Positions 1 to 48,816 of a stretch of DNA of 48,816 nucleotides are shown piece after piece. The notes beneath the pieces are model-generated. The model was not told the DNA's origin and did no database searches. It was given only the letters and a program-made list of their open reading frames with translations. The DNA comes from Candidatus Woesearchaeota archaeon (GTDB lineage Archaea > Nanobdellota > Nanobdellia > SCGC-AAA011-G17 > JACPNG01). Location: positions 1-48,816 of the forward strand of contig JACQNI010000025.1 in NCBI GenBank assembly GCA_016203135.1, given 5' to 3'. The position numbers were made by a program, and so were the translations under genes. How positions within the stretch are numbered: the stretch's first letter is position 1; each line of letters begins with the position of its first letter.

Positions 1-362
1 CCTATAAACGCAGCAATAATCCCTATTTTTTTATTGTAAAACATTTTACCAATAAAATATATCAATAAAACCCCGAGTATTGAAAGCAAAAATTCAATTG
101 TTCTTACTGCAAACTCGCCATTTAATTTTAATTTATAAAATAAAAAGCCAATAAATGGAAGCAATAAGGGCCTTCCCCCAAACCAGCCTACATCAGGTAT
201 TAAACCAGCCCATATTTTAGAAATAAGCATATACTCTGCTTCATCCCACCATAAAGCTTGATTTCTTGTCAAGATAAAAAAATATAATCTTATAACAACC
301 GCTATTAAGATAGTTATCCAGAATAATTTACTTGAATTTTTTTCAAAAAAATCATCTTCCAT
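1..362 (-). CDS. GT-C superfamily integral-membrane glycosyltransferase (PMT_2/ArnT-like), N-terminal part only, runs off the window
   Basis: Absent from the ORF track because it is open at the window edge. The reverse strand from ATG 362..360 reads MEDDFFEKNSSKLFWITILIAVVIRLYFFILTRNQALWWDEAEYMLISKIWAGL... This is a TM helix followed by a WDEAEY loop typical of GT39/GT83-like enzymes. The start overlaps the epimerase gene end by 11 nt. Confidence 0.55.
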   Translation of the reverse strand, partial: MEDDFFEKNSSKLFWITILIAVVIRLYFFILTRNQALWWDEAEYMLISKIWAGLIPDVGWFGGRPLLLPFIGFLFYKLKLNGEFAVRTIEFLLSILGVLLIYFIGKMFYNKKIGIIAAFI

Positions 363-1275
363 TCTGATACCAAGAAATGGTCTTTTTTAAACCTTCTTCT
401 AAACTATATCTTGGTGTGAATTCTATTAATTCCATCATTTTTGAAACATCAGGAAATCTATGTTTTATATCCTCTCTACGGTTTCCAATATAGTCTGGTT
501 TTAAATCCTTTCCACATAATTCTATTATTATTTTAGCTAGATGTAAAATTGAAACAGGCATACCAGTACCAATGTTTATTACTTCTCCATCTGTTTTTTC
601 AGATTCCATGGCTTTGATTGTTGCTTCTATATTATCATTTATATAAACAAAGTCTCTCGTTTGTGAGCCATTGCCAAATATGGTTGGCCTTTCATTGTTT
701 AAAACTTGTTTTATAAATATCCCAACTACAAAACCATAGTCACTAGAATCTTGCCTTGGTCCATAAACATTAAAAAATCTTAATGAAGTTGTTTTTAAAC
801 CATATTTTTCATAATAAGCTTTTAAAAGATTTTCTCCAAATAGTTTTGTTACAGCATAGGGCATTTTTGCATTTAAATGTCCATCTTCCCTTTCAGGAAT
901 CTCAACAGGCTGGCCATATACTTCTGAAGAAGAAGCAAAAAGAACTTTTTCAACACTATATTTCCTGCTTAAATCTAAGACATTTTCTATTCCATGCACG
1001 TCTTCTAAAACTCCTATAGGATTCCTTAGAGTTCTTTTAACCCCAACTATTGCAGCATAATGAAAAACCCAGTCAAACCCATTTTTATCAAATATCCTTT
1101 CCAACCCATTTTTATCAAGAACATCTGCCTTGATGAATTTTATTTCGGGGTTTTGAATATTTTCTTTTTTTCCTGTGGATAAATTATCTAAACAGAATAC
1201 CTCATGATCCTTAGCCAAAGCCTCGCAAAGATGGCTTCCTACAAATCCAGCCCCTCCAGTAACCAAGCATTTCAT
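352..1275 (-). CDS. NAD-dependent sugar-nucleotide epimerase/dehydratase (extended SDR; UDP-glucuronate decarboxylase / UDP-glucose 4-epimerase-like)
   Basis: 307 aa. Rossmann motif TGGAGFVGSHL at the N-terminus and catalytic YxxxK (YAVTK). Confidence 0.9.
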   Translation of the reverse strand: MKCLVTGGAGFVGSHLCEALAKDHEVFCLDNLSTGKKENIQNPEIKFIKADVLDKNGLERIFDKNGFDWVFHYAAIVGVKRTLRNPIGVLEDVHGIENVLDLSRKYSVEKVLFASSSEVYGQPVEIPEREDGHLNAKMPYAVTKLFGENLLKAYYEKYGLKTTSLRFFNVYGPRQDSSDYGFVVGIFIKQVLNNERPTIFGNGSQTRDFVYINDNIEATIKAMESEKTDGEVINIGTGMPVSILHLAKIIIELCGKDLKPDYIGNRREDIKHRFPDVSKMMELIEFTPRYSLEEGLKKTISWYQNGR

Positions 1276-1335
1276 TTTATCAAGAAAAAACAGATAATAA
1301 TTAAAGCTATTGGGATGCCATATCAGTAGCTACAT

Positions 1336-1977
1336 TTATTTTTCTAGTACTGCAAGTATATTCGCACCACAATCCTTCAATCTATATTTTAAATCATGTC
1401 TTTTAAACAATCTTATTAAATCATATTTTTTATAAAAATATACAGGACAATTCCTAAAATAAAGCCATGTTTTTCTTATTGGCGCTTGTGGTGTAAATAG
1501 TTTTGGAAATGATATTATAAACTTTTTTTTTGTAATTTGTTTCATGTTATCAATCAAAACATTTAGTTCTTGCTTATTTGTATAATCTGCAAAGCCAATT
1601 GCAAAGGAATAATCAAATTTATTTTTAAAGTTAGAATTAAGAAAATTTGTTGTTAAAAATTTTATGTTTCTAGCGTTTAACTTTTCAGAGTTTTTTTTAG
1701 CTTCCTGTATCATTTCTTTAGATATGTCTATAGCAGTCACTTTAGCTCCCATCTTTGAAAGAATTATTGAATAATGCCCTGGGCCGCAGCCAATATCCAA
1801 GACAGTTTTATTTTTAACATCATTTTTTATTTCATCAATAGTATACTTCATTCTTTTTTGCAAGGTTTTTTCCCTAAAAACCTTGTTTATAATTCTATCA
1901 ATAAAAGTTTTCTCCTCTTTATAATGCAAGTCAAATTCTTTTGCAATCCTGTCAAAGTAATTTTCAACCTTATTCAT
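1336..1977 (-). CDS. class I SAM-dependent methyltransferase
   Basis: 213 aa. SAM-binding motif I VLDIGCGPGHYS followed by an acidic residue (AIDIS). Confidence 0.8.
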   Translation of the reverse strand: MNKVENYFDRIAKEFDLHYKEEKTFIDRIINKVFREKTLQKRMKYTIDEIKNDVKNKTVLDIGCGPGHYSIILSKMGAKVTAIDISKEMIQEAKKNSEKLNARNIKFLTTNFLNSNFKNKFDYSFAIGFADYTNKQELNVLIDNMKQITKKKFIISFPKLFTPQAPIRKTWLYFRNCPVYFYKKYDLIRLFKRHDLKYRLKDCGANILAVLEK

Positions 1978-2794
1978 TTAGATCATCCTCAAAGCTGTGG
2001 AATTTATATCTGTTTAATAGATACTCTATTCTTTTCAGTGTATTTTTAATGTTATAATATGTTATGAACCTGTTTTTAATCGGAGCTTTTATTCTTGGTA
2101 TATTGTTGTTTGTTTCCCATGGATGAAAATATAGGTTTATTTTCCTATTTTCTTTATTTAATTTTTTAATGATCTTATTAGTTAAAATCAATGGATAAGT
2201 TCTTAGGTAAAAGCCTCCTGGCCCTGGAAGGTTAATGCCTAAAACATTTACAATGCTTAATGGATATTCCTTTATTTTTCCTCCATCAGTAACAAGATCA
2301 TTTTTATTTGGATAATAAGGGTTTAAAGGAGCCCCAGGCAGGCCATATAGCGGAGTTTTCATAGGAAAGATGCTTGAGTCATAAACATACTTTAACTCTT
2401 CTAATACATCAAAAGCCCATGCAGTCTTTTTATCTATTGAGAAATATGGAGCCCTAAAACCCTTTATATTTTTCTTTGTAATTTTCTTAACAGCTTTATT
2501 TGTTTTTTCCAGTTCCTCTTTAAAAGTTTCCTTGTTTAAATTCCATAAAGGAGTGTGAGTAAAACCATGTGAAGCAATATCATGATTATTTTCATTTATC
2601 ATCTCTATTGCTTCTGGCTCTTTTACTGCCACATCCCCTAAGATAAAAAAAGTAGCCCTTGTATTATGCTTATCTAGCAAATCTAGTATCGGCTTTATTG
2701 ATTCCTTTGACAACTTTACAGGATTTTTCTCATAGTCCCTTATATATGCAGAATGATAATAGTCTTCTACATCTATAGAAATTAAATTTTTCAT
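1970..2794 (-). CDS. polysaccharide deacetylase (NodB/CE4 family)
   Basis: ISIDVEDYYH and HGFTH motifs. The track ORF begins at TTG 2878. ATG 2794 gives an ATGA overlap with the upstream small ORF and starts directly at the conserved domain. Confidence 0.75.
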   Translation of the reverse strand: MKNLISIDVEDYYHSAYIRDYEKNPVKLSKESIKPILDLLDKHNTRATFFILGDVAVKEPEAIEMINENNHDIASHGFTHTPLWNLNKETFKEELEKTNKAVKKITKKNIKGFRAPYFSIDKKTAWAFDVLEELKYVYDSSIFPMKTPLYGLPGAPLNPYYPNKNDLVTDGGKIKEYPLSIVNVLGINLPGPGGFYLRTYPLILTNKIIKKLNKENRKINLYFHPWETNNNIPRIKAPIKNRFITYYNIKNTLKRIEYLLNRYKFHSFEDDLNE

Positions 2795-2973
2795 TTTAAT
2801 ATGTACGCCTTTAAGACAATTATTGTATCTACTATTAGTCCTAAGGTTGCTATAATAATTAAAACTATCGGAATCCAATTTGATAAAGGCTTGTTTTGAT
2901 AAATTAATATGCTAACATATAAAATAAATAAAAATACAGGTATTCCAAAGACATCAAAAAATTCTGGTTTCAT
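2791..2973 (-). CDS. small two-helix membrane protein, unknown function
   Basis: 60 aa with two hydrophobic segments. Overlap-coupled to the genes on both sides. Confidence 0.4.
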   Translation of the reverse strand: MKPEFFDVFGIPVFLFILYVSILIYQNKPLSNWIPIVLIIIATLGLIVDTIIVLKAYILK

Positions 2974-3305
2974 TTTTTCTTTGCTTCTTTAAGTGCAGTC
3001 TCTTCCACTATTTCTTCTATCTTTTTCCTGTTCTCATTTATCGAGTAATTAAGCAAGAATATAACTATAAATATTATTAATATTGCCACAATTACAAATA
3101 AGTCAAAAGTCCTTATATTTAAAAATAAAGTTGCTACCCTTTCTATTACCTTGAACAATAATATTCCAGCTATAAGAATAATCCAGACAGAAGACCATAT
3201 CATAAATCCAAGGTAATTTAATTTCTTCTTTCTGAATTGGTTAAATGTCAATAATAACATTACAATTCCAAATATTATTATTAAAACATGAGTTAATCTG
3301 ATCAT
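2970..3305 (-). CDS. small membrane protein resembling the DUF2304 partner of Dpm1-like GT2 enzymes
   Basis: 111 aa with three TM helices and a charged K/E tail. It lies immediately downstream of, and overlaps, a GT2 gene. Confidence 0.45.
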   Translation of the reverse strand: MIRLTHVLIIIFGIVMLLLTFNQFRKKKLNYLGFMIWSSVWIILIAGILLFKVIERVATLFLNIRTFDLFVIVAILIIFIVIFLLNYSINENRKKIEEIVEETALKEAKKK

Positions 3306-3961
3306 TTCTTAATCCTCCATTTCAGCATTGAAATAGTTGCCCTTACCGCATCCCTTTTTCTCATTCCAAAGTTTTTATCAACATAAATAGTCTTCACTTC
3401 AACTTCTTTGCATCTTAATCCATTTTTTGCCACATTGACAGCAAATTCTGTTACAACACCATACCTTGATGAAGACCATCTTATCATTGGATAAGCCTTT
3501 GATGTAAAGGCATGGTATCCTGTCTGGGTATCTTTTACCTTTGAGTTAAATAAAATCTTTGCTATGAACGATAATCCCCAGTTTCCAAGCCTTCTTATCT
3601 TAGGCATGTTTTCGTTTCTAGGTCTTGAGCCAAAAACAATGTCTAAATTATATTCTTGAAGCGTTTTTAATAATTTTGGAATTTCTTCAGGATCATGCTG
3701 GCCATCTGCATCCAAAGTTATTATAATATCTGCCCTGTTTTTCATTGCCAAATCACATCCTACCCTTGTTGCAAAACCCGCCCCCATATTTGAAATCAGT
3801 CTTATCGCTTTTGCCCCTGCTTTTTTGGCTGTCTCATATGTATTATCCCTTGAATGATCATCTACAACTATAACCTCATCTACAAACCTTTTGGTTTTTT
3901 TGATGACTGGCTCTATCCTTTTTGATTCATTAAATGCCGGAATTACTGCTATTATTTTCAT
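3302..3961 (-). CDS. GT2 glycosyltransferase, dolichyl-phosphate hexose synthase (Dpm1)-like
   Basis: 219 aa. GT-A motifs AVIPAFNES, VVDDHSRDNT and DADGQHDP. Confidence 0.85.
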   Translation of the reverse strand: MKIIAVIPAFNESKRIEPVIKKTKRFVDEVIVVDDHSRDNTYETAKKAGAKAIRLISNMGAGFATRVGCDLAMKNRADIIITLDADGQHDPEEIPKLLKTLQEYNLDIVFGSRPRNENMPKIRRLGNWGLSFIAKILFNSKVKDTQTGYHAFTSKAYPMIRWSSSRYGVVTEFAVNVAKNGLRCKEVEVKTIYVDKNFGMRKRDAVRATISMLKWRIKK

Positions 3962-4419
3962 TTCTTTAGATATTTCACAATTTGATTAGCGATTTTTTCT
4001 TTTTCCTTTTCAGTAAACTTTAATATCTCTTTTTTAGTAAATACATCGATAAAATCCTGACCAACAGATCTATAAAATGGGATAATATGAAAATGAAAAT
4101 GTGAAATTAAGCCACCTGTTTGGACTAGAACAATTCTTTTTGGTTTAAATGCCTTTTTAATAGCTTTCGCTATATTATATAAGACTGATTGAAATTCAAT
4201 ATGCTCCTTAAGAGATAATTCTGTAACATCTTCAATATGTTTTTTAGTTCCTAAAATAGTATACCCTTCTGTTGGAGGATATTTATCTAATATTGCTATA
4301 AAATTTTTATCTTGATAGATAACTGGTTCTTTATTAAGTTCTGGCTTACATAAGAAACAATTTTTACCTTTCTTAATTGGTTTGATTTCTTTTCCTATAT
4401 TAAATTTTATCCTTTTCAT
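3958..4419 (-). CDS. HIT (histidine triad) family nucleotide hydrolase/transferase
   Basis: 153 aa. Histidine triad HFHFHIIP plus an N-terminal CFLC. Confidence 0.8.
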   Translation of the reverse strand: MKRIKFNIGKEIKPIKKGKNCFLCKPELNKEPVIYQDKNFIAILDKYPPTEGYTILGTKKHIEDVTELSLKEHIEFQSVLYNIAKAIKKAFKPKRIVLVQTGGLISHFHFHIIPFYRSVGQDFIDVFTKKEILKFTEKEKEKIANQIVKYLKK

Positions 4420-5897
4420 TTTTCCCTTATATTCTGTAAGTCATAAATCCAGTAAACTTCCTGGTCTTTTAAAATTAACTTTTCATTAGGCTCATATTTT
4501 GCGGTTAATTGATCTATTTGAGCTTGAAATTGATTCCCTCCTTTAGGATCTACTATTAAATATCTTACTGCTCTATTATTTGGGGTGAATAAAACAACCT
4601 TCTCTTCTAGATTTGGATCTCTTCCAAATTGCTGCCTAAATGCAAGATAAAAATTCCAGTCCTCTAGGCCTTGCTCCGGCCTGGAATAAAAAAATAATTC
4701 TGCAGGCTGTAAAATAAATGTTTCATTATCATTCATCATTGAATTCATTAAATTTCCTAGATCTTTTGCTGCATATGTTGACAATGCCGGATTACAACCA
4801 GTTTCTGATATTTTACATATCAATGGGTTTGCATAAGCAAAATATGGCGATGTCGAAAAGGCAACATAAAAAGAATAAGCAATATAGATTATTATAAATA
4901 CAAAAAATGCAATTCTTTTCTTTTCTTTGAATAAGTTTAGTATTGAATAATTTCTACTTGAAAAGGTTAAAGCCATTAAAAAGATAAAAGAGAATAAATA
5001 AGGAAGTGCAACCCTTGTAAAATGCAAGGCCTTGAAGAATACAAATGCAATTATTAACAAGCATACATAGTATAGTATGAATTTTTCTTCAGTTGTTTTT
5101 TTATTAATTATAAGGTAACCTAAAGTATAGAGGGATATTAAAAAAAGAGCTAGTTCTATTAGGTTTAATTCATAAAGGAAATTATTTATCAAAAAGCTAA
5201 AAATATTCAAGTTAAAGCTGATTCCAGATTCCATTGGACTATGGCTTTTATATGTCTGATAAACATCAAAAACATTTCCCAAGCTAAATTGAAACGGCAA
5301 TAAAAAGAAGAATGCAAAGATGATGCCAAATAATGCAATCAGCTTGATAAAATTCATTATGTTTGCGTTTTCTACATGAAAATCTAGATTTAATAATTTA
5401 TTAAGAATAAGTTTTATCTCTTGTAAATATTTTTCTCCAATTATGAATAGGTCAAATAACAAAAACAAGCCGAAAGACAATTTTGTTGCCCCCGCAAGAG
5501 CTATCGATATAGCGCTTAAGCCAAAAAACACTTTTTCTTTTTTAGAGTATTTTTCAGCCCTATAAGTTTCGTAGATGAAATAAAGATTTAATGCTAGAAA
5601 AAACCATAGAATTATGTCTACATGAATATATCTGCTATAGTTTAAAGTAAATGTATTAAAAGCAAAGAAGGTAGTTACAAATAAGGCAGAATATCTGTCT
5701 AGAATTGCAAAGGCAAGTAAAGACATAATAATAAAAAAGAAAAAACCAAGAACAAACATTGGCAACTGGCAAAAGTTTTGTGCCTTGACTATTTCCCTCC
5801 CAACTAGGTCTTCCCTTCCAGGATAAAACATTGGCTTTATCTCTGATACCTTAGAAAAATCCTCTCCAGATAATAAACAAGACAAGCCAATTATCAT
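4416..5897 (-). CDS. GT-C type polytopic membrane glycosyltransferase (ArnT/PMT_2-like); the true N-terminus probably lies further upstream
   Basis: 493 aa from ATG 5897, with many TM helices and a C-terminal soluble domain. The frame stays open 84 more codons, up to 6149, and encodes TM1 and an EPPLGH loop (see finding). Confidence 0.65.
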   Translation of the reverse strand: MIIGLSCLLSGEDFSKVSEIKPMFYPGREDLVGREIVKAQNFCQLPMFVLGFFFFIIMSLLAFAILDRYSALFVTTFFAFNTFTLNYSRYIHVDIILWFFLALNLYFIYETYRAEKYSKKEKVFFGLSAISIALAGATKLSFGLFLLFDLFIIGEKYLQEIKLILNKLLNLDFHVENANIMNFIKLIALFGIIFAFFFLLPFQFSLGNVFDVYQTYKSHSPMESGISFNLNIFSFLINNFLYELNLIELALFLISLYTLGYLIINKKTTEEKFILYYVCLLIIAFVFFKALHFTRVALPYLFSFIFLMALTFSSRNYSILNLFKEKKRIAFFVFIIIYIAYSFYVAFSTSPYFAYANPLICKISETGCNPALSTYAAKDLGNLMNSMMNDNETFILQPAELFFYSRPEQGLEDWNFYLAFRQQFGRDPNLEEKVVLFTPNNRAVRYLIVDPKGGNQFQAQIDQLTAKYEPNEKLILKDQEVYWIYDLQNIREK

Positions 5898-6156
5898 GTG
5901 CCCTAAAGGTGGCTCTCCTTGGCTGGATATTCCTGGAAAATAATCATGGGGGTAAAACCATAACAGTCCAGAAGGGATTATTGCCTTTGTATCTCCAGTA
6001 TAACTGGTGCTAGAATAATCCTGAAATCTTATAAAAGTCCCTAATAACAGAACTATAATCAGGATTATTAAAAGAAATTTATCTTGTTTTAATCTTTCTA
6101 GGAAAACGATTTTAACCCCTGTTATGCTTTTCTTGAATAGTTTAAATATTTATCTT

Positions 6157-7374
6157 TTATATATCCTTTTTAACTAAGTCATAGACCATATCTGGAGTTA
6201 TTACTTGTACACATTTATTGTCATTACAAGGGGAGTTTCTGTCATTAAAGGCAGATAAACAAGGAGAACAAGATAAATTTGCAAACAAGACAGTTATATT
6301 ATTTCCTAGAGGCTTGTATATTACCGGAGTTTCTGGTCCAAAAAACACATAGGTTTTTACATTAGACAATGAAGCAAAATGAGCTGGTCCAGAATCAGCT
6401 GTAACAAACAATTTTGATATATGGTATAAACTAACAAGCTCTTTTAAAGTAGTTTTATTTACTAACTCTATGCATCTTTCGTGTGGTAGTAGATTATGAA
6501 ATTTAGAGGTTATGCTCTCATCAAAATCTCCATAACCAGTAGTTACTATAAATACATCCTTGTCTTTAAGTAATTTTTTTGCCAGTTCTACATAATGCTC
6601 TGTAGGCCATGTTCTCCAATGCAATAAATTTCCTGAGCTGGGATTAAATATCACTATTTTATTTTTTTCTGTTATCATTGGATTTATTTGTTTAAGTTTG
6701 TTAAAAATATTTTTTTTATCTTCCTGGGTTATGCTTATTTTTGGCAATATTACTTCATCTTTTGAGATAACCCTTTTCGTTAATGGATATTCTCCAGGAG
6801 GGGCTATTAATGAATATACCAAAGAAAGATAGTTTAAGGAGATATGATTATATTGATTGTATAACACATTATGAGTCTGGAAATTTCCACGATAAAGTCC
6901 TTCTGAATAAAAATTATTATAGCCAACCCTTATTTTTGCCCCTGATAGATAAGTCATTATGCTAGAAAATCTGGCAAACAACTCTAAATCTAAAGCAACA
7001 TCTATTTTTTCTTTCCTCAGTCTCAAAGTTGCTTTAAATATATCAAAGAAAAAAGGAATTAATGACCTGTTTGTTATAGTTATTATCTTATCATTGTCTA
7101 TAGTATCAAGAATTCTTATGCTTTCAGCATTTTCCTTGAATATCAAGAAATAGATTTCTGCTTTTTGGAATAGTTGCCTTGCTTTTTGTATTGAGCTATA
7201 TGCCGGAATTGTTGATCCCATTTCTGAAAGTTCTATGAATAATATTTTTTTGATGTCTTTCGGCTTTTTCTGCAAACCAAGAAGCTTGCTAATTCTATAT
7301 ATCTGAGTAACTAAAAAACATAATGGAATTCCAGCTACTTTGTCTATTATTCTTATCAGTCTTAAAGGAATCAT
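6157..7374 (-). CDS. GT9 family glycosyltransferase (heptosyltransferase-like)
   Basis: 405 aa. GT9 signature VTADSGPAHFASL and a C-terminal CSPC..C..C cluster. Confidence 0.75.
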   Translation of the reverse strand: MIPLRLIRIIDKVAGIPLCFLVTQIYRISKLLGLQKKPKDIKKILFIELSEMGSTIPAYSSIQKARQLFQKAEIYFLIFKENAESIRILDTIDNDKIITITNRSLIPFFFDIFKATLRLRKEKIDVALDLELFARFSSIMTYLSGAKIRVGYNNFYSEGLYRGNFQTHNVLYNQYNHISLNYLSLVYSLIAPPGEYPLTKRVISKDEVILPKISITQEDKKNIFNKLKQINPMITEKNKIVIFNPSSGNLLHWRTWPTEHYVELAKKLLKDKDVFIVTTGYGDFDESITSKFHNLLPHERCIELVNKTTLKELVSLYHISKLFVTADSGPAHFASLSNVKTYVFFGPETPVIYKPLGNNITVLFANLSCSPCLSAFNDRNSPCNDNKCVQVITPDMVYDLVKKDI

Positions 7375-7399
7375 TTCAAGTTGTTATTAAGAAAATTAT

Positions 7400-8116
7400 T
7401 TAAATATTCTTATATGAAGTTGGATCTTTGATATTTGCCCAGTAAAAAGCCTGTTTTCTTTGAATGCAGTTTGAGCATATTCCGCAATGAACTAGCCTGT
7501 TTTTGATCAATTTAGATCCAATATAGCAGCTATAAGTAGATTCAAAAGGCAAATTTAAGTTATAAGCTATTTTGACTATTTCATCTTTATCTAGGTCAAT
7601 CAAAGGAGCAATTATTTTGTACTTGCCGTGATGGGTTGAATGAATTGCTAATTTATTAAATTCTTGGATAAATTCTTTAGTTGTATCCTTCATTGGAATT
7701 TTTCCTTCATGTTTTAAGCCTATATAAATTTCATACTTTTCTTTTTTAGATAAAAATTCTGATTCTGCATGTGCCAATGCTATTGCTAAAAAAATAGTGT
7801 TCCTAGATGGAACCCACCAGTTAAGCAAATGTTTTTTTTCACTAGCAATATTTCTTGGATTTGTCTCTGGAATCTTGCCCTTTTTATTAACAAGTGATTG
7901 GCTTATATTACCTAGCCATTTTAAATCTATTTTTTTAAATTCTGCTTTTACTTTTTGGCTTAAATTCCTAGCAGATAATTCCTCTTCTTTTAATGCAAGC
8001 TGGTCATAGTCAATAAAAAGGCAGATTATTTTTTTAGGCTTTAACTTATTTTTTACATAGTATAATGTAGTTGCACTATCCAAGCCTCCTGACAATAAAA
8101 CTAGGGCATTTTTCAT
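7400..8116 (-). CDS. queC: 7-cyano-7-deazaguanine synthase QueC (archaeosine/preQ0 pathway)
   Basis: 238 aa. PP-loop LLSGGLDS and a C-terminal zinc motif CGICSNC. Confidence 0.85.
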   Translation of the reverse strand: MKNALVLLSGGLDSATTLYYVKNKLKPKKIICLFIDYDQLALKEEELSARNLSQKVKAEFKKIDLKWLGNISQSLVNKKGKIPETNPRNIASEKKHLLNWWVPSRNTIFLAIALAHAESEFLSKKEKYEIYIGLKHEGKIPMKDTTKEFIQEFNKLAIHSTHHGKYKIIAPLIDLDKDEIVKIAYNLNLPFESTYSCYIGSKLIKNRLVHCGICSNCIQRKQAFYWANIKDPTSYKNI

Positions 8117-8137
8117 AATAATTAGAAATAAAGAAAA

Positions 8138-8145
8138 TTTATAAA
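8138..8145. promoter_or_regulatory. palindromic TATA box TTTATAAA shared by divergent queC and aIF5A genes
   Basis: Centred about 25 nt from both start codons (8116 and 8167) in a 50-nt intergenic gap. A purine-rich GAAAA (BRE-like) stretch sits on its left. Confidence 0.4.
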
Positions 8146-8166
8146 GATAATTGAGTTTTAAGCAAT

Positions 8167-8361
8167 ATGGATAAAAAAGCTAAAGACCTCAAAAAGGGAG
8201 ATAAGATAACCTTAGATAATGAAAAGTTCATCGTAGAAAAAGTAGAAGTATCTAAGCTTGGAAAACATGGAAAAAGCAAATGCAGGCTTGAGCTAAAAGA
8301 CAAGAAAGGCAGCATAAAAATAGCCATAACACTCGCTGATGATGTATTTAAGCTTGAGTAG
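8167..8361 (+). CDS. eif5a: translation initiation factor 5A, N-terminal (hypusine-loop) domain only
   Basis: 64 aa. VSKLGKHGKSKCRLEL matches the aIF5A/eIF5A hypusination loop S-K-x-G-K-H-G-x-A-K. There is no C-terminal OB domain; TAG at 8359 is followed by the next gene. Confidence 0.7.
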   Translation: MDKKAKDLKKGDKITLDNEKFIVEKVEVSKLGKHGKSKCRLELKDKKGSIKIAITLADDVFKLE

Positions 8362-8395
8362 AAACTTTTAAAAGAATATTTCTTATTGAGTAATT

Positions 8396-9322
8396 ATGAT
8401 ATATGTAATAATAAATGCTTATGGTGAGCCAAAATCTACAGAGAAAGCAATAAACTGTTTTCTAAAGCAAAATATTAAAGATATTAAAATAATTGTTGTA
8501 GATCCATTTCCAGAAGTAAGGGAATATATTAAAGATAAGTTTAAAGGAAATAAGCACATAGGTTTCTTTCTCGATCCTGGAGAAGGAAAGAACTATTCTA
8601 TAAATTTGATCTTAAATAATATTTATAGTAATGATAAAAACGATATAATAATATTTACAGATGGAGACGTTTATGTTGATGATAATTCTGTAAATGAGAT
8701 TTTAAAATTATTTGAAGACCCTAAAGTTGGCTGTGTCTCTGGTAGGCCTATTTCTACAAATGACAGAAATAATTTTTTTGGATATATAAGCCATTTTTTA
8801 TGTGACATAGCAGCTCACGAAATTTCAAGAAGAAAAAAGGCAAAAAAAGAAGAATTTTTAGAAGCTAGTGGTTATTTATTTGCCATAAGAAATGGAGTAG
8901 TAAAAGAGATTCCATTAGATGTGGCTGAAGATTCAATAATTCCTTATTATTTCTGGAAAAAAGGATATAAAATCGGCTATGCTGAAAACGCACTTGTTTA
9001 TGTGAAATGGCCAGATAATTTAAATGATTGGATAAAGCAAAAGAAAAGGACAGCTAACTCCCATAGCAAGCTAAAGAACTATGCCCCAGATTTTCCTAAA
9101 GTAAAGTCATTTTACAATGAGATTTTTAAAGGTATTTTCTCTTTTAAAGAAGTCTGGAGTTATCCAAAAAACTTAAGAGAATTTTTCTATACAATTATGT
9201 TGTATCCATTAAGGCTTTATATGTGGATGTCTTTATACAAAGATTTGATCACTAAAAATAAGGAATATAAAGATGGATGGAGAGAAGACCTAGAAGTTGG
9301 GTCAACCAAGACGCTTGACTAA
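8396..9322 (+). CDS. GT2 family glycosyltransferase
   Basis: 308 aa. VIINAYGEP...IIVVDP and FTDGDVYVD (DxD) in a GT-A fold pattern. Confidence 0.75.
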   Translation: MIYVIINAYGEPKSTEKAINCFLKQNIKDIKIIVVDPFPEVREYIKDKFKGNKHIGFFLDPGEGKNYSINLILNNIYSNDKNDIIIFTDGDVYVDDNSVNEILKLFEDPKVGCVSGRPISTNDRNNFFGYISHFLCDIAAHEISRRKKAKKEEFLEASGYLFAIRNGVVKEIPLDVAEDSIIPYYFWKKGYKIGYAENALVYVKWPDNLNDWIKQKKRTANSHSKLKNYAPDFPKVKSFYNEIFKGIFSFKEVWSYPKNLREFFYTIMLYPLRLYMWMSLYKDLITKNKEYKDGWREDLEVGSTKTLD

Positions 9323-9703
9323 TTCCTTTTTTAGGTCACTTAAATTATCAATTAACTTAACAGAATTTAGACACATAACGCAAATTCTATAGTCTTTTTT
9401 TATGCTTTTTAGATCCTCTACTAATGCTATTACAGGAATGTTTTTTGCATGGGCATAGCCTATTTCCCAGGCTGTCCCAGAACTAATTCCTTTCCAATCT
9501 AAAACAGCAATCATCAAGTCGCACCAGTCTACCATATCACGGTTTTTCTTGAATATTGGAACTGAATTTCCTGATTTGAAAATGCCTGTGTCTCTATGGG
9601 GCAAATAAGTCTCTATTTTTAATGACTTGCATAGCTTATCAATCTGTTCAAGGGTTTTTCTATGTTCTTTTTCAAATAAAGGGCCAGCTATGTAAACTTT
9701 CAT
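9302..9703 (-). CDS. nucleoside 2-deoxyribosyltransferase-like protein
   Basis: 133 aa. VYIAGPLF at the N-terminus and SGTAWEIGYAHAKNIPVIAL. Its 3' end overlaps the convergent GT2 gene by 21 nt. Confidence 0.7.
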   Translation of the reverse strand: MKVYIAGPLFEKEHRKTLEQIDKLCKSLKIETYLPHRDTGIFKSGNSVPIFKKNRDMVDWCDLMIAVLDWKGISSGTAWEIGYAHAKNIPVIALVEDLKSIKKDYRICVMCLNSVKLIDNLSDLKKELVKRLG

Positions 9704-9754
9704 TAAGTTATTTTTCTCATAATATTTTTAAAGCTATTTATTTAATGTCTTTTT

Positions 9755-10858
9755 ATGAAACATAAATGGAATAGGGATTGCAAGTCATTTCCTGGGAATT
9801 ATGCTTGTGATATTATGAAAGCTGAAGGTTACATAGATTGTGATAAATGTAAGTTTTACGAGCCATACTCCAAGAAAATTCTAATTATAAAACTCGGGGC
9901 TTCTGGAGATGTGATAAGGGCAACAACTCTGCTTTCTGGATTGAGAGAAAAATATAGAAGCAGTATAATAGTAAAGTGGCTTGTCACTGAATACAATTCA
10001 GAGCTCCTTAAAGGAAATGAATTCGTTGATAAAATATTGGTTTATAATCAAGATTCTATGTTGAGGCTTAATAATGAAGAATTTGATATACTGATAAATT
10101 TAGATGCAGATGAGCCAAGCACTGCTATAGCAAATCTTGTAAAAGCAAAGAAAAAATACGGATTTTACATGGATAAATACGGTCATCCTGCTGCTTTTAA
10201 TAAAGAAGCGGAATATTTTTTAGATATGCAGTTTTCTGATGTTCTCAAGAAGAAAAATAAGAAAAGCTCCCAAGAACTTTTTTTTGATATTGCCTGTTTG
10301 CCTTATAAAAAGCAGAAATATATGCTTAAGGTTTCAGATGAATCTAAAAAATATGCTGATGAATTTAAAAAGAGGCATAAACTTGGGAGAAATGTTGTCG
10401 GATTAAATATGGCTAGTGGTAAGAGGTGGCCCTCGAAAAGACCTTCTACTAGAATTATAGTAGATCTAGCTAAGAAGTTGCAAAAGAAAGGTTATAATCT
10501 ATTGATTCTGGGCGGTCCAGAGGAAAAAGATTTCTATGAGTTTTTAAAAAATAAATTGCATGAAAATGGAGTAAAATTTACTATTAATAATTTAAATAAT
10601 TCAATTAAGGAGTTTATTGGGGTCGTTAGCATTTGTGATAAGGTTATCTCGACAGACAGTTTTGCAATGCATCTAGCAATTGCTTTAAACAAGGAGACAA
10701 CTGCTTTATTTTATTGCACTCCTTCTTGGGAGATAGAAAACTATGGTAAAGTTAATAAGATTACAAGTAAATTACTGGAAAAGTATTTCTATACAGATGA
10801 ATATATTGAAGAGCTTGTAAATAGTATATCTGCTGATGAAATGCTGAAAGAGTTTTAA
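9755..10858 (+). CDS. GT9 family glycosyltransferase (heptosyltransferase-like) with N-terminal Cys cluster
   Basis: 367 aa. TDSFAMHLAIAL (GT9 nucleotide-sugar site) and an N-terminal C..C..CDKC. Confidence 0.7.
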   Translation: MKHKWNRDCKSFPGNYACDIMKAEGYIDCDKCKFYEPYSKKILIIKLGASGDVIRATTLLSGLREKYRSSIIVKWLVTEYNSELLKGNEFVDKILVYNQDSMLRLNNEEFDILINLDADEPSTAIANLVKAKKKYGFYMDKYGHPAAFNKEAEYFLDMQFSDVLKKKNKKSSQELFFDIACLPYKKQKYMLKVSDESKKYADEFKKRHKLGRNVVGLNMASGKRWPSKRPSTRIIVDLAKKLQKKGYNLLILGGPEEKDFYEFLKNKLHENGVKFTINNLNNSIKEFIGVVSICDKVISTDSFAMHLAIALNKETTALFYCTPSWEIENYGKVNKITSKLLEKYFYTDEYIEELVNSISADEMLKEF

Positions 10859-10859
10859 T

Positions 10860-12395
10860 ATGGAATCCAAGATTGAAGACAAATACCTGCTTTTTCCCAT
10901 TATCCTTTTAGCAGGGATTTTGTTATATAGATTGATTAAGTTTTCCCAGATATTGCACTATTTTCCCTTTAATATTGGAGACCTAGCTCAAAGAATGGCC
11001 CAATTCTTTTTATTTGCAAAATATGGTTTCTTAAACCTTGTTCCTACTTGGTATAATGGTTTTATTTCATTAAAGTTTTATCCGCCATTATGGTATTTTT
11101 TTACTTATCCCTTTTATGTATCAACTAATAATCTAAATCAAGCTATTCTCTTATCCTTGATATTTATGCTTTTAATAGCCCTTTTATTTATGCTTTATTT
11201 TGGAAAGCTAGTAAGATTATCTTTTGCTAAAAGAATAGCCTTGTTCTTTTTATTTTTCTCATCGCCTTTACTAATAGATCAAATATTTAACATAGGTAAA
11301 TTGCCTGAATTATTTGGTTGGATGTTGTTCATCCCCCTATTTTTCTTATTTGTTTACTATAAAGACAATAAATTAGATTTGAAATTTTTTATCTGGTTTA
11401 TTATATTATATTCAGGAATATTATTGAGTCATCCATTTTTATGGCCGGGAGTTTCATTTTTCTTATTATCTCTGCTATTTGTTAAAATCTTTAAAGAAAA
11501 AATTTATATTATATTTTCAATAATTTTATCCTTGTTTGCTGTTTCTTTTTGGCTAATTCCATTTCTTCTTGGTTTGCAAGGAGAAGCTGGATGTAATTTT
11601 ATTTGCCTTGATATAAGAGATTATATAGAAAAGCCTGAATTTTCTCCTCATCATATAAATCCATTGAGGGAATTGTTATTCCCAGGAAGCATCTTTTCTT
11701 TTAGCACCTTTATATCTATCGGATTTTTAATAATGTTTTTTGTCTATTGGAAATCTGTTGATAAAAGCAAAAAAGAATTGCTTTTTTACTCCCCATTTAT
11801 ATTCCTAAGCATTGCAATATTGACTAGGATAATAATCTTCCTGCCTTTTCTGAACAAGCCACCGATAAACCCCTATAATACATTGCTTCTCTTCCCCTTG
11901 CTATTTTTGTTCCTGAAAACAAGATATCCAATTTACTATAAAAAAATTCCAAGCATTTTGGCTATATTGATCCCAATTATCTTTCTGTTAAGCAATTTTT
12001 ATTTAATAGATGATAAATCTCTAAGCTATTCAGCAATAGACAAGGAATTTATGGAAATATCCAAAGATTTAGATAGTAGATATCTGCCAATAATGGATTT
12101 TACTATAAAAAATCAATATATTAGGTCTCCTTCGATATCTTATATAACAATTAAAAAAGATTTGTCAACCCCTTATGGGGCGTTTAATACAGATTTAAGT
12201 AAAGAATTGTTTAACAAGTTAAATTCAATAACAAATGATTTTAAAAACAATGATTGTAAAAATGCAGTTTCCAAGATAAATGAGCTTGAAGTAGATCAAC
12301 TGCTAAGCTATAAAGAGCATTGTAGCTTTATAGAAAAATGTAAGTTAAAGGCAAAAACCATAACTGAAAACTATTGCATTTACGAAGTAAATTAA
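10860..12395 (+). CDS. polytopic membrane protein with C-terminal soluble domain (putative GT-C-like), paralogue of 12392..13876
   Basis: 511 aa. Shares YFP..D..AQ..F.A.FGF...VP.WYNGF, ELFGW and STP(Y/F)G blocks with the neighbouring gene. Confidence 0.6.
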   Translation: MESKIEDKYLLFPIILLAGILLYRLIKFSQILHYFPFNIGDLAQRMAQFFLFAKYGFLNLVPTWYNGFISLKFYPPLWYFFTYPFYVSTNNLNQAILLSLIFMLLIALLFMLYFGKLVRLSFAKRIALFFLFFSSPLLIDQIFNIGKLPELFGWMLFIPLFFLFVYYKDNKLDLKFFIWFIILYSGILLSHPFLWPGVSFFLLSLLFVKIFKEKIYIIFSIILSLFAVSFWLIPFLLGLQGEAGCNFICLDIRDYIEKPEFSPHHINPLRELLFPGSIFSFSTFISIGFLIMFFVYWKSVDKSKKELLFYSPFIFLSIAILTRIIIFLPFLNKPPINPYNTLLLFPLLFLFLKTRYPIYYKKIPSILAILIPIIFLLSNFYLIDDKSLSYSAIDKEFMEISKDLDSRYLPIMDFTIKNQYIRSPSISYITIKKDLSTPYGAFNTDLSKELFNKLNSITNDFKNNDCKNAVSKINELEVDQLLSYKEHCSFIEKCKLKAKTITENYCIYEVN

Positions 12396-13876
12396 TCCAT
12401 TATTTTATACAAACAAGTACTTTCAGTTTTTTTTACCAACTTAAATTCATTTAAACTATCTAAATAGTCACAATGTTCCCCAAAAGTTGCAATCTCGCTC
12501 AAATCTAAATCCTTAAATGCCTTGATAAAAATATCATAATCCCTGTCTCTAAAAGAATTCCCTACATCAAATAGTTTTTCATTCAATTCTTTAGATGCAT
12601 ATTGATTAGACCATCCAAAAGGCGTGCTTAAATTGTAAAAAATAGCATTATAAGAATAATAAGCCTTTGCTAATGGTGTTGAATAAACACTTCCAACAAC
12701 CATATATCTCCCTTCAATCAAAGGCATTAAGCTGTTAAATTCCTTCTCAATTTTTCCATGTTCCTTGTATAAAGGCACATATATGATGGATATGATTATA
12801 AAAATAATTGGTAGTATTATTAAAGCTGAATAAGCAATATATTTTAATTTTATATTTCTAGAAAGGTCAACTTTCAAGAACAAATAAAATCCTAAAAACA
12901 AGAAAAATAATGTATAAGAATCAGGCTGTATGTTCCTTAAAACTGGTATAAAATTTACCAATCTAAACAAAAATATTACAGCCAATATTAAAGAAGGTAT
13001 ATAAAACAAAAGCTCTTTCTTGTTTTTTCTATTTTTGTAATAAAAATAAAATAAAAGAATAAAGCAAAAAGCAGTCAACATCCCAGCCAAGTTGCTCAAT
13101 AAAAATCTTCCATTTAAACTTAATAAATTATCCCCATAATTAGTAATAAAAGTGCTTGTATTTTTCAAGTTTAAGACATAATCAACCCACCAGAAAGAAG
13201 TTATTAAAACAGAAATAATAAATCCAACAACAATAAAGATTTTTTCTTTGATATTTTTTACTGAAAAAAGTGAAAACAAAAACAAAGATATAAAGATAAG
13301 CGGCATTGGATGTGTTAATATCAATCCAGCGTATAATGGTATGAATAATAAAAATCTCTTGTCTATTTTTTTGTCTTTAAAATAGACCATCAATATAAAC
13401 AAGGCTATAAAAAATAGCCACCCAAAAAATTCAGCAGTTCTTCCAAGCCTTATGAAATTTCCTATAGCAATTGGATTTGCAAAGAAGAAAAAAAAGAAAA
13501 ATATCCCTTTTGTCCTTGAAAATCCCTCTATTTTTGCCAATATCAAAAACAAGAAAAAAGCTAAAATATAAACTATTATCAAAGCCAAGTACCATGTTAG
13601 TTGTAAATTCTTAGTCAAGTAATATATTGGCAGTGCAAAATAAAACCATCCTGGATAATAAGCAAGAAACAAGTTAAAGCCATTATACCAATAAGGAACT
13701 ATTTGATGAAATCCAAATTCAGCCAGAAAATATAACTGAGCTAAAACACTAGATACATCGTTTACATAATCCAAAGGAAAATAAGTAATTATCTTTGCTT
13801 GGTCTATCAGTCTAAAAATAAAATAAGCTGCCAAGACAATTATTCCAAAGTAATATGGCTTATCAGAATTGCCCAT
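12392..13876 (-). CDS. polytopic membrane protein with C-terminal soluble domain (putative GT-C-like), paralogue of 10860..12395
   Basis: 494 aa with the same conserved blocks. Convergent with its paralogue, and the two stop codons share the tetranucleotide TTAA. Confidence 0.6.
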   Translation of the reverse strand: MGNSDKPYYFGIIVLAAYFIFRLIDQAKIITYFPLDYVNDVSSVLAQLYFLAEFGFHQIVPYWYNGFNLFLAYYPGWFYFALPIYYLTKNLQLTWYLALIIVYILAFFLFLILAKIEGFSRTKGIFFFFFFFANPIAIGNFIRLGRTAEFFGWLFFIALFILMVYFKDKKIDKRFLLFIPLYAGLILTHPMPLIFISLFLFSLFSVKNIKEKIFIVVGFIISVLITSFWWVDYVLNLKNTSTFITNYGDNLLSLNGRFLLSNLAGMLTAFCFILLFYFYYKNRKNKKELLFYIPSLILAVIFLFRLVNFIPVLRNIQPDSYTLFFLFLGFYLFLKVDLSRNIKLKYIAYSALIILPIIFIIISIIYVPLYKEHGKIEKEFNSLMPLIEGRYMVVGSVYSTPLAKAYYSYNAIFYNLSTPFGWSNQYASKELNEKLFDVGNSFRDRDYDIFIKAFKDLDLSEIATFGEHCDYLDSLNEFKLVKKTESTCLYKIMD

Positions 13877-13877
13877 T

Positions 13878-16514
13878 TTACTCCCTTACTTGATCCACTC
13901 TAGGATCTGGCAATTGAGTCCCATAAAATTCTTCAGGAACTTGAAGATCTTTAGGATAAGTTATTTCCCATATCTTTAAAGGTCCTATTAACCTCCCTTG
14001 ATAAATTGCTAAAGGAAAATTATTGCTGTCATCATAAACAACCTTAAAATTTTCATTTTGAACATTAAAAAGATAAAGCTCAGCAAACCTAGATTTCTTG
14101 ACATCTGGAGACAAATACAATCCGGCCCCAAGACCATTTAGATTATTATTGTCTTGAATATTAGGAATTAGCCTAAAACATCCTTGCAATGCATCCTTGT
14201 TATCAAACTCTATTTTTTGATTTCCAATATACAAGCAAGATAAAGGCACCCTTGCTTGATTTCCTTCATAAACTATAACAGCTTCTGGTTCTTTATCCAA
14301 ATTTCCGAGATTATCTAAACTATTCCCAGAAACACTTATTAAAAAAGCCCCTATCCCAGCGCTTCTGGCAGGATATAACTTTCCCTGATAGACAAAATCA
14401 TCATCTAGCGGAGTTCCCCCCTCATAAATCAATATAGAGCCATTTCTTCCCTCTTGTATCTGTGGATTTAAAACAAATGTGTTTATCCAGGAATATCTAT
14501 CATAGTTAACATCGCTCCCAATAGATGAAAAAGCAGGATACTTACCTATTTCATCAGAAACTATCAATAAATGGGTTGCATTATTTGCCTTAAGTAATTG
14601 CAAGGCTTCTATATCACTTTGTCCAGTCAATACATGCCTTCCAATCCAATAATTTATAGCCCCCCTTGAATTACCCCCATCGCTTAAAGTGGCCCTATTA
14701 GCCCCATATTGTACCAAATATCCATAATCCCACCAATGTGCAAAAACAGCAGTTTCTGGAGTATTTTTCTTAACCCAATCCATAGCCACTTGCCATTGCT
14801 GATTATATACTGGCCCAGAATAAGATGCAATAGCCATAGATGAGCTTGCAAAAGAATACACCATAAATATAAGCAAATATAAAACAGCAGCATATATTCC
14901 TATTTTAAATATATTTGATTTTAGATTATGATAAGCATAGTCAAAAGCCCATACCAAGATATAAGCAACCAAAATTGTTGTTACAGGAGCTAGAATTAAC
15001 ATTAATCTTACAGCAGACCTTCCAGCAACTATCATTAGAGTCAAAAAGATAAGCATGAATATGTAGGTCTTGTCTATGCTTAATATTTCCTGATATGCCT
15101 CTTTATTTTTATAATATGTATAAAGATAATACCAAATAATTATTGATCCAAATAAGATTAAAGATCCAATATAAACAACCTTTGATAGATTACTTACCCC
15201 ATTAAAAGTGGAGCTTGAAGAATATCTGCTGAATATAAATCCAAATAAAAATAATGAATATAAAATAGTGGCCTTTATCCTATTTTTCTTGAAATGTTTT
15301 AAAGCCCCATAGAACATTAAAATAGCCCCAGCCAAAAACGACCAAAAATAAGTCAATCCAAATTCATTTGCCCAGTCTCTTATATAAGGCTGATGGCTTT
15401 CAGCAACAGTCAAGGCCCATCTTGATTTCCCAAAAGGAGCAATCATGTCAACATATATGTTAGCTATCTTATCATATATAAAAGAAAACCCAAAAAATAA
15501 AACATAGAATATTAATGCCAAAATAATAGCAAAGAAAAAAGCGACAAACCCTTTTGGATATTTCCCATGTATCTTTTCCTTGATTCTGAATATGTCAAGA
15601 TTGTATATAAGATAAAAAACTATTCCAACGAAAAATGTAAATATCATTAAACCAGAGGTAAAAGAATTTACAAAAGTCCCGATTATTGGATATCTTCCTT
15701 GTCCAAAAATATTCATTGTTGCTATGGCAAAGATCATCCAGGAACTATATGATAAAAAGTCATTCTTCCTGAATTTATCCAATAATATTTCAACTAAAGC
15801 AAATAATCCAATGGTTAAAAAGATAAAATTTACCCCTCCCCAAACCAGTCCAGTCATTCCAGTAGTTATCCCTGACAATATTCCTAATATAATTCCATTT
15901 CTCAGCCTTTTTGATTTCCATGCAGAAACATACAAGTAATAAGCCATGAACATAAAAGCTAAAGCTAAAGCCTCTTTATCTGAAAAGCCAAGCATTGTCC
16001 TATGCAAAAAACTAGGCATAGTAGCCAAAAAGGCGCTTGCAACTAAAGCTATTCTATAATCAAAAAGCTTCCTTACAAATAAAAAAAAGAATATTATTGC
16101 AATAACAAAGGCTATTGGCGGATAATATATGTCTGCTTGTGCTATAGTAACAGCTGGATTAAAAAAGCTCCAGAATTTATATAGATAAAAGATAAAATAG
16201 CTCAATAAGCTGAATTCGCTTAAGCTTTCAAAACCCAATGGATAATATCTTAAGACATCTACTTGCGGTAACATTCCATTCAAAGCAATATCGTTTACAT
16301 ATCTTAGAATGACTAAAGCATCCAAGTCAGAAGGAATATACTGTCCATTTGCTACATCTTTTAATAAGCCTATATTTCTAAGTCTTATAAGGAATCCAAA
16401 TATGACTATGGCAGCCAATATAATGTATTGCCATGAATTAGAAAACCTTCCTTTAAATAATCTTAATAATTTCTCTTTTCTTTTCTCTAGTGTATTCTCT
16501 ATAGTCCCTTCCAT
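13878..16514 (-). CDS. aglB: archaeal oligosaccharyltransferase AglB (STT3 family)
   Basis: 878 aa. About 13 TM helices followed by the hallmark WWDYGY motif (FAHWWDYGYLVQYG) and a large C-terminal domain. Confidence 0.9.
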   Translation of the reverse strand: MEGTIENTLEKRKEKLLRLFKGRFSNSWQYIILAAIVIFGFLIRLRNIGLLKDVANGQYIPSDLDALVILRYVNDIALNGMLPQVDVLRYYPLGFESLSEFSLLSYFIFYLYKFWSFFNPAVTIAQADIYYPPIAFVIAIIFFFLFVRKLFDYRIALVASAFLATMPSFLHRTMLGFSDKEALALAFMFMAYYLYVSAWKSKRLRNGIILGILSGITTGMTGLVWGGVNFIFLTIGLFALVEILLDKFRKNDFLSYSSWMIFAIATMNIFGQGRYPIIGTFVNSFTSGLMIFTFFVGIVFYLIYNLDIFRIKEKIHGKYPKGFVAFFFAIILALIFYVLFFGFSFIYDKIANIYVDMIAPFGKSRWALTVAESHQPYIRDWANEFGLTYFWSFLAGAILMFYGALKHFKKNRIKATILYSLFLFGFIFSRYSSSSTFNGVSNLSKVVYIGSLILFGSIIIWYYLYTYYKNKEAYQEILSIDKTYIFMLIFLTLMIVAGRSAVRLMLILAPVTTILVAYILVWAFDYAYHNLKSNIFKIGIYAAVLYLLIFMVYSFASSSMAIASYSGPVYNQQWQVAMDWVKKNTPETAVFAHWWDYGYLVQYGANRATLSDGGNSRGAINYWIGRHVLTGQSDIEALQLLKANNATHLLIVSDEIGKYPAFSSIGSDVNYDRYSWINTFVLNPQIQEGRNGSILIYEGGTPLDDDFVYQGKLYPARSAGIGAFLISVSGNSLDNLGNLDKEPEAVIVYEGNQARVPLSCLYIGNQKIEFDNKDALQGCFRLIPNIQDNNNLNGLGAGLYLSPDVKKSRFAELYLFNVQNENFKVVYDDSNNFPLAIYQGRLIGPLKIWEITYPKDLQVPEEFYGTQLPDPRVDQVRE

Positions 16515-16560
16515 GATTCATAAGTTTTATTGTACTTTAAATAGATTTCTTTTGGAAAAA

Positions 16561-16606
16561 TTGAAAATAAAATAGAAAAAGAGAAAAAAAGCTATTTAAG
16601 CTTTTT
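16561..16606 (-). terminator. hairpin plus oligo-T terminator after the S-layer gene
   Basis: The minus strand reads TAA-AAAGCT-TAAAT-AGCTTTTT (8-bp stem, 5-nt loop) followed by TTTTTTTCTCTTTTTCTATTTTATTTT. Confidence 0.45.
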
Positions 16607-18848
16607 ATTCTACTGTTATGTCTGTCAAGCTTGTACCCTTGACCAAGGCTTCTGAACCAGTCAATGTGTAATCTTCATGGTTAGCAAGCACTTTTGCAGC
16701 TCTTCTTGTGTCCATTGCATCATACCCTGCAACTACCATAGCTACCTTGTTTCCATTGTCAACAAGTCTTATGATAGCTTCTCCAGGGCTATATGTTGCT
16801 CTGAAATCGTCTGCAGTTCCAATAAATGTTCTTGCAACAGAGTTTATAGCTGGTCCTCCAACAACAATCAAGTTATAGTTTGCTACATTTGTTACTTCAG
16901 TATCCAACAATGTCCTTGGATTGATGTCTGCAACACTACAAACCTCTCCAGCACTTGAACCTCCAAGTGTACTTGGACCTCTTATTACAATATTTCCTTG
17001 TACTTGATCTCCAGGAATGCTTACCTTGACTTCATCACTAGCTCCATTTGACTTTGGATCCTTTATGACAATACCATATTTTGTTCTATGATCTTCATCC
17101 TTTGTACCAATAGTAGTTAATGCAGGACCCATCCAAACAAGTTCTCCAGCTTCTTCACTTGATGCAGTTGTACCCAAAGAGGTCAATAAACTATTAGTAG
17201 TGCTATCATTTCTCCATACAGTTATTATATCATCAACACCACCAGCCAAATCAGAATCTGTATCTCCTTGTATATCCAATGTTAAGTTCATTCCATGTGC
17301 ACCTGTATCCAAATCTAAATCAAATGCAACATTTGTACTCTTTGTGTCTTTGAAGTCAATTTCCATGAAGTTATTTGATGTAAGACTTCCATTTCCAGCA
17401 AAGTACTTCTTATTTGTCTCTGTATCCTTATAGAATACTGAAAAGTTTCCTAGAGCATTATCCTTGACTATCCATACTTCATCTGTCTTAACATCCTTTG
17501 ACAGGTTATCAACTGCTTGTAATACCCCATCTTTAAGTTTCAATGATTCTTTTACACTTGACTTAATCCTAACAGTATCTCTAGATGTATAGCCAGAAAC
17601 TGAATCTGTGAAATCTACCCTCTTTTCAAGACTAATATCTAAGTCCATATAATTGTCGTCTGCAACAGTCACGCTATCAAAGCATAGGCTTACATAGTTA
17701 TTTGGTAAGTCTAAGCAATCTCCAGACATCAATGCATCTCCATCTGCTCCATCAACCCATCTCCAGTCATTCTCAACTCCAAGGCTTATTCCTCCAACCA
17801 TAATAGATCCGTCTGCACCGCCTCCAATAGTGGTAGTACTCGAAGATGTTAAATTGCCTATGTCCCATACCCATTTAGGATCATTATCATCCTCTCCAAT
17901 ATATTCGTCACTATCTACATAACTTTGGGTTGCATCTTGACCAATAACCAATGTAGCTGATCTTTCCCCTCTGGTGTCTGTATAGAATGACTCATCATTT
18001 GTAATTTCTATACCATTGACTGTTCTTGTTGATCCAGATGAAATTGTTTCTTGAACTCCGTCTACATCTACAACAATAGCTCCACCAGATCCTACATTCT
18101 GCAAGGTTATCTTTTTACTGTTAACAGTAACCACATCGTCTATATCCATAAAATATTCAGTTCCAACTTGTGCTGTGAACTTTGTGGCTGAGTCTGTTTT
18201 TGTAATCTTTATTGTCTTACCCAAGAATTTTATTTCCAATGGGTCTGAAGACGATGTACCATTCAGGTTTATTGTCTCATCAAATTTATAATAATATTTT
18301 ATACCATCCCTTTCAACCTCTACAACAACATTGCTTTCATAATCATCATCAGATGCAGTCAAACTTGATTGTACACTAACATTATTTGTTCTACTAAATA
18401 TTAAAGCATCGCTTACATCATAATCTGCACTCTTGAAGTTTACTGTTGTATCTACAAATCCATCTAGATCAGAATCATCTAGTTCTCTATCTAGCTGATT
18501 GGTTGCAACAATATTGCTTCCAATAGGAACATCTTCGCTCTCTCCACCACTAATAGTAACAGTTCCATCGCCACTAGGACTGCAGTCTTTAGCCTCAAAC
18601 TGTAAATTTGTAGCTATATCTACCATCCCTAATGTATCAGAAGCTGCTGCATTCTCACCAACAACAAATGCATTAGAACTATCATAGTCACCACCAACAA
18701 CAAAGGGTGATGGATAACTCCCTAAATCTAAACCTGCTGCTTGACCCAAAGCACCACTAGCACTCAGTCCAAGCATTGCGCCACCAATACCTATAGCGGC
18801 GACTCTTTTTATAGTCTGTCTTGTTTTAAGCAAAAACTTTTCTTGCAT
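16605..18848 (-). CDS. S-layer / major surface glycoprotein candidate
   Basis: A signal peptide (AAIGIGGAMLGLSASGALGQAAG) precedes an acidic, Thr/Ser/Asp/Gly-rich body with no Cys-rich or TM regions. I count 8 N-x-S/T sequons. The C-terminal NLIVVGGPAINSVA...VAGYDAMDTRRAAKVLAN block resembles archaeal S-layer proteins. The region is visibly less AT-rich than its surroundings. I prefer ATG 18848, which sits 7 nt from a GGAGGTG, over the track TTG at 18854. Confidence 0.7.
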   Translation of the reverse strand: MQEKFLLKTRQTIKRVAAIGIGGAMLGLSASGALGQAAGLDLGSYPSPFVVGGDYDSSNAFVVGENAAASDTLGMVDIATNLQFEAKDCSPSGDGTVTISGGESEDVPIGSNIVATNQLDRELDDSDLDGFVDTTVNFKSADYDVSDALIFSRTNNVSVQSSLTASDDDYESNVVVEVERDGIKYYYKFDETINLNGTSSSDPLEIKFLGKTIKITKTDSATKFTAQVGTEYFMDIDDVVTVNSKKITLQNVGSGGAIVVDVDGVQETISSGSTRTVNGIEITNDESFYTDTRGERSATLVIGQDATQSYVDSDEYIGEDDNDPKWVWDIGNLTSSSTTTIGGGADGSIMVGGISLGVENDWRWVDGADGDALMSGDCLDLPNNYVSLCFDSVTVADDNYMDLDISLEKRVDFTDSVSGYTSRDTVRIKSSVKESLKLKDGVLQAVDNLSKDVKTDEVWIVKDNALGNFSVFYKDTETNKKYFAGNGSLTSNNFMEIDFKDTKSTNVAFDLDLDTGAHGMNLTLDIQGDTDSDLAGGVDDIITVWRNDSTTNSLLTSLGTTASSEEAGELVWMGPALTTIGTKDEDHRTKYGIVIKDPKSNGASDEVKVSIPGDQVQGNIVIRGPSTLGGSSAGEVCSVADINPRTLLDTEVTNVANYNLIVVGGPAINSVARTFIGTADDFRATYSPGEAIIRLVDNGNKVAMVVAGYDAMDTRRAAKVLANHEDYTLTGSEALVKGTSLTDITVE

Positions 18849-18855
18849 TAACAAA

Positions 18856-18862
18856 CACCTCC
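18856..18862 (-). promoter_or_regulatory. Shine-Dalgarno GGAGGTG of the S-layer gene
   Basis: The reverse complement of CACCTCC lies 7 nt upstream of ATG 18848. The 234-nt upstream spacer contains TTTATAAA-type TATA candidates, implying a long leader. Confidence 0.5.
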
Positions 18863-19088
18863 ATTTTTGTGTTTCTTAACCATAATGGTTTTTTGTCTTT
18901 CTCTTAAACATTTTTTATATTAAAGAGATTAAGTTTATTGTGTTAATCCTTTCTTTATAAATATTTTGGTTTTAAAGAGCATACTAATCGGTTAATTCCA
19001 TAATATAACAGCTACACAAAGCCTTAAACCTAAGTTTAGCTATTAAAAAAATTGATTTTTAGTAACCACTTTTTTAAGGTTACATTGC

Positions 19089-19502
19089 CTAACATATTAA
19101 TATTTTTGCCTCGATATACCTTGTATTAAAGCTGTCAGCAATTCCAGTATTACAGCTCCCAAGCCTATTATATTCATATTCCTGTGTTTTTATAGAAAGC
19201 CTATAATCCCTATCTAATTTACTCAATATGTTTCCTATCTCTTTGTCAAGTAGCTCTTTACAATCCATACTACATATAACCTTTCCAGTACTACAATCTT
19301 CAATTATTTCCTTTATCTGCTTGTCACAATTTACAGGTGTGTAAAACATCATGGCTCTTAAAAAATATGAACTTTCTACACTTTGCCTTAACTCTTGATT
19401 ATTATTGTTTTGTCCAGAAAAGGATATATAGAAAAAAAATATCACTATGAATAATATTACAATAACCAATAATCCAATTACCTCTGTTTGTGCCTTTTTC
19501 AT
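19089..19502 (-). CDS. type IV pilin-like protein (class III signal peptide), Cys-containing
   Basis: 137 aa. The N-terminus MKKAQTEVIGLLVIVILFIVIFFF is a basic-Ala/Gly-Gln prepilin-type motif followed by a hydrophobic helix. Confidence 0.5.
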   Translation of the reverse strand: MKKAQTEVIGLLVIVILFIVIFFFYISFSGQNNNNQELRQSVESSYFLRAMMFYTPVNCDKQIKEIIEDCSTGKVICSMDCKELLDKEIGNILSKLDRDYRLSIKTQEYEYNRLGSCNTGIADSFNTRYIEAKILIC

Positions 19503-19975
19503 TTATAATCCTCTATAACAAGCTTGCCTACCCTATATTCATTATCTGAATAATACAATGGAACTATAACAGATATTATGTCCTTGCTTCTAAAGTTTGG
19601 TCTTGGATTTTCATATAAAACAACAGCTTCTTCAGTTCCTGGATAAACATCCATGATTGTTATATTCCGAAAACCAAGCCTGCTAAAATAAAGTCCTTTG
19701 TTCTCGTTTATCTTATCGGTTTTTACCTTGTTCATATCTATGCAGTTCTGTTCTATGCCATTAAAACTGCATTCTATCTCAGGCATTGTCAAAATGCTTG
19801 CTAATAAAATATCTCGATCAATATCATTTAATCCAGATTCTGTTTTACCTATCTCAGCCAAGTAAAACCTGTAATAATAGAATATTCCAATTACCAATAT
19901 AAGGATTACAACTACTAAAACCATTATCATCTCAATCATTCCAACTTGTCCTTTCTTAGAATAAATATATCCCAC
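19499..19975 (-). CDS. type IV pilin-like protein (class III signal peptide)
   Basis: 158 aa from GTG 19975, beginning ..SKKGQVGMIEMIMVLVVVILILVIG. An alternative ATG at 19939 would delete the KKGQ motif. Confidence 0.5.
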   Translation of the reverse strand: MGYIYSKKGQVGMIEMIMVLVVVILILVIGIFYYYRFYLAEIGKTESGLNDIDRDILLASILTMPEIECSFNGIEQNCIDMNKVKTDKINENKGLYFSRLGFRNITIMDVYPGTEEAVVLYENPRPNFRSKDIISVIVPLYYSDNEYRVGKLVIEDYK

Positions 19976-20912
19976 AGTTCCCTCTTGCTTCTTTGTTTGA
20001 ATCTACCAGTTGATCTATCTTGGTCATTTTTGCATCAACATCATTTGAGTTAAGATTTTCTAGCTTAAGATTCTTTAATCCATTTAAGCCATTATTCAAC
20101 CCAGTCATTAAACCAGATCCAAATGATCCCTGTCCTGAACATATAGAAGCTAATGTATTTGCCTTCTCTTGATATATCTCTGAAACCCTGGTTAATCTTT
20201 CAAAGGCCTTATTTACATCACATTTATAATCTTCCAAACTATCAGAGAATATAGCCCCATAAAGCATCTCCTTGCCTATGAAAATACTTTCTCCATCAGA
20301 GAATTTAACTTTTCCTCGACATTTATAATTATCAGTTAAATCATCACAAGTATCTTTATAGCCATATATAACTACCCCATTTTCAATCTGATTTATATCC
20401 TGCCCAACAATTACCCTTTTTACCTTATCTCCATTATTAACAAATCTCTTAGGTATGAACTCAACATTATTCATATCTCCCCTTAAGTTTTTAGCAAGAT
20501 TATCTGTTCCCTCAATTACTATTTTTGTATCCCCAGAAACATAAAAGAAATTAGTAACCGGAAAAGGCATTCTCCATTTTGCTGTCCAGATATTTAATTT
20601 ATCCCCTTCAATATCCCTCTGAGAAAATATTATGTTTTCATTGTTTACTGGATTTACATTGTTTACTTGAACCTTGCCACAAGTAAATCTTATTTTCACA
20701 TCTTCATTCAAGTCTATTGTCTTGTCAGCGTTGCTTGAAACAGAAAAGCTATCAAAATTGCTATTTAATGTCCTTGACAAAACAGCAGAGTTTAATTCTT
20801 CTTTTAAAAATATTTGCTGCCTTGCAAAGTTTATGAAGAAAATAAGTATTATTGCCCCAGCAACAGCAATCAAAATATACTTAAAAGTCTCTTCCACACC
20901 CCTTTTATCCAT
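19956..20912 (-). CDS. secreted/membrane-anchored protein with pilin-like N-terminus
   Basis: About 318 aa from ATG 20912 (the track uses TTG 20921). The N-terminus reads MDKRGVEETFKYILIAVAGAIILIFFINF. First gene of a three-gene overlapping set. Confidence 0.45.
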   Translation of the reverse strand: MDKRGVEETFKYILIAVAGAIILIFFINFARQQIFLKEELNSAVLSRTLNSNFDSFSVSSNADKTIDLNEDVKIRFTCGKVQVNNVNPVNNENIIFSQRDIEGDKLNIWTAKWRMPFPVTNFFYVSGDTKIVIEGTDNLAKNLRGDMNNVEFIPKRFVNNGDKVKRVIVGQDINQIENGVVIYGYKDTCDDLTDNYKCRGKVKFSDGESIFIGKEMLYGAIFSDSLEDYKCDVNKAFERLTRVSEIYQEKANTLASICSGQGSFGSGLMTGLNNGLNGLKNLKLENLNSNDVDAKMTKIDQLVDSNKEARGNCGIYLF

Positions 20913-20962
20913 GAATTTCAATAATGAGCAATATTAATAAATTCTTCTATTAAAAACTAATT

Positions 20963-21946
20963 ATGGACAAGGAAAAGACAGCCAGAAAGAATGTACTAAG
21001 AAAGTCACAAGAGCCATCAAAATATACAAAAATCAAAGGTTATGATTTTGATAAAAAGCTTAATTATGATGAGTTATTAGATTCATATTCATCTTCAGGT
21101 TTTCAGGCAACTAACTTTGCTAAAGCCATAGAGATAATTAACAAAATGATAAAAGATGATTGCAAGATTTATTTAGGATATACTTCAAACATGGTTAGTT
21201 CTGGTTTAAGGGATGTTTTTAGATATCTTGTAAAAAATAAAATGGTTGATATAATAGTTACAACCGGCGGAGGTATTGAAGAAGATATAATAAAATGCCT
21301 TGGGGATTTTATTCTTGGGGATTTTGACTTATCTGGAAAAGAATTAAGAAAAAAAGGCATAAACAGAATAGGCAATATTTTAGTTCCAAATTCTAGATAC
21401 TGTGACTTCGAAGATTTTTTCATGCCTTTATTGAATAAAGTCTACAAAGAAAAAAAATCTATCTCTCCATCAGAGCTTACCTATCTTCTCGGAAAAGAAA
21501 TAAACAATCAGGATTCAATATACTATTGGGCATATAAAAATAATATTCCTGTTTTTTCTCCAGCAATAATAGATGGCTCAATGGGAGACATGATCTATTT
21601 CTTCAAGTATCAAAAGCCAGACTTTGAGATTAATATTGCAGAAGACATGAAAAAATTAAATGATATGACCATAGATGCAAAGAAAACTGGCTTGATAATT
21701 CTCGGCTCTGGTTTGATAAAGCACCATATTTTAAATGCAAACATGATGAGAAACGGAGCAGATTATGTTGTTTATATTAACAATTCCCAGGAATTTGATG
21801 GTAGTGATGCAGGAGCAAAAATTGAGGAAGCTGTTTCATGGGGAAAAGTATTGCCTGAAAAAAATTACATAAAAGTTTTTGGTGATGCAACAATATTATT
21901 TCCATTGATAGTAGCAAAAACATTTAAAAAAGATGATGAACAATGA
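20963..21946 (+). CDS. dhs: deoxyhypusine synthase
   Basis: 327 aa. TSNMVSSGLRD, VTTGGGIEEDIIK and the catalytic lysine context EAVSWGKV. Confidence 0.9.
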   Translation: MDKEKTARKNVLRKSQEPSKYTKIKGYDFDKKLNYDELLDSYSSSGFQATNFAKAIEIINKMIKDDCKIYLGYTSNMVSSGLRDVFRYLVKNKMVDIIVTTGGGIEEDIIKCLGDFILGDFDLSGKELRKKGINRIGNILVPNSRYCDFEDFFMPLLNKVYKEKKSISPSELTYLLGKEINNQDSIYYWAYKNNIPVFSPAIIDGSMGDMIYFFKYQKPDFEINIAEDMKKLNDMTIDAKKTGLIILGSGLIKHHILNANMMRNGADYVVYINNSQEFDGSDAGAKIEEAVSWGKVLPEKNYIKVFGDATILFPLIVAKTFKKDDEQ

Positions 21947-22422
21947 ACACAAACAGAAGAGAATTCTTGCTTGAGCTTATGATCCTTAAAGTCCTGCAAG
22001 ATGAAACGCCTTTAAAAACATTGGCAGAACAAGTAGCTCAGAAAACAGAAAAAATAACTACAGAAGGCAATGGCATAATAAAACTTTACAGGCATTTCAC
22101 AACAATTTCCTTAAGAATACATACAAAAGATTTTATTGCTGCTGTTAACAAAGAAGATAATTATCTTGCAATAGATTACATTCCAAAGAACTCTGAAGAA
22201 ATAAATAATCTTGTAGAAGGTGCTGGCAGGTTCATTGATTTAGGTATTGATGCTAAGTTTAAATATCAACATGAGCTGATTCCTAGTTATGCATTTCATG
22301 ATGGAAGAAAAATAAAACCCGCTACAGATCTTGCCTTATTTCTTGACTTGTATAAAAATGCATTAAATGCAATAGATAGTTTTTACACAAAAAGAAATCT
22401 AAGGGTATACGACAAAGCTTAA
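21943..22422 (+). CDS. hypothetical protein, ATGA-coupled to deoxyhypusine synthase
   Basis: 159 aa with no recognisable motif. Its 3' end overlaps the convergent giant gene by 24 nt. Confidence 0.5.
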   Translation: MNTNRREFLLELMILKVLQDETPLKTLAEQVAQKTEKITTEGNGIIKLYRHFTTISLRIHTKDFIAAVNKEDNYLAIDYIPKNSEEINNLVEGAGRFIDLGIDAKFKYQHELIPSYAFHDGRKIKPATDLALFLDLYKNALNAIDSFYTKRNLRVYDKA

Positions 22423-25400
22423 TTGATTGTCAAAAACATCCTTGCATATGATATTTAACTTGTCAGCTAAAGGAGCGCTATGAATTCCTTGAGACTTTGT
22501 CATTAAAGTTCCTGTTCCAAAATTAAACTGTTTATTGCTGAATTCGCAGTTAACTTCTTCATCTAATTCAATATTCAAGCTGCTTGCTGTAGAATATATC
22601 CTTAATATTTCTGGCCTGCTTAAGTCAACAGCAACATCAAAGCTGGTCTTTCCCTTAGCTTCATTGCCAGCTATGTCTTGACATGTAACAAAGTAATTAT
22701 ATCTTGCAGTTCCAAGTATCAGGCTTTGCTCATGCACCTTGCTGTTTGTGTTGATAAACTCTACTTTATTAAAAAATTCATCGCTTTCTTTCTCGCTGAA
22801 AGCGCATATTGCTTTTCCATTTTCTGCACCATTAGAAGTTACAACTTTTAGTGTTATATTTCCATTGAATATTGTTCCTGTAGGTTCAACTTTATCAATA
22901 TTCAATTTGCTTGTTTTTGTTAAGCTATAAGCAAAGCTCTGCTGCATAACATTCCTGTCTTTCTCCTCTTTTCCAGGCTGGTCTTTGCATTTAAAGAAGA
23001 ATTTATTTTCTCCTGTTGTTAAGCTACCTAACTTTGTTTTGCATTCAAACAATCCATAATGCAAAGCGTTTGTTATAAATCCGCTTGTTTGGCATTCAAA
23101 ATCATTTTTCATATTCCCATAATCTAAATCACTTTTATCCCATTTACATTCACTTGGTTCATTAACAAATATATCTACAGAAGTCTCATTGATATCACTT
23201 CTAATAAATGCCTTGTTTAAAGGACTTACCTCTTCAATTTTTGGTGGTGTTAAATCTGGTCCTGGTTTTACATTAAACCTTATGAAGTAATCAGCTTCGT
23301 TCTGATTTCCAGCAGCATCTTGGCATTTTATATATAATGTATGCTCTCCCTGGTTTGTCAATGCCAATGCCTCTTTGCTTGTTAGTTCAGCAGGCAAGTT
23401 CAATTCAATCTGGTGTTCATTAATGTATAAGTTTGTTCCAAAGAATGCAGTCATGTCATCATATTTCTTTCCTAGATCTTTATCAAACCTGCATTGTGCT
23501 GGCTCATCTGTTAATATTCCTAAAGTTACAGGAGTAAACGGCTCTATTTTTTCAGTTAATCTATACCCATTTGGAGTTTCATCTATGTTTCCCTTGATCA
23601 CATTTCTAAACGGAGTTATTTTCGGTGATCTAACATCATCAATATTTATTGCAACGCATTTTTCTTCTTTCTTTCCCTTATTTATCAAGCCACATTGCTG
23701 CCCTAAGCTTTTGCATCTATATTCAGAACAAGGTTTTTTAGGATCTTGATTGCATAATTCACATTTACTTCCACCTTTTGGAGGCTGCCATATCCCACAT
23801 CCAATCTGATAATTTTTTTCTTTTGTTTGTGCAAGTACAACATCAACTATAGAATAAACAGTATAAGCCCATAAAGCAATATTTACTGCTGCAAATATTC
23901 TTCCTAAATTACTTAATATAAAAGGTTTTCCTGCTACAGTTGTTGTTCCAGTTATTGCCCCTTTAACACCAAATCCAGATAAAAAAGGAACCCCTAAAAC
24001 AGATTTAGTTAATACTGCCCCACCACTAGATTTTAAAAGTACTCCTAATCCAATCAATGCAGTCAAAGCAATAGGCCCTCCTGGAGTAAAGTAATTCCAG
24101 CTGCTTGGTATATTCTTATTTACATCAGTAGAAGTTAACTTGCTAAAGTCTCCAAGATCTCTTTTTTGTAGTTTATATCCATCAAAATACAATCCATCTT
24201 TTTCCCTTTCAGAAGAAGCTGTATTTGTATATCCATCCAAAGAAGCATCTCCAGCTATGTTAAAGTAAGCCCCGCAGTCTCCCAAAGACTTACAATAATT
24301 ATTTCCAGCTATTACCCACTCCTGTGTTGTGCAATGCTCATTACCGTCAGGAGTAATTTTCCAAGAATCCACTCCAAATATTCTAGAAGCCCCTCCCCTT
24401 CTCCATTTAACATTGCATTCTAAACTTCCAGCTTCACAAACAGAATCCTTTGCTTTTGGAGAAAAGCTGCTTAATGAAACATCAGCTGCCTTTCCCCTTG
24501 TTGTTGATTCAATAAATTTAATACCCTCATTCCAAAATTTTATTCCTGGAGGTACATCAGGAGTGCAAACCCCCCCATAAGTTCTTAATATTTCTTGAGG
24601 CAATGCAACAGCGCTTATTCCCGAAGGATTCCAGAAACAATCCCTTGCAGCCCTGTCTTCACAACATTTCCTTGCACAGCAAGCAGTCTGTGCTTCATTC
24701 ACTTCTGTATCTTTAAAAGTATCTTCCAAGCCATCACATTCTCCTCCACATAACTCAGCTTCATTGCATTCAGTACAACTCTCCCACCTGTTAAATCTAC
24801 AAGCTGCTTCATTAAATCCTTGTTGTATTCCTGCTTCTTGTAATGAATTATCATTTATCTTGTCTTCAAAGCATAATTCTTCCCTAAAATCCTTGCAAGG
24901 CTCTACAATTTCTTCTCCATTTATACAAACAGTTCTAAAGTGTCTGCTTCCAACTAAGTCTCTTCCTTGTCCAACAGCCCCATCATATAAGCACCAAGAT
25001 TCTCCTGATTTTTTAGCACTTCCAGCACTAGGACTTGGAGCGCTTTTAGTTATATCTATACAAGCTGTTGACTTACAAATAAAATTTCCAACTATTGGCT
25101 TGACAGAAGTTGCATTCCCACAAATTGTTCCAGCAGTATAATCACAGTTCCCGCATCTTGGATCATTTGCATTAGCCTTGCAAATTTCTTGTTGTTGCTG
25201 ATCTGATAAAATAAATCCATTGTTGTAAGAAATTTCCTTGTTTGCATTGTAAATATTTTCTTTGTTTCCACAGCTGTCAAACCAATACACATCTTCTTCA
25301 GAGCATTTTGTTGTTTGTTGCTTTGCACATTCAGTTCCTAATGCTGAATTGCTGCATAAAAATCCCTTATGGAATCCAGTCTTAATTCCCTTAACATCTT

Positions 25401-25962
25401 TCTCTTGAACATTACAAAGCTGCTGGGTTGTTAAAACACATCTGCCATCTTCCTTTACACATGCCCCTAAATCTTCAGAAAAGCTCTTTTGCAAACATAA
25501 AGCCTCGCTTTGAATACTTTCATCAAAAACCATGTTTACATTTGGAAATTTTGCAGTTTCTAATTTGCATCTTGCTTGTGTTGTGAAAAATGCCTCATCC
25601 CCGATAATGCAGCATCCTTCTCTTGCTAATGGTATGTTACAATCTGCTGAATCAAAAAATTCTCCCTTCTTTGCAATGCAGTTTGCTTTTCCTACCTTCT
25701 TAAAGCATTTCCCTTCTGTTTCTATAAAACAGCTTCCAACCTTGCAAAAACTTGATTGTGCACAAGTAGCTGAAATCTCTCTCGAATTTTCTGCACATTT
25801 ATCTTTGCTTGTATATTGGCAAAATTCTCCATCAGTGGTTTTTTCACAGCATGTTTCTTGTTTTTGTGCAGAAACATTTTTTATATTCAATAAAGATATA
25901 GTAAAAACAGAGCTGATTAAGATTAATGCTAAAAATAAAGCCTTTATTTTTTTATCAATCAT
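22399..25962 (-). CDS. giant cysteine-rich surface/membrane protein with four C-terminal Ig-like repeats
   Basis: 1187 aa. The order is a signal peptide, a roughly 600-aa ectodomain with 47 Cys (manual count), a pair of TM helices (GGPIALTALIGLGVLL, IFAAVNIALWAYTVYSIVDVVLA), a Cys knot (CELCNQDPKKPCSEYRCKSLGQQC), then four repeats. Each repeat carries a ..EPxxC(R/K)(F/W).. and ..C(Q/K)DxxGN.. pattern. Confidence 0.8.
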   Translation of the reverse strand: MIDKKIKALFLALILISSVFTISLLNIKNVSAQKQETCCEKTTDGEFCQYTSKDKCAENSREISATCAQSSFCKVGSCFIETEGKCFKKVGKANCIAKKGEFFDSADCNIPLAREGCCIIGDEAFFTTQARCKLETAKFPNVNMVFDESIQSEALCLQKSFSEDLGACVKEDGRCVLTTQQLCNVQEKDVKGIKTGFHKGFLCSNSALGTECAKQQTTKCSEEDVYWFDSCGNKENIYNANKEISYNNGFILSDQQQQEICKANANDPRCGNCDYTAGTICGNATSVKPIVGNFICKSTACIDITKSAPSPSAGSAKKSGESWCLYDGAVGQGRDLVGSRHFRTVCINGEEIVEPCKDFREELCFEDKINDNSLQEAGIQQGFNEAACRFNRWESCTECNEAELCGGECDGLEDTFKDTEVNEAQTACCARKCCEDRAARDCFWNPSGISAVALPQEILRTYGGVCTPDVPPGIKFWNEGIKFIESTTRGKAADVSLSSFSPKAKDSVCEAGSLECNVKWRRGGASRIFGVDSWKITPDGNEHCTTQEWVIAGNNYCKSLGDCGAYFNIAGDASLDGYTNTASSEREKDGLYFDGYKLQKRDLGDFSKLTSTDVNKNIPSSWNYFTPGGPIALTALIGLGVLLKSSGGAVLTKSVLGVPFLSGFGVKGAITGTTTVAGKPFILSNLGRIFAAVNIALWAYTVYSIVDVVLAQTKEKNYQIGCGIWQPPKGGSKCELCNQDPKKPCSEYRCKSLGQQCGLINKGKKEEKCVAINIDDVRSPKITPFRNVIKGNIDETPNGYRLTEKIEPFTPVTLGILTDEPAQCRFDKDLGKKYDDMTAFFGTNLYINEHQIELNLPAELTSKEALALTNQGEHTLYIKCQDAAGNQNEADYFIRFNVKPGPDLTPPKIEEVSPLNKAFIRSDINETSVDIFVNEPSECKWDKSDLDYGNMKNDFECQTSGFITNALHYGLFECKTKLGSLTTGENKFFFKCKDQPGKEEKDRNVMQQSFAYSLTKTSKLNIDKVEPTGTIFNGNITLKVVTSNGAENGKAICAFSEKESDEFFNKVEFINTNSKVHEQSLILGTARYNYFVTCQDIAGNEAKGKTSFDVAVDLSRPEILRIYSTASSLNIELDEEVNCEFSNKQFNFGTGTLMTKSQGIHSAPLADKLNIICKDVFDNQLSFVVYP

Positions 25963-26738
25963 GCCGGCTCTCCCTCAACAGCAAATTGAAACACATAGCT
26001 ATTATCATCCCTTTTTACTTGATATACTTTATGTGGATATAATTTATTTAAGTATATCTTAAATTCTCCTTTTCTAAGCTGCATATAGCTTAATGTATCA
26101 AAAAATCCAAATGTTGCTTCATCATCTATTATATCTTGGCTTATTTCATATAACTCCCCCAAAGGATAATTAAAACTTTCTGTGAATTTATTCCTAGAAA
26201 CCATGTTATCTTTGCTTTTAAGAGTAACAGGATAATTTATATCTAGGATAACAGCCCTAGATTCAATTTTTGTTTTAACATCTAAAGTTCCAGTGGTTAT
26301 TTCATAGGGTTTAAATCTCTGAAAACTTGTAAAATCTAAACAGCCATTCAAGGATTGTTTTACATTCTCGCTGATTTGTGATTCCATCTCTTCTATTGTT
26401 AATAATCTGTTCATGCATGCTTCGTCATCAGGAATATTATAGCAAAGAAAACTTACTTCTGAATCTTTATATGATATGAAACTATAATCAACAGGTTCTA
26501 AATATCCCCCTTGTAATCCGATCTTTTCAATGATTTCATTTGCATTCTGCTCAGAGTCTCGATTCAAGCAGTCAATTATATTGCTTTCAATTTCATTCAA
26601 TTCCAGATTTAAATTTTCGGTAGTTGTTGGCAAAAAAATAGTTTTTCTTGCAACGAAAAAAAGACTTAAAATAACTACAATTACAATTCCAATAATTACA
26701 AATGCAGTAATCTGCCCTCTTTTTCCAAAAATAAACAT
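25959..26738 (-). CDS. type IV pilin-like protein (class III signal peptide), ATGA-coupled to the giant Cys-rich gene
   Basis: 259 aa. The N-terminus reads MFIFGKRGQITAFVIIGIVIVVILSLFF, and the body contains 5 Cys. Confidence 0.55.
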   Translation of the reverse strand: MFIFGKRGQITAFVIIGIVIVVILSLFFVARKTIFLPTTTENLNLELNEIESNIIDCLNRDSEQNANEIIEKIGLQGGYLEPVDYSFISYKDSEVSFLCYNIPDDEACMNRLLTIEEMESQISENVKQSLNGCLDFTSFQRFKPYEITTGTLDVKTKIESRAVILDINYPVTLKSKDNMVSRNKFTESFNYPLGELYEISQDIIDDEATFGFFDTLSYMQLRKGEFKIYLNKLYPHKVYQVKRDDNSYVFQFAVEGEPA

Positions 26739-26793
26739 ACTAGCTCTTATTTATCGAACTTATTGTTTATTTAAATATTTTGGTAAAGAATTC

Positions 26794-27540
26794 TTATTCG
26801 TTTTGCACTCTTGGAGCTAAAATAGTAATCAAATTTAATTTATCCAAGACTTTATACTCGATTCTTAAAGGATATTCATTGTCAAAATTCAGCTTTACAG
26901 TATCAGCAAGCTTTGAAGCCTTTATAATTTTTTTCAGGTATTCAAGTGAATATCTTGCAGAGACATTTCCTCCATTCAAGATTATGCTTGTATCCTCATC
27001 CTTTGGAATTTCTACTTTAGCATGATTCATTCTTCCCTCTGCTTCTATTACTAGCTTGTCATTTTCTGCTGTTAATGAAACAGATTCAGCAACAACCTCC
27101 ATGTCTTCAATGGCCTCATCAAAAACACTTGTATTTAATTCTATTTCTCCAGAAAATTTTAAGTCAGGAATTCTTTGCTCTTTATAGCTTGCTTCTAATA
27201 AAGCAATATTAAAAGTCCTTAAAGAATCTCCTTTTAATTGAACTTTAAGTTTATTTTTTTTCTCATCTAGTTCCATCGACAATGTATCGCTTGGCTTTGC
27301 CCTTCTTAACACTTGTTTAAAGCTTTCTAAATTTATAGATATCTTATATTCCTTTTCAACATTGTATTCAACAAAAGCGCTTGAAAGAAGATTAAAAACA
27401 ATCATTGCAACGCTTGCAGGATCCATAGCAACAAGCTCCATCCTGTCTGGCTTGAACTTTATGCTTACATCATTGACTATGTCAGAGATAACACCAATGC
27501 TATCCTTCAAAAACCTTGGTTCTGCTAAAACTAGCTTCAT
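26794..27540 (-). CDS. pcn: DNA polymerase sliding clamp PCNA
   Basis: 248 aa. Typical archaeal PCNA N-terminus (F..A.......I....ISDIVNDV...F....M.L.AMD...VAM) and length. Confidence 0.9.
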   Translation of the reverse strand: MKLVLAEPRFLKDSIGVISDIVNDVSIKFKPDRMELVAMDPASVAMIVFNLLSSAFVEYNVEKEYKISINLESFKQVLRRAKPSDTLSMELDEKKNKLKVQLKGDSLRTFNIALLEASYKEQRIPDLKFSGEIELNTSVFDEAIEDMEVVAESVSLTAENDKLVIEAEGRMNHAKVEIPKDEDTSIILNGGNVSARYSLEYLKKIIKASKLADTVKLNFDNEYPLRIEYKVLDKLNLITILAPRVQNE

Positions 27541-27563
27541 TATCCTATATAATTGTAAAAAGC

Positions 27564-27584
27564 ATTTATATTGTTTTTGGTATT
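27564..27584 (-). promoter_or_regulatory. BRE/TATA promoter module upstream of PCNA (copy 1 of a 21-nt repeat)
   Basis: The minus strand reads AATACCAAAAACAATATAAAT, with the TATA centred about 27 nt from ATG 27540. It matches 27949..27969 at 20 of 21 positions. Confidence 0.45.
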
Positions 27585-27609
27585 TTGTAATATATCTTTA
27601 GAGTGAAAT

Positions 27610-27927
27610 TTAAACTGAATCTAGATAAGTAGCTACTACAGAACTATCATCCTTTTTAATTTCTCTAGTATAATCCATTGCCCTTTTATATTTTTCATTA
27701 ACTCTAACGATTTCATTACTATTAACACTATATTTATTTGCTAACGATATATATCTATCATAAGCCCCACTCATAGTTTCTTTAAGCTTATCTAGTTCTG
27801 ATATATCTCTGGCACCTATGCATATATTTAAAGATAACTCAGAGAGTTTATTCTCCAATCTTTCTAATTCCCTGCCATCACTAAAAGCTTCTTCGCTAGT
27901 AGTTTTAAGACTAAGTATTGGGTACAT
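27610..27927 (-). CDS. small helical hypothetical protein (paralogue A)
   Basis: 105 aa. Shares GRELE.L, a helical middle region and (N/E)(Q/E)KY..AM.Y with 27975..28280. Confidence 0.55.
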   Translation of the reverse strand: MYPILSLKTTSEEAFSDGRELERLENKLSELSLNICIGARDISELDKLKETMSGAYDRYISLANKYSVNSNEIVRVNEKYKRAMDYTREIKKDDSSVVATYLDSV

Positions 27928-27948
27928 TTTTAAAAGTAATTCAGTAAA

Positions 27949-27969
27949 ATTTATATTGCTTTTGGTATT
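27949..27969 (-). promoter_or_regulatory. BRE/TATA promoter module upstream of paralogue A (copy 2 of the 21-nt repeat)
   Basis: The minus strand reads AATACCAAAAGCAATATAAAT, about 25 nt from ATG 27927. Confidence 0.45.
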
Positions 27970-27974
27970 GTGAA

Positions 27975-28280
27975 TTAATATAATCCATAGTGTTTAAGAT
28001 AATTCATAGCATCTACATATTTCTGATTAATTTCAAAGATATCAGGTCCATTAACTTCATACCGAGATCCAAGTTCCTCAAATCTCTTATGAACAATATC
28101 CATGGCCCTCTTTAAATATTTCCTAAGGTCCAAGTCATCTTTATTACTTAAATTAACATTACTTATACTAAATATTAATGTGTGCAAAGAAGATATTTGA
28201 TCTATTAATTTTTCTAGTTCCCTTCCTTCCTTGAATCCTGCTTTTTCTCTTTCACTCTTAAAATTAATTTCTGCATACAT
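27975..28280 (-). CDS. small helical hypothetical protein (paralogue B)
   Basis: 101 aa, a tandem paralogue of 27610..27927. Both share the leader TGAATTACTTTTAAA(A)ATGTA. Confidence 0.55.
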   Translation of the reverse strand: MYAEINFKSEREKAGFKEGRELEKLIDQISSLHTLIFSISNVNLSNKDDLDLRKYLKRAMDIVHKRFEELGSRYEVNGPDIFEINQKYVDAMNYLKHYGLY

Positions 28281-28281
28281 T

Positions 28282-28656
28282 TTAAAAGTAATTCAATACA
28301 AAATATAATCCAGCAAAAAATAACAACAAAGCCATCAATCCTACATTAACTGTCAATGTAGCCATGAAAGCAAATACGCTTAGATAATTTCTTCCTATCA
28401 ATAAAGGCAATAATCCAAGTATGAATAATAATACAGCTGTTGTTATTGTCAATATCTTATACTTATCATAATAAATCTTCAATGAATCATAAAACATTAC
28501 AACAGAGCTAATTAATATTATAAAAGCCAGAAAAGTCCTGTTGAACAAAAAGCTAAGTCCTTGTATTTCAGATAGTAAATTTATCAAATATAATAAAGCT
28601 ATTAATATAGAGATTATACCGATTCCAAGCCTTGCATATTTAAGATAATTCTCCAT
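28282..28656 (-). CDS. four-helix membrane protein, unknown function
   Basis: 124 aa, almost entirely hydrophobic helices. Confidence 0.5.
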   Translation of the reverse strand: MENYLKYARLGIGIISILIALLYLINLLSEIQGLSFLFNRTFLAFIILISSVVMFYDSLKIYYDKYKILTITTAVLLFILGLLPLLIGRNYLSVFAFMATLTVNVGLMALLLFFAGLYFVLNYF

Positions 28657-28948
28657 GTAACATCTTTCTAACTTTTTGATATAAAAATTTATCTATTTTG
28701 CTTAAATCTTGTAAGGCATCCCCATAAAGCACTAATCCCTCATTTGACCTTACTAATTTGCCAAAAATCCTCACATAATCATTGTCTTTAACACTATTTT
28801 CCATTAAGACTCTTAAGCTTTGGCTTCCATCGTCAACAACAAAGCCATTTTCTTCCCTGTTTACCACAGTCCCAGTAATAGAAATATTAACATCTTCCTC
28901 TTTTATCCCAGATATATTTCTTTCATTATAGGCTTGAACTGTTTCCAT
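28640..28948 (-). CDS. OB-fold nucleic-acid-binding protein (RPA-like / tRNA_anti-type OB)
   Basis: 102 aa. ISITGTVVNREENGFVVDDGSQSLRV...DYVRIFGKLV fits the beta-strand pattern of single OB-fold proteins. Confidence 0.4.
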   Translation of the reverse strand: METVQAYNERNISGIKEEDVNISITGTVVNREENGFVVDDGSQSLRVLMENSVKDNDYVRIFGKLVRSNEGLVLYGDALQDLSKIDKFLYQKVRKMLHGELS

Positions 28949-28949
28949 T

Positions 28950-29522
28950 TTATATTATATTCTTAAATTCTTGCAAAACAACTGGTAGTTTATTAACTTT
29001 ATCACTATCTGTAAAATGTCCCTTATCTTTTAATATAACAATCTTTGCTCCTAACTCTTTCTTAAACATACTCTCGTTCTCTTTTAGAAAATTGTATGGA
29101 TCATTGTTAGATAAGAATACAGTAAGTTTACTTATTTTTTCTCTAACTTTATTAAGGTCAATTTTAGTCTTTAACCATGGTTTTGCTACTGCTTCAACTT
29201 CTTTGTCTTCTAAATTATCCAATTTAAACCATCCTGCAACAAATACAATTTTATTTATTTTACCCTTATAATTTTCTTTTTCTAAATACCTCATAATAGT
29301 TTGACATCCCATGCTATGCCCAATAAAGCAAGTATCTCTACTTAATTTTCCAACAATTTTCTTTAAGTATGAAACCCATTCTTCTATTTTAGGTTCAGAA
29401 GTGTTAGGCATTTTAGGAACAATAACTTCAAATCCTTTTTTCTCTAATTCTTTCTTCATCCAGGGATACCAATGCATGTCAGGATTAAAATCCCATCCAT
29501 GAACGATAAACACTTTCTTCAT
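28950..29522 (-). CDS. alpha/beta serine hydrolase (YdeN/RBBP9-like)
   Basis: 190 aa from ATG 29522. The N-terminus reads VFIVHGW and the nucleophile elbow is GHSMG. The track TTG start at 29693 would overlap the TFS gene. Confidence 0.7.
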   Translation of the reverse strand: MKKVFIVHGWDFNPDMHWYPWMKKELEKKGFEVIVPKMPNTSEPKIEEWVSYLKKIVGKLSRDTCFIGHSMGCQTIMRYLEKENYKGKINKIVFVAGWFKLDNLEDKEVEAVAKPWLKTKIDLNKVREKISKLTVFLSNNDPYNFLKENESMFKKELGAKIVILKDKGHFTDSDKVNKLPVVLQEFKNII

Positions 29523-29526
29523 AATT

Positions 29527-29844
29527 TCAAGAATAATCTCTCCATCTATGGCTGCATTTCGTGCATTCAAAAAATCTTGTTTCAGACTCATCTCCAGCCC
29601 TTGTCTGAACAGTCCAGTAATATGCCTTATTATGCCTGCATTTAGGGCAGTCTTGGTCTGTCTTAGGCAATACCTCAACCTTTCTATCAACAACCTCTAT
29701 CTTGTCCTCCCTTGCTAGATTTATCTTTTCCTTGATTACAACATTAGACTTGGATCTAATTTTATAGTTGCACTTGGCACACTTCATTACTTTCTCGCCC
29801 TTTCTAGGTACAAGTATTGATCCACATTTAGGACAAAAATTCAT
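29527..29844 (-). CDS. tfs: transcription cleavage factor TFS (RpoM/TFIIS-like)
   Basis: 105 aa. N-terminal CPKC..C..C and C-terminal CPKC...C..C zinc ribbons, with the acidic hairpin QTRAGDESET. Confidence 0.9.
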   Translation of the reverse strand: MNFCPKCGSILVPRKGEKVMKCAKCNYKIRSKSNVVIKEKINLAREDKIEVVDRKVEVLPKTDQDCPKCRHNKAYYWTVQTRAGDESETRFFECTKCSHRWRDYS

Positions 29845-30395
29845 TATTTCCTCATAATATCAATCAGGTTATTAAACATTATCTTTACCCACCCAAGATA
29901 AGGAATTCTAAAAACCCCTTTTCCAATGATTTCTTCTTGACTTACTTGGCCATTATCTGGTATCTTATTGTTGTCTCCTTTTGTAATATAACCAATATCT
30001 TTATCAACAATTCGATGTATTATTGGATATCTAGCTTTTCCCTTGTCATAAACTATAATATCCCCTTTTTCTAGGCTTTTTGACCCATATAAAACAATTA
30101 TGTCCCCTGTGTTAAATCCATTCCTGAAGTCAAAATCTTTAAACATCTCTTTTGTTATTTCCTTTCCAGCATAAAAATCATTATTATCTTCCCACCAGTT
30201 ATCAAAATTTTTGCCGTTATGTTCCATACTTGAGCTTACAACAGCAACAACAGGCAGACTAGTATTTAAAATTAACCCCAATCCAGGATATATTATGAAT
30301 TTAACCAGAATAAATGCTAATATAATGTTAACTATCCATGACCATATTGAATCTTCCTTCCATATAAAGTGCCATATTTTCTTTAGGTTTGTCAT
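29844..30395 (-). CDS. signal peptidase I (archaeal/Sec11 type, S26B)
   Basis: 183 aa. An N-terminal TM helix, a catalytic Ser box VVSSSMEH and a His box YPIIHRIV. Confidence 0.8.
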   Translation of the reverse strand: MTNLKKIWHFIWKEDSIWSWIVNIILAFILVKFIIYPGLGLILNTSLPVVAVVSSSMEHNGKNFDNWWEDNNDFYAGKEITKEMFKDFDFRNGFNTGDIIVLYGSKSLEKGDIIVYDKGKARYPIIHRIVDKDIGYITKGDNNKIPDNGQVSQEEIIGKGVFRIPYLGWVKIMFNNLIDIMRK

Positions 30396-30433
30396 TTAAC
30401 TCCAAAAATTCAGCACTATATTAAAATTTTGTT

Positions 30434-30697
30434 TTATATGCTTTCAAACTTCTTAAGAAATTCATCATTCTTCTTCTTTAATCTATTAGAAGTTTCAACT
30501 AATGCCTTCTTTGGATCCTTGCTCTCAACAACTAAAATAGGATTGCTTACTAATGCATGTTTAATAGCATATCCAGCTATTTCTATATCTTTATCCTGCC
30601 ATAATTCTTTTCTGATAATATTGCAAAAAGTATGATCTTCCCCAACTACTTCTAGCTTCAATAACCCTTTATCCATTTCTATTACCTTTAATTCCAT
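30434..30697 (-). CDS. rpoL: DNA-directed RNA polymerase subunit L (Rpo11)
   Basis: 87 aa. The GEDHTFCNIIR...IAGYAIKHALVSNP pattern of RpoL/Rpb11. Confidence 0.85.
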   Translation of the reverse strand: MELKVIEMDKGLLKLEVVGEDHTFCNIIRKELWQDKDIEIAGYAIKHALVSNPILVVESKDPKKALVETSNRLKKKNDEFLKKFESI

Positions 30698-30796
30698 GTT
30701 TTTGATTAAGACTATGCTTTTTTAAGTCTTTCGGCTAAAGCATTAGTTAGCAAAGTTAATTACACATTCAACTATAGATTTTAGGACTATTAAATC

Positions 30797-31768
30797 TCAA
30801 AGCCTTATTTCCTTTTCCAACCAAGGAATATGCTCATTTTTTCTCTTCCAAAAAATATCTTCCCAAATATAGTGAACTGCAAGCATTGAATACTTACCAT
30901 ATCTCTTCTTAATGTCGTTCCTGATTTTATTAGCTGGAACAAGTGACTTTTTGTAAAATAATCGCGAGTAAATTTTCTGTTGCCAAGATGCAATATGATC
31001 GAACGTATTATATTGATGACAAACTTCGAAAAGAAGTATGCGGGCAGTTTCAGGCCCTACCCCGTATAATTTCATCAATGCTTTTTTCGCATTCTCTTGA
31101 TCAAGCATTCTAAGTTTATTCTCATCAATTTTATGCTCAGTAAAATCTTTAGATAATCGTTTAATAAATTTTGCTCGATAGCCGACTTTCAAATCTCGTA
31201 AATTTTGTTCAGTAACCTTTTCTAATTCTTTCGGTAACCAGATAACAAAAATCTCCTTATCATCGAATTTTAGCTTAACTCCATAATTATCAAGAAGCAG
31301 ATCCATCATTTGCACAGTTCTTCTAACTGTAGCATTCTGCAAAAGCACTGAAATAATAAGAAGCTCGTATAAATTATGTGCGCTTGAGTTTCGCATTCCC
31401 AACCATTTTTTAAAAATTGGATAAAAGCGCTTATCTTTTTTGGCAATTGCGTTAAATTCTTTCAAATCAGCATTTAGATCAAAACGCCAAATTAGCTCTT
31501 GCTTAATATTCTCAATATCTTCATCAGAAATATTATTGTTATAGAAAATAGAGATTTTTATTTTTGGATTTTTTGGTTGACCTTTATTTTCAATTTTAAG
31601 TCCGAAAAGTCTCTCATCAATCCTAATGGCTTGCCAATACTTTCCAGATTCCCAATCATCTAGTTTATCTGGAAAGTGCGATGGTTTATGAAAAGTTCCA
31701 TCAAAGTGGAATGGTGAACTTGGAAAAATAAAAAATTCCTTTTCATTCTTAAAAAATTGAGATTTCAT
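30797..31768 (-). CDS. HhH-GPD superfamily DNA glycosylase (AlkA/Ogg-like)
   Basis: 323 aa. VLLQNATVRRTV..., helix-hairpin-helix LYGVGPETARILLF and a downstream Asp (FDHIASW). Confidence 0.7.
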   Translation of the reverse strand: MKSQFFKNEKEFFIFPSSPFHFDGTFHKPSHFPDKLDDWESGKYWQAIRIDERLFGLKIENKGQPKNPKIKISIFYNNNISDEDIENIKQELIWRFDLNADLKEFNAIAKKDKRFYPIFKKWLGMRNSSAHNLYELLIISVLLQNATVRRTVQMMDLLLDNYGVKLKFDDKEIFVIWLPKELEKVTEQNLRDLKVGYRAKFIKRLSKDFTEHKIDENKLRMLDQENAKKALMKLYGVGPETARILLFEVCHQYNTFDHIASWQQKIYSRLFYKKSLVPANKIRNDIKKRYGKYSMLAVHYIWEDIFWKRKNEHIPWLEKEIRL

Positions 31769-32400
31769 GTTAAGGGTAGTTCACGTCTTTCTATCCGCCA
31801 TAAGTCAACCTTGACAAAATAGGTTTCCTTCTTGTGAAACTTTAATGTTTTTTTAATTAAAAAGTCAATCTCTTTTATTTTTATCGCTGAAAAATTATTT
31901 TCTTTGCAAATTTTTTTTATGAAATCATCGCTTCCTGTTTTATGAAAGCTATAGATCAGATCGCTTATCTCCATGGCCTTTTCCAAAAAAATTTTATCGG
32001 CCTTTCTCTTCTGAACCCCAAAAGGCGGATTTTCCATGACAATATCTACCTTCTCTTTAAAATCACCAATTTCAGAGTTAATTATTTTAACATTCAATTT
32101 CTGTCCTACAAATCTTTCAAGTATTTTTTTATTTTCTTCAGAAACCTTTACAGCGTTTTTATCAGAGTCTATAAGATATACAATCTTTGCGCTCAACAAA
32201 GAAGCAGAAAATCCAAGAATTCCATTCCCAGATCCAAGATCAGCAACCCTTTTATTTTCAAATTTTTTTTCTAAGTTGATCTGCCATGCAACAAAAGAAG
32301 CTACCTCAGAATCAGTCTGATATTGTTCTAGATTTACATCAGGATTTTCAAAAGTCTTTAGTTTAGACAACAATACTGCAAGCTCTTTCTTACTTTTCAT
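31765..32400 (-). CDS. N6-adenine-type RNA methyltransferase (COG2263/METTL5-like)
   Basis: 211 aa. Motif I VADLGSGNGILG and motif IV ENPPFG. Confidence 0.75.
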   Translation of the reverse strand: MKSKKELAVLLSKLKTFENPDVNLEQYQTDSEVASFVAWQINLEKKFENKRVADLGSGNGILGFSASLLSAKIVYLIDSDKNAVKVSEENKKILERFVGQKLNVKIINSEIGDFKEKVDIVMENPPFGVQKRKADKIFLEKAMEISDLIYSFHKTGSDDFIKKICKENNFSAIKIKEIDFLIKKTLKFHKKETYFVKVDLWRIERRELPLT

Positions 32401-32857
32401 CCTTAATCTTTAACATGTCTCCAATTGTAATGCCTTTGTCGCTAAAATTTATATCCCTATTTTTTTCCTTTTCTTTTTTTTCCTCTTTATGCATTGTTAT
32501 TAATTTTATCCTTAAGTATTGCTCTAATTTCTTTGCCAAAGGAATAGTTGGCTCAAGTTGTCCTGATTCAATCTTATGTATAACGCTTTCTTTTTCAGCT
32601 ATAAACCTAGCCAAGTCTGCCTGAGTCATTTTCATGCTTTCCCTTGCCTTTTTTATTTTTTGGCTGTAATCATTTGCAATGATATTAACTTCTTCATCCA
32701 TGCTACCAGCAGAACTAATCTGTTTTTCAACAAGCTCCTTGCTGGGCAATCTAACTACATTTCCAAAATTAGCGCAATTTCTGCATACATTAAGCAGGCT
32801 GCCTTCTACTATGGCTTCAACTAAAACAGCCTCTCTACCACATACATCGCATTGCAT
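32390..32857 (-). CDS. mbf1: archaeal MBF1-type transcription factor (Zn ribbon + HTH)
   Basis: 155 aa. N-terminal CDVC...CRNC and a Cro/C1 HTH, MTQADLARFIAEKESVIHKIESG. Confidence 0.8.
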   Translation of the reverse strand: MQCDVCGREAVLVEAIVEGSLLNVCRNCANFGNVVRLPSKELVEKQISSAGSMDEEVNIIANDYSQKIKKARESMKMTQADLARFIAEKESVIHKIESGQLEPTIPLAKKLEQYLRIKLITMHKEEKKEKEKNRDINFSDKGITIGDMLKIKDEK

Positions 32858-32880
32858 TTTATTTTAATGGCTTACAAATA

Positions 32881-32892
32881 TATTAATCTTTC
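32881..32892 (-). promoter_or_regulatory. BRE/TATA module GAAAGATTAATA for mbf1
   Basis: Left arm of a perfect 12-nt inverted repeat, with the TATA about 27 nt from ATG 32857. Confidence 0.4.
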
Positions 32893-32924
32893 CATCAAAA
32901 CTAGTTTTTTAACAAACTTACTTA

Positions 32925-32936
32925 GAAAGATTAATA
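32925..32936 (+). promoter_or_regulatory. BRE/TATA module GAAAGATTAATA for 32960 gene
   Basis: Right arm of the inverted repeat, with the TATA about 25 nt from ATG 32960. Confidence 0.4.
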
Positions 32937-32959
32937 AATATGTTTCCATTAATTAACTT

Positions 32960-33226
32960 ATGGAAACAAAAAACATACAATTAGAATCAGATCGTCGTTG
33001 TAGTGTAGAAGAACTGGAAAGAATACTTAATGATGCACCAATTAGCGTTTTTGGTCTTGGTTTAAAATTAGTTGCTCGTATGGAACTTGGCAGAATTATA
33101 TATATTAGACCAATTGAAGGTAAGGTCTCTTATGTTAAAGTTTATGATGTTGATGTAGAAAACCTTAGCAATGATCATTTATTTTTCAATTATAAAAATC
33201 AAAAATTTGAAATTCAATACAATTAG
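32960..33226 (+). CDS. hypothetical protein
   Basis: 88 aa with no recognisable motif. Uses CGT Arg codons, which look unusual for this window. Confidence 0.4.
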   Translation: METKNIQLESDRRCSVEELERILNDAPISVFGLGLKLVARMELGRIIYIRPIEGKVSYVKVYDVDVENLSNDHLFFNYKNQKFEIQYN

Positions 33227-33254
33227 CTCATCACAACTTTCTCAGCATCTTGCA

Positions 33255-33962
33255 CTAGAACTCTCCATTATTGCACTCTTCTTCAAATATTTCCTTAAAG
33301 TCTTCACAAAAAACTTCAAACAATTTTTCCTTAGTCATTAATCCCTCATATTTTTTATCCCCAATAACTAAGCTAGGAGTTTTGGTAATATTATAAGAAG
33401 ATTTTATTATCTCTATTCCAGGTTCTCTTTCAAAGTCTGCGTCTATTGCAAATATCAATATCTTGTCTTGATATTTGTCCTTCAAAAAAGTTAATACATT
33501 TCCTTGCAGCACACAGTCATTACATTCTTGATTGGAGTAAAAGTATAATATTGGTATATCTTCTTGCAAGCAAAGTTCTCTTACTTGTATAGATAAAAGC
33601 CAGTATCTTAACTCAGATATCATATATGCCCTTTTCAAGTTTAAAAAGTTCTCATTATCCTCGCTTAATGTAGCAGTCAAATAATCTTCAAGTTGTTTTC
33701 TAGTCTTGTCAATTTCATTCAAATTATTTTCCAGTGTTTTCTGTGCAACAGGGCAGTTTTTTTCCCTGGAAAAAATATTAAGATATAGATACTGCAGCTG
33801 CAAGCTCTCAAGATCTAGGTTTTGTATTCTGCTCTTTTCTTCAATGGCCCCTTCCCTTGAATTAGTCAAAATTAATCCAAGAAATATCCCAAATATAAAA
33901 ATAACTAAAGTAATTATTCCTGCAATGATGTATATTCTGCTGGATATTTTTCTCTCTACCAT
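33255..33962 (-). CDS. membrane-anchored thioredoxin-fold CxxC protein (putative extracytoplasmic thiol-disulfide oxidoreductase)
   Basis: 235 aa. The order is an N-terminal TM helix, a coiled-coil segment, then YFYSNQECNDCVLQ (CxxC) and a ...KTPSLVIG... thioredoxin-like C-terminus. Confidence 0.6.
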   Translation of the reverse strand: MVERKISSRIYIIAGIITLVIFIFGIFLGLILTNSREGAIEEKSRIQNLDLESLQLQYLYLNIFSREKNCPVAQKTLENNLNEIDKTRKQLEDYLTATLSEDNENFLNLKRAYMISELRYWLLSIQVRELCLQEDIPILYFYSNQECNDCVLQGNVLTFLKDKYQDKILIFAIDADFEREPGIEIIKSSYNITKTPSLVIGDKKYEGLMTKEKLFEVFCEDFKEIFEEECNNGEF

Positions 33963-35209
33963 TTCTGAAATTTACCTCTGATAAGATCAAGAAAAACGCC
34001 AAACAATACTACAGAAGCAAGCACTGAATAAAATAATAAATAAGAAGGGATAGTTATATATCCATATCTTGACAAGGGTTCATTTGCATGTTTATGCGCA
34101 TATTTTATCAAGAATAAAGCCAAGATAAACAAAACAACAGCATAAAAATAACTTACCAAGTCTAAATTAATAAATGCAAAATTATCCATAAATCTTTTCA
34201 AGGGCATTACGAAATTAAAATCTGTCAAAGAAAGCACTTTAATTTTTGTTATTAGTGGCTGTATTAAATTTGAATACAAGACTACAGATATTACAAACAA
34301 AACAGCAACGCTTTCAAGCAATATTCTTGGCATTTGTATAAATCCAAAATCTCCATATTTTTTATTGAATGCCATGTTTCTATATTTTAATGCATTAAGA
34401 AATGTCCCTTTATACCATCTATTTCTTTGCCTGTAAAATGCCTTAAATGTCCCTGGAGCCTTTGTATAAACCTCTGTGTTAAATACTTGTATTATTTTGT
34501 AATGGTTTTTCTGCAATCTTAATGTTAATTCCAAATCCTCAACCAAGTTTTTTTCATCAAAACCTCCAAGATTCTCTATTGTTTCTTTTCTGTATGTGCT
34601 AAAAGGTCCTGGAGCGACATGCACACAGTCTAATATTGACATTAATCTTTTGTAAAATAAATTTACCAAGTACTCGCACCATTGTATTTTCTGCAATAAG
34701 TTTTTAGGATTGAATACCTTCATCAAGGGTAAAACCGCAGCAACATCATTGTCTTTGAATCTTGGTATTACTTTCTTCAATGCATCTTCCCTTATAATTG
34801 AATCAGAATCCATTGTCGTGAAAAATTCTCCATCAGCTATTTTTAAGGCTGCATTCAATGCAGATCCTTTTCCATGATTATTTTGATTTATCAGTTTTAT
34901 ATTAAATCCAGGATTTTCATTTATGGTTTTTTCTACAATCTCTTTTGTCTTGTCAGTGCTTCCATCATTCACAATAATAACCCCTAACTTCTCCCTGGGA
35001 TAATCAAGCCTTAACACAGAATTTATTGTTTCAGAAATATTTTTTTCTTCATTATAAGCTGGAATTGCAATTGTAGCTTTTGGATATATCTCCATTTTTT
35101 CTTCAGTTTCAACTATATTTTTTTCCAAAAAGACTAAAAGCCAGAAGATTATCAAGTAAAGAAAAAAGACATAAGACAGCCAAACAACTAAAACGCTAAA
35201 AGGTATCAT
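33956..35209 (-). CDS. processive GT2 beta-glycan synthase (PgaC/chitin-synthase-like)
   Basis: 417 aa. IAIPAYNEE, VNDGSTD, MDSDS, VEDLEL and the processivity motif QRNRW (QxxRW), flanked by TM helices. Confidence 0.8.
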   Translation of the reverse strand: MIPFSVLVVWLSYVFFLYLIIFWLLVFLEKNIVETEEKMEIYPKATIAIPAYNEEKNISETINSVLRLDYPREKLGVIIVNDGSTDKTKEIVEKTINENPGFNIKLINQNNHGKGSALNAALKIADGEFFTTMDSDSIIREDALKKVIPRFKDNDVAAVLPLMKVFNPKNLLQKIQWCEYLVNLFYKRLMSILDCVHVAPGPFSTYRKETIENLGGFDEKNLVEDLELTLRLQKNHYKIIQVFNTEVYTKAPGTFKAFYRQRNRWYKGTFLNALKYRNMAFNKKYGDFGFIQMPRILLESVAVLFVISVVLYSNLIQPLITKIKVLSLTDFNFVMPLKRFMDNFAFINLDLVSYFYAVVLFILALFLIKYAHKHANEPLSRYGYITIPSYLLFYSVLASVVLFGVFLDLIRGKFQKW

Positions 35210-35211
35210 AA

Positions 35212-36618
35212 TTATTCTACCCCATATATTTCATAACCATTTTTATTGTATATCTTTTTAAAGGTTGTGCTAAATTTAAGCAAGAATAATATTCCTTCAT
35301 CTTCCTGATTCCATAGTTTTCCCCTCATTTCAGGGTCTATATAGATATAGTCTATTCCATATTTCTTGGTTAATGTTATTGCTTCCTTCAAGTCCTTAGT
35401 ATACATCAATTTGTAAAAATCTTCATTTCTTTCCCTTAAACCTGGCGCAAAGAAGAACTCACCATCCATAAAATTCTTTCTTTCAGATAAAGCGCTTATA
35501 AAATGTCCATTTGAATGATAAGACAAGACAATGTCATCCTTGTTGCTGTTTTCTCTTAAAAAATTCATTGCATCTATTGTGCCTTGATTCGGATTTTTAT
35601 CTTTTATCTGATTCATATAAGTAACTGTTGAAAATATTAAGCCTATGGAAATTATAAGTAATGATAATGTTTTTATTGAATCGCTTTCCCATTTCATGCT
35701 TATCAATTTTATTAATCCCAATGAAGCCAGAAATGCTATGATAAAGTTCAAGTATAGCAGTGATTTTGTGTTGAATATAGCAAGTATAGCTAATAAAACT
35801 AAGGACAAGTATATTATAAAATTTTGGTATTTTTTCTCCCATAATCTCGAAAGTCCAAAAAATGATAAGAACACTGCAAATATGCTTATTCCATAAATCC
35901 CGCCAAAATCAGATATAAACTCTTGGATAAAAGATAGATTATTGAATTCGATGCTTGGAATTCCATTCAATATAAACGGCCAGATTATCATGAAAAGCAA
36001 TATTGCTAAAATAAAGTATGATCTCTTTAGCCCATATCTAAATCCAATAATTGCAGTAAAAAGTAATGTGATTATTCCATGAAATATTCCAAAAAAAGGC
36101 GCAATTAATATAAGCAGATATGAAAAAAAGCTTTTTTTATATAAAAGCAGTAAAAAAGCACATAATAATAAAAAAACAGGAACAATAAAATCATTTGAAA
36201 CAGTTCCTGCATATATAAAAGCCGGCGACAATGCTAATATTATACATGAAAATATCCTAGCCCTTAAGCTCAAGCCAGTTTTTTTTAACAAATAATAAAA
36301 AACAACCAAGGAAGCTAAAGCAAATATCATCGGAAGTATTTTGGATGCATTTTCTAAAGTAATTCCAAATGACTTGGAAAATATATTAAGCATGAGATGC
36401 CATGCATTGAATATGTGATTTCTTCCAGAAAAGCTTAATTGATCATAAGTCATAAAAGGATTTTCTGCAATCCTTAGATGATAATAAGCTTCATCTCCTA
36501 TTAATAATTCCCCCCTCTGCAGATTAACAATTAACAATAAAGTAGCAGAAAGAATAACAACAAATAAAACACTGATTAAATCAGCACCTGCGTTTATATA
36601 TTTTTTCTCCATTTCCAT
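35212..36618 (-). CDS. STT3/AglB-like GT-C membrane protein lacking the WWDYG motif
   Basis: 468 aa. First loop GDEAYYHLR. The C-terminal block DDIVLSYHSNGHFISALSERKNFMDGEF aligns with AglB TAVFAHWWDYGYLVQYGANRATLSDGGN. Confidence 0.6.
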   Translation of the reverse strand: MEMEKKYINAGADLISVLFVVILSATLLLIVNLQRGELLIGDEAYYHLRIAENPFMTYDQLSFSGRNHIFNAWHLMLNIFSKSFGITLENASKILPMIFALASLVVFYYLLKKTGLSLRARIFSCIILALSPAFIYAGTVSNDFIVPVFLLLCAFLLLLYKKSFFSYLLILIAPFFGIFHGIITLLFTAIIGFRYGLKRSYFILAILLFMIIWPFILNGIPSIEFNNLSFIQEFISDFGGIYGISIFAVFLSFFGLSRLWEKKYQNFIIYLSLVLLAILAIFNTKSLLYLNFIIAFLASLGLIKLISMKWESDSIKTLSLLIISIGLIFSTVTYMNQIKDKNPNQGTIDAMNFLRENSNKDDIVLSYHSNGHFISALSERKNFMDGEFFFAPGLRERNEDFYKLMYTKDLKEAITLTKKYGIDYIYIDPEMRGKLWNQEDEGILFLLKFSTTFKKIYNKNGYEIYGVE

Positions 36619-38056
36619 TATAACTCTCTCTAAAACAAGTCTTGTCTTCTAAATTGCTAAAGCCTTCCCTATTATAAATCTTTTTTGTTCTGTCGCTTAT
36701 ATAAACATAATCAGAATTATATTTGCTCATTATATTTACAGATTTTGCTATAGATGTAGTTGTAAAAAATTCTTCTACATCATTATATTTTTCATTTATG
36801 TTCTTTACCAGTAAAAAGTTTTCATCCATTACATTTTTTCTATTTGATACTGTAGTTACAAAGTTGCCCTCATCAACAGAGGAAAATATTACAGCATCTT
36901 GTTCAGTATTTTCTTTTATCCATTTCAATGCATTAAATTCATCATCATTAAATCCATTCTTTATTACATTCTTTGCATTGACATAAGCCGGCAAGACTAA
37001 AGTCAATACAACTATCAAGAACAAAAACATCATGATGTAGTTTTTTATATTTGCCATTTTGGTTATCTCTATGTACTTGAAAAACTTCTCAAATCCAACA
37101 GAGGACAATATTGTTACTGTTATTGCCAAAAACAAAACCCCAATTTCAAAGTTTATAAGTTTAAATGATAAAATAAGCAATATGCTCAAAAGCATGCTTG
37201 AAAACAATACCATTACATTGTTTCTTTGCCTGAATATTCCAAAGTAAACCCCTATCAATGCAAACAATAAAGGCATTATGCCCAAGCCAAGCAATATTTT
37301 TCCAAGATTTATATTTATGAAATACCTATCCAAGATTTTATCAGGTATGTTTTGCCATACAGTATTAAATCCCTGTGTTAAAAACGCATTTCTATATATT
37401 AAAAATTCAATGAACAATGTTACAAAAACAAAAAAGAATATTGCTTCCTTGTTTAGATTTATTATTTTTACATCTTCGCTCTTAGAAATCAAAAGATATA
37501 ATATAAAAGATAATGATAAAATAAAAGCTATAGGATGTACTAAAGGCAGTAAAACAGATAAAATAACAAATAAGTTAAGGTATCTCTTGTTTTCTAGTCT
37601 TATAAACGCAAGCAATGTCAAAAAAGTCAAGGGCAAGGCTAAAGAATAAACACTTATGTTGTTCAATGTGTTTGTTATTAATATAGGAATAAATCCTGCA
37701 ATAAAAGAAGAAAATAATATTGCCTTGTCATCATTTGTTATTGACTTTATTATTAAGTAAACTATTATTACTAATGATGATATTAAAATTTCTGGTACAA
37801 CCTTCAAGGCAATATCTCCAAAAATAAAGACAAACACAGACATGAAATAGTAAAATATTGGTGAAAACAATTGTTCCTTGCCAGAATAGCTCAAATCATC
37901 TTCAAATATTGGCTTGTTATTTTCTAATATATTATCTATCTGCCTCATGTTGTAATATGCATTGTCATCTGCGAAATGAGGCGTTGTAAAGACAAAATAT
38001 AATCTAAAAATTAAAGTCAACAAAAATATTAATATGACTATTTTATTTTTGTTCAT
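36581..38056 (-). CDS. STT3/AglB-like GT-C membrane protein lacking the WWDYG motif
   Basis: About 491 aa from ATG 38056 (the track uses TTG 38089). First loop ADDNAYYNMR. The C-terminal block AVIFSSVDEGNFVTTVSNRKNVMDENF aligns with the AglB WWDYG region. Confidence 0.6.
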   Translation of the reverse strand: MNKNKIVILIFLLTLIFRLYFVFTTPHFADDNAYYNMRQIDNILENNKPIFEDDLSYSGKEQLFSPIFYYFMSVFVFIFGDIALKVVPEILISSLVIIVYLIIKSITNDDKAILFSSFIAGFIPILITNTLNNISVYSLALPLTFLTLLAFIRLENKRYLNLFVILSVLLPLVHPIAFILSLSFILYLLISKSEDVKIINLNKEAIFFFVFVTLFIEFLIYRNAFLTQGFNTVWQNIPDKILDRYFININLGKILLGLGIMPLLFALIGVYFGIFRQRNNVMVLFSSMLLSILLILSFKLINFEIGVLFLAITVTILSSVGFEKFFKYIEITKMANIKNYIMMFLFLIVVLTLVLPAYVNAKNVIKNGFNDDEFNALKWIKENTEQDAVIFSSVDEGNFVTTVSNRKNVMDENFLLVKNINEKYNDVEEFFTTTSIAKSVNIMSKYNSDYVYISDRTKKIYNREGFSNLEDKTCFRESYNGNGEKIYKRRC

Positions 38057-38564
38057 CCTTATTACCGCTTTTTTGTTCGAGTTCTGCAAATTTTAATTTA
38101 ATCTCATTCTCAACCAAATCAAAATAATCAAAAAACTTTGATGTTAACTTCAAAGTCCTTGTTCTTCCCTGTCTTTCAGAGGTTATAAATTCTTGCTCCT
38201 TTAAGGCCTTTATATGATCATAAGCCCCATTTCCCCTCATCTTTATTATTTCAGATTGTAATACTGGATTTTTGTATGCAATCAAAGCAAGTGTTTTTGT
38301 TGTAGAAGCATCTAATTCAGAATTGTCTAATAAGCTTGTTGTCAAATAATTGAACTCTTTTTTTATGTTTAGCTTCCATTTGTTGTTTTCTTCAAATATC
38401 TGCAAAGCAGAACTACTTTTCTCATATTCTTTCATTAATTCATTTATTGCATCTTTAACCAATCCAGTAGATCCTATGTTGCATAGTTTTGATATTTCTT
38501 CTACATCCATGAATCTTCCTGTAACAAATAGGATAGCTTCTATCTTTCTCTTTGTATCTTCCAT
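38043..38564 (-). CDS. scpB: segregation and condensation protein B (ScpB)
   Basis: 173 aa. IEAILFVTGRFMDVEEISKLC... and tandem winged-helix layout. Confidence 0.7.
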   Translation of the reverse strand: MEDTKRKIEAILFVTGRFMDVEEISKLCNIGSTGLVKDAINELMKEYEKSSSALQIFEENNKWKLNIKKEFNYLTTSLLDNSELDASTTKTLALIAYKNPVLQSEIIKMRGNGAYDHIKALKEQEFITSERQGRTRTLKLTSKFFDYFDLVENEIKLKFAELEQKSGNKDEQK

Positions 38565-38598
38565 AAAACTAAAATATATATAAAGTTTTTAAAGATTG

Positions 38599-40077
38599 CT
38601 AAATAGGATATCTCAACAAAGCAGCCTTGCCCCCAATAGTCTTTAGCTGTTCTCCCTCCCTTGTATTTACGGAAATTATAACGATTTTAGTTCCATAATT
38701 AAGCGCTTTTTCTTCATATTTCTCAATCTCTTTTTCATCCAGGTTTTCAGATAGCAGTAATTTATCAACAGCCCCCATTTCCAAAGCATGATCAACCTTG
38801 TCTCCATAACTAACCATATTTTCATTTTTCCCAAGCAATGTAAAAAATTCATTCAATATTGATTTTTCTTCTGTTATTTCTAAATTAACTAAAGCTTCCT
38901 GGCTTTTGTCAACTAATTCTTGTAATCCAAAATCCCCAGTATATCCCAAATCTTCAATAGCAACAACTTTCCTTTTCAGCTGTTCATTTAAATGACCGCC
39001 TTCTAAAAACTCTTCCTTAGTTGGTCCAGGTCCTCCAACTAAAATTCCCTTTAAATCCTTCATCTCCAAGAAAGCCTTGTTTGCTGCTTCCCCAATTCTC
39101 CTATAAAATTCTTTAGCAGCCCCTTCTCTTAACCTTTCAAATCTGGCTGCTGAGTTATGTACAATTAGACCGTTGGCTATGAAGTTTTTATTTTCTACTT
39201 CTATATCTATCATATTTACATTTTTTTTATTTATTTTTAACGAATCTATTTTAAATATTTTTAAGTCATCATGTAATAAACCATCATTAGTTTTTAATTC
39301 GTTTGCATATTTTGTTTTAGGATTTCCAATAAATACTAAATGATCTTCAGAACATTTTAAAATTTTATTCCCATTTTTAATTACAATTGTCTTATCTTTT
39401 TTAACATCCCATTTTTTCAGAACTCTAGATGGTTGAAATTTTTTTGTTTTAAAATTATAAGACTTAACTAAATCTCCTTCCTTGACATCTTTTAATAAAA
39501 TCTTACTATTATTATATAATGTAATTAAAGTATCTGGCATAACACATTGCCCCCCAGCCTTCGTCTTTCCAGGAACACCAGAGGTCATATGAACAATGCT
39601 TTCAATTCTTGTTCCTTTTAATGTTCCAACATCTCCTTCTCTTCTATCTAAAACAATCAATCCAAAAATCTCTTTTGTCTCTAGCATCTCTATTAAAGGA
39701 TCAAGTAAAAAAGTCTGATCACACCTATACAATCTAAAATTCAAAGGCTCAGGAGGCTCAAGACTCCAGACTTTTATGTCTATTTTGCTTTCATTCTCAG
39801 AAGCATTTCCTGCAAACAAAGCAAGGCCATTTTCAGGAGTTTTTTTGTACAATCTTAAATGCCTTATGCATCTTTCTAAACTGTCTATAACGTTCTTCCT
39901 AGTCCTAGCGTCCTTGATATTTTGTGCTGTTGATTGTTCCTCTGCCAAATGCTGGTTTATTTTGTTTAAATCATAGTCTTTAGGAACAAAAACAGAAACT
40001 AATTCAGTATGCCTTCCTCTTATCTTTTTTAATTCATTGATAAATTTCTTGAGTTTTACTCTATCTTGTAATTTCAT
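38599..40077 (-). CDS. prf1: peptide chain release factor aRF1, interrupted by a mini-intein
   Basis: 492 aa. The aRF1 N-domain and the ...GVPGKTKAGGQ | intein | SAARFERLREGAAKEFY... junction reconstitute the GGQSA.RF motif. The extein is 361 aa. Confidence 0.85.
   Translation of the reverse strand: MKLQDRVKLKKFINELKKIRGRHTELVSVFVPKDYDLNKINQHLAEEQSTAQNIKDARTRKNVIDSLERCIRHLRLYKKTPENGLALFAGNASENESKIDIKVWSLEPPEPLNFRLYRCDQTFLLDPLIEMLETKEIFGLIVLDRREGDVGTLKGTRIESIVHMTSGVPGKTKAGGQCVMPDTLITLYNNSKILLKDVKEGDLVKSYNFKTKKFQPSRVLKKWDVKKDKTIVIKNGNKILKCSEDHLVFIGNPKTKYANELKTNDGLLHDDLKIFKIDSLKINKKNVNMIDIEVENKNFIANGLIVHNSAARFERLREGAAKEFYRRIGEAANKAFLEMKDLKGILVGGPGPTKEEFLEGGHLNEQLKRKVVAIEDLGYTGDFGLQELVDKSQEALVNLEITEEKSILNEFFTLLGKNENMVSYGDKVDHALEMGAVDKLLLSENLDEKEIEKYEEKALNYGTKIVIISVNTREGEQLKTIGGKAALLRYPI
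39154..39546 (-). mobile_element. mini-intein (131 aa, no homing endonuclease domain) within aRF1
   Basis: Begins with Cys (CVMPDTLI, block A). Block B-like SEDH. Ends ...FIANGLIVHN, followed by the +1 Ser of the extein. Codons checked on the sequence: TGT at 39546..39544 and AAC at 39156..39154. Confidence 0.8.
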
Positions 40078-40078
40078 T

Positions 40079-42451
40079 TTAAAATTCTACCTTAAATTTT
40101 CCAAATTTAATTTCTTTTGCATTTGTAACAGCCTTTAAGTCATTCAATAAATCCTTAAAATCCTTCTGGTCTTTTTTATCTAATGTCAAAATCATTTCAG
40201 CCTTTAAAGACTTGTTATTTTCAGACTTGAATTTCCTGACATCAGATATTACTTCAATTGCCTTGTCTCCAATCTTCTCAATTTTATTATCCATCATTTT
40301 CTTATCAGATTTAGGCCAGTCAGAAATATGTATTGACTTGGTCTTTTCTTTCCCCGAATAATAACTCATATATATCTCATCAGTTATAAATGGCATTATT
40401 GGTGCATATAGCTTCAATATGCTTAACAAAGAATGATATAAAGTATATTGAGCAGATTTCCTGGATTCTTTTCCCCTCTTATCAGGATTATATAACCTAT
40501 CCTTAATTATCTCTAAGTAATTATCACTAAAAGTGCTCCAGAAAAAACCAGATATTAATATTTTTAACTTATGATATTCATATTTCTCAAGATCTTTTGT
40601 AGATTCATCTATTATTCTATTTAATTTGGATAAAACCCACTTGTCAAAAAACTCTAGCTTGACTTTTTCCTTTTTATAATCATTTAAATGAGAAAAAGAA
40701 AACTTTGAAGCATTCCATAGTTTTATTATTGTCTTTACTCCAGTTTCAACATCCTTTTCCTGATAAGCCAAGTCATCCCCTAGCTTTGATCCTGTTGCCC
40801 AATATCTCATTGCATCTGCAGGATACTTTTCAAGCAATTCAATTGGATTTATTATGTTCCCTTTTGACTTAGACATTTTCCTTCCATGTTGATCTAAGCC
40901 ATGTCCTGAAATAACAACATCCTTCCAAGGGAGTCTCTTATTGTGCAAATAAGATTTAACAACACTGTTGAAAAGCCAGAAAGTGATTATGTCATGAGCC
41001 TGAGGTCTCAAGTTCATAGGAAATATTTTCTTAAATGTTTTTTGATCTTCTTTCCATTTAGAATTTATATATGGAGTCAAAGCAGAAGTTGCCCAAGTGT
41101 CCATTACATCCTTTTCAGGTATAAATTCCTTGCTTCCGCATTTGCATTTTTTACCTGGTTTATCAATTAAAGGATCAACTGGCAATTGCTTGTCTTCAGC
41201 TAAAATAACTTCATGGCATTTCTTGCAATACCAAACAGGAAATGGAACCCCAAAATATCTTTGCCTTGAAATTAGCCAATCCCATTGCAATCCATAAACC
41301 CAGTTGTCATATCTTACTTTCATGTGCTTCGGATGCCAATTTAATTTCCTTCCAAGAACCAAAAATTCTTTTTTCAAATCCAAGTATTTTATGAACCATT
41401 GTTTTGTAACTAAAAATTCTATTTCTATCCCACATCTTTCATGCACATTAACGCTATGTTTGATGCTTTTCTGTGAAGTTAATAATTTATTTTTTTTTAG
41501 GTCTTCAATTATTTGTTTTCTTGCTTCTTTGATTGCCAAGCCTTCATATTTTCTAGCTATTTTTTCCATAAATCCGTCATTCCTTATAGAAATTCTCAAA
41601 GGTAAATTATAAGCATACCACCAGTCTATATCAGCTAAATCCCCAAAAGTGCAGCACATTACAATTCCAGTCCCTTTCTCTGGATCTACTTTTTTATCAG
41701 CTAAAATTGGAACCTTATAATTGAACAAAGGCACTTTTGCTTCCTTGCCGATTAAATATTGATATCTTTCATCATCAGGATGTACAAAAACAGCAACACA
41801 GCTAGATAATAATTCTGGTCTTGTTGTTGCTATGGTTATATGCTTGCCCTCTACTTCAAATAAAATATCATTAAAAGTCGAGCTCAATTCTTTATCTTCT
41901 AGTTCAACTTGAGCAATAGCCGTTTGACATTCAGGACACCAAATTGTCGGAGCTTCTTTTCTATATTCTCTTTTCTTTTTATACAATTCAATAAAAGATC
42001 TCTGGCTTAATTTTTGAACTCTTGGATCTATTGTTGAATATAATAAGTTCCAGTCAACGCTTAATCCAAGATTTCCCCAAAACTCTTTAAATCTGTTTTC
42101 ATATTCCTTAGATACCTGCAGGCATAATTTGTTAAATTCTTCCCTGGGCATTTTTTTTGCTTGAACATTTTTTTCCTTTTCAACTAATCTTTCAGTAGGC
42201 AGTCCATTGTTGTCAAATCCAAATGGATAAAAAACATTAAAATTATTCATTCTCTTGTATCTTGCAATTATATCTGCATGTGTATAAGAAAAAGCGTGGC
42301 CCATATGTATGCTTCCAGAAATTGTTGGCGGCGGCGTATCTATAGAATAAATTTTTTTCTTATTTTTTACATCAAATGCATATATCTTATTTTTATTCCA
42401 AAGCTTCTGCAGTTCATTTTCAGACTTCTTCCAATCATAGATCTTTTCCAT
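40079..42451 (-). CDS. valS: valine--tRNA ligase (class Ia aaRS)
   Basis: 790 aa. DTPPPTISGSIHMGHAFSY (HIGH), GFDNNGLPTE, WLISRQRYFG and KMSKSKGN. The archaeal ValRS-type N-terminus distinguishes it from IleRS/LeuRS, which I did not fully exclude. Confidence 0.75.
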   Translation of the reverse strand: MEKIYDWKKSENELQKLWNKNKIYAFDVKNKKKIYSIDTPPPTISGSIHMGHAFSYTHADIIARYKRMNNFNVFYPFGFDNNGLPTERLVEKEKNVQAKKMPREEFNKLCLQVSKEYENRFKEFWGNLGLSVDWNLLYSTIDPRVQKLSQRSFIELYKKKREYRKEAPTIWCPECQTAIAQVELEDKELSSTFNDILFEVEGKHITIATTRPELLSSCVAVFVHPDDERYQYLIGKEAKVPLFNYKVPILADKKVDPEKGTGIVMCCTFGDLADIDWWYAYNLPLRISIRNDGFMEKIARKYEGLAIKEARKQIIEDLKKNKLLTSQKSIKHSVNVHERCGIEIEFLVTKQWFIKYLDLKKEFLVLGRKLNWHPKHMKVRYDNWVYGLQWDWLISRQRYFGVPFPVWYCKKCHEVILAEDKQLPVDPLIDKPGKKCKCGSKEFIPEKDVMDTWATSALTPYINSKWKEDQKTFKKIFPMNLRPQAHDIITFWLFNSVVKSYLHNKRLPWKDVVISGHGLDQHGRKMSKSKGNIINPIELLEKYPADAMRYWATGSKLGDDLAYQEKDVETGVKTIIKLWNASKFSFSHLNDYKKEKVKLEFFDKWVLSKLNRIIDESTKDLEKYEYHKLKILISGFFWSTFSDNYLEIIKDRLYNPDKRGKESRKSAQYTLYHSLLSILKLYAPIMPFITDEIYMSYYSGKEKTKSIHISDWPKSDKKMMDNKIEKIGDKAIEVISDVRKFKSENNKSLKAEMILTLDKKDQKDFKDLLNDLKAVTNAKEIKFGKFKVEF

Positions 42452-42490
42452 ATATCTTTTATTTAGAAATTCTATTTAAATTTGATGGTT

Positions 42491-42763
42491 TTACAGGTTT
42501 AGGGTTTTTATTTCTTCTACAATCACTTTTAATTGTTTATGAAAATGAATAAGGGAAACAACAAGAATTGCAAACACTATTATAGTTGCTATTATAGTAG
42601 TAGCTATTTGTGATGGATTTAAATAGTTTATTTGTTTTGTTATAAACCCGATTATAATTCCTATAATATATGTAAAAGAAATTATTATAGAAGTATTAAA
42701 ATATTGCAGGTATCTCTGATGTTTAATATCTAATAAATTCTTCTTTATATTGTCTGACAACAT
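42491..42763 (-). CDS. small membrane protein
   Basis: 90 aa from ATG 42763 (the track uses TTG 42808). Two TM helices. Confidence 0.4.
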   Translation of the reverse strand: MLSDNIKKNLLDIKHQRYLQYFNTSIIISFTYIIGIIIGFITKQINYLNPSQIATTIIATIIVFAILVVSLIHFHKQLKVIVEEIKTLNL

Positions 42764-42764
42764 T

Positions 42765-42935
42765 TTAATCCCCAAAAGCAATTGCAAATAGTATAAGGCC
42801 AATAACAACTAAAACAGTCCCAATGCCGCCAACAAGATAATGCTCATTTAGAAAAAAAGGTATGGAAATAAATGCTCCAATAACAGTAAATATAACCCCG
42901 GTAACCCCAGTTAAATATTTTGATTTCGAAACCAT
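42765..42935 (-). CDS. small membrane protein (56 aa, below track cutoff)
   Basis: Hand-translated as MVSKSKYLTGVTGVIFTVIGAFISIPFFLNEHYLVGGIGTVLVVIGLILFAIAFGD*. The stop lies 1 nt before the next ATG. Confidence 0.35.
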   Translation of the reverse strand: MVSKSKYLTGVTGVIFTVIGAFISIPFFLNEHYLVGGIGTVLVVIGLILFAIAFGD

Positions 42936-43059
42936 CAATATAAAAGATTAAGCTTGTTTTTATATTTTACTGAAAATTTATCGCAAGTTTTTCGGTTCTT
43001 ATCGAAAGTTAATAAAAATGCGAAATATATTTAAAGAAAGTAAAAATAAAGTTAACCAT

Positions 43060-43163
43060 GGGTCGATAGCTCAGAAAGCCTTTCATAAGGAATTGCTTGA
43101 GCAACCTGGGAGAGTACTACGCTGAAGCCGTAGGTGTCCGGGGTTCAAATCCCCGTCGACCCA
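43060..43163 (+). tRNA. tRNA-Phe (anticodon GAA) with a 30-nt intron in the D-loop
   Basis: Acceptor GGGTCGA/TCGACCC. Anticodon arm CTACG-CTGAAGC-CGTAG. T arm CGGGG-TTCAAAT-CCCCG. Discriminator A. Removing 43075..43104 gives a 74-nt cloverleaf with D arm GCTC-AGCCTGGGA-GAGT. An oligo-T run follows. Confidence 0.85.
43075..43104 (+). other. non-canonical tRNA intron (between positions 15 and 16) in a BHB-like motif
   Basis: Central helix GCTC(43069-72)/GAGC(43099-102). 3-nt bulges AG|A and AA|C. Inner helix AAGC(43076-79)/GCTT(43095-98). Confidence 0.7.
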
Positions 43164-43165
43164 TT

Positions 43166-43648
43166 TTACCTATAATTAAAAGAAATGGAATTATATTCAT
43201 CAGTATTGTAAATAGAAATGCCTTCTGAATGATATAAAATAAATTCTTCAATTCCAACATCCAAAGCCATTTTGCTGCAGATAGTACAATAGGGATTCCC
43301 TAATTTTAATAAATTTCCATCCCCATCAATTCTAGTAAAATATAAACTGGATCCAACAATTTTTAATTGGTTATTGCACAAAGCGTCAATTATGGCCCTT
43401 TCTTCAGCATGAACACAACAAGTCTTATCAGTTATTTTCTTATGATAAGAATCCTTAGAATAGTCACATCTCCTTTGGTTTTCTTTATTCCCTGGTGGGC
43501 TGTTAAAACCTTTTCCAATTATTTCTCCATATTTTACAATAATAGATCCACATCTGGAATCATGACAAGTTGAATTTAAAGCTACTTTGGCAGCCTCAGC
43601 CATATATTCAAGTGCTATTTTTTCATCCTCGCCAGATAGCCTCCTCAT
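43166..43648 (-). CDS. dCMP/cytidine deaminase family zinc enzyme
   Basis: 160 aa from ATG 43648 (the track uses TTG 43720). CVHAEERAI (HAE) and PCTICSKM (PCxxC). Confidence 0.8.
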   Translation of the reverse strand: MRRLSGEDEKIALEYMAEAAKVALNSTCHDSRCGSIIVKYGEIIGKGFNSPPGNKENQRRCDYSKDSYHKKITDKTCCVHAEERAIIDALCNNQLKIVGSSLYFTRIDGDGNLLKLGNPYCTICSKMALDVGIEEFILYHSEGISIYNTDEYNSISFNYR

Positions 43649-43741
43649 ATATAGAAGGAATATAAAATAGTTTAAAATTATTTCTATAAAAAGGCCAATT
43701 TTAGAAACATTTAAATACAAATTATTCTAAAATAACCTTAT

Positions 43742-44299
43742 ATGATAAATAAAAGAGGTGCTTTAGAACTTTCTATTAACACAATTGTAATAGTGGTAAT
43801 TGGTATAACTTTGCTTACTCTTGGTTTAGTTTTTGTTCGAGGCATTTTTGGAAAATTAAACGAATTAAGTGATAATACTTTTGGAACAGCTGAAGCTCAA
43901 ATTGGAAGACTAGGACAAGGAGATGCTAGGCTAGTAACTCCTTCTGTTGTAACAGTAAAACAAGGCCAAACAGTAAAACAAAATATTATTGTTGGTAACG
44001 ACGGAGACACAGGTCAATTTAGAGTTGAATTAAAAAGGATCATCAGCTCTGGGTCCCCTCCAGAAACCCAAGTTGCAGCTAAAATGGTGCTAACTAGTGC
44101 AACTACTACATATTCAGTTAACTTAAACTCGGGAGACAGCATAACAATCCCAATAGTTATAGCTGCAGTAAGCGATGCTCCCTTAACAACAGGTTTAAAC
44201 TCTGTCCAATATGCAGTTGAAGTTAAGAAAGATAACCAACCTTATGAAAACGGAGCTTTCATAATCAATGTAGAAAAAGGCTCTGGATTATTTGGATAA
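43742..44299 (+). CDS. type IV pilin-like protein (class III signal peptide)
   Basis: 185 aa. The N-terminus reads MINKRGALELSINTIVIVVIGITLLTLGLVF, followed by a Thr/Val/Ser-rich beta-type body. Confidence 0.6.
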   Translation: MINKRGALELSINTIVIVVIGITLLTLGLVFVRGIFGKLNELSDNTFGTAEAQIGRLGQGDARLVTPSVVTVKQGQTVKQNIIVGNDGDTGQFRVELKRIISSGSPPETQVAAKMVLTSATTTYSVNLNSGDSITIPIVIAAVSDAPLTTGLNSVQYAVEVKKDNQPYENGAFIINVEKGSGLFG

Positions 44300-44884
44300 C
44301 TGATTCGATATAGAATTATAAACCCTTAAAACTTTCTTGCAATCTTCACAAAATTCATATCCCCTTGAATCAATTATAGCTAAAACATATCCCCTCTCGC
44401 CATATTTATTATAATTGCCTTTCGCCATAGGGCATAATAATCCATTTTCTAATCCCATATAATTATAATGATGTTTCAATCCTAGATTATGTCCTAATTC
44501 ATGTAAGGCAATCTTTATTACCCTCTCGCTTAACATATCTGAATCTTGTGTAAATACTCTCTTAGTAGAAACCACAGCCACATTGTTTTTTAAATTTTTA
44601 GCACCAAACATACAACCATAAAAACTATCTCCATCAGAATCAAATAAATCCATTTCAATAACACCCAAAATATGCCCGCCTATTTCTTCATTTAGGGCAT
44701 CAGTTAATATACGTGCTTCTATCCCTTCAGTCTCAAAAAAAGATTTATCGTATTGGATTATCTTATAGCTCTTTACAACATTATTAGAAGCCTTGATCGC
44801 TTTCTCTCCAAGCCTTTCTAAGCCCCCAACAGATACAGGATTTCCAATCCTAACAAGTTTTAACTTTGCTAAATTATCATACAT
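44288..44884 (-). CDS. amzA: archaemetzincin-like zinc metallopeptidase (M54)
   Basis: About 198 aa from ATG 44884 (the track uses TTG 44944). HELGHNLGLKH followed by CPM and CEDC, which resembles the archaemetzincin HExxHxxG...C..CxM...CxxC layout. Confidence 0.65.
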   Translation of the reverse strand: MYDNLAKLKLVRIGNPVSVGGLERLGEKAIKASNNVVKSYKIIQYDKSFFETEGIEARILTDALNEEIGGHILGVIEMDLFDSDGDSFYGCMFGAKNLKNNVAVVSTKRVFTQDSDMLSERVIKIALHELGHNLGLKHHYNYMGLENGLLCPMAKGNYNKYGERGYVLAIIDSRGYEFCEDCKKVLRVYNSISNQLSK

Positions 44885-44978
44885 TTTTGAATAAAATTTC
44901 ACAAAAACAATATATAAATTTTTAGCAAAATAATTTAAAAGCAAAACTTTTTTAAACCTACTTCTTTAAAAGTTTCCT

Positions 44979-45398
44979 ATGTCAATTTATGATAAAGATC
45001 AGCAAGAAGTAGTAAACAAAACAGCTTCAAAGCTAAAAACATTGCTTAAAGCCCCGGAATGGAGTTATTTCGTAAAGACAGGAGCTGGAAAAGAAAGGCC
45101 CCCAGTAGATAATGATTGGTGGTACTATAGAGCTGCATCAGTTTTAAGAAAAGTATACTTAATGGGCCCTATCGGAGTTAGTAAATTAAGAACAAAGTAT
45201 GGTAGTAAAAAGAATCGAGGTCATAAACCAGAAAGATTCTACAAAGGTTCTGGAAAAGTGATAAGAACAGTTTTACAGCAACTCGAAGAGGCAAGCTTAA
45301 TAGAAAAATCAAAAAAGGGTCTTCGCAAAGGCAGGATTATAACAAACAAAGGAAAAAGCTTATTGGAAAAAGATGAACTTAAATCAAAAAAATCTTGA
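44979..45398 (+). CDS. rps19e: ribosomal protein eS19
   Basis: 139 aa. PEWSYFVKTGAGKERPP..DWWYYRAASVLRKVYL...GSGKVIRTVLQQLE. Confidence 0.9.
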   Translation: MSIYDKDQQEVVNKTASKLKTLLKAPEWSYFVKTGAGKERPPVDNDWWYYRAASVLRKVYLMGPIGVSKLRTKYGSKKNRGHKPERFYKGSGKVIRTVLQQLEEASLIEKSKKGLRKGRIITNKGKSLLEKDELKSKKS

Positions 45399-45669
45399 GA
45401 AAATGCAGGAAGAACAATTACAAGAAAAACAGCTTCAAGATCAAATAGACCAAATTGAAAACATAGCAAAGCAATATTTATCAAAAGAAGCTTTATCAAG
45501 ATATAATAATTTAAAGCTTGCTCATAAAGAAAAGGCAATGCAGATAACAATTATCATTGCCCAAGCAGCTCAATCAGGTCAGATTAAAAGAAAATTGACA
45601 GATGAAGAGTTAAAAAATTTACTACGAGAATTAGATCAAAACAAAAAGGAATTTAAAATAAAAAAATGA
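45373..45669 (+). CDS. PDCD5/MTH1615-family DNA-binding protein
   Basis: LSKEALSRYNNLKLAHKEKAMQITIIIAQAAQSGQIKRKLTDEELKNLL, in the conserved position between rps19e and rpl39e. ATG 45403 (88 aa) is an alternative start that avoids the 26-nt overlap. Confidence 0.7.
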   Translation: MNLNQKNLEKMQEEQLQEKQLQDQIDQIENIAKQYLSKEALSRYNNLKLAHKEKAMQITIIIAQAAQSGQIKRKLTDEELKNLLRELDQNKKEFKIKK

Positions 45670-45833
45670 GCAAAAAACCTTTAGCAAAGAAATTAAGATT
45701 GGGAAAAAAATCTAGCCAAACTAGATGGGCCCCTTTTTGGACTGTTGCAAAAATCTATAGAAGAAACAGAGTTCATCCTGGAAGGCATACTTATGTTAAA
45801 AGAAGTTGGAGAAGAACCAGAACAAAAAGTTAA
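45666..45833 (+). CDS. rpl39e: ribosomal protein eL39
   Basis: 55 aa, below the track cutoff. Hand-translated as MSKKPLAKKLRLGKKSSQTRWAPFWTVAKIYRRNRVHPGRHTYVKRSWRRTRTKS*. ATGA overlap with the upstream gene. Confidence 0.85.
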   Translation: MSKKPLAKKLRLGKKSSQTRWAPFWTVAKIYRRNRVHPGRHTYVKRSWRRTRTKS

Positions 45834-45835
45834 AA

Positions 45836-46297
45836 ATGGCAAATCTTGAAAGACTATACACAATACCCTTAAGAAAGAAATTCCTTAAGGCTCCAAGGTA
45901 TAAAAGAAGTAAAAAAGTTATTTCTACAATAAGAACTTTCATAAGCAAAAATATGAAAAATCCAACAGTAAAAATTGGTTCTATGTTAAATGAAGAAGTT
46001 TTAAAGCATGGCAGAAAAAATCCCCCTCATAAAATAAGGGTCAAAGCTATAAGATATGATGAGCCAAGTTTTGTAAAAGTAGATTTGCCAAATGCAGTTT
46101 TTGAAGATCCATTAAAAGAAAAAGGAAAGAAGGAAAAGAAAAAGGAGAAAGAAGAATTAAAAGAAGAAGAGCTAGAAAAAAAAGAAGTTCTTGAGCATGC
46201 AAAGCTAGAGCATCATCCAGAAGAAAAAATAAAAGTAGAAAAAGGAAAAAAACCTTCTAGAAAAGAAAAAGTAATAAGTGAAACAGGCAAGAGATAA
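45836..46297 (+). CDS. rpl31e: ribosomal protein eL31 with long Lys/Glu-rich C-terminal tail
   Basis: 153 aa from ATG 45836 (the track start 45806 is a non-ATG upstream start that overlaps the rpl39e 3' end). YTIPLRK...PRYKRSKKVIS.IR.F. The core is about 85 aa, followed by about 65 aa of a K/E tail. Confidence 0.85.
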   Translation: MANLERLYTIPLRKKFLKAPRYKRSKKVISTIRTFISKNMKNPTVKIGSMLNEEVLKHGRKNPPHKIRVKAIRYDEPSFVKVDLPNAVFEDPLKEKGKKEKKKEKEELKEEELEKKEVLEHAKLEHHPEEKIKVEKGKKPSRKEKVISETGKR

Positions 46298-46327
46298 TCT
46301 TTTATAACTTTTTATCAACTAAGTTCT

Positions 46328-47327
46328 ATGGAAAAGCTCCCATTTGAAAGAGAACTAAAAATTTTAACAAGAAAAGAGTCAGAAACAGATCCAAGTTTTG
46401 GTGTAATACCAGAAAAAAGATCTACTGAAGAGCTATTAAATTATGGAGTATTAACAATAAACAAACCACAAGGGCCGACTTCACATCAAGTTGCAGATTA
46501 TGTTAAAAAAATACTTCATATAGACAAAGCTGGTCATGGTGGGACTCTAGATAAATAAGAGAAATCCCAATGTAACCGGTATTTTGCCAGTAGCCCTTGG
46601 AAAAGCGACAAGAATAGCTCAAGCATTGTTAAAATCTGGAAAAGAATATGTTTGTATAATGCATTTACACTCAGATATAGACGAAGAAAAAATAAGAAAA
46701 GCAATGCAGGAATACATTGGCAAGATTCAGCAAATGCCTCCAATAAAAAGCGCTGTTAAAAGACAATTAAGAACCAGAGAAATTTATTACATAGACATTC
46801 TTGAAATAAAAGGAAAAGACGTTTTGTTCAAGATTGGCTGCCAAGCAGGAACTTATATAAGAAAATATTGTCATGATTTTGGAAAAAGACTAAATACAGA
46901 TGCACATATGCAGGAATTAATAAGAACAAAAGCCGGCCCTTTTACAGACAAAGAAATGTATTCCTTGCATGACTTGCAAGATGCTTATGTCTTCTACAAA
47001 GAAGGTGATGATAAAGAACTAAGAAAAATAATAAAGCCAATAGAATTCGCAGTTCAACACTTGCCAAAGATCTGGGTTTTTGATTCTGCTGTCGATAGCC
47101 TATGTCATGGCTCTTCTTTATACTTTGGCGGTATATCAAAATTAAATTCTGACATAGAAAAAGAAGATTTGGTTGCAGTTCTGACCTTAAAAAATGAATT
47201 GGTTGGTCTTGGTTATTCAGAAGCAACTAGCAAAGAACTGCTAGAACAAGAAAAAGGAATTGCTGTAAAAACATCAAAGGTTTTTATGGATATAAACATA
47301 TATCAAAAATTAACAAATAAAATATAA
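46328..47327 (+). CDS. cbf5: pseudouridine synthase Cbf5 (TruB family + PUA), join(46328..46550,46564..47327) after removal of a 13-nt intron
   Basis: Two abutting track ORFs carry KAGHGGTLD... and ...PNVTGILPVALGKATR. Splicing gives GHGGTLDPNVTGILPVALG and a 328-aa protein of normal Cbf5 length with a C-terminal PUA-like region. Confidence 0.85.
46551..46563 (+). other. 13-nt bulge-helix-bulge intron in cbf5 pre-mRNA
   Basis: T-GGGA-CTCT-AG|A-TAAATA-AGAG-AA|A-TCCC-A. Outer helix 46540-44/46565-69. Central 4-bp helix 46545-48/46558-61. 3-nt bulge AAA. The excised segment ATAAATAAGAGAA contains the in-frame TAA. Confidence 0.75.
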
Positions 47328-47350
47328 ACAGAAAAAACTTAAAAAATAAC

Positions 47351-48199
47351 ATGAAAATATTAGTTATAGGAGATTTTCACGGAAATTTCTCAAAAAAATT
47401 TAATAAAATAATTGATAAAGAGAATATAAACTTAGTTGTTTCCCTTGGTGATTATCCTCCTTTTCATTACAGAAAAATCTGGTTTAAACATTGTTATCGA
47501 AAAGATGTTGAACTCTGGGAGGTTATAGGAAAGAAAAAATATAAAGAATTAGTTTCTAAGGATTTAAGACTAGCGGAAAACGCATTAAACAAATTAAATA
47601 AACTTAAAGTGCCTATTTATACTACTCTTGGAAATATTGATTGGCCTTCTCCAGATGATATTATGGACATTATGAAGAAAACTAAAAAATCAATGCCAAA
47701 CTTTGATAAAAAGGATAGATTAACAAAAAGATTAAAGAATTATAAAAATATAAAAAGACTTGACTATCGAGCACTAAAGTTTAAAGATTATGTTTTTATT
47801 GGAATGAGGGGGCACAGCCATCCCGGGAAAGTTAAAAGTAAAGCATTTAGAAAACATAAGAAAATCATTGAAGGATTATTTAAAAAATTTAAAAAAGAAA
47901 ATAAAAATAATAAAGTTATTTTTGTTTCTCATAATGTTCCTTACAATACCAAATTAGACAAAATAGGAAAACATGCCCATAAAGAAGTAAGAGGAAAACA
48001 TTTTGGCTCTAAATTAGCAAAAAGAATTATTACAAAGTACCAACCAATTTTAGCTTTGGGAGGCCATATACATGAATCATCTGGAAGAGACAAAATAAAA
48101 AAAACAACCATAATAAATCCGGGCGCAGCAAATGTGGGGAAAGGAGCCATTATTGAAATTGTCAAAGGGAGTATAAAAAATATAGAATTCCTTAAATGA
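47351..48199 (+). CDS. calcineurin-like metallophosphoesterase
   Basis: 282 aa. The motif series is VIGDFHG, LGDY, GNIDWP, VSHNVP and GGHIHES. Confidence 0.8.
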   Translation: MKILVIGDFHGNFSKKFNKIIDKENINLVVSLGDYPPFHYRKIWFKHCYRKDVELWEVIGKKKYKELVSKDLRLAENALNKLNKLKVPIYTTLGNIDWPSPDDIMDIMKKTKKSMPNFDKKDRLTKRLKNYKNIKRLDYRALKFKDYVFIGMRGHSHPGKVKSKAFRKHKKIIEGLFKKFKKENKNNKVIFVSHNVPYNTKLDKIGKHAHKEVRGKHFGSKLAKRIITKYQPILALGGHIHESSGRDKIKKTTIINPGAANVGKGAIIEIVKGSIKNIEFLK

Positions 48200-48285
48200 T
48201 GTTCATATAATTAATAATAGATTTGCAAATTTTTAAGGAATTTATCACAAAAAGCTTATTAATAAGCATTTATCTCTATATAAAT

Positions 48286-48816
48286 ATGAGAGATAAAGTT
48301 TTAAAGATACTTAAAGATTCTATAAAAAAATTTAAAGAGATTAAAAAAATTGAATTAATAGCTATATTCGGTTCTATTCTCAGTAAGAGAAATTCTAATT
48401 TTAAAGATTTAGACATTATCTCAATTTCTGACAAAAATACAAATAAAAAATTTATTTCCCATCTTAAAAAAAATTTAAATGACAATGGATTTAAGACAAT
48501 TATTTTTGAAACAATCACAAAAAAACCAAAAAAGAGAGAAGAAAAAATATTTATCCATAATTTAAATTACATTAGTTTATCTGACTTGCTAAAAAGAGAA
48601 TGGAAATCAGTAATCAACACAATGAAATCAGATATGGTTATCCTACATGGAGATAAAAACTTTAAAAATAAACTACCTTCCTACAAGGTATCTAAAAAAG
48701 AGCTTTTAAATCCAATCAAAAGTTGGTCTAAAAAGATATCAAATGAGGAGGAATTCAAAAATTTTAAAGATTATCTTACTAAAATAACTCCAAGACTATT
48801 AAAGGATTATAATTAC
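48286..48816 (+). CDS. Pol-beta-superfamily nucleotidyltransferase domain protein (MNT-like), 3' end outside window
   Basis: Absent from the track because it is open at the window end. It reads MRDKVLKILKDSIKKFKEIKKIELIAIFGSILSKRNSNFKDLDIISISD..., with the G-S-x(n)-D-x-D signature. Confidence 0.6.
   Translation, partial: MRDKVLKILKDSIKKFKEIKKIELIAIFGSILSKRNSNFKDLDIISISDKNTNKKFISHLKKNLNDNGFKTIIFETITKKPKKREEKIFIHNLNYISLSDLLKREWKSVINTMKSDMVILHGDKNFKNKLPSYKVSKKELLNPIKSWSKKISNEEEFKNFKDYLTKITPRLLKDYNY

Follow-up and report, generated by a model that had tools for sequence, protein, structure and literature searches.

The locus, from a tiny DPANN archaeon, comprises two ORFs, B and C, on the minus strand of a 48.8-kb window (the whole stretch of DNA that was analyzed), which overlap by the sequence ATGA. 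Gene B (25959–26738, minus strand) encodes a protein of 259 residues whose N terminus, MFIFGKRG↓QITAFVIIGIVIVVIL..., carries a class III (prepilin-type) signal peptide, and gene C (22399–25962, minus strand), the start of which overlaps the stop of B, encodes a 1187-residue cysteine-rich exported protein. Both ORFs and their overlap are as given in the first-pass annotation of this DNA. The 55-bp interval between the stop of the PCNA gene and the start of B (26739–26793, minus strand) contains an A/T-rich TATA-like element, AAATATTTAAATA, and is a putative promoter of the B-C operon; a scan for bacterial-type promoters did no better than chance. The dN/dS values obtained against a relative with 93% identity are 0.07 (B) and 0.13 (C), and both genes are under strong purifying selection. 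Homologs of C reach E = 0 in sequence searches. The possibility that these are chance ORFs, or a mis-called pair without a functional link, is effectively refuted by such homologs, found across thousands of clusters, and by dN/dS values well below 1; the retained synteny and co-divergence described below and the high confidence of the structure models also stand against it, leaving it with almost no probability.

The N-terminal 32 residues of B (26643–26738, minus strand) comprise a short basic leader, a putative prepilin-peptidase site, KRG↓Q, and a very hydrophobic helix with a maximum Kyte-Doolittle 19-mer score of 3.3. The prepilin-type N terminus previously attributed to this protein is well conserved: at least 90% of a set of 54 homologs carry each of K6, G8, Q9, T11, and F13, and a KRGQ-type motif is found in 106 of the 108 B-family genes in the fetched loci. 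The curated pilin and class III signal models of Pfam and NCBIfam (e.g. Class_IIIsignal and Pilin_N) matched none of the window proteins B, D, E, and F (the last three are described below), none of the 54 B homologs, and none of 9 D/E/F homologs. The body of B is a conserved globular domain of ~225 residues with four conserved cysteines, and the protein is related to D, E, and F through its N-terminal segment only, the one region over which the four families align (hhalign). B is proposed to be a pilin-like adaptor or anchor for C.

C begins with a Sec-type signal peptide (residues 1–32; 25867–25962, minus strand), recognized by hydropathy, with a probable cleavage site at ...NIKNVSA↓QKQ. Of 121 homologs, 114 have a hydrophobic N-terminal segment, in agreement with the earlier assignment of a signal peptide. 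The cysteine counts made at that stage, 47 in the ectodomain and about 64 overall, are exact: C has 64 cysteines (5.4%, compared with 1.3% for the long ORFs of the window), of which 47 fall within residues 36–640 and 55 are conserved in at least 90% of the 121 homologs. The disulfide-rich ectodomain (residues 33–612, with 47 Cys; 24127–25866, minus strand) was characterized by AlphaFold modeling, conservation, and internal repeats. It starts with about four short CC...G.C...C hairpin modules, as seen by internal-repeat analysis, is conserved most in two cores, residues 196–247 and 320–365, and has a dN/dS of 0.089. It also contains invariant polar clusters (W227/D229/N233/E235; E321/W323/D335/S339/R340/H341/R343; D358/R360/E361/E362), which could point to an enzyme or receptor instead of a scaffold. 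The model of this domain has a mean pLDDT of 86.2, and Foldseek searches with it gave no match in the PDB (best E-value 1.2) or BFVD (best E-value 0.92), so far as the model goes an indication that the ectodomain has no known fold. No enzyme or S-layer family was matched in Pfam, NCBIfam, or PDB sequence searches or in the Foldseek searches of the PDB and BFVD, in agreement with the previous reading, in which no catalytic motif was recognized and no characterized archaeal surface system matched. Two specific candidates were rejected: a class II fusogen or fusexin, for which the lone hit was a hantavirus Gc (E = 7.3, probability 0.00), and PilY1/PilC, for which there was no Neisseria_PilC match in Pfam or NCBIfam and no propeller or vWA domain in Foldseek searches with the full-length and N-terminal models.

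The ectodomain is followed by a Gly-rich central region (residues 613–711; 23830–24126, minus strand), examined by hydropathy, AlphaFold, and dN/dS, in which the first-pass annotation had placed two transmembrane helices that anchor the protein mid-chain. Two helices are indeed predicted by AlphaFold, at about residues 629–644 and 685–709, but with low pLDDT (<50 for residues 613–688), and their hydrophobicity is marginal across the family. The median maximum Kyte-Doolittle 19-mer scores are 1.50 and 1.43 among 121 homologs, only ~35% of which attain 1.6, compared with 2.3 for the signal peptide of C and 3.3 for the helix of B. The region is fast-evolving and is the least conserved portion of the protein (dN/dS 0.56), with a length that varies from 107 to 384 residues among homologs. 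A second gene copy in Pacearchaeota consists of two genes split at this region, one for a secreted N-terminal part and the other for a C-terminal part that is anchored at its own N terminus. The two helices can be retained as predictions, but their transmembrane character has only partial support, and a mid-chain anchor is not upheld as stated because they are weakly hydrophobic and lie inside a fast-evolving Gly-rich linker. Either a membrane hairpin or a flexible linker is possible for the central region, and C appears to have no convincing membrane anchor of its own.

The C-terminal part of the protein comprises a compact knot (residues 712–782; 23617–23829, minus strand), in which the cysteine knot noticed earlier can be assigned to residues 722–769 with seven invariant cysteines (C722, C734, C737, C745, C750, C757, and C769), and four Ig-like domains (residues 783–1187; 22402–23616, minus strand). 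The knot and Ig region together have a dN/dS of 0.055. Each of the four domains has conserved, paired cysteines and a C(Q/K)DxxGN motif and is modeled by AlphaFold as a β-sandwich, consistent with the four repeats described before. Foldseek matches them to tandem Ig/FN3 arrays, among them the GhpA grappling hook and the SiiE BIg domain. The score against Pfam Big_13 (PF19077), 26.1 bits, is just under the cut-off of 27, and precomputed PF19077 hits are present on many C homologs.

The C family gave 319 word-indexed hits and comprises no fewer than 2,209 clusters (50% identity, E ≤ 1e-30) and 479 stretches in GTDB species representatives; all of the 78 fetched loci are from Woesearchaeota, Pacearchaeota, or Nanoarchaeia. 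It was matched by no curated model, and neither the B and C families nor the cluster was found described in the curated libraries and the literature searched, in keeping with the earlier suggestion of an undescribed system. B lies immediately 5′ of a C-type gene in 52 of 63 loci, most commonly with a −4 (ATGA) junction, and NCBI locus tags for the two are adjacent in several relatives. The synteny comparison across relatives that had been proposed beforehand was therefore passed. All 15 of the duplicated B-C pairs co-diverge; B and C were duplicated and diverged as a unit, and the pilin-like protein is a dedicated partner, as originally put forward. A C or A gene (A is a paralog) comes next after 78 of 101 B genes. 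Eleven other B genes were examined, and the proteins encoded after them have 421–793 residues and belong to at least six unrelated groups. Five of the 11 partner genes overlap B by −4, 10 encode proteins with no hydrophobic segment beyond the signal peptide, and two encode trypsin-like protease domains. Because B is coupled elsewhere through ATGA to unrelated anchorless secreted proteins, the protein seems to be a pilin-like adaptor that serves secreted cargo.

The conserved system extends past the B-C coordinates to positions 16605–20921, and its conserved order is PCNA-(A)-B-C-D-E-F-G; the A paralog and genes D, E, F, and G were absent from the earlier description. Gene D (19956–20921, minus strand), the first of a conserved D-E-F-G unit, encodes a 321-residue pilin-like protein; translation probably begins at the ATG at 20912, which would give MDKRG↓VEETFKYILIAVAG.... 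Gene E (19499–19975, minus strand) overlaps D by 20 nucleotides and encodes a 158-residue pilin-like protein, SKKG↓QVGMIEMIMVLVVV..., and gene F (19089–19502, minus strand) overlaps E by 4 nucleotides and encodes a 137-residue pilin-like protein, MKKA↓QTEVIGLLVIVILF.... A pilin-like motif was defined by three elements, namely a short, basic leader with [KR]-[GA] at its end, a residue at +1 that is often Q, and a hydrophobic helix ~20 residues long; this class III signal motif is present in B, D, E, and F and, among homologs, in 37 of 44 D, 36 of 39 E, and 36 of 39 F N termini. Gene G (16605–18854, minus strand; true start probably the ATG at 18848, with GGAGGTG as a Shine-Dalgarno sequence upstream) encodes a 749-residue protein that scores 55.5 bits against Pfam S_layer_C (PF05124; cut-off 23.9) and appears from this match to be an archaeal S-layer protein of the Methanococcales type. 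It has a signal peptide, visible as an N-terminal hydrophobic segment, and no membrane anchor; since no transmembrane segment beyond residue 80 was found in any of 23 homologs, G would need an anchor from elsewhere.

E and F come after D in 35 of 36 loci, and G comes after F in 21 of 22. D is found within 7 kb after the last C-type gene in 30 of 40 loci, a less tight linkage than that inside either unit; a deoxyhypusine synthase (DHS) gene and a 159-residue ORF lie between the two units in the window. G is non-adjacent in at least one relative (L004). No gene for a prepilin peptidase, type IV pilus ATPase, or platform protein was found in the 48.8-kb window or within ~8 kb of the cluster in three relatives. 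N-glycosylation sequons are fewer than expected in the C ectodomain (204 observed, 616 expected), B (18 observed, 69 expected), and D (16 observed, 104 expected), and number 198 in G, where 176 are expected. The depletion in the first three fits buried, interface-rich proteins under a glycosylated S-layer. Other causes are possible, such as the folding constraints of dense disulfide-rich modules. The window also encodes a membrane-anchored thioredoxin-like CxxC protein, which bears on disulfide formation.

The explanation that we favor, with a probability of roughly one-half, is that B and C are a cognate adaptor-cargo pair in a conserved, lineage-specific envelope gene cluster of the Woesearchaeales and Pacearchaeales (DPANN), forming a core structural module. 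Beyond the gene anatomy, we infer the B-C complex, the cleavage of B, and contact with G from synteny and sequence features. The two proteins would be produced from one transcript by translational coupling at the ATGA overlap, presumably in 1:1 stoichiometry. C, with its signal peptide, would be exported by Sec, and both of its halves would fold outside the cell as disulfide-rich modules because the 55 conserved cysteines are spread over both; the fast-evolving Gly-rich joint between them would dip at most weakly into the membrane. B would be inserted in the membrane and its leader cut at the KRG↓Q motif by a class III (prepilin) peptidase. Its hydrophobic helix could then hold the complex in the membrane or in a short pilin-like helix bundle with D, E, and F, while its conserved head would bind C, an arrangement suggested by the strict gene pairing, the co-divergence, and the same coupling of B to unrelated secreted partners that carry just a signal peptide. 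Encoded together with the anchorless G, the B-C pair, often with the paralog A, and D-E-F may form a permanent complex, a base or pillar that lies beneath the S-layer or is attached to it, in which the four Ig-like domains of C would be a spacer of roughly 15 nm and its novel ectodomain a conserved binding, possibly catalytic, surface.

A core envelope or S-layer-associated complex is preferred over a variable host adhesin, and three lines lean in this direction: the fixed locus by PCNA with pilin-like and S-layer genes, the conserved ectodomain, and the sequon depletion. The adhesin alternative, which we consider possible but doubtful, is that a type IV pilus-like filament is primed by B, D, E, and F acting as minor pilins, with C as its large non-pilin tip protein for attachment to a host or surface, together a functional analogue of the bacterial minor pilins and PilY1. 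The layout of four to five pilin-like genes with an exported non-pilin of ~1,200 residues resembles fimU-pilVWXY1E, a robust membrane anchor is missing from C itself, the secreted cargo of B is varied, Ig-like arrays such as those of GhpA and SiiE BIg recovered by Foldseek are typical of adhesins, and Woesearchaeota are presumed episymbionts. Archaeal type IV pilus loci, moreover, often hold S-layer-like proteins (Makarova et al. 2016, PMC4858521; bioRxiv 10.64898/2026.04.22.720090). However, neither the window nor the ~8 kb next to the cluster in three relatives contains a gene for an assembly ATPase or platform protein, and C has no similarity to PilY1 in sequence or fold and no β-propeller or vWA hit. 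Host-facing adhesins usually diversify, whereas the ectodomain has a dN/dS of 0.09 and near-invariant cysteines and polar motifs; exposed archaeal pilins are usually glycosylated, whereas sequons are fewer than expected in B, D, and the C ectodomain. The fixed, housekeeping-like position of the cluster in the genome is also at odds with a tip adhesin.

The invariant polar clusters and strong purifying selection in the ectodomain would suit a surface-tethered enzyme or receptor, in which C acts on envelope or host polymers, for example as a hydrolase, or binds a conserved ligand, and B is only the tether; the trypsin-like domains in two alternative partners of B would, on this argument, mean that B tethers enzymes. 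We judge this unlikely, since no enzyme family was matched by sequence (Pfam, NCBIfam, and PDB) or fold (PDB and BFVD), the conserved positions are mostly Cys, Gly, and aromatic residues typical of structural modules, and ~22 disulfides with four Ig-like domains look structural. A device for membrane contact or fusion is more improbable still. Here the weakly hydrophobic Gly/Ala-rich segments of C would bridge symbiont and host membranes as fusion peptides or membrane-dipping loops, with host recognition by the ectodomain. Residues 625–711 resemble viral fusion peptides in composition by our own comparison, the central segments are more hydrophobic than soluble domains and less so than true transmembrane helices, and cytoplasmic bridges between DPANN archaea and their hosts have been reported (PMC11329633). 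This region is nevertheless the least conserved in C (dN/dS 0.56; 107 to 384 residues), unlike functional fusion peptides, no likeness in fold to class I, II, or III fusogens or fusexins was found in the PDB or BFVD, and no heptad-repeat or trimerization signature was seen.

The combination of minor pilins with PilY1 in fimU-pilVWXY1E is an established arrangement. The present cluster resembles it, and the GspH/I/J/K tip of the type II secretion system, in having four to five prepilin-type proteins of graded sizes, an exported non-pilin of ~1,100–1,200 residues that depends on a pilin partner, and assembly ATPase genes that lie apart from the cluster. It differs in its archaeal host, in being tied to an S-layer gene, in a disulfide-rich cargo with a novel fold and Ig-like repeats, and in an adaptor that is coupled also to other, unrelated cargos; any filament here is putative, and C has no sequence or fold similarity to PilY1, including its β-propeller and vWA domains. 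The C-terminal repeats of C share an Ig-like fold and a D-x-A-G-N strand motif with Big_13, SiiE BIg, and GhpA, but the similarity is limited to the four C-terminal domains, at 8–12% identity, and the N-terminal 580 residues and the cysteine knot have no counterpart in those proteins. Archaeal type IV filament loci likewise combine class III signal peptide proteins with S-layer-like and large secreted Ig-like proteins, but they are defined by an ATPase and a TadC/platform gene, neither of which is linked here, and neither the A/C nor the B family is mentioned in the two accounts of such loci (PMC4858521; bioRxiv 10.64898/2026.04.22.720090).

With SlaA and SlaB of the Sulfolobales the cluster shares adjacent genes for an anchorless S-layer canopy and one or more membrane-anchored partners that hold the canopy above the membrane. 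There is no homology between the two systems: SlaB is a single protein with a C-terminal transmembrane helix and a coiled coil, whereas the candidate anchors here are pilin-like proteins together with giant cysteine-rich proteins, and G belongs to the Methanococcales-type S_layer_C family. As in the Sulfolobus bindosome, in which class III signals are carried by sugar-binding proteins, a prepilin-type pathway would keep proteins that are not filament subunits at the cell surface. In the bindosome, however, the class III signal is on the cargo itself, whereas here it is carried by a separate protein, the translationally coupled adaptor B, and the signal on the cargo is of the ordinary Sec type.

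The window is archaeal (~30% G+C) and encodes PCNA, deoxyhypusine synthase (DHS), an intein-containing aRF1, AglB/STT3 and many glycosyltransferases. The 259-aa pilin-like ORF (gene B, 25959–26738) and the 1187-aa Cys-rich ORF (gene C, 22399–25962) lie on the minus strand and are joined by an ATGA overlap, exactly as described in the first-pass annotation, whose manual cysteine counts for C were also reproduced (64 in the whole protein, 47 within residues 36–640). The Cys content of C is 5.4% as compared with 1.3% in the long ORFs of the window. B and C are real genes, with dN/dS values of 0.07 and 0.13, respectively, against a 93%-identical relative (locus L082). A search at E ≤ 1e-30 finds at least 2,209 members of the C family, each representing one cluster at 50% identity, and the 319 word-indexed homologs are without exception 1,000–1,450 aa long and labelled "hypothetical." ORFs on the opposite strand within C (e.g. 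25532–26062, plus strand) were taken as shadow ORFs because of the strong protein-level constraint on C. Scans of the window for tRNA and Rfam families gave no match, and promoter/terminator scans and a tandem-repeat search found nothing exceeding chance.

The N terminus of B, MFIFGKRG/QITAFVIIG..., is by its sequence a textbook archaeal class III (prepilin-type) signal. Across 54 homologs, Lys6, Gly8, Gln9, Thr11 and Phe13 are each conserved at ≥90%, and the class III motif is found in 106 of the 108 B-family genes of the fetched loci. The head domain that follows (~225 aa) contains four conserved cysteines and has a mean column identity of 47%, which is unusually high for a pilin. It belongs to no curated family and has no sequence match in the PDB beyond chance level.

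At the N terminus of C is a Sec-type signal peptide (residues 1–32), followed by the Cys-rich ectodomain (residues 33–612), a central region (residues 613–711), a knot with seven invariant cysteines (residues 712–782) and four Ig-like domains (residues 783–1187) that carry the repeat motifs noted previously. Among 121 homologs, 55 of the 64 cysteines are kept in at least 90%; four (Cys405, Cys409, Cys428 and Cys429) lie inside a lineage-specific insert. Conservation in the ectodomain peaks at residues 196–247 (VYWFDSCGNxENIY...) and 320–365 (GESWC...DLVGSRHYR...CKDFREE), stretches where some of the Asp, Glu, Arg, His and Asn residues are invariant. The first ~160 residues of C resemble four short CC...G.C...C hairpin modules; the evidence that these are repeats is weak, with one pair at 89% hhalign probability and the others low. 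Because Foldseek searches with full-length C were swamped by generic Ig/FN3 arrays, the ectodomain was modeled alone. The AlphaFold2 model is confident (mean pLDDT 86.2, pTM 0.63) and unmatched, the best E values being 1.2 among 350,542 PDB chains and 0.92 in BFVD; sequence and profile searches of the PDB, Pfam and NCBIfam with the ectodomain also gave no match. A fusexin or viral-glycoprotein identity was rejected because the model is unmatched in the PDB or BFVD. Binding of an Fe-S or other metal cluster was likewise rejected; CxxCxxCxxxC motifs are absent and conserved histidines are few.

The central region of C had been described as containing two transmembrane helices. Two helices are indeed predicted there (residues 629–644 and 685–709), but with low confidence, and the two hydrophobic elements are weak, with median maximum Kyte-Doolittle 19-mer scores of 1.50 and 1.43 as compared with 0.9 for soluble domains, 2.3 for the signal peptide and 3.3 for the helix of B. 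Across the family, the region varies in length from 107 to 384 aa, contains 11.6% Gly and evolves rapidly (dN/dS 0.56). It may be a transmembrane hairpin, a membrane-dipping element or a mere linker. The Ig-like domains gave generic Foldseek matches to tandem Ig/FN3 arrays and a weak Big_13/SiiE signal; the only match to C in sequence and profile searches of the PDB was a weak one to the Ig-like domains of SiiE (E = 0.17). Scans of the curated Pfam and NCBIfam libraries with C, B and the three further pilin-like proteins of the cluster (D, E and F) gave nothing above threshold.

A survey of three long contigs and 78 loci from GTDB species representatives revealed the conserved gene order PCNA-(A)-B-C-D-E-F-G, in which A is a Cys-rich paralog of C (1,020–1,190 aa, ~30% identical) and G encodes an S-layer protein. 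PCNA adjoins B on its immediate upstream side in the window. A is not in the window, and in several MAGs it is on a separate contig. D (19956–20921), E (19499–19975) and F (19089–19502) have class III-like N termini, and the relatedness among B, D, E and F is confined to this segment. G (16605–18854) is an S_layer_C protein with a signal peptide, and no membrane anchor was found in any of 23 homologs. D is followed by E and F in 35 of 36 loci, F by G in 21 of 22, and the last C-type gene by D at a distance of ≤7 kb in 30 of 40. In the window, DHS and an ATGA-coupled 159-aa ORF, together at 20963–22422 (plus strand), lie between C and D and separate B-C from D-E-F-G. Genes for a type IV pilus ATPase, a platform protein or a prepilin peptidase were not found in the window, nor, in the relatives checked, at distances of up to ~8 kb from the cluster.

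The 159-aa ORF has no family match; its 3′ end overlaps that of C by 24 nt in a convergent arrangement, and the same convergent ORF is present in L082. That locus also carries, between PCNA and B (1851–3144), an IS605-family OrfB/TnpB (Cas12f-like TNB) element with a small DUF7557 gene, an insertion not found in the window. Just upstream of PCNA, the window contains two tandem small paralogs without family assignment, of 105 aa (27610–27927, minus strand) and 101 aa (27975–28280, minus strand), that are 34% identical (E = 8e-15). The mechanical ORF starts of D and G are probably too far upstream; the true starts are likely the ATG at 20912 (MDKRG...) for D and the ATG at 18848, after a GGAGGTG Shine-Dalgarno sequence, for G. 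Locus L072 (JAUUWR010000018.1), titled "MAG: bacterium" in GenBank, has an archaeal PCNA and the Woesearchaeota/Pacearchaeota cluster and is probably mislabelled.

B lies directly upstream of a C-type gene in 52 of 63 loci, most commonly with a −4 (ATGA) junction, as compared with 2 of 28 loci for A-type genes. Pacearchaeota have two tandem B-C pairs, and at all 15 tandem-pair loci each B is closer to its positional counterparts in other genomes than to the second B of its own genome. Therefore, the duplication of the pair is ancient, and its members have remained together since. B and C are a cognate pair, which bears out the earlier description of B as a dedicated partner. In the Pacearchaeota, the second copy of C is split into two genes, with the break exactly at the central region: one encodes a secreted N-terminal part, the other a C-terminal part that bears an N-terminal anchor of its own. 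Such split genes were seen at L036, L045, L047, L051 (14536–19528), L054, L055, L057, L062 and other loci; the N-terminal product is Cys-rich and 500–600 aa long, the C-terminal product is ~730 aa with the anchor NKRG/K..., one or two small ORFs lie between the halves, and an extra ~165-aa pilin-like gene often comes afterwards.

Among B-family genes with enough downstream sequence, 78 of 101 precede a C or A gene. Eleven others were examined, and these are followed by genes for proteins of 421–793 aa, with a −4 overlap in five cases. Ten of the 11 partners have an N-terminal signal peptide and no further hydrophobic segment; they form at least six groups without detectable mutual similarity, and the C-family HMM matches none of them even at E ≤ 10. 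A C-terminal trypsin-like protease domain is present in two of the partners; for the others, Pfam gave no match. Extra B genes that are ATGA-coupled to unrelated large secreted proteins occur at L060 (14151–17055), L066 (15129–18283), L067 (624–5815), L070 (3314–6270 and 17479–22469), L076 (18336–21130), L034 and L050. No docking motif common to C and the other partners was obvious by eye. Because B is coupled both to C and to unrelated anchorless secreted proteins, translational coupling of B to a large cargo of this kind is a recurrent design. In these gene neighborhoods, B looks like a general adaptor for secreted cargo, of which C is the universal, and probably the ancestral, representative.

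Counts of N-x-S/T sequons across the families were compared with expectations from shuffled sequences. A 3- to 6-fold depletion was found in the ectodomain of C (204 observed, 616 expected), B (18 and 69) and D (16 and 104), but not in G (198 and 176); the cytoplasmic control, PCNA, had 41 as compared with 54 expected. The C protein of the window has four sequons as compared with 10.5 expected, a number as low as this being reached in 74 of 5,000 shuffles. Since archaeal surface filaments and S-layers are normally glycosylated and AglB is encoded next to the cluster, the depletion fits an arrangement in which B, D and the C ectodomain would be buried in a complex or lie beneath an S-layer canopy. 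AglB/STT3 (13878–16514) flanks the envelope cluster, and a second, weak AglB_core-like membrane protein is encoded at 36581–38089. Other surface-glycosylation genes are dense around the cluster (352–16514 and 33956–38089) and include an epimerase, GT2, GT9, a PMT-like protein and a polysaccharide deacetylase. A membrane-anchored thioredoxin-like protein with a CNDC motif (33255–33962, minus strand) is a plausible candidate for an extracytoplasmic thiol-disulfide oxidoreductase acting on the Cys-rich envelope proteins. The aRF1 gene (38599–40077, minus strand) has a Hint/mini-intein-like insertion of ~130 aa directly after the catalytic GGQ (...KAGGQ/CVMPDTLI...); it scores below threshold for Pfam Intein_splicing and Hint, and the match to eRF1_2 falls into two separate stretches.

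The anatomy of the genes, the pairing of B with C and their co-divergence, the conservation of the cluster and its motifs, the lack of an anchor in G and the weak hydrophobicity of the center of C are shown directly by the data. The reading we favor, at a probability of about 0.5, is a permanent envelope complex in which C is the cargo of B, a pilin-like adaptor or anchor, and to which D, E, F, often A, and the anchorless G also belong. Anchorage, in the membrane or in a pseudopilus-like structure, would come from the hydrophobic helices at the N termini of the pilin-like proteins; C would have its Ig-like array as a spacer, and the novel ectodomain would present a conserved binding surface that may be catalytic. 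For such a complex, we infer that B is cleaved and physically binds C, that D, E and F join the assembly, and that G may make contact with it. The first-pass annotation had proposed a host-adhesion device anchored mid-chain; the evidence does not entail this specific claim.

C could instead be a pilus-tip adhesin, by analogy with PilY1 and its minor pilins, and this is a possible but distinctly less probable reading. That C is a tethered enzyme or receptor appears unlikely. A membrane-contact or fusion device is very improbable, and the chance that the pair is an artefact is negligible given the constraint on both genes. The adaptor-cargo complex may also be placed, tentatively, in a wider frame: an unrecognised envelope machine of the Woesearchaeales and Pacearchaeales, with B adaptors, a D/E/F stalk, G, and C (and its paralog A) as cargo. 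The B family would capture secreted proteins that lack an anchor and insert them into a short stalk of D, E and F, pseudopilus-like and placed beneath or through the S-layer (G); C would be the universal giant disulfide-rich cargo, its 580-aa ectodomain a new fold with a conserved functional site. If true, this would be a new principle for surface-protein display in archaea, and the machine could form the core of a DPANN host-contact apparatus.

Few DPANN archaea are as abundant, or as poorly understood, as Woesearchaeota and Pacearchaeota; we know of no pure culture, and to our knowledge their envelope construction and host contact are almost unknown. A near-universal cluster, syntenic across the group and currently annotated entirely as "hypothetical," is now defined. 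One component is a protein family that comprises more than 2,000 clusters at 50% identity and has a main domain of no known fold; another is a recurrent adaptor-cargo arrangement, with a pilin-like gene coupled through ATGA to the gene for a large secreted protein that lacks an anchor. The cluster supplies specific targets for studying the DPANN cell envelope by cryo-ET, metaproteomics and AlphaFold-Multimer, and a testable hypothesis for how an S-layer protein without its own anchor stays on the cell.

The A/C family with its unmatched ectodomain fold, the B adaptor family with its ATGA-coupled cargo, and the conserved PCNA-linked cluster itself were not found in the curated libraries or the literature searched, in agreement with the earlier view that the system is undescribed. 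In one metatranscriptome, S-layer and archaellin genes are reported to be among the highest-expressed genes of Woesearchaeota; the B-C cluster is not addressed there (PMC11606122). The building blocks are already known, namely proteins that bear a class III signal peptide, Ig-like repeats and an S-layer protein, and earlier work has described archaeal type IV filament loci that include accessory proteins of S-layer-like type (PMC4858521; bioRxiv 10.64898/2026.04.22.720090).

Follow-up and report, generated by a model that had tools for sequence, protein, structure and literature searches.

The question raised by this locus is what the 131 codons are that interrupt the GGQ motif of a class-I release factor gene, and how the protein could reach its active form. 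The gene lies in a window of 48.8 kb, i.e., the whole stretch of DNA that was analyzed, and its features are compiled in Table 1. By its sequence, the ORF is identified as aRF1: the NCBIfam model TIGR03676 (aRF1_eRF1) matched it with E=1.6e-119 and 399.4 bits at a curated cut-off of 234.7, and the protein contains the three eRF1 domains as well as the motifs QNIKD, YRCDQTF, and GGQ. The TIGR03676 match comes in pieces, breaking at residue 178 and restarting near residues 309 to 315; likewise, eRF1_2 picks up again at residue 308 and is followed by eRF1_3 at residues 402 to 492. The N-extein, which ends in ...VPGKTKAGGQ, holds the NIK(D) and YRCDQTF motifs. The gene order aaRS-aRF1-ScpB at this locus is the same around the aRF1 gene of the relative P0003, while the contig of a second relative, P0016, stops at the aRF1 gene, with the aaRS side alone visible. 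aRF1 is usually a single-copy gene in archaea. The initial annotation regarded this gene as the only aRF1 copy in the window, and indeed no second aRF1 or pelota-like ORF was found elsewhere in these 48.8 kb.

Table 1. Coordinates of the aRF1 gene and of the predicted intein elements in the window
Feature	Position	Strand	Description and basis
aRF1 precursor ORF	38599..40077	minus	492 aa plus stop, 55.9 kDa; ORF list, TIGR03676, Pfam eRF1_1/eRF1_2/eRF1_3
N-extein, residues 1-177	39547..40077	minus	Domain N and first half of domain M; alignments, DNA read directly
Predicted class-1 mini-intein, 131 aa, 15.1 kDa, precursor Cys178-Asn308	39154..39546	minus	HMMs, PDB sequence matches, AF2/Foldseek, dN/dS, GC
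Block A region, intein residues 1-13, CVMPDTLITLYNN	39508..39546	minus	Cys1 as predicted N-terminal nucleophile
Block B core S66-E-D-H69, TxxH equivalent	39340..39351	minus	Conservation in mini-inteins, alignments
Empty endonuclease position, intein residues 91/92, ...GLL/HDD...	39271..39276	minus	HTH/LAGLIDADG module located here in larger relatives
Block F, intein residues 112-126, MIDIEVENKNFIANG, with Asp114	39169..39213	minus	Conservation in mini-inteins
Block G and C-terminal splice junction, LIVHN/S	39151..39168	minus	His130 and Asn131 as last intein residues, Ser309 as predicted +1 extein nucleophile
C-extein, residues 309-492 plus stop	38599..39153	minus	Remaining domain M and domain C; starts with SAARFERLREG

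The initial annotation had described a 131-residue insert within the GGQ motif of aRF1, and both the ORF list and a direct reading of the DNA agree with it on the gene and the boundaries. The intein segment comprises 393 bp that are in frame and without stop codons between Gln177 and Ser309, the precursor junctions being ...GVPGKTKAGGQ / CVMPDTLITL...NFIANGLIVHN / SAARFERLREG.... Specifically, CAA at positions 39547-39549 encodes Gln177 and TGT at 39544-39546 encodes Cys178, the first intein residue, whereas the downstream junction consists of CAT at 39157-39159 (His307), AAC at 39154-39156 (Asn308), and TCA at 39151-39153 (Ser309). Deletion of residues 178 to 308 gives a predicted spliced product of 361 aa and 40.8 kDa, which contains GGQSAARFERLRE. 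The GGQSAARF loop is thereby restored in frame, as the initial annotation had stated, and GGQS occurs in the same form in P0003 and P0016.

Of the hallmarks initially put forward, Cys1, the block B motif SEDH, and the terminal His-Asn proved well founded. Both Cys1 and the terminal His-Asn are present in 119/119 intein-bearing sequences (homologue set plus window) and in 102/102 delimited GTDB inteins among the matches listed. A Ser at position +1 is present as well (Ser309), but it carries no weight as a hallmark and provides no independent evidence for an intein, because the host GGQS motif requires this Ser anyway. Across 115 mini-inteins, with a mean identity of only 41%, Cys1, Ser66, His69, Asp114, His130, and Asn131 are invariant. 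In block B, S66 and H69 are conserved to 100% and D68 to 97%; in block F, this holds for D114 and F122 (100%) and for N121 and A124 (97%). Class 2 does not apply, as residue 1 is Cys, nor does class 3, as position F:4 is occupied by Asp114 and a block F Cys/WCT triplet is absent. The combination of Asp114 at F:4 and Cys at residue 1 therefore places the element in class 1.

Profile searches with residues 178 to 308, by which the initial proposal of an intein could be judged, returned matches to Hint domains. When searched alone, the insert matched the Pfam model Intein_splicing (PF14890) with E=6.7e-9 and 36.2 bits, which exceeds the cut-off by only 0.4 bits, and with the whole protein the score fell under the cut-off. 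TIGR01445 scored 23.2 at a cut-off of 24.5, and TIGR01443 and PF01079 also matched. At the sequence level, HMM support for so divergent a mini-intein is thus modest. A sequence search of the PDB with the insert gave 12 chains at E values up to 10, 10 of which are inteins or intein-like, including the Spl DnaX, NrdJ-1, and gp41-1 inteins. The AlphaFold2 model of the insert (pLDDT 97, pTM 0.87) is predicted to adopt the Hint (Hedgehog/intein) fold: Foldseek found BIL2 and the Ssp DnaB, gp41-1, NrdJ-1, RecA, and Prp8 inteins with E values down to 4e-12 and TM scores of 0.8 to 0.92. PDB matches at E≤0.001 numbered 64, and the best 50 of these 64 are inteins, intein-like proteins, or hedgehog autoprocessing domains (TM 0.7 to 0.92). 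In the structure model of the entire precursor all domains are confident, with pLDDT values below 50 only at residues 169 to 175 and 310 to 316, i.e., the arms of the GGQ loop. Judged from sequence and predicted fold, the insert is very probably a class-1 mini-intein that separates Gln177 of aRF1 from Ser309 at the apex of the domain M GGQ loop. Further inteins were not detected in the window with the family HMM, phmmer, or Pfam on its ten largest ORFs.

Relatives with an empty site were found among close homologues. P0003 and P0016 encode intein-free proteins of 361 aa with extein identities of 84% and 78%, respectively; their DNA junction reads ...GGTGGTCAA/TCAGCC..., corresponding to GGQ/SA in the protein (GGQSAH/GGQSAQ). 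Consequently, the segment is not a conserved non-intein insertion retained in homologues, which the initial annotation had named as the outcome that would contradict it. An intein is present in 118 of 120 homologue matches; in 118/118 it sits at exactly this site and shows Cys1, His-Asn, and Ser+1. When 121 full-length aRF1 representatives were sampled without bias, the site was empty in 70 (63 with GGQ, 7 with GGW/GGF) and occupied in 51 (39 with GGQ, 12 with GGW/F/M). Removal at the RNA level as an archaeal bulge-helix-bulge intron might be considered, since the cbf5 gene, also located in the window, is split and this split was initially taken for an intron. Against this stand the 393 in-frame, stop-free nucleotides, whose product is a Hint domain modeled with high confidence and subject to purifying selection, and a junction pairing no better than that of shuffled sequence (z = -0.29). 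An assembly or annotation artifact is contradicted by the same architecture in more than 200 independent assemblies. The probability of either explanation is practically negligible.

The occupied site is widespread. A scan of GTDB with a degenerate DNA pattern for the junction VPGKx[KR][AT]GGQ/C revealed an occupied aRF1 site in at least 120 species, nearly all of them DPANN archaea, and all 102 inserts that could be delimited among the matches listed begin with Cys and end in His-Asn ahead of a Ser. Carriers of the allele include two complete genomes, CP010426.1 (archaeon GW2011_AR20) and CP045477.1 (Ca. Forterrea). In these matches the inserts measure approximately 130 to 145 aa, 420 to 435 aa, or 480 to 575 aa, and most of them are inteins of 420 to 575 aa with a LAGLIDADG homing endonuclease. 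By Pfam, the large inteins contain LAGLIDADG_3 with or without HTH_3; in the relatives of 480 to 575 aa, one of which is a 505-aa intein with HTH and LAGLIDADG, the Xre-type HTH_3 domain precedes the LAGLIDADG module. In the alignment, P0089, P0097, P0098, and P0100 each have a 300-aa endonuclease block that starts after ...YLL. Both LAGLIDADG motifs are kept in 52/60 large copies among the GTDB matches listed, and one 275-aa copy at the aRF1 site is degenerate. The 131-aa intein of the window gave no Pfam match to LAGLIDADG, in line with the initial view that it is too short to house a homing endonuclease. Because the large relatives at the same site carry this endonuclease, the window copy can be regarded as belonging to an active homing family while lacking the endonuclease itself; the target of this family in DPANN archaea would be the aRF1 DNA that encodes GGQ. 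Trees of the exteins and splicing domains were calculated by NJ/UPGMA. On the splicing-domain tree, the label mini versus large changes 3 times, compared to approximately 30 times with shuffled labels, which indicates that the mini-inteins are a coherent lineage of their own and not fresh deletions. The aRF1 junction pattern had no match in viral contigs; two tblastn matches to viral sequences were dismissed as chance, the peptide YNFKTKKF lying in an unrelated viral protein.

Following standard class-1 chemistry, the whole 55.9-kDa precursor would be translated first. An N-S acyl shift, in which Cys178 attacks the carbonyl of Gln177, would be followed by transesterification, transferring the N-extein to the hydroxyl of Ser309. 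His307-assisted cyclization of Asn308 would then free the 15.1-kDa intein, and an O-N shift would create a normal peptide bond between Gln177 and Ser309, yielding a 40.8-kDa aRF1 whose GGQSAARF loop is intact. Placement of GGQ in the peptidyl-transferase center should be possible only for the spliced protein. Methylation of the Gln residue by Mtq2, which has been demonstrated for Haloferax aRF1 (PMC6144793), would likewise have to follow splicing. The ability to splice would be kept, since loss of splicing, like a deletion with inexact ends, would destroy a factor that is essential.

The two parts of the gene differ in composition and in rate of change: the intein has a GC content of 21.6% and a GC3 of 13.7%, the exteins of approximately 35% and 28%, respectively, and relative to the 95%-identical gene of P0001 the dN/dS ratio is 0.20 for the intein and 0.018 for the exteins at similar dS. 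Purifying selection thus acts on the intein and, very strongly, on the exteins. This value for the exteins argues against a dead or non-splicing Hint domain, either permanently retained or residing in a pseudogenized aRF1 with a working copy elsewhere in the genome. Related archaea do possess aRF1-like genes without the GGQ glutamine, and therefore the aRF1s of this group are not all canonical; nevertheless, all catalytic residues of the intein are intact and invariant, the gene occupies the conserved aaRS-aRF1-ScpB slot, and, as deduced from eRF1/aRF1 structures, a GGQ loop with a 15-kDa domain on its tip would have difficulty entering the peptidyl-transferase center. We therefore consider a dead domain very unlikely.

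A distinctly unlikely, though less remote, reading is that conditional splicing, e.g., redox control via Cys1, gates the active release factor, the intein having been domesticated as a post-translational switch. It would fit the persistence of endonuclease-less copies in many lineages under purifying selection and the separate lineage formed by the mini-inteins, and conditional splicing is documented in other archaeal inteins, such as the RadA case in the reference list of PMC4760082. Since a failure to splice would kill the cell, however, purifying selection on splicing is to be expected in any case, and the close relatives P0003 and P0016 manage without an intein. Moreover, no stress-related context was seen, and Cys65, the second Cys of the intein, is present in just 43% of the mini-inteins and is thus ruled out as a conserved disulfide partner for Cys1.

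The element was also compared to known systems. Class-1 mini-inteins (Spl DnaX, Ssp/Npu DnaB mini, gp41-1, NrdJ-1, and the Mtu RecA splicing domain) share the Hint fold (TM 0.8 to 0.86), the catalytic residues of blocks A, B, F, and G, the lack of an endonuclease, and a size of approximately 125 to 150 aa. They differ in host and insertion site, are 21 to 28% identical to the aRF1 intein, and more commonly have Thr where block B of the aRF1 family has an invariant Ser. With 124 to 131 aa, the aRF1 mini-inteins are probably among the smaller contiguous inteins. Archaeal LAGLIDADG inteins (PolB, MCM/CDC21, RFC, RadA, aIF2, and VMA) likewise reside in the most conserved motif of an essential information-processing protein, and the aRF1 site occurs in empty, full, degenerate, and mini forms side by side, as the homing-cycle model describes; the host is different, and the window copy has no endonuclease. 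The best match overall is Tetrahymena BUBL BIL2 (PDB 6y75 and 6tmm; sequence E of approximately 1e-7, TM 0.92, 27% identity). Together with the Clostridium BIL domain, which is also among the best structural and PDB sequence matches, it could suggest a bacterial-intein-like (BIL) Hint domain that only cleaves or rearranges. True inteins trail by a small margin in the same searches, and BIL domains are found outside the conserved sites of housekeeping proteins, usually lack a +1 nucleophile, and act without canonical extein ligation, whereas the aRF1 element lies in frame in the conserved GGQ motif, within an essential protein. It ends in His-Asn and is followed by Ser as the +1 nucleophile; close relatives have empty alleles, and other relatives carry an endonuclease at this site. 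A BIL-type domain is accordingly extremely unlikely. As for the host, the protein spliced in silico and P0003 align end to end with canonical aRF1/eRF1 (PDB 4af1, 3agk, and 1dt9), with the GGQ loop intact; P0003 matches 4af1 with E=1.9e-79, GGQSAhRF lying opposite GGQSAqRF. The difference is that the window gene, as predicted from its sequence, needs protein splicing to reach the canonical form.

The intein is a selfish element of an ordinary kind, and its position at a catalytic residue is the usual intein pattern rather than a new principle; the aRF1 host and the GGQ site were not found described. A literature search combining intein with aRF1, eRF1, release factor, GGQ, or DPANN yielded no aRF1 or eRF1 intein, the results for the DPANN term being dominated by ecology papers. 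One candidate, a paper on Bodo saltans virus in which eRF1 and inteins both appear, concerns inteins located in polymerases. In the main text of a 2016 survey (PMC4760082), the term "release factor" does not occur, and the top 15 intein hosts of archaea do not include aRF1. Surveys attribute few inteins to core translation proteins (PMC4760082). With this gene, a class-I release factor would join the list of intein hosts, at its peptide-release motif. If aRF1 is single-copy, every termination event would depend on autocatalytic protein splicing. The presence of all stages of the homing cycle at one site in hundreds of DPANN genomes makes this family a suitable natural model of intein dynamics where genomes are very small, and a contiguous intein of 124 to 131 aa with a Ser+1 junction may serve protein engineering.

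Many related aRF1s, including a large clade labeled Aenigmatarchaeota, have GGW, GGF, or GGM instead of the supposedly universal GGQ; no GGW-type aRF1 was found described in the literature search. Conceivably, the GGQ-coding DNA has been a long-running battleground between DPANN archaea and homing inteins that has reshaped aRF1 and made the release factor dependent on splicing, the repeated replacement of Gln, position -1 of the intein, by Trp, Phe, or Met representing escape from the endonuclease target or relaxed constraint. We regard this scenario as unlikely; were it true, some archaea would terminate translation with a GGQ-less release factor. Note that intein-bearing aRF1 genes are annotated as "hypothetical protein" or "polymorphic toxin-type HINT domain-containing protein," and due to this mislabeling aRF1 could seem absent in surveys of DPANN genomes.

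The 492-aa product of the aRF1 ORF matches the NCBIfam model TIGR03676 (aRF1) with an E value of 1.6e-119, the match being split: its first piece stops at residue 178, and the Pfam eRF1_2 match picks up again at residue 308. According to the junction codons, read directly from the DNA, the intervening segment starts with a Cys codon, ends with an Asn codon, and is exactly 131 codons long, confirming the position of the mini-intein that the initial annotation had placed inside the GGQ motif. Once these codons are deleted in silico, the protein has 361 aa and its sequence is ...VPGKTKAGGQSAARFERLREG..., i.e., the GGQ loop is restored by excision, as had been proposed. The element is real and precisely delimited.

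Coordinates of features in the window and of aRF1 homologues lacking the GGQ glutamine (P, homologous protein; L, homologous locus)
Feature	Position	Strand	Remark
aRF1 precursor ORF	38599..40077	-	492 aa
Gln177 codon CAA	39547-39549	-	direct DNA reading
Mini-intein	39154-39546	-	131 codons, Cys to Asn
Cys178 codon TGT	39544-39546	-	direct DNA reading
His307-Asn308 codons CAT-AAC	39154-39159	-	direct DNA reading
Ser309 codon TCA	39151-39153	-	direct DNA reading
cbf5 part 1	46328-46555	+	76-aa ORF; DKCLD domain
cbf5 part 2	46584-47324	+	247-aa ORF; from TruB_N profile position 23 through TruB_C, PUA
ORF, 1191 aa	22402-25974	-	no Pfam match at E<=1e-5
ORF, 515 aa	10848-12392	+	no Pfam match at E<=1e-5
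ORF, 478 aa	35215-36648	-	no Pfam match at E<=1e-5
P0122	L124 1443-3818; L125 311-2686		same aaRS-aRF1-ScpB-...-GT2 neighbourhood as window gene
P0135	L126 8001-9215		intein-free, GGW
P0341	L130 8245-9471		GGQ-less aRF1 homologue
P0339	L131 10001-11212		GGQ-less aRF1 homologue
P0275-P0392			listed with GGQ-less aRF1 homologues

When searched alone, the insert matched the Pfam Intein_splicing profile (E=6.7e-9; 36.2 bits, cut-off 35.8), the TIGR models of intein N and C termini, and two NCBI intein-containing "exception" models. Its sequence matches in the PDB included the Spl DnaX mini-intein (1.7e-7), the Tetrahymena BIL2 domain (about 1e-7), NrdJ-1, and gp41-1. An AlphaFold2 model of the insert, built with 30 homologous inserts, is all-beta with a pLDDT of 97, and Foldseek superposed it on intein and Hint structures with TM scores of 0.8 to 0.92 and E values down to 4e-12, specifically BIL2, Ssp and Npu DnaB, gp41-1, NrdJ-1, Mtu RecA, Prp8, and hedgehog autoprocessing domains. 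When the whole precursor served as query, 118 of the 120 proteins retrieved had an insert at the identical position, and in all 119 intein-bearing sequences (118 relatives plus the window copy) the insert begins with Cys, ends with His-Asn, and is followed by Ser. Mean identity to the window copy is 41% for the 115 mini-sized inserts versus 61% for the exteins, i.e., the flanking host parts. Invariant in these 115 inserts are Cys1, the block-B residues Ser66 and His69, the block-F residues Asp114 and Phe122, and Val129, His130, and Asn131, so that the hallmarks listed in the initial annotation (Cys1, the block-B SEDH, the terminal HN) proved to be conserved; the Ser at +1, also listed, is present throughout but carries no weight, since it belongs to the host GGQS motif. 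This residue set is the one expected of a class-1 intein, and Asp at position F:4 rules out class 3. All sequence-level features of an ordinary class-1 mini-intein were found in the insert, which is almost certainly splicing-competent.

A model of the whole precursor, computed with 52 homologues, shows the aRF1 domains and the Hint domain with high confidence throughout; pLDDT values fall below 50 only in residues 169 to 175 and 310 to 316, which make up the arms of the GGQ loop, so that the intein hangs from the loop tip. The complete conserved class-1 catalytic set lies in a Hint-fold insert exactly between Gln177 and Ser309. From established intein chemistry, splicing would start with an N-S acyl shift at Gln177-Cys178, followed by transesterification onto Ser309, cyclization of Asn308 aided by His307, and an O-N shift, and would yield aRF1 of 40.8 kDa and an intein of 15.1 kDa (computed masses). 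Before splicing, the protein should have no release activity, since GGQ has to enter the peptidyl-transferase center. In Haloferax, the Gln of aRF1 is methylated by Mtq2 (PMC6144793), a modification that would be possible only after splicing. A regulatory role through conditional splicing finds no support here, the only other Cys of the insert not being conserved. Persistence of the intein would require no host benefit, because loss of splicing or imprecise deletion in the GGQ loop would be lethal.

Empty sites occur among close relatives. After P0001, an aRF1 that is 95% identical, the closest exteins are those of P0003 (84% identity) and P0016 (78%); these two are intein-free proteins of 361 aa with the motifs GGQSAHRF and GGQSAQRF, respectively. 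Across the insertion point (slash), which in the window is filled by 393 additional bases, their genes read ...GGTGGTCAA/TCAGCC... and ...GGAGGACAG/AGTGCA.... A class-I aaRS gene lies upstream of aRF1 in both loci; ScpB follows aRF1 in the loci of P0003 and P0001, and the P0016 contig stops at the aRF1 gene. Both the observation of an intein in aRF1 and its interpretation hold. An RNA intron was rejected: the segment is in frame and stop-free, and junction pairing is no better than in shuffled sequence (z = -0.29). Compared with the P0001 gene, dN/dS is 0.018 for the exteins and 0.20 for the intein at similar dS (0.47 and 0.36), nonsynonymous change thus being about 10 times faster in the intein, which is nevertheless clearly constrained, as fits an element obliged to fold and splice. 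The intein DNA is AT-rich (GC, 21.6% versus about 35% in the exteins; GC3, 13.7% versus about 28%), with the same contrast in the P0001 gene, as would be expected if the element were of foreign origin or its codon usage under weaker selection.

The mini-intein is one of a large family of homing inteins that occupy aRF1 in DPANN archaea. When GTDB species representatives were scanned with a degenerate DNA pattern encoding VPGKx[KR][AT]GGQ/C, at least 120 of them matched. The matches listed carry the labels Woesearchaeota (65 species), Nanoarchaeota (14), Aenigmatarchaeota (5), Pacearchaeota (4), Iainarchaeum (4), Nanohaloarchaea (3), Micrarchaeota (1), Ca. Forterrea (1; complete genome CP045477.1), archaeon GW2011_AR20 (1; complete genome CP010426.1), unclassified archaea (12), "Methanosarcinales" (9), and "Paceibacterota" (1). 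We suspect that the labels of the nine Methanosarcinales MAGs and the one Paceibacterota bacterium are wrong, as the exteins of their aRF1s group among DPANN sequences; label or annotation oddities were noted at loci L004, L025, L041, L108-L110, and others. Among the matches listed, all 102 delimitable inserts show the Cys...His-Asn/Ser layout, with sizes of about 130 to 145 aa (n=42), 275 aa (n=1), 420 to 435 aa (n=11), and 480 to 575 aa (n=48). The large inteins bear LAGLIDADG_3, the 480- to 575-aa class HTH_3 of the Xre type in addition, and both LAGLIDADG motifs retain their acidic residues in 52 of 60 large copies among the matches listed. Taken together, large, degenerate, mini, and empty alleles represent every stage of the homing cycle at a single site. 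In the 275-aa insert (L067), the endonuclease is reduced to a degenerate half; an Xre/Cro-type HTH_3 precedes the LAGLIDADG module inside the intein in L011, L050 (two HTH_3), L123, L034, and L004.

For an unbiased sample, intein-free P0003 was searched against 50%-identity cluster representatives. Among 121 full-length aRF1s, the GGQ-site intein is present in 51 (39 GGQ, 12 GGW/F/M) and absent in 70 (63 GGQ, 7 GGW/GGF). On crude trees, mini and large states change 3 times for the splicing domain versus 19 times for the exteins (shuffled labels, about 30); mini-inteins therefore form a lineage of their own on these trees, patchily distributed over hosts, consistent with horizontal spread or repeated replacement. 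The nearest extein neighbors of the window aRF1 are from Woesearchaeota-labeled MAGs, and other window genes are archaeal as well (AglB/STT3, S-layer, ScpB, S19e, L31e, Cbf5).

We found no description of an aRF1 or eRF1 intein in the full-text literature, whose coverage is incomplete, and an earlier description may exist elsewhere. In a 2016 survey of archaeal inteins (PMC4760082), few inteins are reported in core translation components, the translation-related hosts in the top 15 are aIF2 and RtcB, and release factors are unmentioned. No NCBIfam "intein-containing aRF1" exception model was among the profile matches, and public records name intein-bearing aRF1s "hypothetical protein" or "polymorphic toxin-type HINT domain-containing protein" (P0044, P0070, P0011, P0012, and others). 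As far as we could find, aRF1 as host and GGQ as insertion site, like the homing-intein family as a whole, have not been described before; the mechanism itself is not new.

The aRF1 homologues without the GGQ glutamine are a more surprising lead than the mini-intein. GGQ has been called universally conserved (PMC6144793, PMC7708063); no literature on GGW, GGF, or GGM aRF1 was found. These variants account for 19 of the 121 representatives (12 with intein, 7 without). P0122, from two independent assemblies, reads GGF/C...HN/SQQRY with the codon TTT. Of the 120 best matches to P0135, 115 have GGW; these are mostly labeled Aenigmatarchaeota, bear the name "peptide chain release factor aRF-1" wherever a name is given, and lie in housekeeping gene contexts. 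In an NJ tree, a single large clade of GG[W/F/M] sequences is sister to GGQ-plus-intein sequences from Aenigmatarchaeota, and at least seven isolated replacements fall elsewhere.

A further intein site in aRF1, R/C within the YxCxxxF stop-codon-recognition motif (YLYR/C...FLVHN/CDDHF), is occupied by inserts of about 500 aa in P0230, P0255, and P0252, the last (1187 aa) having inteins at both sites. Elsewhere in the window, cbf5 is split into two ORFs that lie 28 nt apart; the relative L002 has the same split (1158-1382 and 396-1139), which fits the small intron named in the initial annotation. Downstream of ScpB, the 478-aa ORF and a 502-aa ORF have syntenic homologues in L124 and L125.

Follow-up and report, generated by a model that had tools for sequence, protein, structure and literature searches.

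The cbf5 gene located at positions 46328..47327 of the window (the whole stretch of 48,816 nucleotides analysed here) is very probably a single gene into which a 13-nt intron of the archaeal endonuclease type is inserted at 46551..46563. Judging from the sequence comparisons, this intron appears to belong to a known kind, and what is new would be a notable phylogenetic extension: the same intron in the same codon phase now occurs in a Woesearchaeota-like DPANN genome and many of its relatives, in Bathyarchaeia-like contigs and in a third low-G+C lineage. The preliminary description of this DNA had presented the 13-nt intron as an extension of the phenomenon; both the step beyond Crenarchaeota and the length hold, but the case is not peculiar to this genome (it recurs at our loci L149 and L210 and in many contigs).

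Unspliced, the ORF 46328..46558 encodes 76 aa with the C-terminal end ...KAGHGGTLDK and is terminated by an in-frame UAA at 46556..46558 within the intron; the +1 frame is open from 46551 to 47327 and reads INKRNPNVTGILPVALGK... Deletion of 46551..46563 gives a 328-aa protein containing ...GHGGTLDPNVTGILP..., which reaches 444 bits with the NCBIfam Cbf5 equivalog (cut-off 242) and aligns with Pyrococcus Cbf5 (PDB 3lwo) without a gap across the junction. Exon 1 codes for the DKCLD domain and, as far as ..KAGHGGTL plus the base G, for the beginning of TruB_N, and exon 2 for the remainder of TruB_N, then TruB_C_2 and PUA. The exon junction, G^AT at 46550/46564 (the caret marks a cut or junction throughout), splits the catalytic Asp codon after its first base. 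The two frames, the intronic TAA, the restoration of the motif by a 13-nt deletion and the division of cbf5 by automated annotation had all been described beforehand and are borne out, gene callers predicting two ORFs at cbf5 in the window as well as in relatives. Both exons are under purifying selection, with dN/dS values against the locus L200 of 0.089 for exon 1 and 0.066 for exon 2, and the host Cbf5 is 63-66% identical to the Cbf5 proteins of Woesearchaeota MAGs. The features, ordered by position, are the following.

46328..46550, plus strand: cbf5 exon 1, from the ATG to the G that begins the catalytic Asp codon.
46540..46544, plus strand: 5' strand (UGGGA) of the outer, exon-exon helix, pairing with 46565..46569; 93% of cells paired across 11 loci.
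46545..46548, plus strand: 5' strand (CUCU) of the central 4-bp helix, pairing with 46558..46561; 100% paired.
46549..46551, plus strand: 5' bulge AGA; predicted cut 46550^46551, by the rule from PMC2738675.
46551..46563, plus strand: the 13-nt intron, AUAAAUAAGAGAA; same-site insertions of 13-29 nt in relatives.
46552..46557, plus strand: inner segment UAAAUA, with one closing pair, U46552-A46557, around an AAAU loop.
46558..46561, plus strand: intronic 3' strand (AGAG) of the central helix, from the fold and covariation.
46562..46564, plus strand: 3' bulge AAA; predicted cut 46563^46564; AA^A in 13 of the 14 structure-independent loci.
46564..47327, plus strand: cbf5 exon 2, which opens with the AT of the Asp codon, continues with PNVTGILP... 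and runs up to the stop codon.
46565..46569, plus strand: 3' strand (UCCCA) of the outer helix, made up of the last base of the Asp codon, the whole Pro codon and base 1 of the Asn codon.

The minimum-free-energy fold coincides with the proposed structure for both 46540..46569 (z = -1.8) and 46530..46580 (z = -2.65), in accordance with the initially described elements (UGGGA/UCCCA, CUCU/AGAG and the AAA bulge). The CUCU strand is made up of bases 2-3 of the Thr codon and bases 1-2 of the Leu codon. The helices and bulges of the BHB motif claimed for this site are present, but the motif has the relaxed/BHL form and not the strict canonical hBHBh' one, because the AGA bulge is closed by the single pair U46552-A46557 and a tetraloop alone; we therefore model it as a relaxed BHB, close to bulge-helix-loop, in which the UAAAUA segment appears to be a vestige of the inner helix h'. 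A canonical BHB is needed by the strict alpha4 or alpha'2 endonucleases. The excision of exactly 46551..46563, as first asserted, gives the right product, but the registers 46551-63, 46552-64 and 46553-65 are equivalent in this respect because AT flanks both intron ends; the DNA alone thus leaves the cut sites unfixed, and it is the BHB rule that picks 46550^46551 and 46563^46564. An extended outer pairing, CUGGU.../...ACCGG, was also predicted in the window and was dropped, as it is not kept in relatives.

The bare BHB descriptor (4+4 Watson-Crick pairs, two 3-nt bulges and 4-40 nt inside) finds 187 matches in the window versus about 194 in random sequence of the same composition, and the chance of the motif at one required register is about 0.002. 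The bare motif being no rarer than chance, the fold alone is not usable as evidence; the significance derives from the exact motif restoration together with the comparative data, the latter being decisive. A search of the window for other intron-split genes, that is, BHB-like motifs fusing two open frames, left only cbf5 as convincing, the eight other frame-fusing matches being located on non-coding strands or in the intergenic space that divides one gene from another.

Fourteen Woesearchaeota-like relatives, found without any structural criterion, carry insertions at exactly the same nucleotide position, with lengths of 13, 15, 16, 18, 22, 23 and 29 nt that follow no 3n periodicity. Among 79 loci of GTDB species-representative genomes there are two, L061 and L070, that are interrupted at this very residue by insertions of 29 and 23 nt, which fold as canonical hBHBh'; the strict canonical motif is found in the homologous introns of L209 and L211 as well. 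In a search with the 76-aa fragment, about 17 of the 31 matches were ORFs of 69-80 aa stopping 0-4 codons past GTL, the codon after GTL starting with G in every one of them, and the DNA was retrieved for 12 of these short-ORF matches. The loci share one architecture: the outer helix, a 4-bp central helix, an AG^N bulge and, in 13 of 14, an AA^A bulge. When each strand is cut in silico after bulge nucleotide 2, as the preliminary description had proposed, and the ends are joined, GTLDP and a full-length Cbf5 are restored in the window (CUAG^AUCCC) and in all 14 relatives, every one of which encodes DPxVTGVLP once the intron is removed. The further statement that the Asp GAT codon exists only after splicing is wrong for the window, where the unspliced GTLDK already contains GAT; it is true of L061 (GTLEN, then stop) and L070 (GTLVY, then stop), and the catalytic Asp codon is likewise absent without splicing in L205 and others.

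The central helix occurs as CUCU/AGAG, CACU/AGUG, CGUU/AACG and CCUU/AAGG, variants that covary with synonymous Thr and Leu codons. It is paired in 44 of 44 cells (11 loci), with compensatory changes at two of its four pairs (UA in five loci, CG in three, GC in two and AU in one at one position; CG in six and UA in five at another). The covariation score was reached by none of 500 shuffles, and slid controls paired in at most 62.5% of cells versus 96.6% observed. The terminal bases of the inner segment are complementary in 11 of 11 loci; the further 13-nt introns have CUAAAG (L210) and GUAAGC (L149) as inner segment.

Metagenome contigs, mostly Bathyarchaeia-like, contain at least 120 further cbf5 loci with same-site introns, representing 101 distinct intron sequences of 13-36 nt. 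The search pattern demanded the central helix, and therefore only the 14 structure-independent loci count for that helix. The inner stem was not demanded by the pattern, and it averages 4.1 bp in the 101 distinct introns versus 0.53 when shuffled; the AA^A form of the 3' bulge is found in 98 of the 101 distinct Bathyarchaeia-like introns. In a protein search, NCBI entries under the name Cbf5 [Candidatus Bathy...] matched the group of 40-50% G+C at 71-72% identity; the best identity of this group to named genome loci, about 60%, is uninformative for taxonomy. The intron is also present in a third, divergent lineage of low G+C content.

In the mechanism that we propose, the flanking exons would pair together in the pre-mRNA (UGGGA/UCCCA) and the last four paired bases of exon 1 (CUCU) would bind the intronic AGAG, a pairing that would reproduce the geometry of the pre-tRNA anticodon arm with an intron at 37/38. 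The outcome would be an outer helix, a 4-bp central helix and one 3-nt bulge per strand, in the relaxed form, which the tRNA splicing endonuclease EndA may cut past bulge nucleotide 2 at 46550^46551 and 46563^46564, after which an RtcB-type ligase would join the exons into CUA G^AU CCC. The spliced mRNA would then encode the 328-aa Cbf5 with its active site GHGGTLDPNVTG intact, and the unspliced mRNA would yield only the 76-aa fragment ending at the intronic UAA. Cleavage by EndA, the ligation and any regulatory role are points that we infer. Pfam scans detected no EndA or RtcB among the 50 ORFs of the 48.8-kb window, in which ARAGORN found no tRNAs and Rfam gave no matches; the exact spliced proteins of the window and of five relatives had no counterpart among 15 billion proteins. 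DPANN EndAs mostly have an L3 loop, a feature associated with non-canonical tRNA introns, as described in a survey that added four DPANN genomes, one of them from Woesearchaeota (PMC5829648). The endonuclease acting here is probably of this L3-loop DPANN type and not the crenarchaeal (alpha-beta)2 enzyme with the CSL loop.

Several explanations that dispense with RNA splicing have to be weighed against such an intron. As in Nanoarchaeum, the gene might be split into a 76-aa polypeptide and one of about 247 aa (from TTG 46584) that are produced separately and form an active enzyme together without splicing; exactly these two ORFs are called in the window and in relatives, and DPANN genomes are known for split genes. 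We nevertheless regard this as highly improbable. The second piece has its first in-frame start at 46584, past PNVTGI, so that the conserved active-site loop DPxVTG would be lost, yet the corresponding DPxVTGVLP is still encoded in every relative after intron removal; the loci whose catalytic Asp codon is missing when unspliced (L061, L070, L205 and others) argue against it too, and the covariation of the helix is left unexplained. The broken frame followed by a stop might equally be read as the inactivation of cbf5 by a 13-nt insertion in a reduced genome. This seems to us even less probable, as the exons are intact and under purifying selection (dN/dS 0.07-0.09) and the sole lesion sits at one nucleotide position common to 14 Woesearchaeota-like loci and at least 120 contigs, with insert sequences that differ between lineages yet keep the frame-restoring structure.

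Translational recoding, i.e. ribosome bypass or a frameshift across the 13 nt, could be suspected from the stop that comes soon after the break and inside a hairpin, an arrangement superficially like bypass signals. The inserts of 13 to 36 nt, however, span all three frame classes, and those of 3n length carry in-frame stops (15 and 18 nt among the 14 relatives and all 41 of this length class among the 101 distinct metagenome introns). There is no pair of matching take-off and landing codons; with a simple +1 shift, four residues would be added beside the catalytic Asp; and most relatives make the Asp codon solely by joining G to AU or AC, which is impossible in translation; recoding thus keeps only a very slight probability. 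With any metagenome assembly one has to think of an error of assembly or sequencing; nothing specific was found in favour of such an artefact here. Its probability is close to nil: the window and the independent run-level assemblies of SRR12113424 and SRR12113430 agree in all 13 nt, the same 76-aa ORF (P0001) being present in two assemblies, and homologous insertions occur in dozens of unrelated datasets. The endonuclease-type intron is thus the reading that we retain.

BHB introns are regarded as great rarities in the protein-coding genes of archaea. Our literature search, which covered few subscription journals and is no proof of priority, found no report of cbf5 introns in DPANN, Woesearchaeota or Bathyarchaeota, and the comparative data show that cbf5-type introns are much more widespread than reported. 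The origin of the cbf5 intron was termed 'still unclear' by its discoverers, and the new distribution reopens this question. We would advance only as a doubtful proposal that the intron is either an ancient one that predates the DPANN/TACK split and was lost many times, or the result of an active process, e.g. reverse splicing or gene conversion, that repeatedly targets the site, both gating Cbf5 synthesis. The site would lend itself to repeated targeting, as half of the endonuclease recognition motif is already supplied by the coding sequence GGGAC..(G)AUCCC. With either origin, if true, the synthesis of this rRNA/tRNA pseudouridine synthase would be tied to how active the tRNA splicing machinery is. 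More than 100 natural variants, down to the minimal 13-nt form, are now on hand for studies of substrate recognition by the endonuclease. There is also a practical side: cbf5, an essential gene, is annotated here as two ORFs by gene callers. To our knowledge, the gene (TIGR00425) also serves as an archaeal phylogenomic and completeness marker; should this be the case, unrecognised introns would bias completeness estimates and marker alignments in these lineages.

The canonical archaeal pre-tRNA intron is reportedly the hBHBh' motif of Marck and Grosjean (2003). With the pre-tRNA intron at 37/38 the cbf5 intron shares an identical geometry, in which the exon-exon outer helix takes the place of the anticodon stem, the 5' exon pairs over 4 bp with the 3' portion of the intron, and the splice site lies past nucleotide 2 of each 3-nt bulge; its 13 nt also fall in the range of 11-175 nt cited for tRNA introns. 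Unlike them, it sits in a protein-coding mRNA and is not embedded in a tRNA body, and the enzyme must therefore recognise the motif alone and compete with translating ribosomes. The BHL substrates, i.e. non-canonical tRNA introns and the joined tRNA halves of Nanoarchaeum (PMC5829648), are similar in that one site lies in a 3-nt bulge and the other practically in a loop. The present motif differs from them in that it keeps one conserved closing pair, U-A here and C-G and G-C in the remaining 13-nt introns, by which a 3-nt bulge is still defined, and that its longer relatives are fully canonical. The mRNA intron of HVO_1309 in Haloferax volcanii (PMC7714728) is, as summarised in PMC10485636, a further archaeal mRNA processed by the tRNA splicing endonuclease; going by that summary, it concerns another gene, lineage and site.

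The closest counterpart is the cbf5 intron of Desulfurococcales and Sulfolobales, e.g. Aeropyrum pernix and Sulfolobus/Saccharolobus spp. (Yokobori 2009, PMC2738675), which measures 16-44 bp, interrupts the catalytic Asp codon after base 1 and has predicted cuts between bulge nucleotides 2 and 3. The insertion site in the window agrees with this published definition (PMC2738675). Gene, insertion point and codon phase are thus the same; in both cases the intron is short, lacks an ORF and is of BHB type with a mostly relaxed motif, its length is not bound to 3n, and its presence within the clade is patchy. The crenarchaeal intron is reportedly also treated in Watanabe 2002 and Yoshinari 2006. 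The host here, in contrast, is not a hyperthermophilic crenarchaeon but a mesophilic, Woesearchaeota-like DPANN archaeon with 31% G+C, the inner helix is down to one pair, and the 13 nt lie below the published 16-44 bp. The present intron thus falls outside both this size range and the Desulfurococcales/Sulfolobales host range, which describe the known sample and not the mechanism.

The window reads ...GGT GGG ACT CTA GAT AAA TAA at 46537..46558. Translation from 46328 gives a 76-aa ORF with the terminus ...KAGHGGTLDK*, and an open +1 frame extends from 46551 to 47327, so the ending and its continuation in the next frame noted in the preliminary description are borne out. Deletion of 46551..46563 in silico yields a 328-aa protein (...GHGGTLDPNVTGILPVALGK...) that carries the DKCLD, TruB_N, TruB_C_2 and PUA domains, scores 444 bits against the NCBIfam Cbf5 equivalog (cut-off 242) and aligns with Pyrococcus furiosus Cbf5 (PDB 3lwo, E = 4e-114) with no gap at the junction, which confirms the proposed restoration of Cbf5 by loss of 13 nt. 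Deletion of 46552-64 or 46553-65 gives the identical product, and the cut sites are therefore set by the rule and not by the DNA: their earlier placement stands as an application of the bulge-helix-bulge (BHB) cutting rule, but with three equivalent registers the DNA alone does not fix them. The statement that the GAT codon of the catalytic Asp exists only after splicing was mistaken, since GAT is already present in the unspliced ORF (GTLDK*) and the Asp codon is here not made by splicing only.

RNAfold gives -15 kcal/mol (z = -2.65) for 46530..46580 and -7.6 (z = -1.8) for 46540..46569, and for both segments the structure agrees with the fold drawn previously. A descriptor of the motif (4-bp outer helix, 4-bp central helix, two 3-nt bulges, 4-40 nt inside) has 187 matches in the window, and random sequences sharing its first-order composition give ~194; at the single register that is required, a motif of this kind would arise by chance with a probability of ~0.002. 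The bare motif being as common as by chance, the case depends on the comparative evidence.

Scanning archaeal species-representative genomes with the protein as guide yielded 79 loci of cbf5, the nearest in Woesearchaeota and Nanoarchaeota MAGs at 57-66% identity. Only two of the 79 are frame-split, both at the same residue:

L061, Woesearchaeota RIFCSPLOWO2_01_FULL_28_39: 29-nt insert, canonical hBHBh'; unspliced GTLEN*, no Asp codon
L070, Nanoarchaeia SO_2017_SWC_27: 23-nt insert, canonical hBHBh'; unspliced GTLVY*, no Asp codon

The 76-aa fragment, used as a protein query, found 31 proteins, about 17 of which are ORFs of 69-80 aa stopping 0-4 codons after GTL (with the endings GTLE, GTLEN, GTLEIRI, GTLEKY, GTLV, GTLVY, GTLAVKK and GTLD); in every one of them the codon after GTL begins with G, and DNA was retrieved for 12. 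The set assembled independently of structure consists of the window plus 14 further loci, of which 13 are distinct, with inserts of 13, 13, 15, 15, 15, 15, 15, 16, 16, 18, 22, 22, 23 and 29 nt, each lying between the G and the AU or AC of the Asp codon. At each locus the two exons pair in an outer helix (GGGA/UCCC or variants of it) and a 4-bp central helix follows, with the bulges 5' AG|N and 3' AA|A, except CU|A in L061. At locus L212 (about 400-470) splicing would complete the Asp codon as G|AC, and the outer helix is shifted (UGG/CCA, unpaired bases), making the motif more relaxed than in the other loci.

Synonymous changes at position 3 of the Thr codon and position 1 of the Leu codon are followed by the central helix, which occurs as CUCU/AGAG, CACU/AGUG, CGUU/AACG and CCUU/AAGG. 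In the 11 loci for which covariation statistics were computed it is paired in 44/44 cells, the pair types being UA:5, CG:3, GC:2 and AU:1 at one pair and CG:6 and UA:5 at another; the observed covariation score was reached by 0 of 500 shuffles, and when the 3' partners were shifted by 1-3 columns no more than 62.5% of cells were paired, against 96.6% in register. The end bases of the inner segment are complementary in 11/11 loci, and those of the three 13-nt introns are U..A (window), C..G (L210) and G..C (L149), indicating that minimal introns too retain one closing pair bounding the 3-nt 5' bulge.

A single scan of metagenomes for the pattern GGGACWCTAG-N(5-35)-AGWG-NN-ATCCCAANGT gave at least 120 contigs (L080-L199), each with a canonical BHB intron at the Asp codon. 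Among these listed matches every one lies in cbf5, the Cbf5 spliced in silico from all whole-gene contigs aligns over nearly the full window protein, and the introns, with at least 101 distinct sequences, measure 13-36 nt without 3n periodicity; those of 3n length contain an in-frame stop in 41/41 cases. The inner stem, absent from the search pattern, averages 4.1 bp in the listed matches against 0.53 in shuffled sequences. Most of these contigs have a G+C content of 40-50% and encode Cbf5 with 71-77% identity to full-length proteins, several of them named by NCBI as Cbf5 [Candidatus Bathy...], and are therefore Bathyarchaeia-like; to the NCBI Bathyarchaeota entries the identity is 71-72%. The typical intron form in this set is A-GGCUU..loop..AAGCC-AGAG-AA. 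Two examples from the listed matches and both introns of a third lineage (L158 and L170, very divergent and low in G+C) are:

L099, 3216-3258: canonical BHB, same Asp-codon position
L133, 2309-2353: canonical BHB, same Asp-codon position
L170, 584-619: third lineage, same site, 16 nt
L158, 931-986: third lineage, same site, 36 nt

The motif SHFGTLDPKVTG is present in the Cbf5 of this third lineage, which shows ~40-45% identity to that of the window. Few of the listed matches are relatives of the window with low G+C (L102, L118, L124 and L149), L149 having a further 13-nt intron, AGUAAGCAGAGAA. A large LAGLIDADG-type intein is present in cbf5 of the Woesearchaeota-like L076 (about 3550-5030) and L118, following GTYIRK(L/I) (...RKL|C....SSN|CHDLG); in L118 it lies downstream of a 16-nt BHB intron (623-658) of the same gene. 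In a neighbour-joining tree without support values most intron-bearing Woesearchaeota-like sequences form one sub-clade, within which the intron-less L002, L004, L036 and L037 are nested; the intron is thus patchily distributed, as it is in Crenarchaeota.

The gene neighbourhood of cbf5 is shared by intron-bearing relatives whose contigs extend that far:

44979..48199, + strand: conserved block of S19e, PF01984 protein, 55-aa basic protein, L31e, cbf5 and metallophosphoesterase

The PF01984 neighbour is a dsDNA-binding protein, and the very basic 55-aa ORF (45666..45833, + strand), with no Pfam match at 1e-5, is probably ribosomal protein L39e. Elsewhere in the window the aRF1 gene (38599..40077, - strand; 492 aa, 361 aa without its insertion) is interrupted at the universal GGQ motif, precisely at the boundary GGQ|SAARF, with weak matches to intein N- and C-terminal splicing regions:

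39154..39546, - strand: mini-intein-like insertion of 131 aa in aRF1, CVMPD...LIVHN

Several consecutive ORFs without Pfam match occupy 19089..20921, 22399..26738 (including one for a 1187-aa protein) and 27610..28948, all on the - strand. ARAGORN found no tRNA gene in 1..48816, and no Rfam family reached its gathering score there.

An assembly error of 13 nt, a possibility raised at the outset, is excluded: both the 76-aa ORF and the 500 bases around it, the 13 nt included, are identical in independent assemblies of SRR12113424 and SRR12113430. A pseudogene is contradicted by the recurrence of one lesion site and by purifying selection, the dN/dS against the closest relative L200 (exon 1 82% identical, intron of 15 nt) being 0.089 in exon 1 and 0.066 in exon 2, values that are approximate because dS is near saturation. 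A split protein made as two separate polypeptides would lose DPNVTGI, and in the relatives the Asp itself, and this reading fails. So does translational bypass or frameshifting, which leaves unexplained the inserts of every length class, the 3n-length inserts with in-frame stops and an Asp codon to be assembled from G and AU.

The window feature is a real BHB intron at the catalytic Asp codon of cbf5. Its earlier interpretation as such, in an AT-rich DPANN-like genome, is correct and is upheld by the same-site inserts, the covariation and the selection observed, together with the structure. Very probably 46551..46563 is excised from the pre-mRNA by EndA, after which an RtcB-type ligase would join the exons; mRNA left unspliced would give the 76-aa fragment only. 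Pfam scans of 50 ORFs found neither EndA nor RtcB in the 48.8-kb window, and exact look-up among 15 billion proteins did not find the spliced proteins of the window and five relatives. The discoverers of the crenarchaeal cbf5 intron proposed negative regulation; any regulatory use here, like the catalysis, is something that we infer.

In pre-tRNAs with a 37/38 intron a 4-bp helix joins the 5' exon to the intron's 3' portion, and each cut falls after the second bulge nucleotide. The window motif has the geometry of such an anticodon arm, its exon-exon helix corresponding to the anticodon stem. Relaxed forms (hBH, HBh', BHL) were described by Kaneta et al. 2018 (PMC5829648), whose survey added four DPANN genomes, one of them Woesearchaeota; they report that EndAs from a range of DPANN lineages have an L3 loop, a feature linked to non-canonical tRNA introns, and it is therefore plausible that a near-BHL substrate would be cleaved in the window's host. 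A 2023 review still regarded the cbf5 intron as a feature of only a few related archaea, and our literature search, of incomplete coverage and thus not guaranteeing priority, found no paper on cbf5 introns in DPANN or Bathyarchaeia. Notable are the unexpected host lineage, the minimal 13-nt form and a spread far beyond what the literature states, which offer concrete examples with which to address how this intron originated: the Woesearchaeota-like, Bathyarchaeia-like and crenarchaeal introns may share ancestry, or may have arisen repeatedly at a site where half of the recognition motif is already provided by the coding sequence. The crenarchaeal cbf5 introns measure 16-44 bp, lie between bases 1 and 2 of the catalytic Asp codon and have mostly relaxed motifs with predicted cuts between bulge nucleotides 2 and 3, and cbf5 has no intron in Thermoproteales, Thaumarchaeota, Korarchaeum and Nanoarchaeum (Yokobori et al. 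2009, PMC2738675). Judged from that published description, the intron of the window occupies the identical position and follows the same cutting rule, but its 13 nt fall below all the lengths described there, and the host is a member of another superphylum.
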